From: a virus
Lineage: Duplodnaviria > Caudoviricetes
IMG/VR virus record: IMGVR_UViG_3300030060_001517
Span: 1 to 56,203 of that record
Strand: one strand, 5' to 3'
Length of the DNA stretch: 56,203 nt
Part shown: in pieces, positions 1 through 56,203 of the stretch
Numbering within the stretch: the stretch's first letter is position 1
How the letters are laid out: each line of letters starts with the position of its first letter
The notes under the pieces: generated by a model
What the model was told of the DNA's origin: nothing
The model's database searches: none
Seen by the model: only the letters and a program-made list of their open reading frames with translations
Position numbers and translations under genes: made by a program

Positions 1-11
1 TAACTACGGCT

Positions 12-295
12 CTTCCCTACTGAGTATCCTGAGTTAACATTTGATGTCGTTACTAATAAAGAAACTCATAAAGATGTCCTGGGATTTGATAGCGAGGTTT
101 GGTTCATGCATTCTATCGCCAGGGTACTGCAAGTCGGTGAACGAGCACAACTGAAAGATGATATTAAAGAACAGAAAGAAAATGAACAGTGGGATAGAAT
201 ATGCGACGACCTGGTAACACTTATCCGTAACGATCCTGGTAAGAGCCGTAGTTATTATGAGAGGATGCCTATCGCTGAGGGAGGAGTTAAAGCGA
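12..295. repeat. Terminal direct repeat / circular overlap, copy 1 (284 bp)
   Basis: Matches 55920..56203 at offset 55908 with 3 substitutions (165, 195, 240). Confidence 0.97.
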
Positions 296-453
296 GTCAA
301 GAAAGAAAAGAGAGAGCTATCGACTCTCTGATAAAAGACGGTAGGATTGAAAGAGTTATGTTAGATAAACCTAGAGGAAGAGCTAATCATTTCCTTAGAG
401 TTAACGAAGATGTAGAAGATAATAAAGAGGGAGGTAAGTATAGTGTCAGTTAA
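13..453 (+). CDS. C-terminal part of the primase-helicase (continues from 54232 across the circular join)
   Basis: ORF 106..453 is in frame with the ORF starting at 54232 via the terminal repeat; the joined gene is 710 codons. Confidence 0.9.
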   Translation, partial: FPTEYPELTFDVVTNKETHKDVLGFDSEVWFMHSIARVLQVGERAQLKDDIKEQKENEQWDRICDDLVTLIRNDPGKSRSYYERMPIAEGGVKASQERKERAIDSLIKDGRIERVMLDKPRGRANHFLRVNEDVEDNKEGGKYSVS

Positions 454-461
454 TGGTTCGG

Positions 462-606
462 CTAATCGTTCAAACGATCAGACCAAACGAACGATCACTT
501 ATCGAAGGACGGAGGAGAGGGTATTTCTACCTCTCTCCGTAGTCGTTCAGATGGTTTCGTCAGCTATCGTTCGTTCGCTCATGTCTCTAATAGAACGAAC
601 GATTAC
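462..606. repeat. Cluster of ATCGTTC(GTTC)/(GAAC)GAACGAT direct and inverted repeats around an imperfect hairpin; candidate origin or packaging element
   Basis: AATCGTTCAAACGATC at ~464, AAACGAACGATC at ~485, hairpin ACGGAGGAGAGGGTA-TTTC-TACCTCTCTCCGT at 509-540, ATCGTTCGTTC at ~567 and GAACGAACGAT at ~593; intergenic between primase-helicase and terS. Confidence 0.6.
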
Positions 607-614
607 TTTTTCCC

Positions 615-643
615 TTTACTTTTCTGATGAAGCGAACTATAGT
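615..643 (+). promoter_or_regulatory. Sigma70-like promoter for terS-terL
   Basis: TTTACT-N17-TATAGT; the same architecture recurs at 9094, 36021 and 50354. Confidence 0.75.
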
Positions 644-674
644 AGATCGTCAACTAGAAGGAGTTGGTTGTATT

Positions 675-1271
675 ATGAGTGAAGATGATACAAAAGATGA
701 GGGTGAGAAGGTCGTTAAGATCCGTCCTGGAGCTAGGAAACATAATAGGAAAGCTCTCATGAATGCTCTGTGTCCACTACTAGAAAGCGGTATGTCTTTA
801 ACTGCTGCTTGTTATAAGGTTCCGGACTGTCCTCCTTCTAGCCAGATACTAGACTGGATTAGCACAGACCCAGCCTTAGCCGAGCAATACGCGCATGCGC
901 GAGAACTTGGATACAAGATGATAGCTGATGAGATATTAGCTATCTCAGATGAGAACTATACGATCATAGAAGAAGACATACTGGACGAGGACGGACAGCC
1001 TATGCTTGATGACAGAGGTAATCGTTTACAACGAACAGTGAAAGCACCGATAAGCAATGAAGCTCTGGCTCGTAATAGATTGAGAGTAGACAGCAGGAAG
1101 TGGATGCTGAGTAAGATGCTGCCGAAGGTCTACGGCGATAAGATCCAGACAGAGCATGTCGGTAAGGACGGAGGACCAGTGCAACTTGCTGCGGTAGATC
1201 TGAAGAACCTGAGCGACGAGGAACTAAATCAATTGAACGAGACAATGAAGAAGATAGAGACAGATAAATGA
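675..1271 (+). CDS. terS: Terminase small subunit
   Basis: YAHARELG..ADEILAISD and RLRVDSRKWMLSKMLPKVYGDK motifs of Sf6-like small terminases; directly upstream of terL. Start taken at ATG 675 after GGAG, since 627 lies inside the promoter. Confidence 0.85.
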   Translation: MSEDDTKDEGEKVVKIRPGARKHNRKALMNALCPLLESGMSLTAACYKVPDCPPSSQILDWISTDPALAEQYAHARELGYKMIADEILAISDENYTIIEEDILDEDGQPMLDDRGNRLQRTVKAPISNEALARNRLRVDSRKWMLSKMLPKVYGDKIQTEHVGKDGGPVQLAAVDLKNLSDEELNQLNETMKKIETDK

Positions 1272-2845
1272 AGAAAGTTCTACCAGCATCTCCAGCAGTC
1301 ATGTCAGATCTCATCAAGGAAGAGCGAGACAGACGAGCAGCATCGTCGTCTCTGTATGAGTTCGTAAAGCAGGCATGGCATGTCGTGGAGCCAGGCATAC
1401 CCTTCATCGGAGGGTGGCACATAGAAGAAATTTGTGAGCATTTGGAAGCTTGTTCTAGCGGAGATCTGAAGAAACTACTAATAAATATCCCACCCAGGCA
1501 TTCTAAATCTACAATAGTAAGTGTAATGTGGCCAATGTGGGAATGGCTAACAGATCCTGCTCAAAAGTTTTTGTGTGCTTCATACTCAGGTAACTTAAGT
1601 ATTCGAGACAATCTTAAGGCTAGGAGATTAATTCAGTCTCCATGGTACCAAGATAGATGGGGACATATGTTTAGTCTTGCAGGAGACCAGAATGCTAAAC
1701 AGAGGTATGAAAATGACAAGACTGGATACAGGTTGGCTACATCTGTAGGCGGTACAGCCACTGGTGAAGGTGGATCTAGACTTCTGCTAGATGATCCGCA
1801 TTCCGCACAAGAAGCACAATCAGACGCAATAAGAGAAGCAGCAGTAGAATGGTTCGACATGGTCTGGTCAACAAGATTAAATAATCCTAAAGAAGATGTA
1901 ATGGTTACAATCATGCAGCGATTGCATGAGCGCGATATATCTGGACATATAATTGATGATATAGGAGGATGGGAACATCTTATGATTCCTGCAGAATGGG
2001 ATGGTAAATCTCGTTCTACGAGTTTAGGGGTGTATGATCCACGAAAAACAGAAGGTGAACTAATATGTCCAGATAGATTCGGTGAGAAAGAAATACAAGA
2101 CCTAAAACAACTTTTAGGCACATATGGTGTAGCAGGTCAGCTACAACAAGAACCTAGTCCATCAGAAGGAGGAATCCTGAAGACAAAATTTTTTGAACTT
2201 TGGCCACACAACTCAGGTTTACCTCCATTTGAATATATTCTTCAAAGTTATGACTGTGCATTCACAGAAAAATCTTCAGGAGATCCCACAGCATGTACAG
2301 TATATGCTATATTCACACATGAGGGAGCAAGACACTGTATGTTAATTGATGCCTGGGATGAGCACTTAGGTTATCCTGAATTAAGAGAAAGAGCCATAAA
2401 AGGTTGGCAAACTGAATACGGAGGTATGAGCAAAGATTCTCCATTCAGTAAAAGAAAAAGACCAGATAGAATTCTTATAGAAGCCAAAGCGAGTGGTCAA
2501 TCTCTTTTACAAGATTTGCGCCTGGCAAATGTTCCCGCAATAGGCTATAATCCTGGCAATGCTGACAAGATAAGTAGAGCACATCAGGCAGCACCAACTT
2601 TAGAACTTGGTCATTGTTGGATACCAGAATCTAAAAAGAATCCTGGTCATGCTGTTTCATGGGCGCAAAACTTTATAAAACAACTAGCAAAGTTTCCAGT
2701 AGCAGCACATGACGATTATGTAGATACATTTACCCAAGCTATGATATATTTTAAAAATGATGGCTGGTTCATATTACCACAGGCTCGTGATTATGACGAA
2801 CCTAAATTAAGATTAGTAGAAAAAGTTAACCCATATGCGATATAA
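1268..2845 (+). CDS. terL: Terminase large subunit
   Basis: NIPPRHSKS Walker A variant, LLLDDP Walker B, MQRLHERD coupling motif, C-terminal nuclease SYDCA...HDDYVD. Confidence 0.96.
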   Translation: MKKVLPASPAVMSDLIKEERDRRAASSSLYEFVKQAWHVVEPGIPFIGGWHIEEICEHLEACSSGDLKKLLINIPPRHSKSTIVSVMWPMWEWLTDPAQKFLCASYSGNLSIRDNLKARRLIQSPWYQDRWGHMFSLAGDQNAKQRYENDKTGYRLATSVGGTATGEGGSRLLLDDPHSAQEAQSDAIREAAVEWFDMVWSTRLNNPKEDVMVTIMQRLHERDISGHIIDDIGGWEHLMIPAEWDGKSRSTSLGVYDPRKTEGELICPDRFGEKEIQDLKQLLGTYGVAGQLQQEPSPSEGGILKTKFFELWPHNSGLPPFEYILQSYDCAFTEKSSGDPTACTVYAIFTHEGARHCMLIDAWDEHLGYPELRERAIKGWQTEYGGMSKDSPFSKRKRPDRILIEAKASGQSLLQDLRLANVPAIGYNPGNADKISRAHQAAPTLELGHCWIPESKKNPGHAVSWAQNFIKQLAKFPVAAHDDYVDTFTQAMIYFKNDGWFILPQARDYDEPKLRLVEKVNPYAI

Positions 2846-2847
2846 AA

Positions 2848-3246
2848 ATGATAGATAAAGATAGTTTAAAATTAGATACACCCAGAAGAACTCCTAATCA
2901 TCCTAGCAGTTCTCATGTAGTAAAAACCAAAGTAGACGGCAAAGAAAAAATAATCCGATTCGGTGAGCAAGGAGCAAGTACAGCAGGTAAACCGAAGGAA
3001 GGAGAATCTGATAAGATGAAAAAGAAAAGAGCATCTTTTAAATCTCGTCACGCAAAGAATATAGCAAAAGGTAAATCTTCCGCAGCATACTGGGCAGACA
3101 AAGTAAAATGGAATACTGGCGGACATGTGTATGATAGTGATAGAATTAAAGCTAAAGCGAAAAATTTTTTCAACACAGGTGGCTCAGTAAATTTTGATCA
3201 AACAAGAATAAAAAGTTTAGCACAAAAACTCATGGAGGGTAAATAA
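2848..3246 (+). CDS. Small basic phage protein (conserved RRTPNHP...IIRFGEQG...SFKSRH...SAAYWA family)
   Basis: Lys-rich ORF between terL and portal with two NTGG motifs. Confidence 0.75.
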   Translation: MIDKDSLKLDTPRRTPNHPSSSHVVKTKVDGKEKIIRFGEQGASTAGKPKEGESDKMKKKRASFKSRHAKNIAKGKSSAAYWADKVKWNTGGHVYDSDRIKAKAKNFFNTGGSVNFDQTRIKSLAQKLMEGK

Positions 3247-5855
3247 TGGCTGAAGAAGAAAATGAAATAGAAGTTACTAAGGAAGAGATAACAATGGTAG
3301 AAATACCTGAAGAAGAATCTCTTTTAGAAGATACTCCTGACGGAGGAGCTATTTTAAAAATGGAAAAAATAACAGTAAGCGGATCTACACCACATTTTGA
3401 AAACATAGTAGAAAAAGTAGATCAGAAAAAATTAAAGATAGCTATCACCGACCTATTAACTAAAATAAGTAGAGATAAAGAAGCTAGACAAAAAAGAGAT
3501 CAACAGTACGAAGAAGGTTTGCGCCGAACAGGATTAGGCGATGATGCGCCTGGTGGAGCACAATTTAGCGGAGCTAATAAAGTTGTTCACCCAATGTTAG
3601 TAGAAGCATGTGTAGATTTTTCTGCACGATTCGTTAAAGAAGTGTTTCCGCCAACAGGACCAGTAAAAAGTAAAATTATAGGTGAAGCTGATAAAGTTAA
3701 AGTAGAAAAAGCTCAGCGCAAAACAGAGTTTATGAATTGGCAAGTAACTCAACAAATGATTGAGTTCAGATCTGAGTTAGAACAATTAAGCACCCAACTA
3801 CCTTTAGGTGGTGGTCAATATATGAAGTACATGTGGAATGCTCAATATAACAGACCGACATCTGAATTCGTTCCTATTGACGATATATACTTACCATTTT
3901 CTGCTACTAACTTTTATACGGCAGAAAGAAAAACTCATGTTCAATATATTACTCACATGGAGTATGAAAAAAGAGTAGAAGCAGGAATGTATTGTGATAT
4001 TGATTTACCTACTCCTAATGAACCTGAGTTTAGTAAAGCAGAACAAGCAAACGAAAAAATTGAAGGTAAGCAAAATACATCTTATAACGAAGATGGTTTA
4101 CGAACTATATTTGAAGTTTACACTTCTTTAGATATAGAAGATGAATGCGGATTAGCTCCGTATATTTTAAGTATTGATAAATCTTCTGATAAACCTTTAT
4201 CTCTTTATCGTAACTGGGAAGAAGACGACGAAAGGAAAAACGAATTACAATGGATTGTAGAGTTTCCTTTTGTTCCTTGGCGAGGTGCTTACCCTATCGG
4301 ACTTACACATATGATTGGTGGTTTGAGTGGAGCAGCAACTGGAGCACTCAGAGCATTATTAGATTCAGCTTACATTCAAAATGTTCCTACTCTTCTTAAA
4401 TTAAAAGGAGGACCTAACGGACAAACAATTAATGTTCAACCAACAGAGATTGTAGAAATGGAAGGAGGTGCACTAATTGATGATGTTCGTAAATTAGCTA
4501 TGCCTTTACCTTTTGCTGGACCGAGTAATACTTTATTTCAATTATTAGGTTTTTTAGTTAATGCTGGTAAGGGAGTAGTACAAACTTCTTTTGAAAAGTT
4601 TAACGAGCAGAATCCTAATGCGCCAGTAGGAACTACCATGGCTATAATTGAACAAGGAATGGTTGTATTCAGTTCTATTCATTCTCGTTTACATGCAGCG
4701 ATGGGAAGAAGTCTTGACATTTTACACAGAATAAATTCTATGTACTATACGCAAGAAGACCTTGACGCATTAAATGCTGGATTAGATATAACTGTAGAAG
4801 ATTTTGATGGACCTGCTGATGTTGTTCCGATCAGTAATCCCGCTATATTTAGTGAAGCACAAAGATTTGCTCAAATACAAGCGATCATGCAGAGAGCACA
4901 AGCTATGCCACAGATGTATGATCAAAGAGCTGTTGAAGAAATGTTCTTAAGAACATTAAAAGTACCTGCAGGAGAAGTTTTGAATCCTCTTCCTGGTAGT
5001 GAAGATAGAGATCCTGTAAGTGAAAATGTTGCGGTAGCAATGGGTCAACCTATTTATGTTTTACCTCAACAAGATCATATAGCTCACATGGAAGTTCATA
5101 TGGCATTTTTAAAATCGCCAGTGTTTGGTCAAAATCCTGCTATAATGCCTACGATACTTTACCCTATGGCTCTTCATTTAAAAGATCATTTACTTAATTA
5201 TTATTTAGTAGAAGCACATAATGCAGTAGATCAGGCTCAACAAAAACAATTAATGCCTGAAGAAGCCCAACAACAAGTAGAAATTATTATAAAAGTTCAA
5301 GAATTTATTCAACAACAGTTAGGATCATTTGCTCAAGAACTTGCTCAAATAAGCGAAGCATCGCAGCAATTTAAACCTGAAGATCCAGCTATGAGAGGAA
5401 ATGATTCTATGAAAATAGCAGAACTCAGTGCTCAAATTAAACAAGGTGAAATACAACAAAGAGCGGAAAGAGATAATGCTCAATTACAGTTTGATAATTT
5501 AAAACTTGATACAAATAGTCAGTTACAACAAATGAAAATGCAACAGACAGCAGAAATTGAGAGAGCTAAACTTATGGACAAAATGGAAGACAGAAAAGAG
5601 AAAGCTGAACTGCAAGGTCTTAGAGAAGTTTCTGAAACTGAGAGAAATAATATTAGAGAAATGTCTGAAACTGATAGACAAAATATTAGAGAAGATAATG
5701 AAAATGCTAGGAAGAAAGCAGATCTTAAAGCTAGAGAAAGAATGAATAATGCTGATAATAAGACAGCTAAAGAACTAGCTGAAATGGAAATGTTAGCTGA
5801 CGAAAAAACTTCTTTTACTACAGGATCAGGAATTGACTTTGATCCTAAACCATAA
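3246..5855 (+). CDS. Portal protein
   Basis: 869 aa after terL; VHPMLVEACVDF, GALRALLDSA and NAPVGTTMA motifs; long Gln-rich C-terminal coiled coil as in P22-like podovirus portals. Confidence 0.88.
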   Translation: MAEEENEIEVTKEEITMVEIPEEESLLEDTPDGGAILKMEKITVSGSTPHFENIVEKVDQKKLKIAITDLLTKISRDKEARQKRDQQYEEGLRRTGLGDDAPGGAQFSGANKVVHPMLVEACVDFSARFVKEVFPPTGPVKSKIIGEADKVKVEKAQRKTEFMNWQVTQQMIEFRSELEQLSTQLPLGGGQYMKYMWNAQYNRPTSEFVPIDDIYLPFSATNFYTAERKTHVQYITHMEYEKRVEAGMYCDIDLPTPNEPEFSKAEQANEKIEGKQNTSYNEDGLRTIFEVYTSLDIEDECGLAPYILSIDKSSDKPLSLYRNWEEDDERKNELQWIVEFPFVPWRGAYPIGLTHMIGGLSGAATGALRALLDSAYIQNVPTLLKLKGGPNGQTINVQPTEIVEMEGGALIDDVRKLAMPLPFAGPSNTLFQLLGFLVNAGKGVVQTSFEKFNEQNPNAPVGTTMAIIEQGMVVFSSIHSRLHAAMGRSLDILHRINSMYYTQEDLDALNAGLDITVEDFDGPADVVPISNPAIFSEAQRFAQIQAIMQRAQAMPQMYDQRAVEEMFLRTLKVPAGEVLNPLPGSEDRDPVSENVAVAMGQPIYVLPQQDHIAHMEVHMAFLKSPVFGQNPAIMPTILYPMALHLKDHLLNYYLVEAHNAVDQAQQKQLMPEEAQQQVEIIIKVQEFIQQQLGSFAQELAQISEASQQFKPEDPAMRGNDSMKIAELSAQIKQGEIQQRAERDNAQLQFDNLKLDTNSQLQQMKMQQTAEIERAKLMDKMEDRKEKAELQGLREVSETERNNIREMSETDRQNIREDNENARKKADLKARERMNNADNKTAKELAEMEMLADEKTSFTTGSGIDFDPKP

Positions 5856-5893
5856 TCGTTCGTTCTATTAAGAAATAGACCGAACGAACGATT
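5853..5893. promoter_or_regulatory. Inverted repeat AATCGTTCGTTC...CGAACGAACGATT after the portal gene
   Basis: Local hairpin; 5853-5870 is the exact reverse complement of 588-605. Confidence 0.55.
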
Positions 5894-5920
5894 GATTTAC
5901 GATGGAATTTGAGTTAAACA

Positions 5921-6151
5921 ATGGAGGAAAAAATGGTAAAACCAACAACTAAGAAAAAAGGTAGACCACCTAAAAAAGAACCTAAAAGAGCTAGAAATTC
6001 TAAAGGTCATTACATCGCTGATGATCCAGGAACTTCTCATAACGAAGCATATGGAGAAAAACCATGGTCGTTAGCTAATATTAAAAGAAATTGGAAAATG
6101 GTTCTAATAGGAACTATAATTCTACTGGCTGTAATAATAGGTAATATGTAA
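5921..6151 (+). CDS. Small basic protein with C-terminal transmembrane helix
   Basis: KKKGRPPKK basic N-terminus and hydrophobic MVLIGTIILLAVIIG; GGAGG RBS suggests the real start is 5933. Confidence 0.7.
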   Translation: MEEKMVKPTTKKKGRPPKKEPKRARNSKGHYIADDPGTSHNEAYGEKPWSLANIKRNWKMVLIGTIILLAVIIGNM

Positions 6152-6155
6152 TCAT

Positions 6156-6842
6156 ATGTCATATTTACAAAGTAATATACCGTATTTTAAATGTTGGGTA
6201 CGCAAAGAGTATACCTATAATCATGAGAAATTTCATGGAGAATTTTTACATGCCATGGCGGTAGCAGTTACAACCATACCTAATAGATGTTTAAGTTTTC
6301 AAGTTATCTTTACAGGAGCGGAAACTTACGACACAGAAGAAGAAAATATTCATGGGGGAGCAATGTGGGCAAGAATGCCCATAACTGCTTTAGTGGGGGA
6401 TACACCACTTGATGAATGGCCAAAACCCATGGCTACACATGATGCTCAACCTTGGGATTGCTCTTCCCGAACTCACAGTGTTTATGTGTTGGACAGATGT
6501 TCTCCTTGTCCTTGGCTAGCAAAAATAGATGGAGAACTTTATCCCGCTAAATATTATTTTACGGTAGACTATACGGATTCAGAAATCGCAGATGACCCTG
6601 CTCAACATAAACAGAGTCATGTTTTAGAACTTCTGGATGCTGGAGAATACACTGGTAATATGGTAGCATTACCCAATAACCGAGTAAGAGTGACTCATCC
6701 TGCTTGGTTTAGTTTAGGCGAAGGAGCACCTGAGTTTAGACCTTCACAACATGTGCATTACAGTAAATCAGATCTGGATTACACATTAGATGTGAATCGT
6801 GTTTTTGACAACTTATATAATGGAGAAGAAAATGAAAAGTAA
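6156..6842 (+). CDS. Conserved phage hypothetical protein
   Basis: 228 aa with genome-typical codon use; HGGAMWARMPI, QPWDC and LPNNRVRVTHPAW motifs; function unknown. Confidence 0.8.
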   Translation: MSYLQSNIPYFKCWVRKEYTYNHEKFHGEFLHAMAVAVTTIPNRCLSFQVIFTGAETYDTEEENIHGGAMWARMPITALVGDTPLDEWPKPMATHDAQPWDCSSRTHSVYVLDRCSPCPWLAKIDGELYPAKYYFTVDYTDSEIADDPAQHKQSHVLELLDAGEYTGNMVALPNNRVRVTHPAWFSLGEGAPEFRPSQHVHYSKSDLDYTLDVNRVFDNLYNGEENEK

Positions 6843-6985
6843 AGGTTACGCCAAAGGTGGTAAATCGAAAGGTTATGCTAAAGGCGGAAAAATGAATACT
6901 AAAGGTTATGCCAAAGGAGGTATGAAAACTAAAGGATATTCTAAAGGTGGAAAAATGAAAACCAAAGGATATGCAGCAGGAGGTT
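6832..6985 (+). repeat. Coding tandem repeat of about 30 bp (AAAGGTTATGCTAAAGG-like), five copies
   Basis: Degenerate at third codon positions; similar units recur near 12990-13045. Confidence 0.8.
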
Positions 6986-7059
6986 CTGTTAATATGGATG
7001 GAGCTGATGTACCTCAAAGAAAAAGAATGGCAGCAGGATTTAAAGTTACAGGACAATAA
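6832..7059 (+). CDS. Small basic protein built of (M)KxKGYAKGG repeats
   Basis: Five KGY(A/S)(K/A)GG units; GGAG RBS before ATG 6832. Confidence 0.8.
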   Translation: MKSKGYAKGGKSKGYAKGGKMNTKGYAKGGMKTKGYSKGGKMKTKGYAAGGSVNMDGADVPQRKRMAAGFKVTGQ

Positions 7060-7070
7060 GGAGAAACATT

Positions 7071-7208
7071 ATGAAAAATTTTATTATTTGTATTACTGTA
7101 TTGATGTTAACTGGATGTGGCTCAGCAAGAGTATTATTAAATGCTGATATTCCTAAAGATCAAGACATTAAAATAGAAATTTCAACTAAACAAACTGAAG
7201 CATCTTAA
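7071..7208 (+). CDS. Small lipoprotein (45 aa)
   Basis: Not in the ORF track; AAGGAG RBS; MKNFIICITVLMLTGCGS has a signal peptide with an LTGC lipobox. Confidence 0.75.
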   Translation: MKNFIICITVLMLTGCGSARVLLNADIPKDQDIKIEISTKQTEAS

Positions 7209-7218
7209 AGGAGTAATT

Positions 7219-7440
7219 ATGAAAAAAGGCTTATATGCAAATATTCATGCCAAACAGGAGAAAGTTAAAAAAGGTTTAAAAGATCCTGAAACTGGTAAGA
7301 AAATAAAAATGCGTAAAAAAGGAGATCCTGGCGCACCTACTGCCCAAGATTTTAAAGATGCTAAAAAGACCGCTAAACTTGCTGAAGGCGGTCATATTAA
7401 TCAGCATAAAAGAATGGCGATGGGAGAAAAGATTTTATGA
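7219..7440 (+). CDS. Small basic phage protein
   Basis: GLYANIHAK...KMRKKGDPGAPT motif; LAEGG and QHKRMAMG tail resembling the QRKRMAAG tail of the 6832 ORF. Confidence 0.8.
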   Translation: MKKGLYANIHAKQEKVKKGLKDPETGKKIKMRKKGDPGAPTAQDFKDAKKTAKLAEGGHINQHKRMAMGEKIL

Positions 7441-7634
7441 ACATCGACCAAAAACTTTTGAACTCTTTAAAAGAAGAGCAATCTAATTTTGCTTTAGATG
7501 CTTTAAAGAGACCTCAAGAGCGCGATAATTTTGAGTACGGTTATCGTGTTGGAGTAGTAGCTGGATACGAAGAAGCTATTAATGTACTTTTAAAACTAAC
7601 CGAAGAGGAGAAGTATGGTGACGACAACTTATGA
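7437..7634 (+). CDS. Hypothetical protein preceding GroES
   Basis: Overlapping ORF with FEYGYRVGVVAGYEEA; sits just upstream of groES. Confidence 0.75.
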   Translation: MNIDQKLLNSLKEEQSNFALDALKRPQERDNFEYGYRVGVVAGYEEAINVLLKLTEEEKYGDDNL

Positions 7635-8031
7635 GGATACGCTAGAAGAGGCATTCCCTGCAGTAGATGCAGGAATAGTACCTTTTGGTTCCCGTGTTCT
7701 GATTCAGATACGAACCGCTAAAAAGAAAACAGCTGGTGGTATTATTCTGACGACAGATACTAAAGATACCGAAAAGTGGAATACGCAGATCGGTAAAGTA
7801 ATTGCGCTAGGACCTTTGGCATTTAAAAATCGTAATACGATGGATAGTTGGCCAGAGGGAGACTGGTGTAAGGTAGGCGAATATATTAGAGTAGCAAAAT
7901 ATGGAGGAGATCGATGGGAAGTTCCCATAGGCGATTCTAAAGATGATACTGCAATGTTCGTTATTTTTAATGATCTAGATGTGATTGGTCAAGTAACAGG
8001 AGACCCACTAAAGATTAAAGCATTTATCTGA
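7615..8031 (+). CDS. groES: Co-chaperonin GroES-like protein
   Basis: PFGSRVLI, KKTAGGIIL mobile loop, GKVIALGP, KVGEYI..AKYGG, NDLDVIG. Confidence 0.9.
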   Translation: MVTTTYEDTLEEAFPAVDAGIVPFGSRVLIQIRTAKKKTAGGIILTTDTKDTEKWNTQIGKVIALGPLAFKNRNTMDSWPEGDWCKVGEYIRVAKYGGDRWEVPIGDSKDDTAMFVIFNDLDVIGQVTGDPLKIKAFI

Positions 8032-8046
8032 TAAGGAGATAAAATT

Positions 8047-9069
8047 ATGGCAAAAACCAAACAACAAGAAGACGATACAGTTATGGTCGAAGTAGACGAT
8101 AACGAAGAAACTCAAGAAGCGGTGGCAGAAGATATCGTTATAGTAGAAGACCAACCACCTGAACAAGAAGTAATAGAAGAAGAATCTGAAGAAGTAGTAG
8201 AAGAATCTGCAGAAGATGAACCTATTGTTGAAGAAGATGAACCTATTACAGCTGAGGAAGAAATAGATGTTGAAAGAGAAGCTATTCGAGAAAGAAGACG
8301 AAAAGAAAAACAAGAACGAAAAGCTCGTAGAGAAACAGCTATCAAAAGAGATAAAACAGAGTTAGATTTCTTAAGGAGTCGTAACGATGACTTAGAAAGA
8401 AGATTAACTGCGCAAGAAAGAAAATCTCAACAAGTAGAGCTAAGTACTTATGACACAGCTATTGCTCAAGCTAATAAAGAAGTTCAAATGGCAGATAGAG
8501 TTATAGCTAAAGCTGTAGAAACTAATAATGGTGAAGATGTAACTAAAGCTATGAAGTATAGAGATCAAGCTATGCAAAAAGCACAGCAATTATCTATAGC
8601 TAAACAGCAAGCATCTCAACCTCAAACAGAAGCACCTCCCGTAGACGACCGAACTATGTATCATGCTCAGAAGTTTATGGAAGAAAATCCTTGGTACGAT
8701 TCTCAAGGTAGAGACGAAGACTCTGCTATTGTAATGGCAATCGATCAAGCACTAAGTAAAGATGGTTATAATCCTCAAACTGAAGAATATTGGGATGAAC
8801 TTACTTTAAGAGCAGCAAGAAGACTTCCGGAAAGATTTGAAGAGGAAGATATTCCTGCTAAAAAATCTACTAGGAAAACTACTCGTAAAGCAAGAGGAGG
8901 ACCAGCAGTTGGTTCGGGTAAAGAACATGCACCTACTTCTACCAGGAAAGAAATTTATATAAGTCCTGAAAGAAAACAAGCATTAATGGATGCAGGAGTG
9001 TGGGATGATCCTGTTCTTAGAACCAAATATGTTAAAAGATATGCCCAATATGACAAGGAAAACCAATGA
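8047..9069 (+). CDS. Putative capsid scaffolding protein
   Basis: Acidic N-terminus, long coiled coil, NPWY motif and basic C-terminus; upstream of the capsid genes. Confidence 0.65.
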   Translation: MAKTKQQEDDTVMVEVDDNEETQEAVAEDIVIVEDQPPEQEVIEEESEEVVEESAEDEPIVEEDEPITAEEEIDVEREAIRERRRKEKQERKARRETAIKRDKTELDFLRSRNDDLERRLTAQERKSQQVELSTYDTAIAQANKEVQMADRVIAKAVETNNGEDVTKAMKYRDQAMQKAQQLSIAKQQASQPQTEAPPVDDRTMYHAQKFMEENPWYDSQGRDEDSAIVMAIDQALSKDGYNPQTEEYWDELTLRAARRLPERFEEEDIPAKKSTRKTTRKARGGPAVGSGKEHAPTSTRKEIYISPERKQALMDAGVWDDPVLRTKYVKRYAQYDKENQ

Positions 9070-9093
9070 AAATGAAAAAAATTTATTTTTACC

Positions 9094-9122
9094 TTTACTT
9101 TCATTTTAAATTAAACTATAGT
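9094..9122 (+). promoter_or_regulatory. Sigma70-like promoter for the capsid operon
   Basis: TTTACT-N17-TATAGT with an A/T-rich upstream tract. Confidence 0.75.
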
Positions 9123-9154
9123 GATTTTCAATCGCTGAAAAAAGGAGCGAGTAT

Positions 9155-9685
9155 ATGACCGACGAAAGATTAAAGAAACAAGCTGATGAAGGACGTAAGA
9201 GCCGTGCGATGAACGATCGTGCTGTAACCGAAGACAGAGAACTTACGGAAGAAGAGCGAGTAGATATGTTCCGTCAACAACTATTTCAGTCTAGCTTACC
9301 AGACTTACCAGAATTACCAGGTTGGCACATGTGTTGGCTAACCACTACGAATCCAAGAGATTCCATTCAACAGCGCATACGATTAGGTTACGAACCAGTA
9401 AAGCCAGAAGATGTTCCTGGCTGGGATTATGCAACATTAAAAACAGGGGATTGGGCAGGATTTATTGGTGTAAATGAAATGTTAGCATTTAAATTACCAA
9501 TTTCTTTATATGAGAAATTTATGATGGAAGCACATCATGATGCTCCAAATAGAGAAGAAGGTAAACTTGCTGACACTGCGAGGTTCTTAGAAGAACAAGC
9601 TAATGCATCAGGCAGTAGATTAGAACAAGGTGATGGTACGAAGGAGCTAGGTGATGAAAGGGAGGGTTCATTTGAACTTTCCTGA
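9155..9685 (+). CDS. Conserved head-region protein
   Basis: AAGGAG RBS; LPELPGWHMCWL...RLGYEPV motif; lies between scaffold and capsid genes. Confidence 0.8.
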   Translation: MTDERLKKQADEGRKSRAMNDRAVTEDRELTEEERVDMFRQQLFQSSLPDLPELPGWHMCWLTTTNPRDSIQQRIRLGYEPVKPEDVPGWDYATLKTGDWAGFIGVNEMLAFKLPISLYEKFMMEAHHDAPNREEGKLADTARFLEEQANASGSRLEQGDGTKELGDEREGSFELS

Positions 9686-9718
9686 CGAACAACCTATTAA
9701 CCAACAAAGGAGCAAAAC

Positions 9719-10312
9719 ATGTCATCGACAAGTGCACCGTTTGGCTTCCGTCCTTCCTATCACAACAGTGGTAGAATTACGGCGAAAGCCTACGTAATAG
9801 CTACGGGATATGCGCAAAACATATTTCAAGGCGATCCAGTCAAATTGACTGATGACGGAGTAATTCAACTTGCTACATCAGATGGTACCAGATCAGGTAC
9901 TACTGACGGTATTAGTATGTTGGGTATTTTTGCTGGTGTTCAGTATAACGATTCTACTGGAAAACCATCATTATCTCCGTTTTGGCCAGCAAGTACCGCA
10001 GGTACCGAAATAGTAGCATGGGTATATGACGACCCAGAAACTATTTATGATGTTCAATACACTAACCCATCTTCAGGCACAACAATACAAACTGCCGTAG
10101 GTGAACAATGTGATTGGACAGTGGCTTCACCAGGTGGTTCTACTCAAGTAGGACTTTCATCAACCCAATTAACTGCGATCCAAGCAACCTCTGGACAATT
10201 CCAGATCACAGGTATTGCTGGGGGACCAGATAATGGAATAACTGATGCTTATGTTACAGTGACAGTTCGTATAAACGAATCACAGTATAAAGCTCCAGTT
10301 AATTCTGTATAA
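9719..10312 (+). CDS. Minor capsid / decoration protein
   Basis: APFGFRP and IFQGDPV...GIFAGV..VYDDPE motifs; immediately upstream of the MCP. Confidence 0.65.
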   Translation: MSSTSAPFGFRPSYHNSGRITAKAYVIATGYAQNIFQGDPVKLTDDGVIQLATSDGTRSGTTDGISMLGIFAGVQYNDSTGKPSLSPFWPASTAGTEIVAWVYDDPETIYDVQYTNPSSGTTIQTAVGEQCDWTVASPGGSTQVGLSSTQLTAIQATSGQFQITGIAGGPDNGITDAYVTVTVRINESQYKAPVNSV

Positions 10313-10329
10313 TTAAGGAGGACTAAACT

Positions 10330-11244
10330 ATGGCTACTCCAATGCGTAGTACAGACTTCCGATCCGTCGTTGAGCCTATTCTCAACGAGGTATTTGATGG
10401 AGTCTATGAACAAAGAGCGGACGAATGGAAAGCAGTTTTCCGTGAGCAACAAGGTATACCGAGAAATTATCATGAAGAACCAGTTCTTTATGGTTTCGGT
10501 GCAGCACCTGAATTGCCTGACGGTATGGCTGTTACTTACCAATCTGGCGGTATTTTGTTTGTGCAAAGATATCTTTACCATGTTTATGGTTTAGCATTTG
10601 CGCTAACCAAAGTATTGGTAGAAGATGGGGATCACATTAGAATAGGTCAAACTTATGCTAAACACTTAGCACAATCTTTGATTGAAACTAAAGAAACCTT
10701 AACCGCTAATATAATGAACAGAGCATTCAATGCTGCCTATCCAGGTGGCGATGGAGTTGCTTTAAGTGCTAACAATCATCCGATTGTAAATGGTACTTTC
10801 AGTAACACTTTAACAAATGCTGCTGCATTGTCTCAAACTTCACTTGAGCAGATGCTTATTCAAATTCGAAATGCTGTTGACAATAATGGTAAAAGAATTA
10901 GATTAACACCTACTCAGATTGTTACAGGACCAAGTAATGTATTCCAAGCAGAAACACTACTTAAATCTGTATTGAAAACTGGGACTGCTGACAACGATAT
11001 TAACCCTGTTAAATCTATGGGGTTATTGAGTGATGGGCAAGCAAATCTTTCAAGAATTACTTCAACCACAGCATGGTGGATCCAAACAGATGCACCTGAA
11101 GGATTAAAACTTCTAATGCGTCGTGGTTTAGAAAAATCTATGGAAGGTGATTTTGCAACAGACTCAATGCGTTACAAAGCAACCGAAAGATATACTGTAG
11201 GATGGACAGACCCAAGAGCGGTCTTTGGAACTCCAGGAGTATAA
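10330..11244 (+). CDS. Major capsid protein (HK97 fold)
   Basis: Strong AAGGAGG RBS; GGDGVAL..NHP and DFATDSMRYKATERY.VGWTDPR C-terminus typical of this MCP class. Confidence 0.9.
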   Translation: MATPMRSTDFRSVVEPILNEVFDGVYEQRADEWKAVFREQQGIPRNYHEEPVLYGFGAAPELPDGMAVTYQSGGILFVQRYLYHVYGLAFALTKVLVEDGDHIRIGQTYAKHLAQSLIETKETLTANIMNRAFNAAYPGGDGVALSANNHPIVNGTFSNTLTNAAALSQTSLEQMLIQIRNAVDNNGKRIRLTPTQIVTGPSNVFQAETLLKSVLKTGTADNDINPVKSMGLLSDGQANLSRITSTTAWWIQTDAPEGLKLLMRRGLEKSMEGDFATDSMRYKATERYTVGWTDPRAVFGTPGV

Positions 11245-11253
11245 GACTAAAAC

Positions 11254-11286
11254 AGATTCCTCTCATCTTAAAGGTGGGAGGAATCT
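11254..11286 (+). terminator. Stable stem-loop after the MCP (terminator or processing hairpin)
   Basis: AGATTCCTCTCATCT-TAA-AGGTGGGAGGAATCT, 15-bp stem with G-U pairs; no clear U-tail. Confidence 0.55.
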
Positions 11287-11289
11287 AAA

Positions 11290-11378
11290 TTAGGGATTTT
11301 AAAATATATATCTGACAGTGACCCTAGACTGACGACATGCAGACAGATATATATGTTTATTAACTCGCATGTGAGGAG
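11290..11378 (+). ncRNA. Candidate structured cis-regulatory RNA with pseudoknot(s) overlapping an RBS
   Basis: 11-bp stem 11304-11314/11344-11354; inner stem CAGT/ACTG; ACATGC (11335-40) is complementary to the GCATGT loop (11367-72) of a hairpin that overlaps the GAGGAG SD. Confidence 0.45.
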
Positions 11379-11385
11379 AAATAAA

Positions 11386-11841
11386 ATGGGAACAACAACT
11401 TTTTCAGGACCAGTTAAGGCTGGTACAATTGACTCAACAACAGGTACTACTGTTGGCACTGATGTATCTAATGTAGGATTTGTCGTAATGGGACAATCTG
11501 CTAAACCTAATATAACTGGTGCAAGTCAACTTAATCAAAGAATGGCGGTCGTACCTGCTAATTCACAAATCGTAGATGTTATTTTAAATGTAACAACTGC
11601 AGGTGATGATAGCGGTGCAGCAACAATTTCAGTAGGTACTGCAGCAGATCCAGATGCTTTTTTAGCAACTGTTAATACTAAAGCAGTAGGAACTACTCAT
11701 GGAACTTTAGATACTGAAGCTACTGATGTAGGTTCAACAGATTTAGAAGTTCTTGCTGATTTTACTGGAGCTACTGGTGACGGAACAGCAGGAGTTGCTA
11801 CAGTTACAGTAACTTATTTACAGAATAATAACTTATCTTAG
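11386..11841 (+). CDS. Virion structural protein (MGTTTFSGPV family)
   Basis: GAGGAG RBS before ATG 11386; PANSQIVDV beta-rich fold; follows the MCP. Confidence 0.75.
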   Translation: MGTTTFSGPVKAGTIDSTTGTTVGTDVSNVGFVVMGQSAKPNITGASQLNQRMAVVPANSQIVDVILNVTTAGDDSGAATISVGTAADPDAFLATVNTKAVGTTHGTLDTEATDVGSTDLEVLADFTGATGDGTAGVATVTVTYLQNNNLS

Positions 11842-11850
11842 GAGTTATAA

Positions 11851-11982
11851 ATGGCAAAAACTAAAGCTAAAACTAAAGCTAAAACTGAAGTAGAAGCAGA
11901 AGAACCTAAAACTAAAGTTAAAAAAGTTATAGATAAATATGCTAGAGCAGGTTTAGTAAGAGCTGTTAAAAAGGAGAAATAG
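11851..11982 (+). CDS. Small Lys-rich protein (43 aa) with AKTK repeats
   Basis: Not in the ORF track; AGGAG RBS; 12-bp tandem repeat AAAACTAAAGCT. Confidence 0.65.
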   Translation: MAKTKAKTKAKTEVEAEEPKTKVKKVIDKYARAGLVRAVKKEK

Positions 11983-11984
11983 TT

Positions 11985-12416
11985 ATGGCAGATGCAGTAG
12001 CAACTCAAGTTATCATGGATGGCGAAAGATTATTCATTGGTAAATATACTAATCTCTCTGACGGTACTGGCGAAAGTAAAGTTACAAAAATTGATGTATC
12101 AGGGCTAGCAAGAAGTGATGACAACTTTCCTTGTAATGGTATCAAAATTAATAAAATTTGGTGTCAAACTTCAGGAATGGCTGTAGATCTTTATTGGGTA
12201 GGAGATCCTACTCCAGCAAATGATGCTTTAATAGTAACTTTACCAGAAGATCAACTTTATGATGTACCATATGATACTTTTGGAGGACTAACTTATAATG
12301 CGACAGGAACAGCAAATGCTGCTGGAGATGTAGCTATAAGTACCAGAGGAGCAGCAAATGGAGATGGGTATACTTTAATAATTGAAGGTATAAAAACTTA
12401 CGGAGCAATAGCATAA
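11985..12416 (+). CDS. Putative virion structural protein
   Basis: AAGGAG RBS; MADAVATQ..DGER...TNLSDGTGES..KIDVS motif; in the structural module. Confidence 0.75.
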   Translation: MADAVATQVIMDGERLFIGKYTNLSDGTGESKVTKIDVSGLARSDDNFPCNGIKINKIWCQTSGMAVDLYWVGDPTPANDALIVTLPEDQLYDVPYDTFGGLTYNATGTANAAGDVAISTRGAANGDGYTLIIEGIKTYGAIA

Positions 12417-13270
12417 TGACAATAAAATATGTAAAAGATTTTGAATTTCCAAGCGATGCAGGATATACAAAATCATCAGCACCTCGTAAAATGAACAGAG
12501 GTGGTAGAACCAAAGCTCTTAAAAATATAAGAGACGAAGAAGCACGAGTGATTGGTGTACAAGACGACGCAGCAGATGAATTAAGAAGAGTAAAAGCTAG
12601 AAGATCTAATGATGCTCAAGAAAGAAGAGATAAAAAGCAACAACTAGCGAGAGTAGGTTCTCGTAAAAGAAATGCTACAGATGAACTAGGAAGACTTCGT
12701 GATGAAGCTGAGTACGAAATCAAAAGAGGTGCTATGGGTGCTAAAAAAGGTGGTGGTAAAAAAGACTGGATTAAAGGTGCAGTTAAAAAACCAGGAGCAC
12801 TTAGAGAGTATATGGATGTTAAAGAAGGACAAAACATTCCTAAGAGTAAAATTAAAAGAGTTGCTGATGGTAAATCAGCTACTCCTGGTGGACCAAAACC
12901 ATCAGGTAAAACACAAAAAAGAGCACAACTTGCAGAAACTTTTGCAGGTATGAAAAAAGCAACAGGAGGATCAGCTACTATGAAAAAATCAAAAGGTTAC
13001 GCTAAAGGCGGTATGAAAAAAGCAAAAGGTTATGCTAAAGGTGGTCGTCAAGGTTATAATGATAAACTTGATGAATCATTAGCAATGACAGACGGCAAAG
13101 AGTCTACCAAGAAACAATCTTTTAAAGATAGAAGAGATGAAAGCGCAGGCATGGAGAAATCTCTGGGTCGCAAAAAGTATGCATCAGTAGACACTATGGA
13201 TAAAGGCGATAGAGATGATGCTTTAGCTGGTTTCAAAAATATGGGAACTATGAAAAATTCATGGTCTTAA
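12416..13270 (+). CDS. Very basic protein, probable internal head / DNA-binding protein
   Basis: Lys/Arg-rich; WIKGAVKKPGALR motif; several xxGG motifs including two KGYAKGG. Confidence 0.75.
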   Translation: MTIKYVKDFEFPSDAGYTKSSAPRKMNRGGRTKALKNIRDEEARVIGVQDDAADELRRVKARRSNDAQERRDKKQQLARVGSRKRNATDELGRLRDEAEYEIKRGAMGAKKGGGKKDWIKGAVKKPGALREYMDVKEGQNIPKSKIKRVADGKSATPGGPKPSGKTQKRAQLAETFAGMKKATGGSATMKKSKGYAKGGMKKAKGYAKGGRQGYNDKLDESLAMTDGKESTKKQSFKDRRDESAGMEKSLGRKKYASVDTMDKGDRDDALAGFKNMGTMKNSWS

Positions 13271-13341
13271 AATAAATAATTAATTTTAAGGGGTCTGCTG
13301 TATCAGTCTGACCATTAGCAGTATAAAATGGATAAAATGAT

Positions 13342-14352
13342 ATGGCGTATTCTAATAATATAAGTATTAAAACTTTTAATGCTTTAAAAGTTGTGGATCA
13401 TGCTTTTCGTAGATGTAAGTTACCTGCTCAAGCAATAACTGCTGAAATGCAAGATTATGCTTTAGACACTTTGGCTTTCTTTTTAGATGAATTAGCTAAT
13501 ATTAAAACACCTAGCTGGTGCGTACAAAAACAAATACTTCCTCTTTATGAAAATAATCAAATTGTAACTTTACCTGCTGGAACAGTAGATGTATTAAATC
13601 TTAACCTTAACATCTTACAAGAATTAAGCGGTACAGTAACTTCTACTGCCACATTATATCAAGTTAATTTTACTTCAGCTACTGTAGTTAATGAAGTAGG
13701 AATAAAATGGTCTAATACCGCTATACCTGTTACTATTCAAACTAGCTCTGATAATGCTACTTGGACTACTGTAGCTACTTATGATGGTAAAAATATAGCT
13801 ACTAATAGTACAGCAGTCGCAGGTGATATAACTTGGATTGAAATAACAGGAGCATTAGCTAAGCAATACTTTAAAATTATTCCTACTGATGGTGTTTCTA
13901 CAATATCTTATACTTCTATAACTTTAGGTAATATGCCTCAAGCTATACCTATGGGTATATTAAGTAGAGATAATTATGTTAACCAAAGTAATTTAGTGTT
14001 TAGTGGAAGACCAACTAGCTTTTATTATCAAAGAAATGTTCCTCAACCTGTTGTTAACCTTTGGCCATGTCCTGATGCTGCCGCAGAAAAATATCAATTA
14101 GTATTATGGAGACATAGACAAATAATGGATACAGATAATTTACAACAAGAAATAGAAATACCTAATAGATGGTTAGAAGCTATTATAAATGGTTTAGCTC
14201 TTAGAGTATGTGCAGAAACACCAACTGCGCCAGGAGAATTAATTCCTCAATTAGAATTAAGAGCTAATCAAAGTATTCAAAGAGCATGGGATGGTGATAA
14301 TGACGGATCGCCTATAGAAATTAATCCAGGAATAGGAGTCTACACAGCATGA
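13342..14352 (+). CDS. Putative head-tail adaptor protein
   Basis: AFRRC N-terminus, GRPTSFYYQR...LWP.PD and IPNRWLEAI..GLA motifs; position after the head genes. Confidence 0.6.
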   Translation: MAYSNNISIKTFNALKVVDHAFRRCKLPAQAITAEMQDYALDTLAFFLDELANIKTPSWCVQKQILPLYENNQIVTLPAGTVDVLNLNLNILQELSGTVTSTATLYQVNFTSATVVNEVGIKWSNTAIPVTIQTSSDNATWTTVATYDGKNIATNSTAVAGDITWIEITGALAKQYFKIIPTDGVSTISYTSITLGNMPQAIPMGILSRDNYVNQSNLVFSGRPTSFYYQRNVPQPVVNLWPCPDAAAEKYQLVLWRHRQIMDTDNLQQEIEIPNRWLEAIINGLALRVCAETPTAPGELIPQLELRANQSIQRAWDGDNDGSPIEINPGIGVYTA

Positions 14353-14654
14353 CTATTTATTTAAATCCTGAAGGTCAACCAACATTTGGAATAGGTATAT
14401 GTGGAAGATGCTCTGAAAAATTCTTTTTAGCAGATCTTGAACCTGATCCTAATTTTCCAGGATTAATGGTATGTAAAAAAGATAGAGATGAATTAGATCC
14501 TTATCTATTACCTCCTAGAAGACCTGATCAAATTGTTTTACCTTTTAATCGACCTGATACTAATATTGATACTCATCCTGCTGGGGTTATTCAAGAAGAT
14601 GGTGATGGCTTCATTATTCAAGAAGATGGCGATAAATATCTGGAGATGGAATAA
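14349..14654 (+). CDS. Small Cys-containing structural protein
   Basis: GICGRC...GLMVCKKD.D..DP motif (possible Zn site). Confidence 0.7.
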   Translation: MTIYLNPEGQPTFGIGICGRCSEKFFLADLEPDPNFPGLMVCKKDRDELDPYLLPPRRPDQIVLPFNRPDTNIDTHPAGVIQEDGDGFIIQEDGDKYLEME

Positions 14655-16225
14655 TGTCTGATGTACCAAGTAATTTAATACCTAGTAGAGTTACGCAGTT
14701 ACCTACTGCGCCTGTGGCATCTGCAGATGGTTTACTTTTATTTACTTTTGAAGGAGTAAGTTATCAAATTCGTGCAGGAGATTTATTACAAGTTTCAGGA
14801 GTACCTACTACTAGACAAGTTATAGCAGGAACAGGAATGACTGGGGGAGGACCTCTAAGTAGTGATGTTACCTTAAGTATAGCCAATGGTGGAGTAGGAA
14901 CTACCCAACTTGCAAGTTCAGGAGCTACACCAGGAACTTACGGTAATGCTACAACAATACCTGTTGTGACTGTAGATTCTACAGGAAGAGTAACAGCTGT
15001 AACAGAAATATCAGCTAGTTCAAGCGGTACTGTCCCTGACACAAGGCAAGTTATAGCAGGTTCAGGTTTAGAAGGAGGAGGATTTTTAAGTTCTGATGTA
15101 ACTTTAACTGCTGATTTTGAAGATGATGTACCTTTAACAGGTACAACAGGAGGTAATCCAGGAGCAAGTATTGAATTATCAAGAGGAGATCATAGACATC
15201 CTCCTGTAGATCTTGGAAATGCTGATCAAATAGATGGCTTATTACCTATTGACCAAGGAGGTACAGGTAAAAGTAATACCTCAACTCCTGGTGGTATAGC
15301 TTATGGCGGAGGTTCTGATATAGGTTTAGGTCCTGCAGGTTTAGCAGGTCAAGTTCTTATATCCGGAGGTACTGGTGCTCCGACTTGGGGATCTGCTTTA
15401 ATTCAATCAGATCAAGCTGCCAATTTAATATATGGTGGTCCTGCATCAGGTCCTGCTGCACCAACAGCATTTAGAAATTTAGTCAATGCTGATTTACCTG
15501 CTTCAGGAGCATCTGCAGGATCTTACGGTTCATCATCAGCAATACCTGTTATAACTATTGATGCTAAAGGTATTGTCACAGCTATTTCTACCACTTCTTT
15601 TCAAACTGGTTTAGATTATCAAGGAACTTGGAATGCTTCTACAAATACACCTACATTAACTTCTTCAACTGGTACATCTGGACATTATTATATTGTAAAT
15701 GTAGCTGGTACTACTAACTTAGATGGTATTACTGATTGGCAAATAGGCGACTGGGCAGTTTTTAGTAGCACAGGTGTTTGGCAAAAAATTGATCAAAGTA
15801 ATACGGTAACTTCAGTTAATGGTCAAGTAGGAGCAGTAAATTTAACTACTATTGCTAATTTAGCAGGAGGAGATGCTAACAAGATACCTTACCAAAGTGC
15901 AGCAGACACTACAGCATTTACACCAGCTCCAAGTTCTGCTAATAGTTATTTAAAATGGGATGGTTCAGCATTTGTTTGGGTAACTGCTACTTCTGCAGGT
16001 GTAACAGCAGTTAGTGGTGGCTCAACAGGTTTAACACCTAGCACTTTAACTACAGGTGATGTAACTTTAGCAGGTACACTAGTTCCAGCAAATGGAGGAA
16101 CAGGATTAACTTCTCCTGGTACTTCTGGTAATGTATTAACAAGTAATGGTTCAGCATGGGTGTCTCAAGCTAGTCCTGCTGTCACAACTGATGAAGTTGT
16201 TGCTTTAGCAATAGCTTTAGGATAA
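14654..16225 (+). CDS. Tail fibre protein
   Basis: Gly/Thr/Ser-rich; duplicated VPxTRQVIAG..GGG.LSSDVTL and SGA..G.YG...IPV.T.D..G.VT modules; GGTG repeats; ends ALAIALG. Confidence 0.75.
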   Translation: MSDVPSNLIPSRVTQLPTAPVASADGLLLFTFEGVSYQIRAGDLLQVSGVPTTRQVIAGTGMTGGGPLSSDVTLSIANGGVGTTQLASSGATPGTYGNATTIPVVTVDSTGRVTAVTEISASSSGTVPDTRQVIAGSGLEGGGFLSSDVTLTADFEDDVPLTGTTGGNPGASIELSRGDHRHPPVDLGNADQIDGLLPIDQGGTGKSNTSTPGGIAYGGGSDIGLGPAGLAGQVLISGGTGAPTWGSALIQSDQAANLIYGGPASGPAAPTAFRNLVNADLPASGASAGSYGSSSAIPVITIDAKGIVTAISTTSFQTGLDYQGTWNASTNTPTLTSSTGTSGHYYIVNVAGTTNLDGITDWQIGDWAVFSSTGVWQKIDQSNTVTSVNGQVGAVNLTTIANLAGGDANKIPYQSAADTTAFTPAPSSANSYLKWDGSAFVWVTATSAGVTAVSGGSTGLTPSTLTTGDVTLAGTLVPANGGTGLTSPGTSGNVLTSNGSAWVSQASPAVTTDEVVALAIALG

Positions 16226-16234
16226 GGAGATAAA

Positions 16235-16567
16235 ATGGCAAATGCTTTTTTAAATAAAATGTCAAGAGACATAGGAACATCTCTGACTGCCGTAGGCGGT
16301 TATACAGTAGGTGCTTCTACAGAGACTACAGTTATAGGTTTAACAGTAGCTAACACCACTGCATCTACTGTAAATATAGATGTAACATTAAATGATGGAG
16401 CAAATGACACATATGTTGTTAAAGACGCACCTATTCCAACAGGAGGAGCATTAGTTCCTATTGGAGGAAATCAAAAAATTGTTTTAAACACAGGGGATTC
16501 AATAAAGGTTAATTCAGATACCGCAAGTTCAGTAGATGCGATCCTCTCAATATTGGAGATAACATAA
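16235..16567 (+). CDS. Tail-associated structural protein
   Basis: AAGGAG RBS; beta-rich VIGLTVAN...KIVLNTGD..KV...SILEIT; follows the fibre gene. Confidence 0.7.
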   Translation: MANAFLNKMSRDIGTSLTAVGGYTVGASTETTVIGLTVANTTASTVNIDVTLNDGANDTYVVKDAPIPTGGALVPIGGNQKIVLNTGDSIKVNSDTASSVDAILSILEIT

Positions 16568-16848
16568 TGGCAAATCCGTATATAGGTAATGCACCTACAG
16601 CAAGACCACTAACTTCATCAGATATAGAAGATGGTTCAATTACGACACCAAAACTAGCAACTGATGCTGTAACAACTGTTAAAATAAATAACGGAGCAGT
16701 TACTACCGCTAAATTAGATTCAACAATCGCTCCTGCTATAGTTGGCGGTACAATAGATAATGCACCTATTGGAGCAACAACAGCTAATACAGGTAAATTT
16801 ACTACTGTAACAGCTACAACAGGAATATCAGGAGGGACATTTTCATGA
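16567..16848 (+). CDS. Short fibre-repeat protein
   Basis: DGSITTPKLA.DAVTT.KI..GAVTTAKL repeats; GGTIDN..IGATTA. Confidence 0.7.
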   Translation: MANPYIGNAPTARPLTSSDIEDGSITTPKLATDAVTTVKINNGAVTTAKLDSTIAPAIVGGTIDNAPIGATTANTGKFTTVTATTGISGGTFS

Positions 16849-16881
16849 TCACTTATTACTTTTTTATAAACGGAGAACAAC

Positions 16882-17754
16882 ATGGCTGAAACAGGGTATA
16901 CCCCAATACAACTTTATAGAAGTTCTACCGCAGCAGCTACACCAAGCGCATCCGACTTAGCTGATGGGGAACTCGCTATTAATACTAATGATGGTAAATT
17001 ATTTTTTAAAAATTCAGGTGGTGCAGTAACTGAAATTGCTTCTACTGGAGGTAATACAGGAACAGTAAGTTCTGTAGCTTTTTCTACAGGAAGTACAGGG
17101 TTAAGTGTATCAGGTAGTCCTATTACTACGAGCGGTACTATCACATTAGCAGGAACTTTAGCAACAGCTAATGGTGGAACAGGTTCTACAAGCACTACTT
17201 ATTGTAATCTTACAAGTAATGTTACAGGAACCTTACCTACTGCTAATGGCGGTACAGGTTTAACTTCTTTTGCTGCAGGAACTGATTATGTGGCACCAGG
17301 AACAGCTACAACTTTTACAGCTAAACAAACTTTAGCTGGTTCTACTAGTTCTCTTTCAGCTGTAGTTAAAAATATGGCTGAAGTAACTACAGTATCAGCA
17401 ACTGCTGCTACAGGAACAATTGATTTTGATACTTCTACTCAATCAGTACTTTATTATACTTCTAATGCTGCTGCTAACTTTACAGTAAATTTTAGATGCT
17501 CTAGCGGAACTTCTTTAGATACTGCGATGTCTACAGGTGAAACTTTAACTTGTGCATTTATGGTTACTAATGGAGGAACAGCTTATTATAATAATGCTAT
17601 TACAGTAGATGGAGTATCTGTAACTCCTAAATATCAATTCGGTACAGCTTGGAGTTCAGGTAATACTAATTCTATTGATATTTATTCTTACACTATAGTT
17701 AAAACTGGCTCAGCAGCATTTACTGTATTTACAAGTCAGTCTAAATTCGCATAA
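16882..17754 (+). CDS. Tail fibre / receptor-binding protein
   Basis: N-terminal PIQLYRS...L.DGELAINT.DGKLFFK attachment-type motif, ANGGTG repeats, beta-sandwich C-terminus. Confidence 0.7.
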   Translation: MAETGYTPIQLYRSSTAAATPSASDLADGELAINTNDGKLFFKNSGGAVTEIASTGGNTGTVSSVAFSTGSTGLSVSGSPITTSGTITLAGTLATANGGTGSTSTTYCNLTSNVTGTLPTANGGTGLTSFAAGTDYVAPGTATTFTAKQTLAGSTSSLSAVVKNMAEVTTVSATAATGTIDFDTSTQSVLYYTSNAAANFTVNFRCSSGTSLDTAMSTGETLTCAFMVTNGGTAYYNNAITVDGVSVTPKYQFGTAWSSGNTNSIDIYSYTIVKTGSAAFTVFTSQSKFA

Positions 17755-17764
17755 GGAGAAAAAC

Positions 17765-18490
17765 ATGCCTATATTAGAAACAAGAGGAAATGCCTGTGCA
17801 ATGGCTTTTGGTTTTTTAACTGGAGCACCGCCAGAACCACCAGGAAGTTATTCTTTTCCTAATAATTTTCAAGGACTTAGTTATCAACCTACTGGTTGGG
17901 CAAATGTTACCGTAGAAGTAAATGGAGCAGGAGGTTTTGCTGCAAGTAATCCTTATGGTTACCCAACTGGTAGTAAAGCAGAAAGAACTAACACTCCTGT
18001 AGCTGATCTTTATATATCTACTCCTTCTAGTTCTCAGTACCAGCCTAATTCTAATGGTGGTAATGGTGGTTCAGGAGGTTCTGTTAGTAGATATCCATAT
18101 CGAGGAGAAAAAGGAGGTGCTGCTGGTGTAGCATATTGGAATGGTGGCTCTGATGCATTAGTTGCTGCAGGTGGAGGAGGTGCTTCATTTACAATGAGTA
18201 GCAGTAGTCGTCGAGGCAAACAAGAAGGAGATTCTAGTGGAAGTTGTCCTAACTCAGGTAGCGGTAATAATGGTGGTAGCGGTAGCGGTGGTGCTTGTTA
18301 TTACGGCGGTGGCGGTGGAGGTGGCGGTTACTCTACTGGAGGTAATGGTGGCTCTATAAATAATGGAGGTAGAGCAGGTGGTAATGGAACTGGTCCTGAT
18401 CCCGCAGGAAGCGGAAGTTATAATTATACGAGTGTAACTGTAGGATCTCACAATTCTACAGTTTATGATGCTTCAATAACTTGGGGATAA
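17765..18490 (+). CDS. Glycine-rich tail adhesin-like protein
   Basis: Long GGxGG and poly-Gly tracts; AAGGAG RBS; follows the fibre gene. Confidence 0.7.
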   Translation: MPILETRGNACAMAFGFLTGAPPEPPGSYSFPNNFQGLSYQPTGWANVTVEVNGAGGFAASNPYGYPTGSKAERTNTPVADLYISTPSSSQYQPNSNGGNGGSGGSVSRYPYRGEKGGAAGVAYWNGGSDALVAAGGGGASFTMSSSSRRGKQEGDSSGSCPNSGSGNNGGSGSGGACYYGGGGGGGGYSTGGNGGSINNGGRAGGNGTGPDPAGSGSYNYTSVTVGSHNSTVYDASITWG

Positions 18491-18495
18491 TTTTT

Positions 18496-19173
18496 ATGAG
18501 ACACTGGATTAAATATAAAAATGGTAGATTTGGAGGAGTATATCAAGGTGATTCTATTGAATATGGTTTTGAAGATGATAAAATAACTATAGATGAAAAC
18601 ACTTCTGATCAAGATTTATTTAGTTTAGGTATATTAAGATTAAATAAATGGAAAGCAGAATTTCCAAATAGACCTTATAAAATACAACATGGTCCTAAAT
18701 ATGAATTTGTTAATGATGGTTCAGCTGAAGTTAATGAAGTTTTTGACATAAGATATGAAACTTTTGAAGAAATAAGAAATATAAAAATAGACACATGGTA
18801 TATGAATAAAGACGGTATTCATAAACAAGGAGTATATTATAATGGTAGACATTTTGACTGTCGATTTAGAAATATGTCTCATTTATCTATTTTAGCTTCT
18901 ATGATACCCTTAGGTAAATACCCTGAAAATTTTGAATATTTTGACTCAAAAGGAGAAAGATTTTTATTTCCTGAAGAAGATTGTATAGGGTTATTAGAAG
19001 CATTTACTAAAATGATTGTAGATTTAGAAACATCTACATATAAAGTTTTTAATGAAATTATGGCAATAAATGATATAGATGAATTAATAGCCTATGCTCC
19101 TAAAATAGAATTTGAGATGTATAATAGTGATGGAAATTTAATTGGAGAAGGAGCACCAGACGATGTACTTTGA
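18496..19173 (+). CDS. Hypothetical protein, possibly a fibre assembly/chaperone
   Basis: Fills the gap between the Gly-rich gene and the methyltransferase; exact start uncertain (18481 or 18496). Confidence 0.65.
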   Translation: MRHWIKYKNGRFGGVYQGDSIEYGFEDDKITIDENTSDQDLFSLGILRLNKWKAEFPNRPYKIQHGPKYEFVNDGSAEVNEVFDIRYETFEEIRNIKIDTWYMNKDGIHKQGVYYNGRHFDCRFRNMSHLSILASMIPLGKYPENFEYFDSKGERFLFPEEDCIGLLEAFTKMIVDLETSTYKVFNEIMAINDIDELIAYAPKIEFEMYNSDGNLIGEGAPDDVL

Positions 19174-19708
19174 TAGTAAACCTTTATTTGTTAATTTACC
19201 TATAACCGAAGCTATGGTAAGTGCAGAAAACATATTAAATGAAAAAGCTGAATCTTTTTCAGTATTTTCTTCTGAGTTAAATGGTAAAACAGTATTTGAT
19301 GTAGGATGCTGCGATGGAAGATTTTCTGCATGGTGTTTAGATCAAGGAGCTACACATGTTCATGGTTTAGATGTTAATAGTAATTATATAGCTGGTGCTG
19401 AAAATATTATGCCTAATTATTTTACAGCAGACAAATATACTTTTGAGGTAGGTGATATAAATACTTATACTCCTACTGCAACTTATGATGTAGTTATTTT
19501 ATTTAGTATATTATATTTTGGAGATGTTGATACTCAAATAGAAAAAGCATGTTCTATGGCAGATACAATATTAATAGCTACAGAATGGAGCGATGCTTGT
19601 CCTGAAGACGAAGTTACTGCTAAATTTACTTCTTTAAATTATACTTTAGAAAATATAGTAACAACTCCTGCAGAATTAACATTATTAATAGCGAGAAAAG
19701 GAACTTAA
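19163..19708 (+). CDS. Class I SAM-dependent methyltransferase
   Basis: GKTVFDVGCCDG motif I, VHGLDV motif II, YDVVILFSILY; AAGGAG RBS before ATG 19163. Confidence 0.85.
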   Translation: MYFDSKPLFVNLPITEAMVSAENILNEKAESFSVFSSELNGKTVFDVGCCDGRFSAWCLDQGATHVHGLDVNSNYIAGAENIMPNYFTADKYTFEVGDINTYTPTATYDVVILFSILYFGDVDTQIEKACSMADTILIATEWSDACPEDEVTAKFTSLNYTLENIVTTPAELTLLIARKGT

Positions 19709-19709
19709 T

Positions 19710-20504
19710 ATGGAACAAGTTTTACTCGCAGGATTACCAAGATCAGGATCTACCGTATTATGCGGTTTATTATCTCAAAACCCTGAAATAAATGTTACAG
19801 AAGCATCAACATTATTACCTCTTTTAATGAATGTTAGAGAATGGTGGTCAAATGCGCCTAAAAATAGAGTTACAGAAAAACAAGAAAAACTTACACCAAT
19901 CTTAAAATCTATTTTTGAAACATATAATGATGGAAATCACACTGTAAGTATAGATAAAGATAGAAATTGGCCATTTTACTTAGATTTATTAGACACTTTA
20001 ACTGATAAACCTACTAAAATAATCTGCACAGTAAGACCTCCATTAGAATGTGCTGCTTCTTTTGGTAGATTATATGAAAAAGAGCCAGAAACTTACACTC
20101 AAATGGAAGAAATAACTAGAACAATAGGATTTACTACATTAGATAGAGCTAAATCAATGTTAAGTCCAGAAGGATCAATAGGAAAAGCATATTCTGCTCT
20201 TTTTGAAGCATCTGTAGTTCAAAATAGACATGAAAATATGTTATTTTTAGATTATCATAAATTATGCGCTAATCCTCAAGAGCAATTAGCCAGAATTTAT
20301 AAATATTTAGGTATAAATTTATTTAAAAATCATAATTTTGATAAAATAACTAATGCTCAAGAACAAAATGACTTAAATTATAGATCTTTTAGTAAAACTC
20401 ATCAAATTGAACCTAAATTAAGAGAAGGTTATAGAGATTTAGGTAGATTAAACATGTTTAAAAATGAATTTAATTGCGAGGAGTTCTGGTCGTCATGGAT
20501 ATAA
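19710..20504 (+). CDS. Sulfotransferase
   Basis: AGLPRSGST 5'-PAPS loop, DKDR, KIICTVRP...AASF 3'-PB motif, Y..LC.NP...L..IY.YLG. Confidence 0.88.
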   Translation: MEQVLLAGLPRSGSTVLCGLLSQNPEINVTEASTLLPLLMNVREWWSNAPKNRVTEKQEKLTPILKSIFETYNDGNHTVSIDKDRNWPFYLDLLDTLTDKPTKIICTVRPPLECAASFGRLYEKEPETYTQMEEITRTIGFTTLDRAKSMLSPEGSIGKAYSALFEASVVQNRHENMLFLDYHKLCANPQEQLARIYKYLGINLFKNHNFDKITNAQEQNDLNYRSFSKTHQIEPKLREGYRDLGRLNMFKNEFNCEEFWSSWI

Positions 20505-21055
20505 TAGATTGGAGCAGAAAAATAGGAAATCTTGATTCTTCTAAAATTATGAAGTTTATTTCTTCATTACCAGAAGAAGATTGGAATGAATTTACTGATA
20601 GACAAACTCGTTTTACTTTTCATAAATATACTCAATGTATTGCAGGTTTATTTCCTGATAGATCAGATTGGCCAAAAGTAAAATTAGAAACTTTTAAACA
20701 CTCAGAAACATTATCTAAATTAGTTCAAGACTTGTGTTTCAATGTATCTGATTATTATCAAAAAGATTTTAAAGTAACTACTGCAATGGTTGTTAAAATG
20801 CAAGGTAATTCAGAAATTGAGTCTCACAGTGATACTCATCCTTATTTTGGTGAAACTCATAGAGTTCATTGGTGTTTAGAAGGTGATTATGAAAATATGC
20901 ATTTTGTCATAGCTGGTAATAAAATACCAATGATGAAAGGTGATGTTATTGAGATAAATAACAGGTTACCTCATCATGTAGTATATGATGGTGATTCTCC
21001 TCGTTATAATTTAATAATAGATTTTGCAGAAAATCATAAAGGAAGAATGATATGA
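20495..21055 (+). CDS. Aspartyl/asparaginyl beta-hydroxylase-like 2OG-Fe(II) oxygenase
   Basis: HSD...RVH...G...EINNRLPHHV...RYNLIID (HxD...H triad plus 2OG-binding Arg). Confidence 0.85.
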   Translation: MDIIDWSRKIGNLDSSKIMKFISSLPEEDWNEFTDRQTRFTFHKYTQCIAGLFPDRSDWPKVKLETFKHSETLSKLVQDLCFNVSDYYQKDFKVTTAMVVKMQGNSEIESHSDTHPYFGETHRVHWCLEGDYENMHFVIAGNKIPMMKGDVIEINNRLPHHVVYDGDSPRYNLIIDFAENHKGRMI

Positions 21056-21843
21056 TAAAAATTTTAGTTATGGGATTACCAGGATCAGGAAAAACTACTT
21101 TTTCTAACTCATTAAGAAACTTTTTTAATGAATCTAGATCTATTAATTGTGTTGAACATCTTAATGCTGATAATATAAGAAAAAAGTTTAATGATTGGGA
21201 CTTTAGTAAAGAAGGAAGAATAAGGCAATCTTTAAGAATGAGTGATTTATTAGAAGAATCTACTGCTGAATATACTATAGCTGATTTTATAGCTCCTTTA
21301 CCAGAAATGAGAAAAAATGTAAAAGCAGATTGGGTAATATGGTTAGACACTATTGAATATAGCAGGTATAAAGATACTGATGATATGTTTATAGCACCTA
21401 AAATTTATGACTTTAGAATACCTGAACAAAATTCTGCTAAATGGGCATATTATGTAGGAATGAATATTTTAGAAAATAAAAGAAGACCTAAATTTGATTG
21501 GAAGAAAGAGACTGTTCAAATGTTAGGTAGATGGCAACCTTGGCATAAAGGACACAGAGCTTTATTTGAAAAAGCTATAGTTAAAACAGGACAAGTAGTT
21601 ATTCAAATAAGAGATTGTAATGGATGGAAAAATTCTAATCCTTTTAATATAAACCAAATAGAAAATAGTATAAGAAAAGATCTAGATCCTTTATATCAAG
21701 GTCAATATGAAATACAAACTGTTCCTAATATTGTTAATATTACATATGGTAGAGATGTAGGTTATAAAATAGAAAAAGAAGTTTTAAATAAAGAAATTGA
21801 AAATGTATCTGCTACAAAAATTCGTGAGGAGATGAAATTATGA
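21052..21843 (+). CDS. cysC: Adenylylsulfate kinase-like domain fused to an HxGH nucleotidyltransferase domain
   Basis: GLPGSGKTT, LNADNIR...DFSKEGRIRQ, IADFIAP in the N half; GRWQPWHKGH, YGRD and SATKIR in the C half. Confidence 0.75.
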   Translation: MIKILVMGLPGSGKTTFSNSLRNFFNESRSINCVEHLNADNIRKKFNDWDFSKEGRIRQSLRMSDLLEESTAEYTIADFIAPLPEMRKNVKADWVIWLDTIEYSRYKDTDDMFIAPKIYDFRIPEQNSAKWAYYVGMNILENKRRPKFDWKKETVQMLGRWQPWHKGHRALFEKAIVKTGQVVIQIRDCNGWKNSNPFNINQIENSIRKDLDPLYQGQYEIQTVPNIVNITYGRDVGYKIEKEVLNKEIENVSATKIREEMKL

Positions 21844-22472
21844 GTTACACAATGACTTATGATAGTTTATTGGTAGATCTGAGAAGATATTTAGAAAGAG
21901 GATTTACTCAAAATAGTGATCAAATTGTTTTTGATCAACTTCCTAGATTAGTAACTTTAGGAGAAAGAAGAATAGCTAGAGAACTTAAAATAGAAGGATT
22001 CATAAGAGCAGTTAATCTACCATTAGCGGTAGGTGTTTCTACTTATCTAAAACCTGATAGATGGAGAGACACTACTTCTATGACTGTTAATGGAACTGCC
22101 ATCCAAGCACGATCGTATGAGTACTGTAGGAACTATTGGCCAAATGAAGCGGAAACAGGAACCCCACAATTTTATGCTGATTATGATTATCAACATTGGT
22201 TAATAGCTCCTACACCGAATACGACAGACACTTTAGAAATTTTATATTATGAACAACCTGCATTATTAGGAGATGATTTTCAAAGCAACTGGTTAACAGA
22301 ATATGCTCCTGATGTTTTATTATATGCTGCTTTATTAGAAGCTACACCATTTTTAAAAGATGATGAAAGAATACAAACATGGAGAGAATTATATGATAGA
22401 GCAGCACAAGCATTAGCAGGAGAAGATTTATCTAGAATAATGGACAGAACAGCAACAAGGAGTGAAGCATAA
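21840..22472 (+). CDS. Tail tubular / adaptor protein
   Basis: MTYDSL...LER, APTP, NWLTEYAPDVLLYAALLEA..FLK motifs of podovirus tail adaptors. Confidence 0.7.
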   Translation: MSYTMTYDSLLVDLRRYLERGFTQNSDQIVFDQLPRLVTLGERRIARELKIEGFIRAVNLPLAVGVSTYLKPDRWRDTTSMTVNGTAIQARSYEYCRNYWPNEAETGTPQFYADYDYQHWLIAPTPNTTDTLEILYYEQPALLGDDFQSNWLTEYAPDVLLYAALLEATPFLKDDERIQTWRELYDRAAQALAGEDLSRIMDRTATRSEA

Positions 22473-23674
22473 TGCCTACTTATACCGATGTATTTGGCGG
22501 AGCCAATATTTACCCAAGTGAAATAAGTTACAGCTCAGTAGCTTTATCTTCTGATATTACCTTATCTTGGCCAGAAGAAACTTCTACTAATGTTAATTTA
22601 GCTACTAGAATAATAGATGTAACTCCATCTACTTCTGGTTTAGCTATAACTTTACCTGATGCTACTAAAAGCGGTACTGGTAATACTATTTTATTTAATA
22701 ATAAAGGAAGTGATACTTTTACAGTAAATAATGCTGGAGGAGTGCAAGTAGCAACCATTGCTGCAGGTCAGATATGGCAAATATATTTAACCAATAATAC
22801 TACTGTAAATGGTTCTTGGCAGATTCTTCAATATGGGGCTACTACTTCAAGTGCTAATGCTTCTGCTTTAGCAGGTACAGGTTTAGTAGCAGTAGGTTCT
22901 TTACTTTCTCAAGCTGTTCCTATAACAGGATTTAACAGTGATTTTACTGCTAATGCAGATTCTAGAGCTATATTTTATAATTGGACAGGAGCAGGAGGAA
23001 CTTTAACTTTACCTGATCCTGCTGTAGTAAATGATAACTGGTTTATATATTTAAGAAATTCAGGAACAGGAGCAGTTCTTGCTGATCCCTCAGGAGTTAC
23101 TTTAATTGACGGTGGTAATGATTTATCTTTTCAACCTGGTGAATCTGCTATCATTGCTTGTGACGGTACTAATTTTTATACTATAGGTTTTGGTCAATCA
23201 GCTACTTTTGCTTTTGATTATACAGTTATTGATATTTCAGGAACTGGTGATTACACCTTAAGCGGTACAGAATTAAATAGAGTAGCTTATAGATTTACAG
23301 GAACTCTAAGCGGTAATAGAAATGTAATAATACCTGCGACTGTTCAACAATATTGGATAGATAATAGAACTACAGGAGCATATACTTTAACAGTAAAAGT
23401 TAGTGGTCAAACTGGAGTAACTATTGCTTCAGGAGTAAGAGGAATATATTATTGTGATGGTAGTGATATTCTTGATGCTGACACTTCTTCAGTATCTTTA
23501 CCTCTAGCTATAAGTGATGGCGGTACAGGAGCAACAACTGCTGGTGCTGCTTTAATTAATTTAGGAATATCAGCCACAGGATCTGCCTTATTTACAGCAG
23601 CAGATACGGCAGCAGCATGGAGTGTTTTAGGAGTAGCTCCATCAGGAGTAGTTAATGGGGGTACATTTACATAA
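22472..23674 (+). CDS. Tail structural / fibre-base protein
   Basis: Beta-rich TLTLP repeats, FTGTLSGNRNV, GGTGATTA..A..NLG. Confidence 0.7.
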   Translation: MPTYTDVFGGANIYPSEISYSSVALSSDITLSWPEETSTNVNLATRIIDVTPSTSGLAITLPDATKSGTGNTILFNNKGSDTFTVNNAGGVQVATIAAGQIWQIYLTNNTTVNGSWQILQYGATTSSANASALAGTGLVAVGSLLSQAVPITGFNSDFTANADSRAIFYNWTGAGGTLTLPDPAVVNDNWFIYLRNSGTGAVLADPSGVTLIDGGNDLSFQPGESAIIACDGTNFYTIGFGQSATFAFDYTVIDISGTGDYTLSGTELNRVAYRFTGTLSGNRNVIIPATVQQYWIDNRTTGAYTLTVKVSGQTGVTIASGVRGIYYCDGSDILDADTSSVSLPLAISDGGTGATTAGAALINLGISATGSALFTAADTAAAWSVLGVAPSGVVNGGTFT

Positions 23675-25563
23675 TGCCTATTCAAACCGCAGTATTAAGA
23701 TCTAATCCTGGTATAAAAAGAGATGGGACTAAGTTTGAAGGAGACTTCTATACTGACGGTCAATGGGTGCGTTGGCAACGAGGATTACCTCGTAAAATGG
23801 GAGGTTTCAAAACTACTCAAAAATCTTTACAAGAAGTAAGCAGAGGTTTTTCTACTTTTACTCAAATGATGTTTGTATATTGTCATTCAGGAGGTACATC
23901 TTCTTTAGAAAGATTTACTTTAGATGGCACAGGAAACAGCTCAATAGTTACTGACCGAACTCCTGCCACCTTAACTGTAGATGATCATAATTATTGGATG
24001 TTTGATGTAATTTATGATTCATCTACTAATCAAAATTATTTAGTAGCTCATGTTTCTCCTAATGGTGATTGTATATGTAATGATCAGGGAGGTCAAATTT
24101 TTTATGGTGAAGTTTTAGGAACAGCAGTATTAAATCCTATAACTTTACCAGCTAATACTAATGTCACAGGAGGTATAGTAAGTTTACATCCTTATTTATT
24201 TTATTACGGTACTGACGGTAATATAGGTTGGTCAGTAGCAGGAGATCCTACAGATTTATCAGGTACAGGTTCAGGAGTTGCTAGAGTTTGGGGACAAAAA
24301 ATTATAAAAGGATTACCTATGAGAGCAGGATCTGGAACTGCTCCTGCAGGATTATTTTGGGCATTTGATGCAGTTATTAGAGCTACTTTTGTAGGAGGAA
24401 CAACTATATTTCAATTTGATGTTATAGCTACAGGAACTTCTATTATGTCTCAATTCTGTGTAGTAGATTATGATGGAGTATTTTATTGGGCAGGTGTTGA
24501 TCGTTTTTACATGTTTAATGGTGTAGTAAGAGAAGTTCCTAATAGTATGAACTTAAATTATTTCTTTGATGAAATAAATGTAGATGCGCAAACCAAGACT
24601 TTTGGTTTTCAAATTCCTAAGTATGGTGAAATATGGTGGTGTTATCCTAAAGGAACTGCTACTGAATGCACACATGCTGTAGTTTATAATGTGAGAGAAA
24701 ATACCTGGTATGATACAGAACTTCCAAATGAAGGAAGATCAGCAGGACATTTTAATAACTCATTTGCTGCTCCAGTTTTAACAGGAATTAAAGCAGATCT
24801 TTTACCAGTAGATCCTACCATAACTTTAGCTGTTACAGTTTCTAATCCAGGAAGCGGTAATAAATATTTTATAGACGGAGTTCAACAACCTACTTTAACT
24901 TTAACTGAAGGAAATACATATAGGTTTGATCAATCTGACTCTACAAATGGAACTCCTTCTTCTCATCCGTTAAGACTTTCAGAAACTTCAGATGGTACAC
25001 ACGGAGGAGGAACAGAATATACTACAGGAGTTACAGTAGTAGGCACTCCAGGAAGTGCTGGTGCATATACAGAAATAGTAGTTCCTACAGGAGCACCTAC
25101 TTTATATTATTACTGTTCTGTTCATTCAGGAATGGGTGGTCAAGCTAACACTCCTGCTAGAGGAGAAGGTTATAAAGTATGGCAACATGAATTTAAAGTA
25201 GATGAATATGATGGTCCTAATATAAGACCAATAAAATCTTATTTTGAAACTTCAGATTTATCTACTTTAGTTACAGGAGAAAATAGATATCTAAGAATAA
25301 CAACAATTGAACCAGATTTTGTTCAAAATAAAGATATGACGGTAACAGTTACAGGAAGAGCTAATGCTAGAGCACCAGAGGTAGTAAGTACTCAATTTAC
25401 TTTCCCTGACTCTGCTACTGAGCCTTATGAACAAATAGTTATGTTAAAAGAACAAAGAAGAGAATTAAGAGTTAGATTTGAGTCTAACTCTGTTTATGGT
25501 GATTATCAAATGGGGCAAATAATAGGTCACTTTGATAGCGGAGATGGGACAGATTTAGGATGA
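23674..25563 (+). CDS. Tail nozzle / DNA-stabilisation protein with an inserted cupredoxin-like domain
   Basis: PGIKRDGT...VRWQRGLPRKMGG start, EIWWCYP..VVYN..E.TWY; insert at 24817-25155 ends YYYCSVHSGMGG. Confidence 0.72.
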   Translation: MPIQTAVLRSNPGIKRDGTKFEGDFYTDGQWVRWQRGLPRKMGGFKTTQKSLQEVSRGFSTFTQMMFVYCHSGGTSSLERFTLDGTGNSSIVTDRTPATLTVDDHNYWMFDVIYDSSTNQNYLVAHVSPNGDCICNDQGGQIFYGEVLGTAVLNPITLPANTNVTGGIVSLHPYLFYYGTDGNIGWSVAGDPTDLSGTGSGVARVWGQKIIKGLPMRAGSGTAPAGLFWAFDAVIRATFVGGTTIFQFDVIATGTSIMSQFCVVDYDGVFYWAGVDRFYMFNGVVREVPNSMNLNYFFDEINVDAQTKTFGFQIPKYGEIWWCYPKGTATECTHAVVYNVRENTWYDTELPNEGRSAGHFNNSFAAPVLTGIKADLLPVDPTITLAVTVSNPGSGNKYFIDGVQQPTLTLTEGNTYRFDQSDSTNGTPSSHPLRLSETSDGTHGGGTEYTTGVTVVGTPGSAGAYTEIVVPTGAPTLYYYCSVHSGMGGQANTPARGEGYKVWQHEFKVDEYDGPNIRPIKSYFETSDLSTLVTGENRYLRITTIEPDFVQNKDMTVTVTGRANARAPEVVSTQFTFPDSATEPYEQIVMLKEQRRELRVRFESNSVYGDYQMGQIIGHFDSGDGTDLG

Positions 25564-25817
25564 CCGCAGGATTAAATACAGGAATAAGTGTAACTTTACC
25601 AGTAGGTATAAGTTTAGAAGAATGGGCAGATGCCTTAATTACAGATTTTAGTAATTTTGGTGCTTATTCTCCTTTAACTGATCCTGATAAATGGCAAGAT
25701 TGGGCAAGTCAATATAATAGAGCTACTAATTTAATAGAAGATTTTCCTGATCCTTACGGATTTGATAAAACAGAATGGAGAGAATGGGCAGAAAGATTTG
25801 TTCAAAGTACATTATGA
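25560..25817 (+). CDS. Small Trp-rich virion protein
   Basis: WADAL...WQDWA...PDPY.F...WREWAERF; overlaps both neighbours. Confidence 0.7.
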   Translation: MTAGLNTGISVTLPVGISLEEWADALITDFSNFGAYSPLTDPDKWQDWASQYNRATNLIEDFPDPYGFDKTEWREWAERFVQSTL

Positions 25818-26254
25818 AGTATATTGGTTATAAAAAAGAAGACGAAGCTGAAAAATGGGCAAGAAATCGTCTAGGAGTAAAATCTGCTCCTGATGTATTT
25901 AGAGCTTTATCTTCTGTAAAAAACAACGGAGAGTTTGCATGCGTTATATTGCTTACTAATTTTACTAAGCGCAATATTGATATAAACATTGCTGCTGAAG
26001 GTAAGACATGGGCTACTCCTAAAAATACTATTTTAATGTTTAACGGATTATTTAAAATGGTATTTGATGAATTAAAAGCAGTTAGAGCAACTGCATTAAT
26101 TGCAGAAAGTAATCAAGCATGCATAAATTTAGTTAAGCATGTAGGCTTTGTTAAAGAAGGAGTAATGAGAAAAGCATATGAAGATAATGAAAATATGCAC
26201 ATTTACAGTATTTTAGAAAATGAATATCGTCAACATGATTGGTGTAGGAGTTAA
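25814..26254 (+). CDS. GNAT (RimJ/RimL-like) acetyltransferase of the tail module
   Basis: N.A...L..HVGFVKEG.MRK motif; sits before the ejection proteins as in other podoviruses. Confidence 0.75.
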   Translation: MKYIGYKKEDEAEKWARNRLGVKSAPDVFRALSSVKNNGEFACVILLTNFTKRNIDINIAAEGKTWATPKNTILMFNGLFKMVFDELKAVRATALIAESNQACINLVKHVGFVKEGVMRKAYEDNENMHIYSILENEYRQHDWCRS

Positions 26255-26256
26255 GG

Positions 26257-27969
26257 ATGATTAAAGAAACTATTTTAGAATTAGCTAATCAAAGACCAAC
26301 AGAGTTTGGTCAAGGTATAGATATAATTGAAAGTGAATTAAGTACAACACCTGTTGTTCCTGAAGATCTTAATGAAGCTATACAAATGTTAGAATTAGCA
26401 TTACAGAATCCAGAAACTTATCCTGAGATGGTTAAAGCAGCAATAGCTGATGGATTAATTGAGGAAGGAGATGCTCCTGCTGAGTTTGATGCTATATTTA
26501 TAATATCTCTCCTTTTATCTCTATATGGTTTACAAGATAGATTAAATGCTAAAGGTTTTTCTAGAGGTGGTCTAACTGTAGGAGGTAGAAAAGCTAGTAT
26601 GGGTCAAGGTGGAGATTCTATGCTTGCTCATATTAACCCCAGAGAAGCAGAAATATTAAAAAGAATGGGTGGGCAAGGAACTGTTAACCCAAATACAGGA
26701 ATAGTAGAATATAAAAGCCTTAAAAAAGTATTTAAAAAAGTTTTACCTGTTGCTTTAGCAGTATTTGCTCCTGGATTAGGTACAGCTATTGGAACAGGCT
26801 TAGGGTTAAGCGGTACTGCTGCTGCTGTAGTAGGCGGAGGATTATTAGGAGCAGGCACGGCAGCTATAACAGGCGGTGATCCTCTTAAAGGTGCATTATT
26901 TGGCGGAGTAGGAGCAGGTTTAGGAGAAGTAGCAGGTGGTTTTGTAAATGAAGGCTTAAATTTAGGTCTTTCTGCTCCTGCTGCTGCTACTTTAGGTAGC
27001 GGTTTAGTAGGAGGAGTAGCAGGAGAACTTGTAGGAGATGGTTTTTTAGAAGGAGCAGTGCAAGGAGCTGGTGGTCAACTATTAAAAAATTTAGCACCTG
27101 CTGCTCCTACAAACCCATTTAAGGCTGGTTTACAATCAGGACTCAATGTAACAGGAGATATGTTAATATCAGGGTATGATCCTAAAGATGCTGTTGTTGG
27201 TGGTGCTACTGCTGGTTTATTTGGAGGAGCTAAAAATTATTTTTCTAAACCATCAGAAGCAGTCGTAGGTCAAATTAAAGAACAAGTGGAAGAGGTAACT
27301 CCAGAAGGAGTAGAAGAAGTTTCTATAGATGATCTTTCTGTAGAAAATAATCCTCTATTACCAGGAGACACAGGAGTAGATACAGGAGCAGTTTTACCAG
27401 GAGACGCAGTAGCTAAAGAAGGATTTTTTGGTAAAGCAGGAAATTATATAAAAAATAATCCTGTAGAAGCTGGTTTACTAGGGTTAACAGCATTAAGCGC
27501 AATAGAAGCACCGCCAGATATAGCAGAAGCAGCAAGTTCATTGTCAGCAGAACAACAAGAATATTTTAATAGACCATCTGTAAGTTGGGACTGGGACTCA
27601 TTAAGAAGAGATGCTAATGCTGCTAACATGAGCCTTTCAGCATATATGGCGACTGAATGGCCAAGAATAACTTCTGGTCAATATGACAATACTGCAGGTA
27701 CAGGTTATAATAAAGGAGGACCTTTATCTTATATTAAAGGTAAAGGAACAGGAAGATCTGATGAAATACCTGCATATTTAAGTGATGGAGAATATGTTAT
27801 TGATGCTGAAACTGTATCAATGTTAGGAGATGGTTCTAACAAAGCAGGAGCAAGTGCATTAGATAAAATGAGAAAAGAAATAAGATCTCATAAAGGTAAA
27901 AAATTAGTTAAAGGTGAATTTAGTGCGGATGCTAAATCACCACTACAGTATTTAAAAGGAGTAGCATAA
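26257..27969 (+). CDS. Internal virion / DNA ejection protein
   Basis: GDSMLAHINPREAEIL...NPNTG, Gly/Ala hydrophobic zippers, GTGRSDEIPAYLSDGEYV. Confidence 0.7.
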   Translation: MIKETILELANQRPTEFGQGIDIIESELSTTPVVPEDLNEAIQMLELALQNPETYPEMVKAAIADGLIEEGDAPAEFDAIFIISLLLSLYGLQDRLNAKGFSRGGLTVGGRKASMGQGGDSMLAHINPREAEILKRMGGQGTVNPNTGIVEYKSLKKVFKKVLPVALAVFAPGLGTAIGTGLGLSGTAAAVVGGGLLGAGTAAITGGDPLKGALFGGVGAGLGEVAGGFVNEGLNLGLSAPAAATLGSGLVGGVAGELVGDGFLEGAVQGAGGQLLKNLAPAAPTNPFKAGLQSGLNVTGDMLISGYDPKDAVVGGATAGLFGGAKNYFSKPSEAVVGQIKEQVEEVTPEGVEEVSIDDLSVENNPLLPGDTGVDTGAVLPGDAVAKEGFFGKAGNYIKNNPVEAGLLGLTALSAIEAPPDIAEAASSLSAEQQEYFNRPSVSWDWDSLRRDANAANMSLSAYMATEWPRITSGQYDNTAGTGYNKGGPLSYIKGKGTGRSDEIPAYLSDGEYVIDAETVSMLGDGSNKAGASALDKMRKEIRSHKGKKLVKGEFSADAKSPLQYLKGVA

Positions 27970-29615
27970 TGGGTAGTATATTTCAAGGCACACCACAGGC
28001 AGCAACATCGTACACTACGCAAAGTACAGAAACACCTAAATGGATGCAAGATGCTATTTATAATCAAGTTCAATGGGCGCAAAATATCGCCAATAAACCA
28101 TATGAAGGATATGATCTTCCAACAGTAGCAGATTTATCTCCGTTACAACAAAGAGCATATTCAGGTATTGAAGATCAGCAAGGAGCATATAAAGATAAAT
28201 TAAATAAAGCATCTGCTGGAATGGAAGCTATGACTAGTGCAGGTACTGCAGATGCTTTAAGAGGTGAACAAGCTAAATTTTTAAGGCAAGATTTAGTAGG
28301 TGCTAATTTAGATGCAGGGCAAGATTTATTTGATAGAGCAGGTAGAATTAGTCCTATGCAATCTTCTCAAGCAGCATTGGATAGAGCTAGTCAATTAGAT
28401 GTAATTGGTTCTGCTCAACCTTTGTTAAATGAAGCAGCAGGTTCGGCAAGAAATATAGTAGGAGCAGGTAGAGGTTACTTAACCGATGCTGCTGCGATGA
28501 GTAGTATGAATGCTGCTAATCCTTATCTAAGCCAATCTCAAACTACTACAGCTGAAACATTAGCAGAAAGAGCATTGACTGCTGCTAATCCTTATTTAAC
28601 TTCTGCCAGTCAAACTGCTGTTACAGATGTAGCAGATTATATGAACCCTTATCAACAAAATGTTCTTGATACGATAGCTAAACAGGGTACGAGAAATTTA
28701 ACAGAAAATTTATTACCAGGAGTTCAAGATGCTTTCATTAAAGCTGGTCAATTTGGTAGTAGAGGTATGGGTGAGTTTGGTTCAAGAGCATTAAGAGATA
28801 CACAAGAAGCAATATTAAGACAACAAGCACCTGTTGCAGCACAAGGATATGCTGAAGCATTAAGAGCATCTCAAGCAGATAAAGCAAGACAAGCACAATT
28901 AGCAGGTACAGTAGGAAGTATTTCAGGAGCAGATTTATCAAGAGGATTACAGGGAGCAGGTCAATATGCTCAGTTAGGACAAACTGCAGGACAGTTAACA
29001 GGTCAAGATGCTGCTAGATTAGCAGGTATAGGTAAAGATCTAAGCGGTATTACAGGAACTCAAGCATCAGCATTAAGTAATATCGCTGGTCAAACAGGTC
29101 AATTAACTGATGCGCAAATGAGAAATTTAGCTAACTTAGGTCAAACTCAAGCACAGGTAGCATCATCTGAAATGCAAAATTTAGCTAATTTAGGACAAAC
29201 TAGAACTCAAGCTGGTGCACAACAACAGCAGTTTGGTTTAGAAGCAGCATCTACAGCACAGCAAGCAGAAGCAGCAGATATGAGAAGACAAATGGATGCT
29301 TTAGGTGCATTATCAAATTTAGCAGCGCAAGAGCAAAGTTTAGCATACACAGATTTAGCAGCATTAGAAGCAGCAGGACAAGCACAACAACGACAACTTC
29401 AAACTCAACTTTCTGCAGCAGAAAAAGAATATCTAGATCAGCAGTTATATCCGCAAAGACAAATGGATTGGTTAAGCACACAAATAAGAGGTTTAGCTCC
29501 TATTGTTCCACAGCAACAAACTACTGCTCAATCTACTACAGGAGGTACTTACAGTCCTTCACCATTATCACAAGTTGCCACTGGCTTAGCTACTTACAAA
29601 GGGTTAACATCATAG
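27969..29615 (+). CDS. Internal virion / DNA ejection protein
   Basis: Gln/Ala-rich helical repeats; YMNPYQQNV and AGQFGSRG motifs. Confidence 0.7.
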   Translation: MGSIFQGTPQAATSYTTQSTETPKWMQDAIYNQVQWAQNIANKPYEGYDLPTVADLSPLQQRAYSGIEDQQGAYKDKLNKASAGMEAMTSAGTADALRGEQAKFLRQDLVGANLDAGQDLFDRAGRISPMQSSQAALDRASQLDVIGSAQPLLNEAAGSARNIVGAGRGYLTDAAAMSSMNAANPYLSQSQTTTAETLAERALTAANPYLTSASQTAVTDVADYMNPYQQNVLDTIAKQGTRNLTENLLPGVQDAFIKAGQFGSRGMGEFGSRALRDTQEAILRQQAPVAAQGYAEALRASQADKARQAQLAGTVGSISGADLSRGLQGAGQYAQLGQTAGQLTGQDAARLAGIGKDLSGITGTQASALSNIAGQTGQLTDAQMRNLANLGQTQAQVASSEMQNLANLGQTRTQAGAQQQQFGLEAASTAQQAEAADMRRQMDALGALSNLAAQEQSLAYTDLAALEAAGQAQQRQLQTQLSAAEKEYLDQQLYPQRQMDWLSTQIRGLAPIVPQQQTTAQSTTGGTYSPSPLSQVATGLATYKGLTS

Positions 29616-29624
29616 GAGAATATT

Positions 29625-32021
29625 ATGGGTGCAAATTTAAATAGATTAATGAAACAATATGGTGTTAGTACAGCAAGTAAAGCACCATATTTAGGAACAA
29701 CTGAAAAAGATAGAGAAGCATATGACACTTATAGTAAAGAATATGATAGGAGAATGTTAGGAACTCCTGCTTATGCTCAAACTCAGTTTGATACTTCTAG
29801 ACCTCCTATGCGTACTAAAGATAAAAAGATTGGAGGAATTTTAGATCCTCTTCCTGATTGGATTAAACCACCTCCGCCAGGAGCTATTGTTACACAGGCT
29901 TTTGAATTTATAACTAATCCTGTTACTGGTGAAGTTCATCAAGTTCCTACTGGCGGTTATTCTATAAATGAAGATGCCTTTACTAATATGGAATTAACAG
30001 GTAATTATTATGATGATATTTTAGCTAATCCTATTTATGAAACAGTTGTTGAAGATACTATAGATGGCGGAAGTGGTAACGATACTATAACTTTACCAGT
30101 TATTCCTCCTGGCATTGATTTATCTGGTTTAAATAATCCTATAACTGGAAATTTAAGTAATATACCAGGATTAACAGTTGGTGCAGGATATAAATGGGAC
30201 GAGAATGGAAATATAATTTTTGACAGTAGTGCTGTAACTTCACCAGTAGTCCGAGATCTTCCTAATGCAGATGATATGACTTTTAGTGATGAAAATGTAG
30301 ATCTAACTCAGACATACGGATTATATAACACTGGGGGAAGAGCTATCCCTAATATTACAGTTACAGCACCAAGAGAAAATTATCCTAGTTTTAATACTTA
30401 CTCAATGAATATGCCAATGTACACAAATGCAGAACAAAGTGCTAATGCTAGATTGTTTGGAGATCCTTCTGGCTTAGAAGTATTAAGATCAGTAACAGAT
30501 GATCGTCAATTTCAAGATCATTTGGATTATTTAGCTGAAAATATAGAAGATATTCCAATGGAAATAAATGTAGAAGATATAGAAATAAAAGCATCTGATT
30601 TAGCTCCAACAGATGTTTATTATCAAGGTCAAACATTTGATGAAATGAAAAATGCATTATACGGAGGAGCAAAGAAATTTTACGATGCTTCAGGTAAAGT
30701 AGCAAGAGATATAGGTAACATTCCTGTGTTAGGTCCTTTAGGTAAAAATATGATTGCTGCTAATTTAGGTCTTGCTGATGCAATATTACTTGGTCAAATA
30801 AGAGGTGCTGTTCCTCCAATAGATAGTGTTCTTAAAAATTATGGTTTTAATGAAGGAGGAAATGTAGATATAGATGTTATTGAAGATTCTACTGATATAG
30901 AAGTGCTTTCAGAAAATGTGCAACCTAATGCTAGATCAAGTAGATATGAAGAGCTTAGATCTATGTTAGAAAAACCTACATCAAGTTATGATGCTCAAAT
31001 AACTGATTTAACTTCTCAATTAGGTGATCAACAAACTCAGTTTATGAGTATGATTGAAAGTATGGCAAATAATCAATCAACAGGTCCTAGTGATGCTGAA
31101 AAATATTTTAGGTTAGCAGCAGCATTTGGAACTCCTACTCAAAGTGGTCATTTTATGGAGAATTTAGCTTTAGCTGGTAAAGAGTTAGGAGATATTAAAA
31201 AAGAAACTAGAGAAGCTACTCAAAAAGGAGATGCTTTAAGACTTCAAGGTTTACAATATGGTATGGACATGTTAAAAGATAGATTAGAAAATGTTCAAAC
31301 TTTATCTACATATGAAAAAGAAACTTTTAAAGATTATCAAAAAATGATTTTTGAAGCAGAAGAAGAATATTTCAAAGTACAAGATGAAAGAGAATATGAT
31401 CTTAAAGTATTACAAGATGAAAGAGAGTATGATGCTACTAAACCTAAAAGTGAAGCAGCAAAAATTGCTTCAGATATGGGATTAACAAGAGGTAGTGAAG
31501 AGTATAATATATTTATAAAAGAGTATTATGATAAACAAAATTTAATAAGAGATTTAGAAATACAACAATTAGAACGACAAGCAACTACATTAAGTAATCC
31601 TGAAATAAGTGCGTTAGAGAAAAACGATCTTAAATTACAAGCAGCAGATAAAGCAATTATAGATTTAGAAAGAGCTTTAGAGTTAAATAAGGACGCATAC
31701 ACTGGTAATTTTTATGATCAAAAAATAAAATTTGTTAAAGGTTTAATTGATTCAGATGATCCTAGATATATGGCAACAGAAGAATTAGAAAATTTATTAG
31801 CTAAAGCAGGTTTAACTCAATTAAAAGCGACCTTCGGCGGTAACATTTCTGATGGTGAAAGACAAGCTATTTTAAAGATACAAGGTATTGAAAGTAAAGG
31901 TGTAGCAGCTCGTAAACAAATTTTAGAAAATGCATTAAAAGCGATGCGGTCTGTATTGAAGAAAGCTGAAACTAAAAGAGATGAAATCAGATCTGGTGAA
32001 TACACAAGGAGGACTAACTAA
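29625..32021 (+). CDS. Large internal virion protein
   Basis: 798 aa; C-terminal LKATFGGNISDGER motif; short QDEREYD duplication. Confidence 0.65.
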   Translation: MGANLNRLMKQYGVSTASKAPYLGTTEKDREAYDTYSKEYDRRMLGTPAYAQTQFDTSRPPMRTKDKKIGGILDPLPDWIKPPPPGAIVTQAFEFITNPVTGEVHQVPTGGYSINEDAFTNMELTGNYYDDILANPIYETVVEDTIDGGSGNDTITLPVIPPGIDLSGLNNPITGNLSNIPGLTVGAGYKWDENGNIIFDSSAVTSPVVRDLPNADDMTFSDENVDLTQTYGLYNTGGRAIPNITVTAPRENYPSFNTYSMNMPMYTNAEQSANARLFGDPSGLEVLRSVTDDRQFQDHLDYLAENIEDIPMEINVEDIEIKASDLAPTDVYYQGQTFDEMKNALYGGAKKFYDASGKVARDIGNIPVLGPLGKNMIAANLGLADAILLGQIRGAVPPIDSVLKNYGFNEGGNVDIDVIEDSTDIEVLSENVQPNARSSRYEELRSMLEKPTSSYDAQITDLTSQLGDQQTQFMSMIESMANNQSTGPSDAEKYFRLAAAFGTPTQSGHFMENLALAGKELGDIKKETREATQKGDALRLQGLQYGMDMLKDRLENVQTLSTYEKETFKDYQKMIFEAEEEYFKVQDEREYDLKVLQDEREYDATKPKSEAAKIASDMGLTRGSEEYNIFIKEYYDKQNLIRDLEIQQLERQATTLSNPEISALEKNDLKLQAADKAIIDLERALELNKDAYTGNFYDQKIKFVKGLIDSDDPRYMATEELENLLAKAGLTQLKATFGGNISDGERQAILKIQGIESKGVAARKQILENALKAMRSVLKKAETKRDEIRSGEYTRRTN

Positions 32022-34027
32022 TGGCAGATAATTATTTTGGCAATTTAGCTCGGGCTACTCTTGGTCAAGGTTTAGCTATGGGTTGGGGAGATGAACTTGA
32101 AGCTAAATTAAGATCATTAAAAGGACCAGAAACTTATGAAGAAGAATTAGCTATGATACAAGACAGTTATAATAAATTTTCAGCAGAAAATCCTGGAACA
32201 GCTTTAACCAGTGAACTTGTAGGAGGTTTTATACCTACAGTAGCAGCAATGGTATCTACTCCTTTTAGTGGTGGAACTTCAGCACCTTTGGCAGCAGCAG
32301 GTGCTACAAGAACAGCAGGTAATTTAGCAAAAATAGCAAATTTAGTTAAAAATAGTAAATTTTTAAAAAATCCTTACGGTAGAGGAGTTGCTGTGGGTGC
32401 ACCTACAGGAGCAATAACTGGAGCAGGAACTGCTGATATAGATGATAGAACTAGCGGTGGTATTGTAGGTACTGTTCTTGGATCAACTTTAGGTCTAGTA
32501 ATACCAGGAGGTATTAGAACTGTAAAAGGAACTTATAATTTTTTAAAAGAAAGACTGGGTAACAATGCTCAGTTTTTAGATGAAGCATCATTTAAAAGAT
32601 TATACGAAGCTATAACACAAAATGGTGGTACTCCTCAAGATGTAGTAGATGAAGTAGTAAAAGGTGCAGAGTTAGGAGTGCCTGTAAACATAGGTACATC
32701 AACTGCAGGAACTAGAGCATTAAGTGAAGTTGTAATTAATAAAGGAGGAGAAGCAGGAGATGAATTAACTGAGATTTTACTAAATCAAAAAGGTAATCAA
32801 GGTCCAAGAATAATAAAAAGAATTCAAGATGATTTAGGAGATAAAAATTATTATGACACTGCAGATGAGTTAGCTGGTGATTTAAGATTTAAAGCAAACA
32901 AAGCATATCAAAATGCATATGATTTTGGAGTAGTAGATGATCCAAGAATATTAAATCTTTTAGAAAACAATCCTCAATTTAAAAAAGCATTTAATAATGC
33001 TAAGAAAATTTCTCAAACTGAAGTAGATGCTGATATATTAGCAGGAGGTGACGGAAGTAAATTTGCATTAACTCCTTACAAAATAGTAGATGGTAAAGCT
33101 GAGGTGTTACCTGATGTAAGAACTTTAGATTATTTAAAAAGAGGGCTAGACGAAGAAATAAGTCGTTTATTTAGAGCAGGTAAATCTGATCAAGGTACAG
33201 CATTGAAAAAATTAAGAGATTCATATGTAGACATTATTGATGAAGTTACTGAAGTAGATGGAGTATCAGCTTATAAACAAGCTAGAAAAGTTTTTGCTGG
33301 AGAAATAGAAGTTATAAATGCTCTAGAATTAGGTAAAAAAGATTTTAGAAAATTAGCACCAGAACAGCTTTCTAAAAAATTTGAAAAATTTAGTGATGCT
33401 GAAAGCGAAGCATTTACAATAGGAGCAACCAGAGATTTATTAGATATGATAACTAAAAATGCAACTGATGCTAACTTTGCTAAAAAGTTATTTGGTTCTC
33501 AAGATATGCAAAAGAAAATTCAAATGCTTTTCCCTGCAGCAGGAGACGAATCTTTCGCTTTATTTGAACAAGCAATGTTAAGAGAAGCACAGTTGTTTAA
33601 TCAAATAAGTAAAATAACAGGAGGTTCTCCTACAGCCAGAAGATTAGGAGCACAAGAAATATATGATCAAACAGGAGACGGTATAGGTTTTGTAGATACT
33701 GTAGCTGATAGTATGAGTCCAAGCGGTTTAATTAGAAATGTTCTTAACATGATAAGAAGTGCTAAAGTCTCTGATGAAATTCAATCAAGGTTAGCTAAAA
33801 TGTTAGGTTCATCTGATCCTGAAGAAGTAGCTGTAGCAGTAGAAGCTATAGAAGATTACGCAAGGAAAAGATTACCTAAAGAAGCACAAACTGATTTAGT
33901 AGAATCCACTAATGTCTTTGGCGGTACTACATTTTTAACTGATGTCAATCCAGGAGAAACTTCAGGACCACAACCGGATTTTTCTGAAATTTATGAATCT
34001 GAAACTATTGAGGAGGAAAATGAATAA
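32021..34027 (+). CDS. Large internal virion / ejection protein
   Basis: GQGLAMGWGDELEA N-terminus, Gly zippers, GGSPTARRL motif. Confidence 0.7.
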   Translation: MADNYFGNLARATLGQGLAMGWGDELEAKLRSLKGPETYEEELAMIQDSYNKFSAENPGTALTSELVGGFIPTVAAMVSTPFSGGTSAPLAAAGATRTAGNLAKIANLVKNSKFLKNPYGRGVAVGAPTGAITGAGTADIDDRTSGGIVGTVLGSTLGLVIPGGIRTVKGTYNFLKERLGNNAQFLDEASFKRLYEAITQNGGTPQDVVDEVVKGAELGVPVNIGTSTAGTRALSEVVINKGGEAGDELTEILLNQKGNQGPRIIKRIQDDLGDKNYYDTADELAGDLRFKANKAYQNAYDFGVVDDPRILNLLENNPQFKKAFNNAKKISQTEVDADILAGGDGSKFALTPYKIVDGKAEVLPDVRTLDYLKRGLDEEISRLFRAGKSDQGTALKKLRDSYVDIIDEVTEVDGVSAYKQARKVFAGEIEVINALELGKKDFRKLAPEQLSKKFEKFSDAESEAFTIGATRDLLDMITKNATDANFAKKLFGSQDMQKKIQMLFPAAGDESFALFEQAMLREAQLFNQISKITGGSPTARRLGAQEIYDQTGDGIGFVDTVADSMSPSGLIRNVLNMIRSAKVSDEIQSRLAKMLGSSDPEEVAVAVEAIEDYARKRLPKEAQTDLVESTNVFGGTTFLTDVNPGETSGPQPDFSEIYESETIEEENE

Positions 34028-34586
34028 TATTATAGAAGCAATAAAAAGTATTATTTCACCAGAGCAGAACTGGTCTGCTTTTGCGATGAAAATAACTGGT
34101 CTCGTTGTAGTTGCTGTAATTGCTTATGTAGGTTTTCAGCAATATACAAATTTAACAATTGAAGAAGATAATCAAAATATACCGATTATAGAAGTATTTG
34201 AAAAACAACCAGAAAAACAAACTGAAGTAGAAGATCTGCTAGGTAAATTATTAAGGTCTGATCGTGACATAAACTCTGTATGGTTATATGATTGGGTAGA
34301 TGCTCGAAATGTAGTACCATTAATGATGTTTCCTAGAAATAGCGATGACCTTTTACCAACAGGTTATTTTATGGAAGGTGATGAGTATGTTATAGGTCAT
34401 TTTGTTTTAAGTCAATGCACTTCTTTAGATAGAGATGCACCCAACATTGCATGTCCAATAATGTCTACAGATGATGCTTGGGGAGTGTTGGTAGTAACTT
34501 ATCAAGATGGTGTAGAACCTAATATGAAAACAACAAAAGCTACTGCAATGAAACTTTCTGAAATTTTATATTTACAAAATAATTAA
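34020..34586 (+). CDS. Single-TM membrane protein resembling T4 holin T (TM plus GAF-like periplasmic domain)
   Basis: GAGGAGG RBS; one N-terminal TM; V(W)LY.W and ACPI.....GVL.V pattern; located in the lysis region. Confidence 0.5.
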   Translation: MNNIIEAIKSIISPEQNWSAFAMKITGLVVVAVIAYVGFQQYTNLTIEEDNQNIPIIEVFEKQPEKQTEVEDLLGKLLRSDRDINSVWLYDWVDARNVVPLMMFPRNSDDLLPTGYFMEGDEYVIGHFVLSQCTSLDRDAPNIACPIMSTDDAWGVLVVTYQDGVEPNMKTTKATAMKLSEILYLQNN

Positions 34587-34597
34587 AGAAGAGAAAA

Positions 34598-35218
34598 ATG
34601 AAAAAATTTATATTAGCAATTTTATTAAACTTTTTAATATTTGAAAATTCAATTGCAGATGTTGAGTGGAATGCTTCAATTACAAATGAGTATATCTGGA
34701 GAGGAATGTCTCAAGGAGATGGAGCAGCACTATCAGGTGGAATTGATATTTCAGGTGAGTCAGGTCTTTGGGCAGGTGCTTGGGTTTCTAATGTAGATTT
34801 TGATGACAATGCAACTTATGAACTTGACCTCTATGTTGGATACACTATCGGTTCTTTAAGTGTCGGTTACATATATTATGCTTTTCCAAACAATACTGAC
34901 GAAGGTTATGACTCTAGTGAAATAACTTTAGCTGTTGATATTGGTGCTTTTACATTTGGAGCAAATATATTAGCAGACGCAGATTGGGAAATGGACTTTG
35001 GAGATGAGGTTTATTATTCAATAGACACTGCATTAAGTTTAACTGATGAAATAGATTTAGGTCTTCATCTTGGGTTTTATGATTATGATGTTGATGATGA
35101 CGAAACAGATTATGGAATATCTATTGATTTTAATTCTGGTTTTTCATTAGGTATAATTGACAGCACTAGAGATGACAGCGATCCATTCTTTGTTATTTCT
35201 TATTCACTTAATGGATAA
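34598..35218 (+). CDS. TorF / Gcw_chp-family outer-membrane beta-barrel (putative porin)
   Basis: Signal peptide; EYIWRGMSQ, ALSGGID, GLWAGAWVSNVDF and ELDLYVGY motifs. Confidence 0.85.
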   Translation: MKKFILAILLNFLIFENSIADVEWNASITNEYIWRGMSQGDGAALSGGIDISGESGLWAGAWVSNVDFDDNATYELDLYVGYTIGSLSVGYIYYAFPNNTDEGYDSSEITLAVDIGAFTFGANILADADWEMDFGDEVYYSIDTALSLTDEIDLGLHLGFYDYDVDDDETDYGISIDFNSGFSLGIIDSTRDDSDPFFVISYSLNG

Positions 35219-35232
35219 AAGGAGTAATATAA

Positions 35233-35502
35233 ATGAGCGAATGGAAAATAGATAAAAATATAACCACAACATTTTTATTAGGATTAGGCATACAAGCATT
35301 TGCTATCGTATGGTCATTTTCTATGATGATGTCAACTATTAATGATCATGAAGAAGACATTGCTCAAATTCAAGAAAGATTAATTAAATTAGAAGACGCA
35401 GTTCAACTTCAAGCAGTTACTTCTGCTAGAATTGATGCTAATATTGAAGCTATTAAAGATACTGTAGAAGACATATCTGATAATATGGGAGAAATAAAAT
35501 GA
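35233..35502 (+). CDS. Single-TM coiled-coil protein (holin/antiholin-like)
   Basis: W.IDK.I, TM helix, then a heptad coiled coil; AAGGAG RBS. Confidence 0.65.
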   Translation: MSEWKIDKNITTTFLLGLGIQAFAIVWSFSMMMSTINDHEEDIAQIQERLIKLEDAVQLQAVTSARIDANIEAIKDTVEDISDNMGEIK

Positions 35503-35960
35503 TTAGTTTATTAGGATCGTTACTCGGTTTTGGCACATCTTTTTTGCCAAGTGTTTTAGGGTTCTTTGAAAAGAAAGCAAAATTTAAACAAGACTTACTT
35601 ATGCTTGAAGCAAAAGCAAAATATGCTGAGCAAATGTCAAAATATAAAATACAAGAGTTAGATGCTGAAGCAGATATTGCAGAAGCAAAAGCTATCTATG
35701 CTCATGCTGAACAACTTGCTAAAAATAATTCTTCTAAATTTATTGGCGCATTACAAGCATCAGTCAGACCTGTTATCACATACTTATTATTTTCTGTATT
35801 TGCTTTTGTTAAAGTTACACAAGTTATCATGGCAGTTAAGAGCGGTGGGGATGTTTTAGAAGGTATTGTTGCTGCATGGGATTTAGAAACTCAAGCTATG
35901 TTTAGTGCTGTTATAGCATTTTGGTTTGGTAATCGCATGATGAAATCAGCTAAAAAGTAG
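35499..35960 (+). CDS. Holin, GTA 3TM-like
   Basis: LLGSLLGFGTSFLP, ASVRPVITY and AVIAFWFGNR motifs; basic tail. Confidence 0.7.
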   Translation: MISLLGSLLGFGTSFLPSVLGFFEKKAKFKQDLLMLEAKAKYAEQMSKYKIQELDAEADIAEAKAIYAHAEQLAKNNSSKFIGALQASVRPVITYLLFSVFAFVKVTQVIMAVKSGGDVLEGIVAAWDLETQAMFSAVIAFWFGNRMMKSAKK

Positions 35961-36020
35961 CTAAAAACAAAGAATTTACAAAAATAATTAAAAATAATTA
36001 AATTATTTTTAAAAAAGGGC

Positions 36021-36100
36021 TTTACTTTTTCAATGAAGTATGCTATAGTAATTATGTTGGGTTGGGAAATTCAACATTTTAATAACTTAATAACTTATAA
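36021..36100 (+). promoter_or_regulatory. Strong early promoter with leader hairpin and TAACTTATAA box
   Basis: TTTACT-N17-TATAGT with extended TG; A/T-rich UP tract; ATGTTG/CAACAT hairpin; TAACTTATAA at 36091-36100. Confidence 0.8.
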
Positions 36101-36105
36101 CAAGG

Positions 36106-36666
36106 ATGAATAAAATGATTAAATTAAATAAAGTAACTAAAGAACAAGTAGCTGAAGCATTAAGAGTGTTATTAGAAAAGCAAGTAGAGATTGCTAACAG
36201 ACCTAATAAACCTTATGACCCATCTGAGAATGATTGGATTAAAGAAATGGATGCAAGGGAGAGAGGTGAAGAACCATTCCAGCATGTTACCCAGCAAAGA
36301 TGGAATTTTTATAAAGCAGAAGTTGGTAATCCTTTTGACATGAGAGATGAGATTATCGATGTTTGTAAAAACCCACCACAACCTGAAATTGAAGAAGTTG
36401 TGGTTAGAGTAAAACAAGATGAATTTTTAGAAACAGAAATACATGTTGGTACAAAATCTAAATATTCAAGATATGATTATTTTCAAGTAGTAGAATATGA
36501 AGACGGTGCCATTAATATTTATTTAAGAGACATGGGTTACGATTTATTTAACATGGAAGATGGCGGTTTAACTGAAAATTTCATGGCAGCTTTAAAACCT
36601 CTTGAAACTGATGACCAATATTTTGAATGGGTTAATAATTCAAATATTAGCATTAACAATAATTAA
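36106..36666 (+). CDS. Hypothetical early protein
   Basis: First ORF after the promoter; acidic; no recognised motif. Confidence 0.75.
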   Translation: MNKMIKLNKVTKEQVAEALRVLLEKQVEIANRPNKPYDPSENDWIKEMDARERGEEPFQHVTQQRWNFYKAEVGNPFDMRDEIIDVCKNPPQPEIEEVVVRVKQDEFLETEIHVGTKSKYSRYDYFQVVEYEDGAINIYLRDMGYDLFNMEDGGLTENFMAALKPLETDDQYFEWVNNSNISINNN

Positions 36667-36701
36667 TAACTTATAACAGGGAGAGGGGACGAAAGTCCCC
36701 T
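36667..36701 (+). promoter_or_regulatory. TAACTTATAA box followed by a GAAA-tetraloop hairpin
   Basis: TAACTTATAA 36667-76; AGGGGAC-GAAA-GTCCCCT 36684-36701, between the SD-like sequence and ATG 36710. Confidence 0.6.
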
Positions 36702-36709
36702 ATTAAAAA

Positions 36710-37147
36710 ATGAAACTATATTATAACAGTAAAGGTCAATGGGCAGGTAATCAAGATGATGCGAAAGCATTCGGTTTACCATTTGAGCAATGTGATGTTC
36801 CTTATGATAAAAAAGGTCTATTAGAATTCTTAAATGAAAATGCTGTAAAATCTACTAATGCTTCTGCAGGAAATATTGATCCTGTGATAATCAAAAGTGG
36901 TAACACTATTAGTACACCTCTTTCTTATGTTAAAGATGAAGTAGGTGTTACTGAAATACAAAACATTTATGATAATTTAAGAAGTTTGTATGTCACAAGT
37001 GAGATGGCATTCAAAGCAGCAAGTCATATTATGAGCAAATTAGGTCATATAAGTGATCAAACAGAATTGTTAAAAGATGAATGTTTTGAAGAAATTGATA
37101 ACTACTTAAAAATGAATGCTAAAATAGATGGAGATAAAAATGAGTAA
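36710..37147 (+). CDS. Hypothetical early protein
   Basis: MKLY...G.WAG.Q.DA....DVP.DK.GLLEFLN N-terminal motif. Confidence 0.75.
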   Translation: MKLYYNSKGQWAGNQDDAKAFGLPFEQCDVPYDKKGLLEFLNENAVKSTNASAGNIDPVIIKSGNTISTPLSYVKDEVGVTEIQNIYDNLRSLYVTSEMAFKAASHIMSKLGHISDQTELLKDECFEEIDNYLKMNAKIDGDKNE

Positions 37148-37676
37148 GATAAACTATATTAAATCTGAATATTTTGGTTCTTGGGTAATGAGGTGTAATG
37201 GATTAGAGCAACATGATCTAACTCCTAAACAGTTTTTGAAACATTTTAATTCATTCCACAACTTACCTGCTGATACAGAAGTGCCTAGGGATTTTAAAAG
37301 AGCAAAATTAAATCATCTGCTGAATACTGAATGTTGGTATTCAGCAGACGGTAAATATAAAGTCGCTAAAGCTATTTGTAAATATGGTGACTGTAATTTT
37401 GTTGTTCATAAAGAAGGTTGGGAAATTATTTGGCTATCAATTAGAATTAATAATGGCGAAGATCATTTAAGAGATTGGAGAGACTTCCAAGAAATTAAAA
37501 ATGATCTAGCTGGTAGAAATCGTGAAGCGGTAGAAGTATATCCTGACGAAAATAAATTAGTAGATGAGGTTAACACTTACCATCTATGGGTCTACCCAGA
37601 AGGATTTGAAACTCCTATGGGATGGACTGACAGAAGTGTACAAGAAGACAATGGTGAAGACCAGAGGAGAATTTAA
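37140..37676 (+). CDS. Conserved phage hypothetical protein
   Basis: WLSIR...WRDFQEIKN.L.G...EAVEVYP....LVD..N.YHLW motif; GGAG RBS. Confidence 0.8.
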   Translation: MSKINYIKSEYFGSWVMRCNGLEQHDLTPKQFLKHFNSFHNLPADTEVPRDFKRAKLNHLLNTECWYSADGKYKVAKAICKYGDCNFVVHKEGWEIIWLSIRINNGEDHLRDWRDFQEIKNDLAGRNREAVEVYPDENKLVDEVNTYHLWVYPEGFETPMGWTDRSVQEDNGEDQRRI

Positions 37677-37689
37677 TTAAAAATAATCC

Positions 37690-37735
37690 TTTACTTTTTA
37701 AAAATGATAAACTATATTAAAAATATAACTTATAA
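37690..37735 (+). promoter_or_regulatory. Promoter (TTTACT...TATATT) with TAACTTATAA box
   Basis: Same -35 hexamer; box lies just before the GGAG RBS; coordinates approximate. Confidence 0.6.
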
Positions 37736-37747
37736 CTGGAGAATAAA

Positions 37748-38356
37748 ATGAATAAATTTGAAACAATTGAATATGAAGATATCCACACCGAAGAGGGTCT
37801 GTTAGATCTATGGATTAAAAATAATCCTGAAGATTATAAATGGCTCACTGACAATGCACCAGAAAATACTTTTGCTGCTAGTCTACTTTCTTTTCTGAAT
37901 ACACATAGTTACTTGACTGATAAACAGCACAAGTGTGTTAAAATGAATGTTTGTAAAGAACAGCCATTAGAAGTCAATTCATTAGAATTAGAAGAGAAAT
38001 TTAGGACAGCTAGGGAAAATGGTGTAAAATGGCCAAAAATAACCCTCGATAGCCTAAAGATTAAGATGGCTGGAGACAACAGCCGTAATCCAGGAGCTCT
38101 CTACGTCACTGAGCACGGTAATTATTACGGTAAAGTTTCACACGGAAAGTTTTATAAAGTCCCTGAGTGCTCCCCTGAGGCAGCCGAAAAAATACAAAAG
38201 TTGATTTCAGACCCTGAAATGACTGTAAAACGGTATGGCATAGAAACAGGGCAGTGTTGCATATGTAGTCGTACTTTAACAAATCCTGAGTCAATAAAAT
38301 TAGGTATGGGTCCTATCTGCCGTACTAGTTTTGGTTTCTCAGGTAGATTTATATAA
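37748..38356 (+). CDS. DUF6011-like Zn-finger protein
   Basis: FAASL...LTDKQ N-terminal motif; YG.ETG.CCICSR.LTNPESI..G.GPIC C-terminus. Confidence 0.8.
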   Translation: MNKFETIEYEDIHTEEGLLDLWIKNNPEDYKWLTDNAPENTFAASLLSFLNTHSYLTDKQHKCVKMNVCKEQPLEVNSLELEEKFRTARENGVKWPKITLDSLKIKMAGDNSRNPGALYVTEHGNYYGKVSHGKFYKVPECSPEAAEKIQKLISDPEMTVKRYGIETGQCCICSRTLTNPESIKLGMGPICRTSFGFSGRFI

Positions 38357-38366
38357 GGAGGATTAA

Positions 38367-38834
38367 ATGTTAAATTTTGAAAATATGAAGATGAAAGAAT
38401 TGGTTGATTATTATAATAGTTACGAAGGTAATAAACCTATTAAAAAGTTTCGTGATAAATCTACTGCTATAGCAAGATGTAAAAATTTATTACAAGCAGT
38501 TATAGAAGTAGAAGATGCTGGGTATCCTGCTGTAAAGAAAGACCTCACTGGTCAAGCATTAAGAAATAGAAATATGAGTGCGTCTTTACAGTTAGATAGA
38601 ACTATTATGGTTATGTGTCCTTATGTTGAAGAAGAAGGTGATGGAGGTTTTCTTAAAGAACCAGAACTTTCTGAATTCAATAATGTTCATCAAATGTGGC
38701 AGATACATCCTGAGTGGGTTACTGGTGCTCAAGTAGATAGATTAACTCGTATTCTTTACAGTAATGCTAAGCAAGGTAAAAGAGTAGAAGTTACTATCAA
38801 TGATAGAACTTTTATGTTAAAGAATGTGAGATAA
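38367..38834 (+). CDS. Hypothetical protein at the head of the modification operon
   Basis: AAGGAGG RBS; ELVDYYN...IKKFRDK.TA motif; TAATG overlap with the next gene. Confidence 0.78.
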   Translation: MLNFENMKMKELVDYYNSYEGNKPIKKFRDKSTAIARCKNLLQAVIEVEDAGYPAVKKDLTGQALRNRNMSASLQLDRTIMVMCPYVEEEGDGGFLKEPELSEFNNVHQMWQIHPEWVTGAQVDRLTRILYSNAKQGKRVEVTINDRTFMLKNVR

Positions 38835-39787
38835 TGAAATCTGTATTTGAAACATATTCCCTCAATAGAGAAGATATAAAATGGGAAAACCATTTATCTT
38901 CTCTAACCCCATGGGAGTTAAAGTCAGGAGTCTGGTTTAAAAGAGACGACTATTTTGCTCCCTTGGGGTACAGTGGTCCTAACGGATCAAAAATGAGACA
39001 ACTTATTTGGTATATAAATAGATTTAGAGAAGGTAAAAATCATATTGTGACTGGAGCATCTATTCAGTCACCTCAATTAAGTATGAGTGCTATAGTAGGT
39101 GCTCATTATGGTCTTAAAAATAGACAAGTAGTTTACAGCAAACCTCACACAGTTACAACTCATGTTAATCCTAAAATTGCTGCTGGTTTTGGCGCAGTGT
39201 TTGAATATGCTTCTGGTCCTTATAATCCTATCATTCAAAAAAGAGTAGCAGATTTAACTCAAGAAAATTCATTAGTAGTAGAATATGGTATAACAGTTCC
39301 TCATACTCGTTATCCTGCAGAAGATGTAAGAAAATTTCATGAGGTAGGTGCATATCAAACTTCTAATATGCCTGAGCAAGTAGAAAAATTAATAGTACCT
39401 GCTGGATCTTGTAACTCTTTAACAAGTGTATTATTAGGATTGAGCAGAGACTCTAAAAATTTAAAAGAGTTATTTACTATTGGTATAGGTCCTGATAAAA
39501 GAGATTGGGTCAATGAAAGATTAAAAATAATGGGAGTAGATCCTGAGTACTTTAATTTTAAATGGAACCATTATTCTTTACATGACAATAAGTATGCTTC
39601 TTATAGTGACAAATTTAAAGATGAAACATTTGAAGATATTATTTTTCATCCTACTTATGAAGCTAAGATGTGGAGATGGTTAAGAGAAAGAAATCCTTTA
39701 GACTTTGATGATAAAACAGCATTTTGGATAGTAGGTAGTGCTGCTGATACTAAAATAGTAGAACCTTTTTATACGGAGATAGACTGA
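38834..39787 (+). CDS. Fold-type II PLP-dependent enzyme (putative DNA amino-acid-adduct decarboxylase)
   Basis: WFKRDD...NGSKMRQ (PLP lysine), PAGSCNS phosphate loop, HPTYEAK; ACC deaminase/D-cysteine desulfhydrase-like; inside the hypermodification operon. Confidence 0.82.
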   Translation: MKSVFETYSLNREDIKWENHLSSLTPWELKSGVWFKRDDYFAPLGYSGPNGSKMRQLIWYINRFREGKNHIVTGASIQSPQLSMSAIVGAHYGLKNRQVVYSKPHTVTTHVNPKIAAGFGAVFEYASGPYNPIIQKRVADLTQENSLVVEYGITVPHTRYPAEDVRKFHEVGAYQTSNMPEQVEKLIVPAGSCNSLTSVLLGLSRDSKNLKELFTIGIGPDKRDWVNERLKIMGVDPEYFNFKWNHYSLHDNKYASYSDKFKDETFEDIIFHPTYEAKMWRWLRERNPLDFDDKTAFWIVGSAADTKIVEPFYTEID

Positions 39788-40554
39788 TGGTTATAACAAC
39801 AACCAAGTGGAAGATTTTAAATAAATATGATTTTGAATTACTACCAGGAGAAGCACAAAAGATGCCAGATGGTGATTACAGTTATTATCAATATTTAAAT
39901 AAAAGATGGCAAGAGACAGGTAAAAATGTTTTGTGTCAAGAATTCTTATTAGCTCCTCATAAAAGAAGCGATAATGCTAATGATTTGATTGTAGCTGAAC
40001 CATTTGGAGGATGCGGTGTGTTTTCTATAGCTATTCAACATTTGTTAAAACCTATGCATCATTATATAGGAGAGTTAGATGAAGATTGTGTAAGACAGTT
40101 ATATTTTTGCACTGCTTCTTATCCAGGAGTAACAGTCAGTCAAGAAGATGCTCATGAAAGATTAGGAGTTTTACCTGCAGATATTTACGTATGTGATTTT
40201 CCTTTCTTCACTTTAATAAAACATAGTGAACAAGATATGTGGGTTAAAGAAATGGAAAGAATGATTTCTCATAAACCTGAAGCTATCATTATAACTGATG
40301 GTTCAAGTTGCCGATGGCATTTCACTGCAAAGAATTTAAAGAAGAGAGGATATGATGTTAATCATCATCGAGAAAGTTATGCTAAAGTTTTTGACAAATA
40401 CTTTAAAGAAAAATATAATTATAGAGTAACTGCTGTAGCTTATCATGGTACATGTTTTTATATTAAAATACAACCAGCAGGATCGTATTTAGATAAAATA
40501 GCAATTAAACATATACCTGCAGGAGTAGGTATCAATGGGTTAAGACCGCAATGA
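39787..40554 (+). CDS. Class I SAM-dependent (amino-)methyltransferase-like protein
   Basis: VAEPFGGCG motif I, IGELD motif II, QEDA, and DIYVCDFPF as a DPPY-like motif IV. Confidence 0.7.
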   Translation: MVITTTKWKILNKYDFELLPGEAQKMPDGDYSYYQYLNKRWQETGKNVLCQEFLLAPHKRSDNANDLIVAEPFGGCGVFSIAIQHLLKPMHHYIGELDEDCVRQLYFCTASYPGVTVSQEDAHERLGVLPADIYVCDFPFFTLIKHSEQDMWVKEMERMISHKPEAIIITDGSSCRWHFTAKNLKKRGYDVNHHRESYAKVFDKYFKEKYNYRVTAVAYHGTCFYIKIQPAGSYLDKIAIKHIPAGVGINGLRPQ

Positions 40555-41552
40555 AAAATTATAAATTAACAGAAAATAGAAGAGAGTATTTTGATGCTCT
40601 TTACAAATTAAATTTAGAATATGGTATTATGCCTGGGTTGGTTTATTTATATATGCCTTCATTAGCTAAGCATTACTCTTGGAATAATGAAGACAAATTA
40701 TGGTTTTCTTTTTTAAATGGTATGACGCAAAATCCAATAACATCAATTCAATTATTAGAACAGTTACCTAGTGTTCCTCCTGCTGGAGCTACTCTTTCTA
40801 AATTTAATAACTGGTTTAATGATAATTGGGATATTTTAAAATATGATACTGATAGAAGATATCAAAAGAAAGATACTGTTGATGCTATTAAATCTTATGC
40901 TCAGATTTTATCTAATTATTCTTCTCAAGAAGAAATGCTTACTAATAGTTATAAAGAACTTTGGAACTTAGTAAGTAATAATTATAATTCTTTTGGTAGA
41001 TTATCTTCATTTAGTTATTTAGAATATGTTTATTTAAATGGTTTCGGTGCTGACTGTGATAATTTATTATTTGAAGATAAATCTGGAAGCAAATCACATC
41101 GTAATGGTATGATGATTTTACATGGAGCAGATAATTTTGTTTGGGATAAAAGAGCCAGGAATGAGTTTACTGGAGATTATCCTGATTTCAAAAAAGTATG
41201 TGATTGGTTAAATGAAGTTGCTACTCAACATTTAACTGAGTTTAAAAATAAACATCCTGATATTTCACATGTAGGTAATTTTACTTTTGAAAGTAATTTA
41301 TGTACATTTAAAAATCATTTCTTTGGCAGAAGATATCCTGGTGTTTATGCAGACATGGCATGGCAAAGAATTGAGTGGGCAGAAGAAAGAGGGATTGATA
41401 CTTCTATTTTTAAAAATATAAGAGAAGAACATTTACCTGATTGGTTAAGAATTGAATGTTCTAATTTAAAAGTAGATATCAATAAATTTGGTTCATTGTT
41501 TCAAGAACAAGGAACACCATTTAGAGGAGATAAATTTTTATGTCAAATATAA
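40551..41552 (+). CDS. aGPT-Pplase family protein (amino acid:DNA transferase-like, probably clade 3)
   Basis: RREYF, LWFSFLNG, DTDRRYQK, HhH-like FGRLSSFSYLE, GSKSHRNG, ESNLCTFK...RRYPGVY. Confidence 0.75.
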   Translation: MKNYKLTENRREYFDALYKLNLEYGIMPGLVYLYMPSLAKHYSWNNEDKLWFSFLNGMTQNPITSIQLLEQLPSVPPAGATLSKFNNWFNDNWDILKYDTDRRYQKKDTVDAIKSYAQILSNYSSQEEMLTNSYKELWNLVSNNYNSFGRLSSFSYLEYVYLNGFGADCDNLLFEDKSGSKSHRNGMMILHGADNFVWDKRARNEFTGDYPDFKKVCDWLNEVATQHLTEFKNKHPDISHVGNFTFESNLCTFKNHFFGRRYPGVYADMAWQRIEWAEERGIDTSIFKNIREEHLPDWLRIECSNLKVDINKFGSLFQEQGTPFRGDKFLCQI

Positions 41553-42127
41553 TACTTAGAATATGTGGAACTTTCGGCTCTGGTAAAACTACCGCAGTTA
41601 GAAAATTTTTAGAAGATTATCCTAATGAAACTTTATATGTAGAAAATAAAATAGCTGGTTATAAATTAGATTTAAAATCTGAAGATATAACTAAACCTGT
41701 TTTTGTTATAGGTAAGTACGACAATGTTTGTGGCGGAACAGACTCTATGGCTACTCAACAATTAATTGCTGATAGAATAATGCAAGCACATCCTCATGGA
41801 CATGTTATGTATGAAGGTGCTTTAGTTTCTGCTTCCGGATTAGGAGGTAAAGTCACTCAAGCAACTGAAGAAACAGGATGTACTGTTTATGCATTTTTAG
41901 ATACTCCAGAAGATTTATGTATTGAAAGAGTTAAACAAAGAAGATTAAATGCTGGAAATGAAAAAGAATTTAATCCTAAAAATTTAATAGATAAATTTAG
42001 GAGTGTTGCTAATTGTAAAAATAACCTTTTAGCAGCAAAATGCGCAGTAGCTGATTTAGATTATACTAACACGCATCCTACTTTATTAAACTTAATTAGA
42101 AATTTTGATCAAGGGAGATTTGAATGA
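41540..42127 (+). CDS. P-loop nucleotide kinase of base-modification clusters
   Basis: ICGTFGSGKTT, IGKY...CGGTD, YEG, FLDTP...C..RV..RR. Confidence 0.85.
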   Translation: MSNIILRICGTFGSGKTTAVRKFLEDYPNETLYVENKIAGYKLDLKSEDITKPVFVIGKYDNVCGGTDSMATQQLIADRIMQAHPHGHVMYEGALVSASGLGGKVTQATEETGCTVYAFLDTPEDLCIERVKQRRLNAGNEKEFNPKNLIDKFRSVANCKNNLLAAKCAVADLDYTNTHPTLLNLIRNFDQGRFE

Positions 42128-43047
42128 TACAAGATAGACCATATATTCCGCCTACTGCTAATAATGTTACTTCATTAAAGGCTTTGTTATATTTTGTTTG
42201 GGAAAGAGAAGCTATCCGTATAGCAAAAGAAAATAGGTATAATGGAGATCTAACTGATGATCCTATTTTGAAAAAATATAAATTCACTAACATCAGAAGA
42301 AAAGATGATCGTGTTAGTAAATGGATTATAGATAATATTATTCTTAATGTTGGTATAAATGAAAATAGTTTATGGTTCACTTTATTAATTGCTCGTTTAA
42401 TTAATTGGCCACCAACACTTCAGTATCTTCTTAATTGTGAAGAAAATATATTATTAAAAGACCCTAATAATTTTGATCCTAAAAGTTTTTCTGTAGCTAT
42501 AGAAAAATTTAGAGAAACAAACTCTAAAGCATATTCTGGTGCTTATATGGTTTACCCTACTAAAAAAGATGTAGGATCTGTTAAATCTTTATCTTTAGGT
42601 AATCATATTATTAAACCTGTTTTAGATATAGCAGAAGAAGTAGATTACATTTTATATACAGAAAATAGTATTGAAAAATTTGTTAATATTTTATCTAATT
42701 GTTTTGGTATAAGCACTTTCATTGCTGGGCAAGTAGCAGCAGATCTAACTTATTGTGAAGCACCATTATGCGATGCGTCAGATTTATATACTTATGCTCC
42801 AATAGGACCAGGAAGTTCTAAAGGATTAAATTATCTTTTTAATAGAAAACCTTACGCAACTTGGAAACAAGAAGATTTTAATGATCAGTTACAGATGATA
42901 AATGAACAAATTAAAGATGAGTTAGAAATAACTGATTTAACTTTACACGATGTTCAAAATGTAATGTGTGAATATAGTAAATATACCAGAACTTTATTAG
43001 GAGAAGGTAAACCTAAAACTATGTATAAACCAGAGGAGAGCTTTTAA
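42124..43047 (+). CDS. 5-hmdU DNA kinase (aGPT-Pplase1 / HMUDK helical domain)
   Basis: ERE.IR...DDPILKKYKFTNIRRKDDRVSKW, RLINWP, AYM, F.AGQ..ADL.Y, GPGS.KGL, QN.MCEYSKY. Confidence 0.88.
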   Translation: MIQDRPYIPPTANNVTSLKALLYFVWEREAIRIAKENRYNGDLTDDPILKKYKFTNIRRKDDRVSKWIIDNIILNVGINENSLWFTLLIARLINWPPTLQYLLNCEENILLKDPNNFDPKSFSVAIEKFRETNSKAYSGAYMVYPTKKDVGSVKSLSLGNHIIKPVLDIAEEVDYILYTENSIEKFVNILSNCFGISTFIAGQVAADLTYCEAPLCDASDLYTYAPIGPGSSKGLNYLFNRKPYATWKQEDFNDQLQMINEQIKDELEITDLTLHDVQNVMCEYSKYTRTLLGEGKPKTMYKPEESF

Positions 43048-44066
43048 TGGAACTTAGAGTAGAAAATGTAAATGAAGCATTTCAAGAAATATTATGGAAA
43101 TTTAAAGTACTTAATCTTGAAACAGAAGAAACTAGAAATGGACCAGCTTTAGTTTATCCAGAAATGGTAACAACTATTTATAGGTTTCCTGATGAAAGAG
43201 TTTTATTTCACCCTAAAAGAGATGCTAATCCTATATTTCATTTAATGGAAGCTATATGGATGATTGCAGGTAGAAATGATGTTGAGTTTGTAAATCAATT
43301 TAATAGTAATATGAAAAACTTTAGCGATGATGGAAAAGTGTTCAATGCTGCTTATGGTCATAGATGGAGAAAACATTTTGGTACCGATCAATTATTAGAT
43401 GTTATAAATTTATTAAAACAAGATATAAGCACTCGCCAAGCTGTTATTCAGATGTGGGATGCTGAAGATTTAGTAAAAGACACTTGTGATAAAGCATGTA
43501 ATACTCAGTTAATATTTGACACCAGGAACAATAAATTAAATATGACAGTGTTTAATCGTTCTAACGATGTTTGGTGGGGAGCATATGGTGCTAATGCTGT
43601 TCATTTTAGTTTCTTGCAAGAAGTGATAGCTAGAGCTATTGATTATCCTTTAGGAGAATACAGGCAAGTTTCTAATAATTTTCATTTTTATACTGAGTTA
43701 TATGATGCTATGAGTTTATTAGATAACCCTCCTAATGAACATTCACACAATCCTTACCATAATGGAGAAGTTTCATCTTTACCTATAATGGATAATAATG
43801 ATTATGCAGGGTTTATTTTAGATTGTGAACAGTTTTGCAAAGATCCTTTTGGTTTAGCTAATTTAGAAACTTATAAATTTAATCATAGTTTCTTTATGTC
43901 AGTAGCTCGTCCTATGGCTCTTATTTCACATATAAGAAAAAATAAAGATAATGACAGTAAATATTATGATGGTATGCTTCAAGCTAAAAGTATAAAAGCA
44001 CCTGATTGGCAAAGAGCATGTGTAGAATGGATAACCAGAAGAAATATGTTAGATGTTCCATTTTAA
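43047..44066 (+). CDS. Thymidylate synthase-family enzyme, probable dUMP hydroxymethylase
   Basis: TRNG, RDANPIFH..E..W, AYGHRW, TRQAV, catalytic DKACN, RSNDVWWGAYGANAVHF (Asn = dUMP specificity), NFHFY. Confidence 0.88.
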   Translation: MELRVENVNEAFQEILWKFKVLNLETEETRNGPALVYPEMVTTIYRFPDERVLFHPKRDANPIFHLMEAIWMIAGRNDVEFVNQFNSNMKNFSDDGKVFNAAYGHRWRKHFGTDQLLDVINLLKQDISTRQAVIQMWDAEDLVKDTCDKACNTQLIFDTRNNKLNMTVFNRSNDVWWGAYGANAVHFSFLQEVIARAIDYPLGEYRQVSNNFHFYTELYDAMSLLDNPPNEHSHNPYHNGEVSSLPIMDNNDYAGFILDCEQFCKDPFGLANLETYKFNHSFFMSVARPMALISHIRKNKDNDSKYYDGMLQAKSIKAPDWQRACVEWITRRNMLDVPF

Positions 44067-44084
44067 AATAATGAAAAATAAAAC

Positions 44085-44130
44085 TTGCTTTTTAATAAAA
44101 AATAAACGATACTATACGCATAACTTATAA
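44085..44130 (+). promoter_or_regulatory. Promoter-like element with TAACTTATAA box
   Basis: TTGCTT at 44085; TAACTTATAA at 44121-30 directly before AGGAG. Confidence 0.55.
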
Positions 44131-44144
44131 AGGAGAACTAACCA

Positions 44145-44642
44145 ATGAAAAAGACACTTGAATTTATATTAGATGGAGCAGCAGTTAAAAGATTTCATAC
44201 TGTTACTGTGCTTCATGAAGAAACAGTAGGGCATCATTCTCATAATGTAGCTATGATGTGTCTTCTACTTAACCCCAATGCTAGTAGAAATTTATTATTA
44301 GCAGCAATGTTTCATGATTTAGCTGAGCATAAAACAGGTGATATACCTTCTCCTGCAAAACGAGAATATAATATAACTGAACAAGTGACTTCTTTAGAAA
44401 GTGAGTTAATGGTAAAAGCAGGTATAAAACTTCCTGTGTTAACTGAAGAAGAGGAAAGAACTTTGAAGTTAGCAGACATAGCATCAGGTATGATATATTG
44501 TATTCAAGAAGCACAGATGGGTAATAATAAAATGTTAAAAATATTAAATACTTATTTAAAGTATACTAAACAATTTTTCTTATCAGGAAGAGAAGAAGAT
44601 TTATTTTGTCATATTGAAGAATTACAACTGGAAGGATTATAA
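44145..44642 (+). CDS. HD-domain deoxynucleotide phosphohydrolase (YfbR-like)
   Basis: VKRFH, ETVGHHS.NVA, HDLAE..TGDIPSPAK, LKLAD. Confidence 0.88.
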   Translation: MKKTLEFILDGAAVKRFHTVTVLHEETVGHHSHNVAMMCLLLNPNASRNLLLAAMFHDLAEHKTGDIPSPAKREYNITEQVTSLESELMVKAGIKLPVLTEEEERTLKLADIASGMIYCIQEAQMGNNKMLKILNTYLKYTKQFFLSGREEDLFCHIEELQLEGL

Positions 44643-44643
44643 A

Positions 44644-44946
44644 ATGTCAGCAAATAATAAACAGATAGGTGGTAATCATTATAAACATGACTCTGGAGAA
44701 GAACATTGGGATCGTGTTAATAGATTAAATCTAAGTTATTTTCAAGGATGCGCTACTAAATATATTGAAAGAGCATATTTAAAAGGTAAACCTGTAGAAG
44801 ATTTACAAAAGGCATCTCATTTTATTCAAAAATTAATTGAGATTGAACAAGAAAAAGAAGGTGAACCTACATCTTCTTATGTTAATCAAGATCCTGATCT
44901 TAAAAATGTATACAGTCAACTACCTTTATTTAAAGAGGAAAATTAA
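44644..44946 (+). CDS. DUF3310 / T7 gp1.7-like nucleotide kinase-family protein
   Basis: KQIGGNHYK, G.ATKYI.R, KG..EDLQKA.HFI..LIE. Confidence 0.8.
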   Translation: MSANNKQIGGNHYKHDSGEEHWDRVNRLNLSYFQGCATKYIERAYLKGKPVEDLQKASHFIQKLIEIEQEKEGEPTSSYVNQDPDLKNVYSQLPLFKEEN

Positions 44947-46772
44947 TGCATACTTGGGTCTTTGATACAGAAACATTACCTAATAGAACTTTATTAAGTG
45001 CTAAATGTATAGAGACTGGGGAATGGTTTGATGTTTGGAGACATGAAGAAAATGCAATAGATAAACTTTTAAATTTTGTTAATCAGCCACATACCTTTGT
45101 AGGTTTTAATTCTTTATCATTTGATAATATTGTAGTATCTGCATTTTGTGCTGGAAGAAAAGAACAAGAAATAAAAAGAATGGCAGACGATTTAATTCAA
45201 AATAGATTACCTTACTGGAAAGCATTTCCTAAATATCAGTTAAGAAAATACTTAAAAGATCATATTGATTTAATTGAAGTTGCTCCTTCATTTGTAGGCT
45301 TAAAAGCATATGGTGCTAGAATGCATATGACTACTTTACAAGATATGCCTTTATCTCATGATACTTATATAACTCCTGATCAAGAGCAACAAATATTAGA
45401 ATATTGTCATAATGATGTGTTAACTACTCAACAGCTTTTATTTAATTTAGAAAAAGAAATAATGTTAAGAGTAACTATGAGTAAAAAATATGGAGTAGAT
45501 TTAAGAAGTAAATCAGACTCTCAAATGGCAGAACAGGCTTATATAAAAACCATGGGCTTAAAAAGACAAAATAATACAATACCTGAAACTATAACTTACA
45601 ATCCTCCTTCTTTTTTACAATCATTTAAAGATCCTGTTTTGAAAAATTTATTATTAAGAATACAAAATCATACATTTATAATGAATAAAAAATCAGGTCA
45701 TGTTGTATTACCTGAGTTTTTAGGTAAAGCTACTATAAAATTTGGTAACGGAGAATATCAATTAGGTGTAGGAGGAATACATTCAGTTCATGATAAAAAA
45801 GTCTGTTACATTGCTGGTGATAAAATTATGGGTGAATTAGATGCTGCTTCATTTTATCCTTCTATTATTTTAGAATGTGGTTTCATTCCTAAAAGTTTAG
45901 GAGAGTCTTTTGTTGAAGAGTATCGTAATATTTATAATCAAAGATTAGAAGCAAAAGCATCTGGTGATAAAGCGACTAACGAAACATTAAAGATTAGTTT
46001 AAATGGTACTTTTGGTAAACTAGCAAGTAAATATAGTGTTCTTTATTCACCAGACTTGATGTTAGCTGTTACTCTTACAGGACAGTTAACCCTGTTACTA
46101 TTGATAGAAAAATTAGAAGATTTAGGAGTAGAAACTTTAAGTGCTAATACTGACGGCATAGCTATAAGATATGATAAAATTATACATGATCAAGTACAAA
46201 AAGAAATAGATAAATTTAGTAAGTTATCTAAATTTATATTTGAGTTTACTCCTTATAGAGTTTTAGCTATGAAAGATGTTAATAATTATATAGCAATTAA
46301 ACCAGATAAAACATTAAAAGTTAAAGGAATATACTCTCCACTCTCGCTTAGAAAAAATCCTACTGCTCAAGTATGCTCAGATGCCGTAGGAGAGTGGTTA
46401 GCTAAAGGTGTACCTTTCACAGAGACAATTTATAAAAGTCCTTTCTCAGGCTTTATATCAGCTCGTAATGTTACTGGAGGTGGACAACAAGATGGTAAAT
46501 ATTTAGGTAAGGTGGTCAGGTGGTATCAATCTACTGACAGTGTAGAGCCGATAAGATATTATACTAATAATAACAAAGTAGCTAAAACAGATGGAGCTAA
46601 AGCATGCATGACTGTTGAAGATTTTGTTACACATCCTACCGATTTAGATTATGATTGGTATTTAAAAGAATCAATTAAAATAGCAGTAGCTGTAGGTGGT
46701 TCTAATTTTTTAACAGACCATGAGCTAGAACTTATCACTCCTGCTCCTAAACAAAGGAAGAAAAAGAAATGA
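44946..46772 (+). CDS. Family B DNA polymerase with 3'-5' exonuclease
   Basis: FDTE ExoI, GFNS..FD ExoII, YC.ND ExoIII, DAASFYPS motif A, K...NG.FGK motif B, NTDG motif C. Confidence 0.93.
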   Translation: MHTWVFDTETLPNRTLLSAKCIETGEWFDVWRHEENAIDKLLNFVNQPHTFVGFNSLSFDNIVVSAFCAGRKEQEIKRMADDLIQNRLPYWKAFPKYQLRKYLKDHIDLIEVAPSFVGLKAYGARMHMTTLQDMPLSHDTYITPDQEQQILEYCHNDVLTTQQLLFNLEKEIMLRVTMSKKYGVDLRSKSDSQMAEQAYIKTMGLKRQNNTIPETITYNPPSFLQSFKDPVLKNLLLRIQNHTFIMNKKSGHVVLPEFLGKATIKFGNGEYQLGVGGIHSVHDKKVCYIAGDKIMGELDAASFYPSIILECGFIPKSLGESFVEEYRNIYNQRLEAKASGDKATNETLKISLNGTFGKLASKYSVLYSPDLMLAVTLTGQLTLLLLIEKLEDLGVETLSANTDGIAIRYDKIIHDQVQKEIDKFSKLSKFIFEFTPYRVLAMKDVNNYIAIKPDKTLKVKGIYSPLSLRKNPTAQVCSDAVGEWLAKGVPFTETIYKSPFSGFISARNVTGGGQQDGKYLGKVVRWYQSTDSVEPIRYYTNNNKVAKTDGAKACMTVEDFVTHPTDLDYDWYLKESIKIAVAVGGSNFLTDHELELITPAPKQRKKKK

Positions 46773-47122
46773 ATGATCAAAATGGAAATAGTAGAACAGT
46801 ATTTGTAGTTCAAGTAGATAACAATAAAGATCTATCAGATGCTAAACAGTATGGTAAACTTCAAGCTGTATTTGGTAATCCTCGTAAACCTTATGTTACT
46901 GATATGATGATAAATAAAGCTAGAAATGTTTTAGAAGCATGGCAAGATGGAGATTATTTATTAATGCTAGGAGATCCTACTTTATGTGGGGTTTGTATGG
47001 CTATTGCTTCTGAGTATACCGACAATGTAGATATTTTAAGCTGGGACCGTAACACTTTTAGTTATGTACCGCAAGAGTGGAACTTCGGTCAGCTAAGCAT
47101 GGATTTCGTAACGGCAGAGTGA
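46769..47122 (+). CDS. Conserved phage hypothetical protein
   Basis: VFVVQ...DLSDAKQYGKL...DYLLMLGDP motif. Confidence 0.8.
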   Translation: MNDQNGNSRTVFVVQVDNNKDLSDAKQYGKLQAVFGNPRKPYVTDMMINKARNVLEAWQDGDYLLMLGDPTLCGVCMAIASEYTDNVDILSWDRNTFSYVPQEWNFGQLSMDFVTAE

Positions 47123-47153
47123 CATCTGCCTCAATCAATGGAGGAAAACAAAA

Positions 47154-47915
47154 ATGTCAACTAAGAAAGAACCCAGTGGTGACTGGCAAAAAACATTAAG
47201 AAAAGGTAAGCAGAAAGTGCCACCAAGAATATGCATATATGGTAGTCATGGTATTGGTAAATCTACGATTGCTTCTCAATTTCCTAATCCTATTTTTATA
47301 AGTACTGAAGATGGGTTAGACAGTTTAGATGTAGTCAGCTTTCCTAAAGCAACTGAGATTTTAGATGTAGTAGATAATATCAAAACTCTCATAAAAGAAG
47401 ATCACGAATACAGAACTGTTGTAGTAGACACTGTTGACTGGTTAATTGAACCTTTAATTCAAAAGAGTGTTGATGACTCTCATGATGCTAAAGAACTGGC
47501 TTACGGTAAAGGTCAAATGTTAGTAGCTGAAGAGTTTAGAGAAATACTTCAAGGTTTAGATCATTTACGTATGAAAAAGAATATGAATGTAGTTTTAGTA
47601 GCACATTCTTCAGTAACTAAGTTTGAAGATCCTCGTACTGAACCTTACGATCGTTATGAGCCTAAACTACCTAAACGATGTAATGCTCTTTTACAAGAGT
47701 GGACTGATGTGATTGCTTTTTGTGCTTTTAAAATATTAATTAGAAAGAGCGACTCTGGTTTTAATAATACTAAAAACAGAGGGGTAACCACTGGGGAAAG
47801 ATTATTACATTTTATTGAAAACCCAGCATATGTTGCTAAAAATCGTTATCAATGTCCAGATGAAATTGAAATGACTATTGATAACCTTAAGAAAATAATG
47901 CCTATAACCGAATAA
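47154..47915 (+). CDS. AAA_24 / Sak4-like ATPase
   Basis: IYGSHGIGKST, TVVVDTVDWL, YGKG, VVLVAH, AKNRY; paired with an SSB. Confidence 0.9.
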   Translation: MSTKKEPSGDWQKTLRKGKQKVPPRICIYGSHGIGKSTIASQFPNPIFISTEDGLDSLDVVSFPKATEILDVVDNIKTLIKEDHEYRTVVVDTVDWLIEPLIQKSVDDSHDAKELAYGKGQMLVAEEFREILQGLDHLRMKKNMNVVLVAHSSVTKFEDPRTEPYDRYEPKLPKRCNALLQEWTDVIAFCAFKILIRKSDSGFNNTKNRGVTTGERLLHFIENPAYVAKNRYQCPDEIEMTIDNLKKIMPITE

Positions 47916-47926
47916 GGAGATATAAA

Positions 47927-48406
47927 ATGGCTAAATTTGGATTTGATACTGCGGAAATAGAAGTTAATACACCTGAAGATTTCTCACCTATACCAGAAGG
48001 AGAGTACACTCTTCAAGCATTAGAAGCAGAAGAAAAAGAAACTAACAATAAAAAAGGTACTTTGATAAAAGCAAAATTTGAAGTTGTGAAAGGACCTCAT
48101 ACTGGTAGATGGATTTGGGAAAATTTTAATATTAATAATCCTAGTGAAGTCGCACAAAGAATAGGTAGATCACAATTAGTGGCTTGGGCTACTGCTTGTG
48201 GTAAACCTGATGCAGATGATACTGATAAATTGATTGGTAAAACATTTCAAGCTACAGTAAAAGTAACTCCTGCAGAAAATGGATATGCAGAAAGTAATGC
48301 CATTAAATCGTTCTTATTTGACAAGAAGACAGAGCAGGTGGATCCCCAATCTCCTGTGAGTTCTTCAGAGGATAAAAAAGAAGAGAAAAGCAATCCTTGG
48401 GATTAA
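47927..48406 (+). CDS. DUF669-like single-stranded DNA-binding protein
   Basis: FSPIPEGEY, FEV..G...GR.IW...N, acidic tail ending PWD. Confidence 0.85.
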   Translation: MAKFGFDTAEIEVNTPEDFSPIPEGEYTLQALEAEEKETNNKKGTLIKAKFEVVKGPHTGRWIWENFNINNPSEVAQRIGRSQLVAWATACGKPDADDTDKLIGKTFQATVKVTPAENGYAESNAIKSFLFDKKTEQVDPQSPVSSSEDKKEEKSNPWD

Positions 48407-48415
48407 ATAAGAACA

Positions 48416-48457
48416 GAAGAGATGACAGATCGCCAACTGTCATCTCTTCATTATTTT
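48416..48457 (+). terminator. Intrinsic terminator after the SSB gene
   Basis: 13-bp perfect stem GAAGAGATGACAG/CTGTCATCTCTTC followed by ATTATTTT. Confidence 0.7.
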
Positions 48458-48469
48458 AGAGGGAATAAT

Positions 48470-49306
48470 ATGGTAAGCATTCCATCAACCATTGGAGATC
48501 AGATAGTTACTCGTATCTATGAAGGATATGAAAAAGCAGATAAATCTCCTCACATCTATTTAGGTAGGTTGGGTTCTTCATCTATTGGAGATGAATGTTT
48601 AAGAAGAATTTGGTTTGATTGGAGAGCATTTGAAAGAGAAGAGTTTGAAGGTAGAATGCTAAGGTTATTTGGAACAGGTCATTGGCAAGAAGAAAGAGTA
48701 GTAGAAGATTTAAGAAGAGCAGGATACAGTGTTTGGGATTTAGATGAAGATGGTAAACAGCATCAAGCTGTAGACAAGAGCGGTCATTTTATAACTAAAT
48801 TAGATGGAGTTATAAAAGGAGTTCCTGGTCATAAAGAAGCACATATATTAGAAATTAAAACTCATAATAAATTAAGTTATAATGCTACAGTTAAACATGG
48901 TGTAGCTAAAAATAAACCTCAGCATTATGCACAAATGCAAATAACTATGTATCTTAAAAAGATAAAGTCTGGTATTTATTTATCAGTTTGTAAAGATGAT
49001 GAGAGAATACATATTGAAAGAATAGAAGCAGATACTAAAGTTCAACAAAGTTTAGTTAAAAGAATAAAATCTTTAATAGATGCTACTTTAATTCCAGCAG
49101 GTATAAGTGATGATGCTGGAAGTTTTGGTTGTAAGTTTTGTGCATTTAAAAAAGTTTGCGTGAAAGAAAAACCCCCATTAAAAAATTGTCGTACTTGTGT
49201 GATGTCTCAACCTATCAAAGAAGGTAGATGGATATGTAATTTAAATAAACAAGTATTAACATTTAAGCAACAAAGAAAAGCATGTTCGGAGTATGAAGCA
49301 ATATGA
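48470..49306 (+). CDS. PD-(D/E)XK exonuclease, Cas4-like with Cys cluster
   Basis: LGSSSIGDEC.R.IW, GH..E, LDG...LEIKT, HYAQMQ, CKFC...C, NCRTC. Start 48470 after GAGGG, because 48422 lies inside the terminator. Confidence 0.85.
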   Translation: MVSIPSTIGDQIVTRIYEGYEKADKSPHIYLGRLGSSSIGDECLRRIWFDWRAFEREEFEGRMLRLFGTGHWQEERVVEDLRRAGYSVWDLDEDGKQHQAVDKSGHFITKLDGVIKGVPGHKEAHILEIKTHNKLSYNATVKHGVAKNKPQHYAQMQITMYLKKIKSGIYLSVCKDDERIHIERIEADTKVQQSLVKRIKSLIDATLIPAGISDDAGSFGCKFCAFKKVCVKEKPPLKNCRTCVMSQPIKEGRWICNLNKQVLTFKQQRKACSEYEAI

Positions 49307-49773
49307 TGACTATAGGAATAGATCCAGGATTATACGGTGCTGTCGGTTTTTTGAAAGATGGTGAATATTATAGAGTAAAAGATATGCCTACTGTAGTTAA
49401 AGGGCAAGGTGCTGTTAAGAATGAAGTTAATCCTTCTGCTCTTATTTCTTTTTTGCAAGATATAGATTATTATCAATCAGTTACAGTAGGATTAGAAAGA
49501 GTTAATGCGATGCCAGGACAAGGAGTTTCAAGTGTATTTAGTTTAGGAGATAGTTTCGGTACAGCTAGATCTTGTGTGTCAGCATGTGGTTATAGTTTAA
49601 CTTATGTTACTCCCCAATCATGGAAAAAACATTTTAAATTAACTTCTGATAAAGAGATGTGTAGAGCTTTCGCTACTAGAATGTTTCCGCAAGCAGAACT
49701 TCATTTAAAGAAACATATTGATAGAGCAGAAGCATTATTAATCGCAAGATATTTATATGAAATTAAAGGTTAA
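49303..49773 (+). CDS. RuvC-like Holliday junction resolvase
   Basis: IGIDPG, ERV..MPGQGVSS.FS.G, P..WK, DRAEALLIA. Confidence 0.88.
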   Translation: MMTIGIDPGLYGAVGFLKDGEYYRVKDMPTVVKGQGAVKNEVNPSALISFLQDIDYYQSVTVGLERVNAMPGQGVSSVFSLGDSFGTARSCVSACGYSLTYVTPQSWKKHFKLTSDKEMCRAFATRMFPQAELHLKKHIDRAEALLIARYLYEIKG

Positions 49774-49792
49774 CAACAAGAGGAGGACAGTG

Positions 49793-49969
49793 ATGTCAAA
49801 AGATAAGAAGGAGCCATGGTTTAAGTGGTATGAAAAACTATCGATGTACTTTGTTGGATTTGTGGTAATCGTTGGTTTAATTATCATAGGAGATATAAAA
49901 GACCAACGGGAAGTAAATGAAAAAAGAGAGGAGTGTTTAGTATTCTTAGAAAATAATCCAGAGCGATAA
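49793..49969 (+). CDS. Small membrane protein
   Basis: GAGGAGG RBS; a single TM helix. Confidence 0.65.
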   Translation: MSKDKKEPWFKWYEKLSMYFVGFVVIVGLIIIGDIKDQREVNEKREECLVFLENNPER

Positions 49970-50101
49970 AGTAAAGTAATTTTAAGGTCAAAGTGATACC
50001 AACTTGGGAGGGTTGTTACCATGAGTAAACATTGAAAGAACATAGCTGTGAATGGATCGTTTCTAATAGCGATAACGATCATTAATTTCTTCGGAGGAGA
50101 A

Positions 50102-50203
50102 ATGCCTATAGAGATCGTTCATGGTAAACAAAAAAGAAGAGGAAGAATAGTACACACAACTGCCGAGTATGAATTAAAAACTGGAGAAGAAGATTATGGG
50201 TAA
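50102..50203 (+). CDS. Small hypothetical protein (33 aa)
   Basis: GGAGGAG RBS; MPIEIVHGKQKRRGR...; not in the ORF track. Confidence 0.5.
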   Translation: MPIEIVHGKQKRRGRIVHTTAEYELKTGEEDYG

Positions 50204-50330
50204 AAGGTTAATTGAAGGAAGAGAAAAGTCAAAAGGTAAGAAATATAGCCACAGACCTCAACGAGCAACAAACACATATTATGATGAAAAAGCTAAGAAA
50301 CATTACAGGAAAGCTGATGTTGAAAAATAA
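50196..50330 (+). CDS. Small basic protein (44 aa)
   Basis: MGKRLIEGREKSKGKKYSHRPQ...; overlaps the previous stop; ends before the promoter. Confidence 0.5.
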   Translation: MGKRLIEGREKSKGKKYSHRPQRATNTYYDEKAKKHYRKADVEK

Positions 50331-50353
50331 TTTAATTATTTTTGTTTTAGGGG

Positions 50354-50430
50354 TTTACTTTTGCAATGAAGTAAGCTATAGTATAAACATTGCTTCATTG
50401 AGCAATATTTTAATAACTTATAACTTATAA
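50354..50430 (+). promoter_or_regulatory. Early promoter nearly identical to the 36021 element, with overlapping double TAACTTATAA
   Basis: TTTACTTTTGCAATGAAGTAAGCTATAGT; ATTGCT/AGCAAT hairpin; TAACTTATAACTTATAA at 50414-50430. Confidence 0.8.
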
Positions 50431-50444
50431 CAGGAGACTATAAA

Positions 50445-50822
50445 ATGACTAACACTATAAAACTTACAGACAAAGAAGTTCAAGTTCTTACTTCAATATA
50501 TAAAATGGCATTATCACAAAGTGGTTATACTGATGGAATTAGTAAAAAAGGCGACTTAGATGATTTAATAGAAGAGGTAAGAGTTTATATTGATGCATTA
50601 GACATTAGTATCATGCCAGCAACTAGACATATGTCTATGAAAAGTATTGGCGGTGTCTTAACTTCTTTACAATCAAAAGGATTAATATTTGCTGATGAAT
50701 GTGTTGAAAGTGTAAAAGGTTTAATGCAGTTTGGTATAGAGCCAAGTGGAATAGAAGTTGTATTCAATAACATTCATTATTCATCAGAGATGGAAGTACC
50801 TGTAAGATGGGGAGATAAATAA
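50445..50822 (+). CDS. Putative winged-helix DNA-binding protein
   Basis: LTDKEVQVL...SIGGVLTSLQSKGLI pattern; CAGGAG RBS. Confidence 0.55.
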   Translation: MTNTIKLTDKEVQVLTSIYKMALSQSGYTDGISKKGDLDDLIEEVRVYIDALDISIMPATRHMSMKSIGGVLTSLQSKGLIFADECVESVKGLMQFGIEPSGIEVVFNNIHYSSEMEVPVRWGDK

Positions 50823-51001
50823 TGGTTAACAAATTAGAACTTACAGATATGGAATTACATGAGCTATACACTGATATGATTGGTACATTACAAGGTTATG
50901 TTGACTGTGACGAAAGAGGTGAGCATTACAAGGCAGCATTGAGAGTGTTTAGAAAAATAGAAAAAGTAGGAAATTATGAACCTACTGATTGGAGTAGATA
51001 A
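50822..51001 (+). CDS. Small hypothetical protein (59 aa)
   Basis: GGGAG RBS; TAATG overlap; not in the ORF track. Confidence 0.6.
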   Translation: MVNKLELTDMELHELYTDMIGTLQGYVDCDERGEHYKAALRVFRKIEKVGNYEPTDWSR

Positions 51002-51002
51002 T

Positions 51003-51083
51003 ATGTTTGATACAGAAGATTATTTTATTATTGGTTGCACATTAGTTTGTGTTTTTATTTACATGCAATTTATAGGATTTTAA
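51003..51083 (+). CDS. Tiny membrane peptide (26 aa)
   Basis: GGAG RBS; MFDTEDYFIIGCTLVCVFIYMQFIGF exactly fills the gap. Confidence 0.45.
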   Translation: MFDTEDYFIIGCTLVCVFIYMQFIGF

Positions 51084-51084
51084 T

Positions 51085-51582
51085 ATGAATATTTTCTTTA
51101 CAGACCGCAATCCTGTTCTGGCTGCTCAATCTCAGCCAGACAAGATGTTAGTTAAAATGGTATTAGAAACTGCTCAGATGTTATGCACTGCTCATAGAGT
51201 TTGTGATCCTGATGAGACCTGGCATGATGAGGTTGGGTTATATAAAATTGCTTTCAAAAATCATCCTTGCTCAGTTTGGGCAAGACAATCTGTAGGAAAC
51301 TATCATTGGTTGTGTTTACATTTTCATGCTCTTTGTGATGAGTACAGATTAAGATATCAAAGAGTCCATGCTTGTGATAAAAAGTTTAGAAAACATTTTA
51401 ATAATGTTTTATATGTTGCACCTAAAAATATAGCTCAATATTCTAGAACTCCTGTTGCTCAAGCTATGCCAGATGAATATAAAAATGATGATCCTGTAAA
51501 AGCATATAGAGATTATGTGATCAATGAAAAACATTATGCTGAATGGAACCATAATCGTAGTAAACCTGATTGGTGGAAGTAA
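51085..51582 (+). CDS. Pyrimidine-dimer DNA glycosylase (DenV-like)
   Basis: MNIF..D..P..AA...DK...KM.LE.AQML.T, NHPC..W, L..EY..RY...H, QAMP..Y. Confidence 0.82.
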   Translation: MNIFFTDRNPVLAAQSQPDKMLVKMVLETAQMLCTAHRVCDPDETWHDEVGLYKIAFKNHPCSVWARQSVGNYHWLCLHFHALCDEYRLRYQRVHACDKKFRKHFNNVLYVAPKNIAQYSRTPVAQAMPDEYKNDDPVKAYRDYVINEKHYAEWNHNRSKPDWWK

Positions 51583-51830
51583 TGGAAACAACTGAGTTAG
51601 AAGAGAGAATTATGTTTGGTTGTACTATAAACGATTTAGATATGTTAGTAGAAGAATGCATATCAATTGAAGTTTTAATTCTTTCTATATTAACTCAAGC
51701 ACAAGATGCCATGTTAGAAGGTAAATTAGAAGAAGCATCTCAATATATAAACAGAAGTAAATATATGTTACATGAGTTAGCTTCTTCTAAAATTGTAGAA
51801 ATGTTTGTTGCTAATAGATTAAAAAATTAA
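51582..51830 (+). CDS. Hypothetical protein
   Basis: MFGC...L...SILT.AQ...E.A.QYINR.K motif. Confidence 0.7.
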   Translation: METTELEERIMFGCTINDLDMLVEECISIEVLILSILTQAQDAMLEGKLEEASQYINRSKYMLHELASSKIVEMFVANRLKN

Positions 51831-51840
51831 GGAGGATGCG

Positions 51841-51993
51841 ATGTCAGATAAAGAATATGAAATGACTAGAGAAGAGTACCTCGCTGATCAACATGAATAT
51901 GATAAAGCGATGGATCATTTTGATAAAGATGGCTACTGTGAATTTTGTGGTCGTCATGCTGATGAAGGGATACATTATAAATGTTGGAAGTAA
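51841..51993 (+). CDS. Small Zn-finger-like protein (50 aa)
   Basis: AAGGAGG RBS; CEFCGRH....H..C; not in the ORF track. Confidence 0.6.
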   Translation: MSDKEYEMTREEYLADQHEYDKAMDHFDKDGYCEFCGRHADEGIHYKCWK

Positions 51994-52628
51994 AAGAAGA
52001 CGGTCTGGTAGCTAATTTATTTTCTACTCAAGTATACAAATTTACTAAATATAGTAAAGTGAGTGTTACTCCATTTGATTGCTCAAAAGAAGAGGAAGAT
52101 CTATATAATAATGAAGGTAATTTTACCAGTTCAAATAATTATATTTTAGATTTACCTCATTATAAATTAATAAAAGACAGGATCATGGAAGGATTAAAGT
52201 TTTATGCATATGAAGTTTTGTATATGGATCCTTCTTATGAATTTTATATCACTCAATCTTGGCTTAACATAACTCGACCTCGTGGTTATCATCATCAACA
52301 TCAACATGCTAATTCTATAATCAGCGGTATATATTATGTAGATTGTGGGGAAGGAGTTAATGAAAGTCAAACTACATTAATTAATACTAATTTTATAAAT
52401 ATTACAGGAAATCAAAATTGGTATTTTAAGAAAACAAAATACACTTCTCAAAATACTCAGGAGTGGATTATTCCTGGCAGCAATAATGACATAATTTATT
52501 TTCCTTCAACATTACAACATCATGTAGGAACAAATACAGCTAAAACAAATAGAAAGAGTTTATCTTTTAATACTTTTATAAGAGGAAAAATAGGAGATCA
52601 AAATTATTTAAGTGAATTGAAACTTTAA
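51981..52628 (+). CDS. 2OG-Fe(II) oxygenase, TIGR02466-like
   Basis: ITQSWLN...HQH.NS.ISGIYY...FPS.LQH.V......RKSLSFN. Confidence 0.88.
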   Translation: MLEVKEDGLVANLFSTQVYKFTKYSKVSVTPFDCSKEEEDLYNNEGNFTSSNNYILDLPHYKLIKDRIMEGLKFYAYEVLYMDPSYEFYITQSWLNITRPRGYHHQHQHANSIISGIYYVDCGEGVNESQTTLINTNFINITGNQNWYFKKTKYTSQNTQEWIIPGSNNDIIYFPSTLQHHVGTNTAKTNRKSLSFNTFIRGKIGDQNYLSELKL

Positions 52629-52630
52629 AG

Positions 52631-52659
52631 TTGCTTTTTAATTTTTTATGAACTATAGT
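52631..52659 (+). promoter_or_regulatory. Sigma70-like promoter for helicase/primase
   Basis: TTGCTT-N17-TATAGT followed by a degenerate TAACTAATAA box. Confidence 0.7.
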
Positions 52660-52690
52660 AATTTTGATAACTAATAACATGGAGAGGGTG

Positions 52691-54232
52691 ATGCAATTAA
52701 GACTATATCAATCAGAAGCATTTAGTAGTTGCATAAACGCATTAAATGAAGGTCATAACCCTGTACTTCAATTAGCCACAGGTACTGGTAAATCTCTAAT
52801 CATTGCTGCTCTTTGTCAACATTACAGATCATTAAATAAAAAAGTATGGATGCTTACTCATGTTCAACAGTTAGTGAAGCAAAACGCAGAAGCATATAAT
52901 AAATATACTGAGCAAGTAGCTGGTATAGTTTGTGCTGGATTAAATCGTAAAGATCTTGATAGAAGAGTTACCTTTGGAACTATTCAAAGTATGACAAATA
53001 TTTTATCAGAAATAGATGAGCCTTCATTAATTATTATAGACGAAGCTCATAGAGTTCCTCACAATTTTGGAGAGCCTACTCTATATGAAACTATCTTAAG
53101 AAGATATCCCAATGCTCAGAGGGTAGCTATGACTGCTACACCATGGAGAATGGACAATGGTATTATTTATGGTGATGGGGAAGAGTTCTTCTTTGATAAA
53201 TTAGCTTACAATTATCCTGTAACTCGTGCTGTAAGAGACGGATGGCTTTGTCCGTTAATAGGAGTAGAAAGTTCTATTCAATTAAATATGGAAAATGTTT
53301 CAGTAGGCAATGACTTTGTTCAAAAAGAAGCAGGAGAACTTGTCACTGAAGAATGGTTAGAGAATGTAGCTCTAACTATTGATGATTTAGCATCAGAAAG
53401 AAATCATTTAGCTGTTTATTGTCCTACTGTTAAATCTGCTAATTTAACATCTAAAGTTATCCAACAGGTAACTGGTCGTCAATCATCCGTCTTAACTGGA
53501 GATATGTCTCAAGATCAAAGAGATAAAGTTCTCTCCGACTTAAAAGATGGGACCATATCTGTATTATGCTCAGTAGATATGATCACTACTGGGTTCGATT
53601 TCCCTCCCTTAGATTGCATAATCTGTCTGCGTCCAACACTGTCATCCTCTTTGTGGGTTCAGATGCAAGGGAGGGGAACTAGATTACATGAAACTAAAAA
53701 GAATTGTTTAGTGTTAGATTTTGCTGGTAACCTTATACGATTAGGTGGAGTAGATATGTATGAGACATTCTTTAAAGAAAATGGAGAAGAAGTAGAAGCA
53801 GTCGCCAGTGCTCCTTATGTTCGTAAAGAGAGAAAGATCTACCCTGGTCTTACTACTCTCAATCCTATTGATCCGATGACAGGAAGAGATGCAGAAGATA
53901 ATGCAATATTAGAACTTGATGCAATACATAAAGTTAATGCTGTTTCTATAAAAACTCGTAATAGTGATTTCCCTATGATGATGGTGACTTATACTTGCAG
54001 TACTCCAGAAAATGCTCGTATAGATGCTACTCTATTTATTAATACTGCAAGTCCGAAAGAAAAAGATTTTAACTTTTTTAAAGTTCGTAGATTAGCCACT
54101 CCTCTACCTAATGATGCTAAAAGAGTGTCTTATCAAATTAAAGATGCCATCTACCCAGCTAAAATTAAAGTAAGGAAGAATGGTAAATATTGGAATGTAG
54201 TAAGTGAAATGTTTGAAGCAGGAACATATTGA
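52691..54232 (+). CDS. Superfamily 2 DEAH helicase (RadD/YejH-like)
   Basis: LRLYQ, ATGTGKS, DEAH, TATP, TTGFD.P, QMQGRGTR; ATG 52691 follows GGAGAGGG. Confidence 0.92.
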   Translation: MQLRLYQSEAFSSCINALNEGHNPVLQLATGTGKSLIIAALCQHYRSLNKKVWMLTHVQQLVKQNAEAYNKYTEQVAGIVCAGLNRKDLDRRVTFGTIQSMTNILSEIDEPSLIIIDEAHRVPHNFGEPTLYETILRRYPNAQRVAMTATPWRMDNGIIYGDGEEFFFDKLAYNYPVTRAVRDGWLCPLIGVESSIQLNMENVSVGNDFVQKEAGELVTEEWLENVALTIDDLASERNHLAVYCPTVKSANLTSKVIQQVTGRQSSVLTGDMSQDQRDKVLSDLKDGTISVLCSVDMITTGFDFPPLDCIICLRPTLSSSLWVQMQGRGTRLHETKKNCLVLDFAGNLIRLGGVDMYETFFKENGEEVEAVASAPYVRKERKIYPGLTTLNPIDPMTGRDAEDNAILELDAIHKVNAVSIKTRNSDFPMMMVTYTCSTPENARIDATLFINTASPKEKDFNFFKVRRLATPLPNDAKRVSYQIKDAIYPAKIKVRKNGKYWNVVSEMFEAGTY

Positions 54233-56203
54233 TGGTTAAACCTCCTAAACATATTTGGGCAGTAGATACTGAAGGTCCCAAAACTTTAGATTATGCTTTA
54301 GCATATGCTAAATTAGGATGGTATGTCGTTCCTGTCTGGTCTGTTGATAAAAATGGAGACTGTCGATGTGGAAGACCTAACAACGAGCAAGGACATAAAC
54401 CAGGTAAGCATCCCCAGGCAAACTTAGCACCTCATGGTCACCAGGATGCTACTATCAATGAAGACATTATAAAAGAATGGTGGTCTACTGATCCTGGTGC
54501 TGGTATCGGTATTAGTTTAGCTGACTCTGGTATGATTGCATTAGATATTGATCCGCAGAATGGAGGTCAGGAGTCATTAGATAAATTAGAAGCAGAGCAT
54601 GGTGTATTACATTCAGACTGTGTAGCTAAAACTCAAGGAGGAGGTGAACACAGATTATTCAAAGCAGAACCAGGGAAGACTTACCCAGGTACTCTAGCTA
54701 AAGGATTAGATTTAAAACATCATGGATATATTTGTGTAGCTCCTACTCTTGGTCAAAGTGGAGATTATAAATGGCAAGCAGGGAGTTCTCCTCTGAGTAA
54801 ATCTAACCCAGCGCAACCTTCTAGCTTACCATCTTTGATTAGCGATAAAGCTCGTACTCCTACTGAGTATTCTTTGATAGAGCAAGGAGGAACTCCTATC
54901 GCTACTGCTCAAACATTTGATGATCTTCGCTCAGCATTGAAACATGTAGATGCTGACGATTATACTACTTGGGTAAATGTAGGAACTGCTTTAAAACCTT
55001 ACGGAGAAAATGGTTATAAAGTCTGGACTGAATGGTCTACTCGTAGTGATAAGTTTGATGCGTCTGCTCAAAGAAAAAAGTGGGAAAGAGATTTAGATCA
55101 GCCACACTCAATTACTTATCGTTCTATATTTAGGTTAGCTATTGATAACGGCTGGGTAGGAAGTAAGACGCAAGACTTTACAAGAATAGAAGAATTTTCA
55201 CCTGATGATCATCCTCTCTCTTTGAAAGAAGCGCAACCTTCTGGTGCTGATGAAGTAACGATGTTTGAATACATCTTTGATAACTTCATGTCTACTGGAG
55301 TTAATGTTGTAGCTGGTGCTCCTGGTGTCGGTAAGACAACTCTTATCATTCCTCTAGCTTTAGCTACTGCTCATCTCTGTCCTGCAGACTTTGATTTAAA
55401 ACCTAAAGTCCGGAGGAATGTTATCATAATTACTGAGTCTGTAGTCCAGGTGCAGAGAGTTATTTACTCTATGTTTAACTGGGGTTCTACTGGAATGAGA
55501 GCAGAAGACTTTAATGAAAGAGTGAGAGTTATACAGAGCCACAGACTAGACCCAAAGATAGTAGCACAAACTGCTGAAGAATATAAAGAGTGGACTGTAG
55601 ATAATATAACTGCGGAAGGAGAAAATTATAAAGCATTACCTCTTGTTGTATTTGATACAGCTAATGCTGTCTTTGATTTAGAGAATGAAAATGATAATGC
55701 TCAAGTCGGTAGGGCTATGGCTTATATCAAAGAAGCATTCCTCTTCTTCCCTGTGATTATTGTCAGCCACACTGCCAAGATGCTCGGTTCTGGTGAGTCT
55801 GATTATCTATCACCCAGAGGTGCATCAGCATGGACTGGAGATGCTCATGGAGTTTACACAGTATTCAAAGATGGCGAAGATGTTTCTAGTCCTCGTGTTC
55901 TTAAAGCTACTAAGGTTCGCTTCCCTACTGAGTATCCTGAGTTAACATTTGATGTCGTTACTAATAAAGAAACTCATAAAGATGTCCTGGGATTTGATAG
56001 CGAGGTTTGGTTCATGCATTCTATCGCCAGGGTACTGCAAGTCGGTGAACGAGCACAACTGAAAGATGATATCAAAGAACAGAAAGAAAATGAACAGTGG
56101 GACAGAATATGCGACGACCTGGTAACACTTATCCGTAACGATCCTGGGAAGAGCCGTAGTTATTATGAGAGGATGCCTATCGCTGAGGGAGGAGTTAAAG
56201 CGA
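54232..56203 (+). CDS. Prim-Pol primase + PriCT-2 + AAA helicase (runs off the end, completed by 296..453)
   Basis: Manual translation: MVKPPKHIW...ALAYAKLGWYVVP, GKHP, ALDIDP, GG.H, DADDYTTWVNVG.ALK, AGAPGVGKTT. Absent from the ORF track because there is no stop in the window. Confidence 0.92.
   Translation, partial: MVKPPKHIWAVDTEGPKTLDYALAYAKLGWYVVPVWSVDKNGDCRCGRPNNEQGHKPGKHPQANLAPHGHQDATINEDIIKEWWSTDPGAGIGISLADSGMIALDIDPQNGGQESLDKLEAEHGVLHSDCVAKTQGGGEHRLFKAEPGKTYPGTLAKGLDLKHHGYICVAPTLGQSGDYKWQAGSSPLSKSNPAQPSSLPSLISDKARTPTEYSLIEQGGTPIATAQTFDDLRSALKHVDADDYTTWVNVGTALKPYGENGYKVWTEWSTRSDKFDASAQRKKWERDLDQPHSITYRSIFRLAIDNGWVGSKTQDFTRIEEFSPDDHPLSLKEAQPSGADEVTMFEYIFDNFMSTGVNVVAGAPGVGKTTLIIPLALATAHLCPADFDLKPKVRRNVIIITESVVQVQRVIYSMFNWGSTGMRAEDFNERVRVIQSHRLDPKIVAQTAEEYKEWTVDNITAEGENYKALPLVVFDTANAVFDLENENDNAQVGRAMAYIKEAFLFFPVIIVSHTAKMLGSGESDYLSPRGASAWTGDAHGVYTVFKDGEDVSSPRVLKATKVRFPTEYPELTFDVVTNKETHKDVLGFDSEVWFMHSIARVLQVGERAQLKDDIKEQKENEQWDRICDDLVTLIRNDPGKSRSYYERMPIAEGGVKA
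55920..56203. repeat. Terminal direct repeat / circular overlap, copy 2
   Basis: Matches 12..295 with 3 substitutions (56073, 56103, 56148). Confidence 0.97.

What the first reader, a model, noticed from the sequence alone, without database searches (positions are those of the whole stretch)
38834..44946. Thymidine-hypermodification operon with an atypical enzyme set, a candidate new modified base
Seen: six genes joined by stop/start overlaps (PLP enzyme, SAM methyltransferase, aGPT-Pplase, P-loop kinase, aGPT-Pplase1, TS homolog with the dUMP-type Asn), followed by an HD hydrolase, a DUF3310 protein and PolB. Established: in phages M6, ViI, PhiW-14 and PaMx11, 5-hmdU is incorporated into DNA, phosphorylated by the aGPT-Pplase1 5-hmdU DNA kinase, substituted with an amino acid by an amino acid:DNA transferase, and tailored by PLP decarboxylases, radical SAM isomerases, flavin lyases or acetyltransferases. 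Inference: this genome replaces T with 5-hmdU and hypermodifies part of it. No radical SAM, flavin or acetyl tailoring gene is in the operon; a methyltransferase is there instead, which points to a different end product.
Basis: partly seen in the sequence, partly recalled or inferred. Interest (0 to 1): 0.92.

Follow-up and report, generated by a model that had tools for sequence, protein, structure and literature searches.

The report
Thymine-hypermodification operon with unannotated methyltransferase
An uncultured 56-kb phage carries the full enzyme set for decorating thymine in its DNA, plus an unannotated methyltransferase-like enzyme that travels with this pathway in other phages, so its DNA may hold a modified base not yet described chemically.

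Summary
Seven genes (38367-44066) are joined by 1-13 nt stop/start overlaps, followed by an HD hydrolase, a DUF3310 protein and a polymerase.

Homology identifies:
- a TS-family dUMP hydroxymethylase;
- a P-loop 5-hmdU DNA kinase, 34% identical to PaMx11 gp49;
- its helical aGPT-Pplase1 partner;
- an amino-acid:DNA transferase (ADDT) with the essential Glu/Cys;
- a PLP enzyme 35% identical to the ViI gp226 decarboxylase, with the PLP lysine aligned.

The whole complete genome has no radical-SAM, DAO-flavin or GNAT gene.

The 255-aa protein matches no Pfam, PHROG or NCBIfam model. It folds confidently as a class I SAM methyltransferase, and DFPF sits at the motif IV position.

Its relatives lie with an ADDT in 22 of 27 viral loci. 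Two distant members are fused to an ADDT or to a P-loop kinase. ViI and PaMx11 lack the family; cultured cyanophage Pam3 has a distant member.

Best reading: a ViI-like route (O-seryl-T, then aminoethoxymethyl-dU) followed by N-methylation. The product is inferred, not shown.

The parts
38367..38834 (+). 155-aa ORF of unknown function, translationally coupled to the PLP gene
   Evidence: Overlaps the PLP gene start by 1 nt. No Pfam hit; phrog_4730 at 2e-8 on residues 5-51 only. Found upstream of the PLP gene in relatives L003-L009 and L011 at 43-79% identity.
38834..39787 (+). Fold-type II PLP enzyme, probable decarboxylase of the amino-acid:thymine adduct (ViI gp226 type)
   Evidence: 35% identical to ViI gp226 (YP_004327553), E 5e-69, over residues 2-302. 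Lys53 aligns with gp226 Lys92, the proposed PLP lysine. 347 of 348 matching phage records cover at least 80% of the query; most are ViI-like phages. phrog_3650 at 4.7e-81.
39787..40554 (+). 255-aa class I SAM-methyltransferase-fold protein of an unannotated family (called MT255 here); proposed tailoring N-methyltransferase
   Evidence: No Pfam, PHROG, NCBIfam or PDB-sequence hit. AF2 model pLDDT 93.3. Foldseek returns 797 PDB matches at E<=0.001, and every listed top hit is a SAM methyltransferase. Motifs: EPFGGCG 71-77, GELD 95-98, DA 121-122, DFPF 137-140 directly after strand beta4. Synteny and fusions.
40551..41552 (+). Amino-acid:DNA transferase (ADDT / aGPT-Pplase clade 2)
   Evidence: PF18724 at 2e-16, 60.9 bits against a 26.2-bit cut-off. 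26% identical to ViI gp247 serine:DNA transferase, E 1e-26, with Glu247 and Cys251 aligned to the ViI Glu/Cys. Both residues are invariant in 17 of 17 relatives. The AF2 model's top three PDB hits are PaMx11 gp46, TM 0.50-0.57, probability 0.96-0.99.
41540..42127 (+). P-loop 5-hmdU DNA kinase (catalytic subunit)
   Evidence: 33.9% identical to PaMx11 gp49 (YP_009196302), E 1e-15; gp49 is a proven 5-HMUDK. Walker A motif GTFGSGKT. phrog_800 at 1e-19, matching profile positions 35-212 of 511.
42124..43047 (+). aGPT-Pplase1 / HMUDK helical domain protein, split from the kinase
   Evidence: PF18723 at 3e-41. It matches positions 292-418 of the same 511-position phrog_800 profile that the P-loop ORF matches at 35-212, so the two are fused in other phages. 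34% identical to Pam3_50 and 27% to PaMx11 gp50.
43047..44066 (+). Thymidylate-synthase-family enzyme, probable dUMP hydroxymethylase
   Evidence: PF00303 at 2.4e-20 and phrog_5131 at 1.1e-101. Best PDB match is the CMP hydroxymethylase MilA (7.5e-22), against about 4e-11 for E. coli ThyA. 38-45% identical over 97% of length to the TS homologues of PaMx11-, M6-like and Pam3 phages. All seven ThyA equivalog models score far below their cut-offs. Cys151 and Asn183 present.
44145..44642 (+). HD-domain 5'-deoxynucleotidase (YfbR-like)
   Evidence: PF12917 at 4.6e-14; NF003009 at 3.5e-8, below its cut-off. Same position as PaMx11 gp52 (33% identical) and Pam3_53.
44614..44946 (+). DUF3310 protein
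   Evidence: PF11753 at 5.5e-5, 23.6 against 24 bits. phrog_5839 at 2.6e-22. Also matches PHROGs labelled nucleotide kinase, e.g. phrog_236 at 1.3e-14.
44946..46772 (+). Replicative DNA polymerase
   Evidence: phrog_1252 at 5.8e-155. Weak DNA_pol_B_exo2 and DNA_pol_B_2 Pfam hits, below cut-off. Nearest cultured-phage polymerases are 38-39% identical.

Best explanation
The operon is a thymidine-hypermodification pathway that starts from 5-hmdU.

Inferred from homology:
1. The TS-family enzyme (43047) makes 5-hmdUMP from dUMP. The HD nucleotidase and DUF3310 protein help shift the nucleotide pool, and the phage polymerase incorporates 5-hmdU.
2. The P-loop kinase (41540), together with its split helical partner (42124), phosphorylates 5-hmdU in DNA to 5-PmdU.
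3. The ADDT (40551) uses Cys251 and Glu247 to replace the phosphate with an amino acid. The amino acid must be joined through its side chain, because the genome has no radical-SAM isomerase to free an alpha-amine. Serine, as in ViI, is the best guess.
4. The gp226-like PLP enzyme (38834, Lys53) decarboxylates the adduct to a primary amine, i.e. 5-(2-aminoethoxy)methyl-dU.

Proposed new step:
5. The 255-aa class I SAM-methyltransferase-fold protein (39787) methylates that tethered amine, giving an N-methylated aminoalkyl-thymidine.

What is shown here: gene content, catalytic residues, folds, synteny and fusions. Every chemical step is inferred.
For: Backbone synteny. The order ADDT, [tailoring genes], P-loop kinase, Pplase1, TS, HD, small protein, polymerase is the same as in PaMx11 gp46-gp55 and in Pam3. 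Only the tailoring genes differ.

Characterised homologues:
- Kinase to PaMx11 gp49: 33.9%, E 1e-15.
- PLP enzyme to ViI gp226: 35%, E 5e-69, Lys53 aligned with Lys92.
- ADDT to ViI gp247: E 1e-26, Glu/Cys aligned and invariant in 17 of 17 relatives. The ADDT model's top PDB hits are PaMx11 gp46.
- The TS is nearer to hydroxymethylases than to ThyA.

No alternative tailoring genes. The complete genome has no Radical_SAM, DAO or GNAT match. Lee 2021 showed that the PLP decarboxylase needs a free primary amine and that only N-alpha-linked glycine needs the radical-SAM isomerase.

Methyltransferase fold and motifs:
- Model pLDDT 93.3, with class I methyltransferase topology.
- DFPF lies immediately after beta4.
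- Gly75, Gly77, Asp171 and Tyr198 are invariant, and Asp137 is present in 44 of 47 wide-family members.
- Weak profile links go to N-directed enzymes. RrnaAD matches 13 of 47 members and TRM5/TYW2 matches 8 of 47.
- PDB profile hits at E 0.002-0.006 are Mtf1, KsgA, EEF2KMT and TYW2.
- The best TM scores are to the tRNA methyltransferase Trm1, 0.53-0.57.

Pathway linkage of the methyltransferase:
- An ADDT lies in the fetched locus in 22 of 27 IMG/VR loci that encode a relative, and elsewhere in the record for one more.
- The linkage holds in four gene contexts: a replication module, a form without a PLP gene, a form next to the terminase, and a form next to a Tet/JBP-ADDT fusion.
- Of 5 long family members scanned, one is fused to an ADDT and one to a P-loop nucleotide kinase.
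Against: There are no chemical data of any kind.

The methyltransferase belongs to no curated family. Its links to KsgA, Trm5 and Trm1 are weak: E about 1e-3 and TM about 0.5.

Motif IV is degenerate. Pro139 is kept in only 23 of 47 wide-family members, and the fourth position is usually not aromatic. The argument for N-methylation from the motif is therefore soft.

A complete relative (G001) has the methyltransferase without any PLP homologue, and 10 of 27 loci show no PLP gene. The enzyme therefore does not strictly need a decarboxylated substrate.

The ADDT's nearest cultured relatives are mycobacteriophage enzymes of unknown specificity (35%). ViI gp247 is only 26% identical, so serine is a guess.

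The hydroxymethylase-versus-synthase call for the TS rests on relatedness, not on a diagnostic residue.
Confidence: 0.55

Rival explanations
1. MT255 is a tailoring enzyme of this pathway but performs a different SAM-dependent reaction. Options are O-methyl esterification of the adduct's carboxylate, O- or C-methylation, or transfer of an aminopropyl or aminocarboxypropyl group as spermidine synthase or TYW2 do. The base would still be new, but not an N-methyl amine.
For: MT255 occurs without a PLP gene in a complete relative. That would fit action on an undecarboxylated adduct, for example neutralising the carboxylate. TYW2, an aminocarboxypropyl transferase, is among the fold and profile hits. 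A spermidine synthase appears among the viral fold hits at rank 22. Motif IV departs from the classical form.
Against: In the window a gp226-like decarboxylase is translationally coupled to the methyltransferase. If it acts first, no carboxylate is left; if esterification came first, decarboxylation would be blocked. The most frequent remote matches are N-methyltransferases. The near-invariant Asp137 after beta4 is the position that holds the target amine in amino-methyltransferases (recalled, not tested here).
Confidence: 0.2
2. The pathway simply makes the known ViI base, 5-(2-aminoethoxy)methyl-dU. MT255 would then be catalytically dead, regulatory or a DNA-binding scaffold, so there is no new base.
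For: The PLP enzyme and the ADDT are ViI-like. No SAM binding has been shown. Pseudo-methyltransferases such as Mtf1 are among the profile hits.
Against: The SAM-pocket motifs are strictly kept: Gly75 and Gly77 in 47 of 47, Glu71 or Asp in 47 of 47, Asp98 in 37 of 47, Asp137 in 44 of 47. The family has 445 cluster representatives at E<=1e-3. ViI itself lacks it.
Confidence: 0.1
3. MT255 is an ordinary nucleic-acid base methyltransferase (m6A or m4C on DNA, or an RNA methylase) that only happens to sit in the module.
For: Its remote similarity is to rRNA and tRNA methyltransferases. Phages often carry orphan DNA methyltransferases.
Against: It has no target-recognition domain and no hit to any DNA-methyltransferase Pfam family. 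It is linked to an ADDT in 22 of 27 loci across unrelated contexts and fused to an ADDT or a kinase in two proteins. It was not found in 185,579 species genomes by pattern scan, though that scan has limited sensitivity.
Confidence: 0.07
4. There is no thymine hypermodification: the TS homologue makes dTMP and the other genes have unrelated roles.
For: Only that the TS function is inferred. Asn183 fits dUMP as substrate for either reaction.
Against: Every component of the experimentally defined pathway is present, in PaMx11/M6 order and translationally coupled. The TS scores far below all seven ThyA equivalog cut-offs and is nearest to hydroxymethylases.
Confidence: 0.03

Closest known systems
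Salmonella phage ViI 5-NeOmdU pathway (gp67/gp243 kinases, gp247 serine:DNA transferase, gp226 PLP decarboxylase; Lee 2018, Lee 2021)
   Same: The PLP enzyme is 35% identical, with the PLP lysine aligned. The ADDT is 26% identical, with the essential Glu/Cys aligned. Neither system has a radical-SAM isomerase, which implies side-chain linkage and direct decarboxylation.
   Different: ViI has no member of the MT255 family. Its genes are scattered over a 157-kb myovirus genome, not joined in one coupled operon. The window's ADDT is closer to mycobacteriophage enzymes than to gp247.
Pseudomonas phages PaMx11 (5-AcNmdU) and M6 (5-NedU) hypermodification clusters
   Same: Same backbone order: ADDT, tailoring genes, P-loop kinase, aGPT-Pplase1, TS homologue, HD, small protein, polymerase. 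Identities are kinase 34%, TS 38-45%, HD 33%.
   Different: The tailoring genes differ: FAD lyase plus acetyltransferase in PaMx11, PLP plus radical SAM in M6, PLP plus MT255 here. The window's ADDT shows no tblastn similarity to PaMx11 gp46 at E<=0.01. PaMx11 lacks MT255.
Cyanophage Pam3 (cultured; DNA chemistry not found in print)
   Same: Best cultured match for the Pplase1 protein (34%). Syntenic cluster with a split kinase. Pam3_39, annotated hypothetical, belongs to the wider MT255 family: 92.3 bits, E 5.6e-28.
   Different: Pam3 also has a radical-SAM gene and an M6-type ADDT and PLP enzyme, neither detected by tblastn with the window's proteins. Its methyltransferase-like gene lies four genes upstream of the PLP gene and is only about 24% identical.
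Class I SAM N-methyltransferases acting on exocyclic or side-chain amines (KsgA/Erm RrnaAD, Trm1, RsmD, EEF2KMT)
   Same: Seven-stranded Rossmann methyltransferase fold. Motif I G-x-G-x-G, an acidic residue after beta2, D-A after beta3, and Asp-Phe-Pro-Phe after beta4.
   Different: No curated model is matched above threshold. The N-terminal beta-hairpin plus invariant helix (Y33, Y36, R40, E43-N47) and the C-terminal strands are specific to this family. The substrate would be a modified DNA base.

Membership tests
5-hmdU-based thymidine hypermodification pathway (Lee 2018/2021) | TS-family dUMP hydroxymethylase supplying 5-hmdUMP | tested here: inconclusive
   A TS-family protein with Cys151 and Asn183. 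It is nearest to MilA and to the TS homologues of PaMx11, M6-like and SPO1-like phages, and scores far below ThyA equivalog cut-offs. Activity cannot be read from the sequence.
5-hmdU-based thymidine hypermodification pathway (Lee 2018/2021) | P-loop 5-hmdU DNA kinase | tested here: met
   33.9% identical, E 1e-15, to PaMx11 gp49, a proven 5-HMUDK. Walker A motif present. The Pfam HMUDK_HMUD1 score is 25.2 against a 27-bit cut-off, just below.
5-hmdU-based thymidine hypermodification pathway (Lee 2018/2021) | Clade 2 aGPT-Pplase / ADDT with the essential Cys and nearby Glu | tested here: met
   PF18724 at 60.9 bits against 26.2. Glu247 and Cys251 align with ViI gp247 and are invariant in 17 of 17 relatives. 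The model's top PDB hits are PaMx11 gp46.
5-hmdU-based thymidine hypermodification pathway (Lee 2018/2021) | Hypermodified thymidine present in virion DNA | not testable with these tools
   The phage is uncultured and no nucleoside data exist.
ViI-type 5-NeOmdU route | gp226-type PLP decarboxylase with the Schiff-base lysine | tested here: met
   35% identical, E 5e-69. Lys53 aligns with Lys92.
ViI-type 5-NeOmdU route | Serine-specific O-linking ADDT | tested here: inconclusive
   Only 26% identical to gp247. Closer (35%) to mycobacteriophage ADDTs of unknown specificity.
ViI-type 5-NeOmdU route | No further tailoring enzyme, so the end product is the primary amine | tested here: not met
   MT255 is translationally coupled between the PLP gene and the ADDT gene. 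ViI has no homologue.
M6-type 5-NedU route | Radical-SAM glycinyl-thymine isomerase | tested here: not met
   No PF04055 match in the complete 56,203-bp genome, while the same search matched in 14 of 14 control genomes.
PaMx11-type 5-AcNmdU route | Flavin-dependent lyase and acetyltransferase | tested here: not met
   No PF01266 or PF00583 match in the genome.
Class I SAM-dependent methyltransferases | Rossmann-like seven-strand fold with motif I GxGxG and an acidic residue after beta2 | tested here: met
   Model pLDDT 93.3. 797 PDB matches at E<=0.001, and every listed top hit is a methyltransferase. EPFGGCG and GELD motifs present; Gly75 and Gly77 invariant.
Class I SAM-dependent methyltransferases | Membership in a curated sequence family | tested here: not met
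   Zero families for the window protein in Pfam, PHROGs and NCBIfam. Wide-family members give only sub-threshold RrnaAD (13 of 47) and TRM5/TYW2 (8 of 47) hits.
Class I SAM-dependent methyltransferases | Binds SAM and transfers methyl | not testable with these tools
   Needs biochemistry.
Amino-methyltransferases with a (D/N/S)PP(Y/F/W)-type motif IV | Motif IV directly after beta4 | tested here: inconclusive
   DFPF 137-140 follows strand 133-136. Across the family the pattern is D(44/47)-F(32)-[P 23/N 15]-x-F(27)-[T/S]. It resembles the motif but is not the canonical form. The canonical motif itself is recalled, not taken from a call.
Thymidylate synthase ThyA (equivalog) | Score above the NCBIfam equivalog cut-off | tested here: not met
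   The best score is 71.1 bits against a 174.55-bit cut-off. All seven TS models are far below their cut-offs.

The most novel reading that the evidence does not exclude
MT255 founds a family of 'tethered-amine' DNA-base N-methyltransferases. Like its nearest structural and profile neighbours, Trm1 and KsgA (both recalled to be dimethylating enzymes), it may methylate more than once. It would turn 5-(2-aminoethoxy)methyl-dU into an N,N-dimethyl or N,N,N-trimethyl form. The trimethyl form is a choline ether of 5-hmdU: a bulky, permanently cationic DNA base. The same enzyme family would cap whatever primary amine the local pathway produces. That would explain its presence in clusters with a PLP gene, clusters without one, Tet/JBP clusters and radical-SAM (Pam3) clusters, and the tandem paralogues in L015.
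Probability: 0.17. Interest if true: 0.85.

Novelty: new variant of a known kind. Interest (0 to 1): 0.72.

Why it matters
Thymidine hypermodifications protect phage DNA from restriction and other nucleases. The characterised tailoring enzymes I found are radical-SAM isomerases, PLP decarboxylases, flavin lyases and acetyltransferases (Lee 2021 abstract; section 21).

A SAM-methyltransferase-fold family that no curated library recognises would add a new tailoring chemistry. It is tied to the amino-acid:DNA transferase by synteny in 22 of 27 loci and by two natural fusions. It predicts at least one DNA base that has not been described.

Because the family has no Pfam model, Pfam-based censuses of these clusters would miss it. 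That is my inference, not something I tested.

The prediction can be tested directly with five small soluble proteins and 5-hmdU DNA. A cultured phage, Pam3, carries a distant member.

An enzyme that methylates a tethered amine on DNA could also be useful for labelling DNA or making it resistant to nucleases.

Tried and rejected
Searches that gave nothing useful:
- Megablast of the operon against 50,697 phage records: no match.
- tblastn of MT255 against the same records at E<=1e-3: no match.
- phmmer of MT255 against PDB sequences: only chance hits at E about 0.7 to ASFV E301R.
- phmmer of the ADDT against PDB sequences: nothing. The Pplase1 protein gave only chance beta-lactamase hits.
- The search for related loci with distant member P0100 on viral contigs: 7 pattern hits, none confirmed.
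- A1 on genome contigs: 149 pattern hits, none confirmed.
- The search for homologous proteins with lengths 'longer': none scored.

Other tests:
- Complex prediction of ADDT, SAM and MT255 gave no support (score 0.00). This is no evidence either way.
- Sigma-70-like sites in 35400-47200 are not above chance: 55 found against 63.5 +/- 8.3 expected.

Literature:
- Iyer et al. 2013 is not held.
- Searches, and term look-ups in Lee 2021, Lee 2018, the 2026 dapT paper and the Carin-5 paper, found no methyltransferase described as a thymidine tailoring enzyme.
- The 2026 T-dioxygenase paper lists O-methyltransferase and N6/N4 methyltransferase Pfam domains among the neighbours of 5mYOX genes, without assigning a function.
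Figure 2 of Lee 2021 and Dataset S10 of the 2026 paper, which I could not see, may show such genes.

Readings considered and rejected:
- M6-type route: no radical-SAM gene.
- PaMx11-type route: no flavin or GNAT gene.
- The ADDT as an aGPT-Pplase3: Pfam gives only ADDT for the window protein.
- The mycobacteriophage VioletZ cluster as a model: its genes 1 and 2 are not PLP or MT255 homologues.

Full report
**What is there.** The window is a whole virus record of 56,203 bp, which CheckV rates 100% complete. All long ORFs lie on the + strand. Between 38367 and 44066, seven ORFs are joined by stop/start overlaps of 1, 1, 4, 13, 4 and 1 nt. After a 78-nt gap come an HD hydrolase, a DUF3310 protein and a DNA polymerase, the last two again overlapping. 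One more coupled ORF, of 155 aa and unknown function, lies upstream.

**Identity of the known parts.** Pfam gives ADDT (PF18724, 2e-16) for 40551-41552, HMUDK_hel (PF18723, 3e-41) for 42124-43047, and Thymidylat_synt (2.4e-20) for 43047-44066. It gives YfbR-like HD for 44145-44642 and a just-sub-threshold DUF3310 for 44614-44946.

The P-loop protein 41540-42127 is 33.9% identical (E 1e-15) to PaMx11 gp49, YP_009196302. Lee 2021 lists gp49 as a 5-hmdU DNA kinase in Table 1 and reports phosphorylation of 5-hmdU DNA by the M6, ViI, PhiW-14 and SP10 homologues (sections 15 and 16 read).

The P-loop ORF and the HMUDK_hel ORF match positions 35-212 and 292-418 of one 511-position PHROG profile. The window therefore has a split kinase, as Pam3 does.

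**The TS homologue.** Its best solved relative is the CMP hydroxymethylase MilA (7.5e-22), against about 4e-11 for E. coli ThyA. It is 38-45% identical over about 97% of its length to the TS homologues of PaMx11, M6-like Pseudomonas phages, a Stenotrophomonas phage and Pam3. It is 39% identical over the core to an SPO1-like 'deoxyuridylate hydroxymethyltransferase'. T4-type td enzymes match at only 21-26%. It scores far below all seven NCBIfam ThyA equivalog cut-offs. Cys151 and Asn183 occupy the nucleophile and uracil-specifying positions. A dUMP hydroxymethylase is the best reading. No single residue proves it.

**The transferase and the PLP enzyme are ViI-like.** The PLP protein has no Pfam hit. 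It is 35% identical (E 5e-69) to ViI gp226 over residues 2-302, and Lys53 aligns with gp226 Lys92, the proposed Schiff-base lysine. Of the 348 phage records it matches, 347 cover at least 80% of it, and most are ViI-like phages of enterobacteria and vibrios.

The ADDT matches ViI gp247, the serine:DNA transferase, at 26% (E 1e-26). Glu247 and Cys251 align with the Glu/Cys pair that Lee 2021 showed to be essential. Both residues are invariant in 17 of 17 relatives. An AF2 model (pLDDT 86.6) has as its top three PDB matches the only solved ADDT, PaMx11 gp46, at TM 0.50-0.57 and probability 0.96-0.99, although E is only about 0.1.

The ADDT shows no tblastn similarity to PaMx11 gp46 or to the Pam3 ADDT. 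Its closest cultured relatives, at 35%, are cluster-B mycobacteriophage enzymes whose nucleophile is unknown. Serine is therefore a reasoned guess.

The reasoning is from Lee 2021, section 19. The PLP decarboxylase needs a free primary amine. N-alpha-linked glycine needs a radical-SAM isomerase first, while O-linked serine does not. The complete genome has no Radical_SAM match, and no DAO-type flavin or GNAT gene either. Each of these searches matched in 14 of 14 control genomes.

**The 255-aa protein.** It has no match in Pfam, PHROGs, NCBIfam or PDB sequences, and none in 50,697 phage records by tblastn. A word-indexed search found 28 relatives, all without a functional name and with no precomputed Pfam domain.

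With their alignment, AF2 gives pLDDT 93.3 and pTM 0.91. Foldseek returns 797 PDB matches at E<=0.001. Every listed top hit is a class I SAM methyltransferase: RlmCD, ChlM, Trm1 (TMq 0.53-0.57), TYW2, RsmD, TrmN and METTL5. BFVD contains two relatives labelled 'AdoMet_MTases domain'.

The motifs sit where the fold predicts:
- EPFGGCG after beta1;
- GELD at the end of beta2;
- D-A after beta3;
- DFPF (137-140) directly after beta4 (133-136).

A profile search of 1.84 billion cluster representatives finds 445 members at E<=1e-3 and 208 at E<=1e-10, nearly all about 210-270 aa long. In a 47-member sample, Gly75, Gly77, Asp171 and Tyr198 are invariant and Asp137 is present in 44 of 47. Motif IV reads D-F-[P/N]-x-F-[T/S].

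Remote links point to N-directed enzymes but are weak. RrnaAD matches 13 of 47 members (best 1.9e-4) and TRM5/TYW2 matches 8 of 47. Mtf1, KsgA, EEF2KMT and TYW2 match at E 0.002-0.006.

**Is it part of the pathway?** Yes, with good confidence. Of 82 pattern matches in IMG/VR, 27 loci encode a relative. In my tblastn map of those loci:
- 22 of 27 have an ADDT in the fetched stretch;
- 17 of 27 have the PLP gene;
- 16 of 27 have the Pplase1 gene;
- 16 of 27 have the TS gene.

Of the five loci without an ADDT, two end within about 0.5 kb after the methyltransferase gene. One (L026) has an ADDT elsewhere in its record. The records of the other four are 9-45% complete.

The association holds in four different settings:
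- the window-type replication module (L002-L009, L011, L013, L014);
- a form without a PLP gene (L016, L018, L019, L021, L022);
- a form next to the terminase (L012, L027);
- a form in which a Tet/JBP-ADDT fusion supplies 5-hmU (L028).

Five unusually long family members were scanned. P0146 (609 aa) carries an ADDT domain and P0045 (348 aa) a P-loop nucleotide-kinase domain behind the methyltransferase domain. The other three had no further domain.

The family profile hits cultured cyanophage Pam3 (Pam3_39, 'hypothetical protein', 92 bits). It does not hit ViI, PaMx11 or VioletZ: 1 of 4 records.

**What argues against the simple story.** The complete relative G001 (54,769 bp, terminal repeats) has the methyltransferase, ADDT, kinase, Pplase1 and TS but no PLP homologue. 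The enzyme therefore cannot depend strictly on a decarboxylated serine adduct.

One way to reconcile this is that it methylates whatever free amine the local pathway leaves. ADDTs that load putrescine or 1,3-diaminopropane directly are known (Lee 2021 Table 1; passages of the 2026 NAR paper). A carboxyl or other target is a live alternative. Motif IV is not canonical, and no curated family claims the protein.

**Mechanism proposed.** The steps are: dUMP to 5-hmdUMP (TS homologue); incorporation into DNA; 5-PmdU (P-loop kinase plus helical partner); a side-chain-linked amino-acid adduct, probably O-seryl-T (ADDT); an aminoalkyl-T, probably 5-NeOmdU (PLP enzyme); and an N-methylated product (MT255). 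The steps up to the PLP enzyme follow characterised homologues. The last step is new and inferred.

**Novelty.** This is a new variant of a known kind of system. In the main texts I could search, no methyltransferase is described as a thymidine-tailoring enzyme. One 2026 census lists methyltransferase Pfam domains near phage T-dioxygenases without assigning a function. Supplements were closed.

A first-reader note elsewhere in this scan (e1-6337523) reports the same arrangement in another genome. I did not examine that DNA.

Noticed in passing
window 40391-40419 (+): A perfect sigma-70 consensus, TTGACA-17-TATAAT, lies inside the 3' end of the methyltransferase gene, about 130 nt upstream of the ADDT start. 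It is the only one in the window; 0.06 are expected, and 5 of 100 shuffles have at least one. Among the related loci it is kept at the equivalent place only in the 95% relative L002 (L029 is the window's own DNA).
   Followed up: partly
window 51981-52628 (+): A 2OG-Fe(II) oxygenase (phrog_81, 4.6e-35) lies 7 kb downstream, between a DNA-binding protein and the helicase. Whether it acts on DNA or on the modified base is unknown.
   Followed up: no
L015:856-1575 and L015:1578-2312: Two tandem paralogues of the methyltransferase (45% and 55% identical to the window's) sit directly upstream of the ADDT. No PLP gene is present in this 11-kb fragment.
   Followed up: partly
L028:3801-5789: A 662-aa protein fuses a Tet/JBP dioxygenase domain (sub-threshold, 2e-5) with an ADDT domain (1.1e-14). 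It is followed by a methyltransferase relative and a PLP gene. This would be a TS-independent version of the same tailoring trio.
   Followed up: partly
L034 (Mycobacterium phage VioletZ) 1-5206: The closest cultured ADDT (35%) sits in the order gene 1, gene 2, ADDT, 'adenylate kinase', terminase. By eye, gene 1 looks ParB-like and gene 2 dioxygenase-like, which would fit the ParB-dependent T-dioxygenase systems described in 2026. Neither was scanned against a family library.
   Followed up: no
L035:2104-2730 (Pam3_39): A cultured cyanophage gene annotated 'hypothetical protein' belongs to the methyltransferase family (90.7 bits against the family profile). It lies four genes upstream of the Pam3 PLP / radical-SAM / ADDT cluster. 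I found no paper on Pam3 DNA chemistry.
   Followed up: partly
window 46769-49773 and 52664-56202: The replication module follows the polymerase: a Pam3_gp32-like protein, an AAA_24 ATPase, a DUF669 protein, a Cas4/PD-(D/E)XK nuclease and a RuvC-like resolvase. Further on are a helicase and a primase whose frame runs off the record end.
   Followed up: no

What the first reader, a model, noticed from the sequence alone, without database searches (positions are those of the whole stretch)
39787..40554. SAM methyltransferase between the PLP decarboxylase and the amino acid:DNA transferase
Seen: Rossmann motif I EPFGGCG, acidic motif II GELD, and a degenerate DPPY-like DFPF; translationally coupled to both neighbours. 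Established: DPPY-type motif IV marks amine-methylating enzymes, and PLP decarboxylation of a Ser/Gly-thymine adduct leaves a primary amine. Inference: the enzyme N-methylates that amine, giving a mono-, di- or trimethylaminoalkyl (possibly choline-like, permanently cationic) uracil side chain. I do not know this step from characterised pathways.
Basis: partly seen in the sequence, partly recalled or inferred. Interest (0 to 1): 0.85.

Follow-up and report, generated by a model that had tools for sequence, protein, structure and literature searches.

The report
Methyltransferase inside phage thymine-hypermodification cluster
An uncultured marine phage carries, inside the gene set that chemically decorates the thymines of its own DNA, an extra enzyme of a previously undescribed methyltransferase family, which probably adds methyl groups to the decoration and so makes a DNA base nobody has yet measured.

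Summary
It hits no Pfam, PHROG or NCBIfam family. A confident AlphaFold model (pLDDT 93.3) is an unmistakable class-I SAM methyltransferase fold, and the SAM-binding positions are conserved across 162 relatives. The family (445 representatives at 50% identity) was found only in phage and metagenome DNA. In 33 of 38 assessable loci it lies within 1.3 kb of an amino-acid:DNA transferase (ADDT) and/or a PLP enzyme. This includes unrelated phage backbones, for example an overlapping Tet_JBP-kinase-ADDT-PLP-MT operon, and one MT-ADDT fusion protein. The neighbouring PLP enzyme is a full-length homolog of the experimentally shown O-seryl-thymidine decarboxylase ViI gp226, with the catalytic lysine aligned. 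So a dedicated methylation step in thymidine hypermodification is well supported, and I found none described in the papers I could search. The DPPY-like motif is not conserved across the family. Also, 11 of 38 loci, including one complete genome, have the MT but no PLP enzyme. N-methylation of the side-chain amine remains the most likely chemistry (about 0.55) but is unproven. The scan noted the same idea before on other DNA (e1-6337523, e1-6087003).

The parts
39787..40554 (+). Methyltransferase gene (255 aa). It belongs to an uncharacterised class-I SAM methyltransferase family found only in phage and metagenome DNA.
   Evidence: ORF. No Pfam, PHROG or NCBIfam family. AF2 model pLDDT 93.3. 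Foldseek: 797 PDB chains at E<=0.001, and all 50 listed are SAM-dependent methyltransferase-fold proteins. Family size.
39997..40017 (+). Motif I, EPFGGCG (residues 71-77), the glycine-rich SAM loop after strand beta-1.
   Evidence: for coordinates. In 162 relatives G75 and G77 are invariant, E71 is 152/162, F73 is 141/162 and G74 is 142/162. Beta-1 is residues 68-71 in the model.
40069..40080 (+). Motif II, GELD (residues 95-98). E96 is the acidic residue at the end of strand beta-2, which in class-I methyltransferases binds the SAM ribose (that role is recalled knowledge).
   Evidence: Position 96 is E in 90 and D in 72 of 162, so always acidic. Beta-2 is residues 91-96.
40144..40152 (+). 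Motif III, EDA (residues 120-122), after strand beta-3.
   Evidence: D121 is D in 136 and N in 19 of 162; A122 is A in 108 and S in 33. Beta-3 is residues 115-119.
40192..40212 (+). Motif IV region, CDFPFFT (residues 136-142), after strand beta-4. The family consensus is D-F-[P/N]-x-F-T, not DPPY.
   Evidence: D137 is D in 155 and E in 7 of 162. F138 is 109/162. P139 is P in 81 and N in 43. Position 140 is F in 31, S in 26 and T in 19. F141 is 99/162. T142 is T in 124 and S in 32.
40294..40302 (+). TDG (residues 170-172) at the end of strand beta-5. D171 is a second near-invariant acidic residue and probably lies in the substrate pocket (inference).
   Evidence: D171 is 159/162. Beta-5 is residues 166-171.
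38834..39787 (+). Fold-type II PLP enzyme, a homolog of the ViI gp226 O-seryl-thymidine decarboxylase. K53 is the predicted aldimine lysine.
   Evidence: phrog_3650 E 4.7e-81. 35% identity and E 5e-69 to ViI YP_004327553.1, with K53 aligned to K92. The gp226 activity and K92 come from passages of PMC8989533. Weak ACC-deaminase/D-cysteine-desulfhydrase hits.
40551..41552 (+). Amino acid:DNA transferase (ADDT / aGPT-Pplase-type).
   Evidence: PF18724 E 2e-16, 60.9 bits against a cut-off of 26.2. phrog_3271 E 1.2e-60.
41540..42127 (+). P-loop kinase, the probable catalytic half of a split 5-hmdU DNA kinase.
   Evidence: AAA_33 E 6.5e-6. HMUDK_HMUD1 E 1.3e-5 at 25.2 bits, just under its cut-off of 27.
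42124..43047 (+). 5-hmdU DNA kinase helical domain protein.
   Evidence: PF18723 E 3e-41.
43047..44066 (+). Thymidylate-synthase-family enzyme, probably a dUMP hydroxymethylase that supplies 5-hmdU.
   Evidence: PF00303 E 2.4e-20. phrog_5131 E 1.1e-101. The role is inferred from the pathway described in PMC8989533.
44145..44642 (+). HD-domain YfbR-like 5'-deoxynucleotidase, probably nucleotide-pool editing.
   Evidence: PF12917 E 4.6e-14.

Best explanation
The gene encodes a SAM-dependent class-I methyltransferase that is a dedicated tailoring enzyme of the phage's thymidine-hypermodification pathway. The proposed sequence of steps is as follows. The TS-like enzyme makes 5-hmdUMP, which is incorporated into DNA. 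The split kinase phosphorylates 5-hmdU in DNA. The ADDT replaces the phosphate with an amino acid attached through its side chain, as ViI does with serine. The gp226-like PLP enzyme removes the carboxylate and leaves a primary amine. The methyltransferase then transfers one or more methyl groups from SAM to that side-chain nitrogen, giving an N-methylated aminoalkyl(oxy)methyl-uracil in DNA. What rests on results: the fold, the conserved SAM-site residues, the genomic linkage, and homology of the PLP enzyme to a proven decarboxylase. What is inferred: the acceptor atom, the order of steps (PLP before MT), action on DNA rather than on a free donor, the identity of the amino acid, and the number of methyl groups. 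My confidence that it is a hypermodification-pathway methyltransferase is about 0.85. My confidence that the acceptor is the side-chain amine is about 0.55, and that is the figure given as the confidence of this explanation.
For: Fold: AF2 pLDDT 93.3 and pTM 0.91, with the canonical strand order and a beta-6/beta-7 hairpin. 797 PDB chains match at E<=0.001, and all 50 listed are SAM-dependent methyltransferase-fold proteins. The best query coverage is Trm1 (TMq 0.57 and 0.53), an N2,N2-dimethylguanosine enzyme. SAM-site residues are conserved in 162 relatives: G75 and G77 are invariant, position 96 is always E or D, D121 is 136 D plus 19 N, and D137 is 155 D plus 7 E. Linkage: of 57 distinct MT loci, 38 have at least 1.2 kb on both sides. 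Of those, 20 have PLP and ADDT, 11 have ADDT only and 2 have PLP only within 1.3 kb. The 2 'PLP only' loci have Pfam-detectable ADDTs that my HMM missed. Of the 5 with neither, the records of L009 and L025 carry ADDT and PLP elsewhere, and L055 and L059 have PLP 4.4-4.6 kb upstream. Independent backbones: L038 is an overlapping Tet_JBP - kinase - ADDT - PLP - MT operon with the MT last; L037 is a 102-kb phage with Pol III alpha. P0146 is a full MT domain (E 4.8e-55 against a family HMM that did not include it) fused to an ADDT (PF18724 E 6.5e-12). The family was not found in cellular genomes with the two patterns used, nor in 50,697 phage records by tblastn. Chemistry: the PLP neighbour is 35% identical to ViI gp226 (E 5e-69), with K53 aligned to K92. 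gp226 decarboxylates O-SerT to 5-NeOmdU in vitro (PMC8989533 passages). The window genome is rated 100% complete and has no radical-SAM match, so the route is ViI-type and not M6-type. In that product the primary amine is the only plausible methyl acceptor on the side chain. PLP chemistry needs a free primary amine (same paper), which puts methylation after decarboxylation. A primary or secondary amine is also the one group that would be present both with and without the decarboxylase.
Against: No experiment and no ligand-bound model supports any acceptor atom. The DPPY-like motif is not conserved: P139 is Pro in 81/162 and position 140 is Phe in 31/162. The structural neighbours are a generic mixture of N-, O- and C-methyltransferases at TMq 0.36-0.57 and 11-19% identity, so the fold does not decide the chemistry. 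11 of 38 assessable loci lack the PLP enzyme. That includes G003, which has terminal repeats and is rated 100% complete, and which has no match to the window's PLP protein, to PF00291 or to PF02675. So the enzyme does not depend on decarboxylation, and a carboxylate would be available there. Many of the loci are related phages with the same gene order (DNA polymerase 48-96% identical), so the counts are not independent events. The MT-ADDT fusion is a single protein on a single contig; its 16 relatives lack the MT domain.
Confidence: 0.55

Rival explanations
1. It has the same pathway role but a different acceptor or timing. It could O-methylate the carboxylate of the appended amino acid (a methyl ester), methylate another atom of the adduct or of the uracil ring, or methylate the free donor molecule before the ADDT transfers it.
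For: The MT occurs without any PLP decarboxylase in 11 of 38 assessable loci and in a complete genome, where the adduct would keep its carboxylate. The MT is more constantly associated with the ADDT than with the PLP enzyme, and is once fused to it. That would also suit an enzyme that prepares the ADDT's donor. Top Foldseek hits include O-methyltransferases such as ChlM, DnrK and MmcR.
Against: In the window the gp226-like decarboxylase is present and translationally coupled. An esterified carboxylate could not be decarboxylated, and an N-methylated free donor could not form the PLP aldimine (the PLP requirement is quoted). No conserved basic residue distinguishes the PLP-less group's MTs at the 24 positions that differ between the groups. 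In L038 the gene order puts the MT after the PLP enzyme.
Confidence: 0.2
2. It is an ordinary orphan DNA base methyltransferase (m6A, m4C or m5C) that merely travels with the phage's DNA-metabolism module and protects against restriction independently of the thymidine pathway.
For: Phages often carry orphan DNA methyltransferases (recalled knowledge). The window subfamily has a D-x-P-aromatic motif after beta-4. One of 29 members gives a very weak D12-class hit at E 0.13. Some viral DNA methyltransferases appear among the BFVD hits at TMq of about 0.4. Much of the synteny could reflect shared ancestry.
Against: The window genome has no match to the D12 (PF02086) or N6_N4 (PF01555) families at E<=0.1, although the controls ring. 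No DNA methyltransferase is among the 50 PDB hits listed. The family was seen only beside, or in the same record as, ADDT or PLP genes, across rearranged orders and unrelated backbones and in one fusion. It was absent from 50,697 phage records by tblastn. The motif-IV register is not conserved.
Confidence: 0.08
3. It uses SAM for something other than methyl transfer, for example 3-amino-3-carboxypropyl or aminopropyl transfer (TYW2- or spermidine-synthase-like). That would build a further amino-acid-like arm on which the PLP enzyme then acts.
For: TYW2 structures are among the Foldseek hits (3a27 at E 5.6e-7, and 3a25). TRM5-TYW2 gives weak hits in 3 of 29 members, best E 0.0075. A spermidine synthase appears at BFVD rank 22.
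Against: These hits are no better than dozens of plain methyltransferases in the same lists, and all are below the Pfam thresholds. The ADDT already supplies an amino acid. The MT also occurs without any PLP enzyme.
Confidence: 0.05
4. It methylates RNA, protein or a small molecule unrelated to DNA modification, for example host rRNA or tRNA, and the linkage is incidental.
For: The best sequence-level hints are to rRNA adenine dimethylases: RrnaAD in 4 of 29 members with best E 2.7e-4, and KsgA as the top PDB chain at E 0.99. The nearest named Atlas cluster is an 'rRNA adenine N-6-methyltransferase family' at 0.95, but with only 167 shared features. The best TM-scores are to tRNA and rRNA enzymes.
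Against: All these similarities are below threshold. Incidental linkage does not explain adjacency kept through gene-order changes, overlapping start and stop codons, a pathway-ordered operon on another backbone, and a fusion to an ADDT.
Confidence: 0.05

Closest known systems
Salmonella phage ViI 5-NeOmdU pathway (5-HMUDK gp67/gp243, serine:DNA transferase gp247, PLP decarboxylase gp226; Lee et al., PMC5889632 and PMC8989533)
   Same: It shares the enzyme logic: a dUMP-hydroxymethylase-type TS homolog, a 5-hmdU DNA kinase, an ADDT and a fold-type II PLP enzyme. The window's PLP enzyme is 35% identical over nearly its full length to gp226, with the aldimine lysine aligned. The window has no radical-SAM isomerase, as in ViI (PMC8989533 passage).
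   Different: ViI gave no match to the MT family profile (that output itself warns an empty answer shows little). The ADDTs are only 26-28% identical to those of ViI-like phages. The genes are a tight overlapping cluster here, whereas in ViI the gene numbers are scattered (gp67 to gp247; Table 1). The end product here is predicted to carry extra methyl groups.
Tailoring enzymes of thymidine hypermodification listed so far: radical-SAM isomerase (M6 gp53), PLP decarboxylases, flavin-dependent lyase (PaMx11 gp47) and acetyltransferase (PaMx11 gp48)
   Same: It is an accessory enzyme encoded next to the ADDT and kinase, and is presumed to act on the DNA-borne adduct.
   Different: A SAM methyltransferase is not in that list in the 2021 paper (abstract and passages) or in the introduction of the August 2026 paper PMC13458397, whose main text has no occurrence of 'methyltransferase'.
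MnmC2 domain / MnmM of tRNA wobble-uridine modification (nm5U to mnm5U). The function is recalled, not tested here.
   Same: It is the same kind of chemistry as proposed here: a class-I SAM methyltransferase N-methylating a primary amine on a side chain at C5 of uracil. PMC8989533 already draws the DNA/tRNA parallel for the preceding step, PaMx11 gp47 with MnmC1.
   Different: There is no detectable sequence relationship. The 15 Pfam families hit by any of the 29 members at E<=1 are listed by name, and none is one I recognise as MnmC- or MnmM-specific. The substrate here would be DNA, not tRNA.
KsgA/Erm/Dim1 rRNA adenine N6,N6-dimethyltransferases (PF00398) and Trm1 (m2,2G26)
   Same: It shares the class-I fold. 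These give the best, though sub-threshold, sequence hints and the best structural coverage (Trm1 TMq 0.57; Dim1 3fyc TMq 0.44). They are enzymes that put two methyl groups on one amine.
   Different: It is not a member. RrnaAD reaches E 2.7e-4 in only 4 of 29 members, and the KsgA chain reaches E 0.99. Identity to the structures is 11-14%. The N- and C-terminal extensions differ.
Phosphoethanolamine N-methyltransferases (ethanolamine head group to choline head group; recalled, not tested here)
   Same: It is a chemical analogy only: stepwise N-methylation of an O-linked 2-aminoethyl group, which is exactly the side chain of 5-NeOmdU.
   Different: No homology was tested or claimed, and the substrate is a small molecule rather than DNA.

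Membership tests
Class-I (Rossmann-like) SAM-dependent methyltransferases | Seven-stranded sheet in the order beta 3-2-1-4-5-7-6 with an antiparallel beta-7, flanked by helices | tested here: met
   The AF2 model (pLDDT 93.3) has strands at 68-71, 91-96, 115-119, 133-136, 166-171, 212-219 and 224-230, alternating with helices. 797 PDB chains match at E<=0.001, and all 50 listed are SAM-dependent methyltransferase-fold proteins. The spatial strand order itself could not be read because no coordinates were available.
Class-I (Rossmann-like) SAM-dependent methyltransferases | Glycine-rich motif I after beta-1, an acidic residue at the end of beta-2, and a D/N after beta-3 | tested here: met
   G75 and G77 are invariant, position 96 is E or D in 162/162, and D121 is D in 136 plus N in 19 of 162.
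Class-I (Rossmann-like) SAM-dependent methyltransferases | Binds SAM and transfers methyl | not testable with these tools
   This needs the purified protein. Ligand docking was not possible without model coordinates.
Amino-methyltransferases with the (D/N/S)-P-P-(Y/F/W) motif IV (N6-A and N4-C DNA MTases, PrmC/HemK, RsmC/RsmD). The definition is recalled. | A conserved (D/N/S)PP(Y/F/W) tetrapeptide directly after beta-4 | tested here: not met
   The window has D-F-P-F. Across 162 relatives D137 is kept (155 D, 7 E), but P139 is Pro in only 81 (Asn in 43), and the fourth position is Phe in 31, Ser in 26 and Thr in 19. The conserved pattern is D-F-[P/N]-x-F-T.
Amino-methyltransferases with the (D/N/S)-P-P-(Y/F/W) motif IV | Match to the DNA amino-MTase profiles (PF02086 D12 class, PF01555 N6_N4) | tested here: not met
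   The window genome has no match at E<=0.1 while the control genomes ring. PF02086 is hit at E 0.13 in 1 of 29 members.
rRNA adenine dimethylase family (KsgA/Erm, PF00398) | Score above the Pfam gathering threshold, or a significant match to solved members | tested here: not met
   The window protein has no hit at E<=0.1. 4 of 29 members hit with a best E of 2.7e-4. The KsgA chain 6ifw_A scores E 0.99.
Thymidine-hypermodification gene clusters (5-HMUDK plus ADDT core with tailoring enzymes; PMC8989533) | Encoded together with a 5-hmdU DNA kinase and an amino-acid:DNA transferase | tested here: met
   Window: PF18724 at 2e-16 and PF18723 at 3e-41 immediately downstream. Family: 33 of 38 assessable loci have an ADDT and/or a PLP enzyme within 1.3 kb. 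ADDT is on the same record in 4 of 5 records tested, and the fifth is a 42%-complete fragment.
Thymidine-hypermodification gene clusters (5-HMUDK plus ADDT core with tailoring enzymes; PMC8989533) | The enzyme acts on the DNA-borne adduct and changes the final nucleoside | not testable with these tools
   This requires reconstitution and LC-MS.
MnmC2 / MnmM tRNA nm5U methyltransferases | Sequence membership in their families | tested here: not met
   None of the 15 Pfam families hit at E<=1 by any of the 29 members, and none of the NCBIfam hits, is one I recognise as an MnmC or MnmM model. It is an analogue in proposed chemistry only.

The most novel reading that the evidence does not exclude
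The enzyme methylates the side-chain amine exhaustively. The phage's thymines would then carry a quaternary, permanently cationic trimethylammonium group, a choline-ether of 5-hydroxymethyluracil. That would be a DNA base with a fixed positive charge in the major groove. The tandem pair of MT paralogs in L014 would then be successive methylation steps that have been split between two enzymes.
Probability: 0.12. Interest if true: 0.9.

Novelty: new variant of a known kind. Interest (0 to 1): 0.7.

Why it matters
Thymidine hypermodification is a known phage strategy against restriction and other nucleases. The tailoring chemistries described so far are isomerisation, decarboxylation, oxidative cleavage and acetylation. 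A dedicated SAM methyltransferase would add a fifth chemistry and predicts at least one DNA base that has never been observed, an N-methylated aminoalkyl-uracil. If methylation is exhaustive, the base would carry a fixed positive charge. The family is not small (445 representatives at 50% identity), has no Pfam, PHROG or NCBIfam model, and was found only in uncultured phages, which would explain why it has been missed. It can be tested directly with the published in-vitro system for ViI. It also offers a possible enzymatic route to site-dense methylamino or dimethylamino handles on DNA. The MT-without-decarboxylase clusters imply further, different end products.

Tried and rejected
Sequence-only family assignment failed. 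Pfam, PHROGs and NCBIfam gave nothing for the window protein. A profile search of PDB sequences gave only E of about 1.

A search for longer (fused) relatives of the window protein found none among 419 candidates. The tool itself calls that weak evidence.

Megablast and tblastn against 50,697 phage records found nothing.

A scan of 185,579 species' genome contigs found no relative. It used only two peptide patterns from the window's subfamily, so distant cellular relatives are not excluded.

I looked for a hidden small decarboxylase in the roughly 340-nt MT-ADDT gap of the PLP-less loci. It holds only two short hydrophobic ORFs of about 47 and 36-43 aa. PF00291 and PF02675 gave nothing in G003 or G004. 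Note that PF00291 also misses the window's own PLP enzyme, so the direct protein search is the stronger negative.

I compared MT residues between loci with and without the PLP gene. 24 positions differ consistently, but the PLP-less loci are essentially one clade and none of the changes introduces a basic residue. I draw no conclusion from this.

Isoelectric points are uninformative. The family median is 6.3 and the window MT is 7.6, while the ADDT is 5.95.

I considered applying the donor-specifying pocket residues of Pplase2 (PMC13458397, section 38) to the ADDTs here. I dropped this because YuA- and 15599-type enzymes are too distant (no Pseudomonas or Acinetobacter hits).

The L009 upstream 2OG-Fe(II) oxygenase is unrelated to the L015 and L020 upstream ORFs. 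The latter match phrog_624, 'DNA binding protein'.

A complex prediction of the ADDT (alignment A7) with the MT (alignment A1) gave no verdict: score 0.00 in two runs, and the controls were not run. It counts neither for nor against binding.

Model coordinates are not exposed, so no active-site geometry could be examined.

Literature. Searches found no paper describing a methyltransferase step or an N-methylated thymidine hypermodification. I read passages or sections of PMC8989533, PMC13458397, PMC11472151 and PMC5889632. Iyer et al. 2013 (NAR 41:7635), which first described aGPT-Pplase neighbourhoods, is not held, so I cannot say whether it mentions an associated methylase. Supplementary files were not opened. 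Figure 2 of PMC8989533 and its supplements show metagenomic clusters and could include this gene without naming it.


Full report
OBSERVATION. One search lists an ATG-started ORF at 39787..40554 (+), 255 aa, exactly as reported. The three motifs are present: EPFGGCG at residues 71-77, GELD at 95-98, and DFPF within CDFPFFT at 136-142. The upstream gene's TGA shares a base with the MT start (TGATG, with a GGAG about 9 nt upstream). The MT's TGA overlaps the next gene's ATG by four bases (ATGA). The window is a whole virus record of 56,203 bases, rated 100% complete. It has no close cultured relative. Megablast found nothing, and the DNA polymerase is at most 39% identical to those of Pseudoalteromonas, Vibrio and Rhodobacter phages.

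WHAT THE PROTEIN IS. The window protein has no Pfam, PHROG or NCBIfam match. It nevertheless has 28 relatives at 38-95% identity, none with a precomputed Pfam domain. An exhaustive profile search gives 445 representatives at E<=0.001, 208 at E<=1e-10 and 33 at E<=1e-30. An AlphaFold2 model built on the 29-sequence alignment is confident (pLDDT 93.3, pTM 0.91). It shows the alternating strand-helix pattern of a class-I methyltransferase with a terminal beta-hairpin.

Foldseek finds 797 PDB chains at E<=0.001, and all 50 listed are SAM-dependent methyltransferase-fold proteins. The lowest E-values are for RlmCD, ChlM and Trm1. The best query coverage is Trm1 (TMq 0.57 and 0.53). Identities are only 11-19%. 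In the viral library two uncultured-phage proteins annotated 'AdoMet_MTases domain' are clear family members (TM 0.89 at 38% identity, and 0.75 at 27%). Weak sequence hints point to rRNA adenine dimethylases: RrnaAD in 4 of 29 members with best E 2.7e-4, and KsgA as the top PDB chain at E 0.99. The protein-language-model look-alikes are also generic class-I methyltransferases.

In an alignment of 162 full-length relatives the SAM-site positions hold. G75 and G77 are invariant, position 96 is always E or D, D121 is D in 136 and N in 19, and D137 is D in 155 and E in 7. D171 (159), Y198 (159) and Y212 (143) are also nearly invariant. The fold and SAM use are therefore well supported.

THE MOTIF-IV ARGUMENT. 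In the window's subfamily the sequence is D-F-P-F-F-T. Across the family, however, the proline is Pro in only 81 of 162 (Asn in 43), and the fourth position is Phe in 31, Ser in 26 and Thr in 19. What is conserved is D-F-[P/N]-x-F-T. The D12 and N6_N4 DNA-methyltransferase models do not match anything in this genome, while the controls ring. I therefore do not file the protein with the DPPY amino-methyltransferases, and I give the motif little weight.

I collected loci from IMG/VR and metagenome contigs. I scored them with HMMs built from the loci's own proteins. The PLP and ADDT models were rebuilt without the fusion proteins, because a first version gave cross-hits. 73 loci had an MT hit. 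I dropped the 9 loci that were pieces of records already represented and merged identical MT sequences, which left 57 distinct loci. 38 of these have at least 1.2 kb on both sides of the MT.

Of those 38, 20 have PLP and ADDT within 1.3 kb, 11 have ADDT only, 2 have PLP only, and 5 have neither. The two 'PLP only' loci do have ADDTs that Pfam detects but my HMM missed. Of the five 'neither' loci, the records of L009 and L025 carry an ADDT and a PLP enzyme elsewhere. L055 and L059 have the PLP gene 4.4-4.6 kb upstream. L054 shows nothing in 1.9 kb upstream and 7 kb downstream.

Among the 19 loci set aside for short flanks, 9 still show an adjacent ADDT or PLP gene, 3 show PLP 4.6-4.9 kb away, and 7 show nothing.

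Many loci are related phages with the same gene order, so these are not independent counts. The linkage nevertheless survives rearrangement (MT-PLP-ADDT in L023, ADDT-MT-PLP in L026 and L027) and change of backbone. L038 is an overlapping five-gene operon: Tet_JBP oxygenase, P-loop kinase, ADDT, PLP enzyme and MT, in pathway order with the MT last. L037 is a 102-kb phage with a Pol III alpha gene beside the cluster.

One protein, P0146 (609 aa, on a 111.6-kb contig), is a complete MT domain fused to an ADDT domain. It is a singleton: none of its 16 relatives has the MT domain, and 6 of them carry Tet_JBP with the ADDT. P0045 looks like an MT fused to a P-loop kinase, but it lacks the MT's C-terminal part and may be a gene-calling chimera.

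The subfamily was not found in cellular genomes with the two patterns used. It was not found in 50,697 phage records or in phage ViI (an empty answer there is weak evidence).

THE NEIGHBOURS AND THE PATHWAY. Downstream lie an ADDT (PF18724, 2e-16), a P-loop kinase, the 5-hmdU-kinase helical domain (3e-41), a thymidylate-synthase homolog and an HD nucleotidase. The upstream gene is 35% identical (E 5e-69) over nearly its whole length to ViI YP_004327553.1, which is orf00226 or gp226. Its K53 aligns with gp226 K92. According to passages of PMC8989533, gp226 is a yellow PLP protein that decarboxylates O-seryl-thymidine in DNA to 5-(2-aminoethoxy)methyl-dU, and K92 is its proposed aldimine lysine. 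The M6 homolog did not act on the N-alpha-linked glycine adduct produced by gp51, so a free primary amine is needed. The window genome has no radical-SAM match, so the route is of the ViI type.

MECHANISM. The most economical reading is: hydroxymethyl-dUMP synthesis, incorporation into DNA, phosphorylation, amino-acid transfer through the side chain, decarboxylation, and then SAM-dependent methylation of the resulting primary amine. Three inferences support the amine as the acceptor. First, in a ViI-type product it is the only reasonable nucleophile on the side chain. Second, methylating the nitrogen or the carboxylate earlier would block the PLP step. Third, an amine is the one group common to clusters with and without the decarboxylase. 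Two nearly invariant acidic residues after strands 4 and 5 (D137, D171), together with invariant tyrosines, would suit an ammonium substrate. I could not check their positions in space.

EVIDENCE AGAINST, AND LIMITS. 11 of 38 assessable loci have the MT and ADDT but no PLP enzyme. One of these records, G003, has terminal repeats and is rated 100% complete. It has no match to the window's PLP protein, to PF00291 or to PF02675. The MT-ADDT gap in these loci holds only two tiny hydrophobic ORFs. So the enzyme does not need the decarboxylated product. In those phages it may methylate an amino-acid adduct (on nitrogen or on the carboxylate) or an amine transferred directly.

L014 has two tandem MT paralogs and no PLP gene. 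That is compatible with several methyl transfers or with two acceptor atoms. The structural neighbours mix N-, O- and C-methyltransferases. Nothing here shows SAM binding, activity on DNA or the number of methyl groups.

COMPARISON WITH WHAT IS KNOWN. The cluster is a ViI-type thymidine-hypermodification pathway with one additional enzyme. The tailoring enzymes named in PMC8989533 (abstract) and in the introduction of PMC13458397 (August 2026) are radical-SAM isomerases, PLP decarboxylases, flavin lyases and acetyltransferases. 'Methyltransferase' does not occur in the main text of PMC13458397 or PMC5889632. In PMC8989533 and PMC11472151 the word refers only to other enzymes. Eight full-text searches found no described methylation step. 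Iyer et al. 2013 is not held, and supplements were closed, so an earlier passing mention cannot be excluded.

The nearest functional analogue that I recall is the tRNA enzyme MnmC2/MnmM, which methylates the amine of 5-aminomethyl-uridine. No sequence relationship was seen.

Earlier notes of this scan flagged the same idea on another genome (e1-6337523). They also flagged an M6-type cluster with an extra methyltransferase-fold enzyme (e1-6087003). I treat both as leads only.

VERDICT. It is a new variant of a known kind of system. It is based on a sizeable protein family that has no curated model, and it is directly testable with published assays.

Noticed in passing
L014:775-2321: Two tandem paralogs of the MT (775-1584 and 1581-2321) sit directly upstream of the ADDT in a cluster with no PLP gene. 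A 111-aa ORF just before them (518-853) gives a weak N6_Mtase hit (E 1.4e-4) and looks like a methyltransferase remnant.
   Followed up: partly
L038:181-4468: A compact overlapping operon runs Tet_JBP oxygenase, P-loop nucleotide kinase 3, ADDT, PALP-type PLP enzyme and MT. It has no TS-like gene, so thymine is presumably oxidised in DNA. The next gene (4482-6887, 801 aa) has a faint intein-splicing signal.
   Followed up: partly
L028:277-2436 (record G001); also L053, L059, L062: A 720-aa open frame fuses the gp226-like PLP enzyme to an ADDT. In this phage group the MT, which is 67% identical to the window's, sits 4-8 kb away instead of adjacent.
   Followed up: partly
L009:4533-8004 and 11911-13689: In that same group the MT start is overlapped by a 2OG-Fe(II) oxygenase gene (PF13640, E 1.7e-14). 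An ArdC-like antirestriction/metallopeptidase gene lies upstream, and a CHASE2-guanylate-cyclase gene lies downstream on the other strand.
   Followed up: no
L017, L018, L069, L072-L074, L077: the ~340-nt gap between MT and ADDT: Two conserved tiny ORFs encoding hydrophobic peptides of about 47 and 36-43 aa lie between the MT and the ADDT in the PLP-less clusters. Their function is unknown.
   Followed up: no
P0177-P0192 (relatives of P0146): These are ADDT proteins of 551-680 aa with an extra N-terminal half. 6 of the 16 carry a Tet_JBP domain, which makes them apparent oxygenase-transferase fusions.
   Followed up: no
L037:5704-7996: Two ORFs of 479 and 287 aa with no Pfam match lie between the ADDT and the MT in a 102-kb phage. 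They are possibly further tailoring enzymes. A Pol III alpha gene follows the PLP gene.
   Followed up: no
window 19142-20504: A second, unrelated class-I methyltransferase (Methyltransf_31, E 3.5e-9) lies next to a sulfotransferase (E 1.8e-15) among the tail genes.
   Followed up: no
window 40551-41552: The ADDT matches PF18724 (E 2e-16), and no aGPT-Pplase3 model is listed at E<=0.1. Its best cultured relatives are mycobacteriophage proteins (35% identity), ahead of ViI-like phages (26-28%). Its donor substrate is unknown.
   Followed up: partly
window 38367-38834: A 155-aa ORF (phrog_4730, unknown function) directly precedes the PLP gene, ending at the base where it starts. It is conserved at 43-79% identity in the loci that keep the PLP-MT-ADDT order. 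It may belong to the cluster.
   Followed up: no
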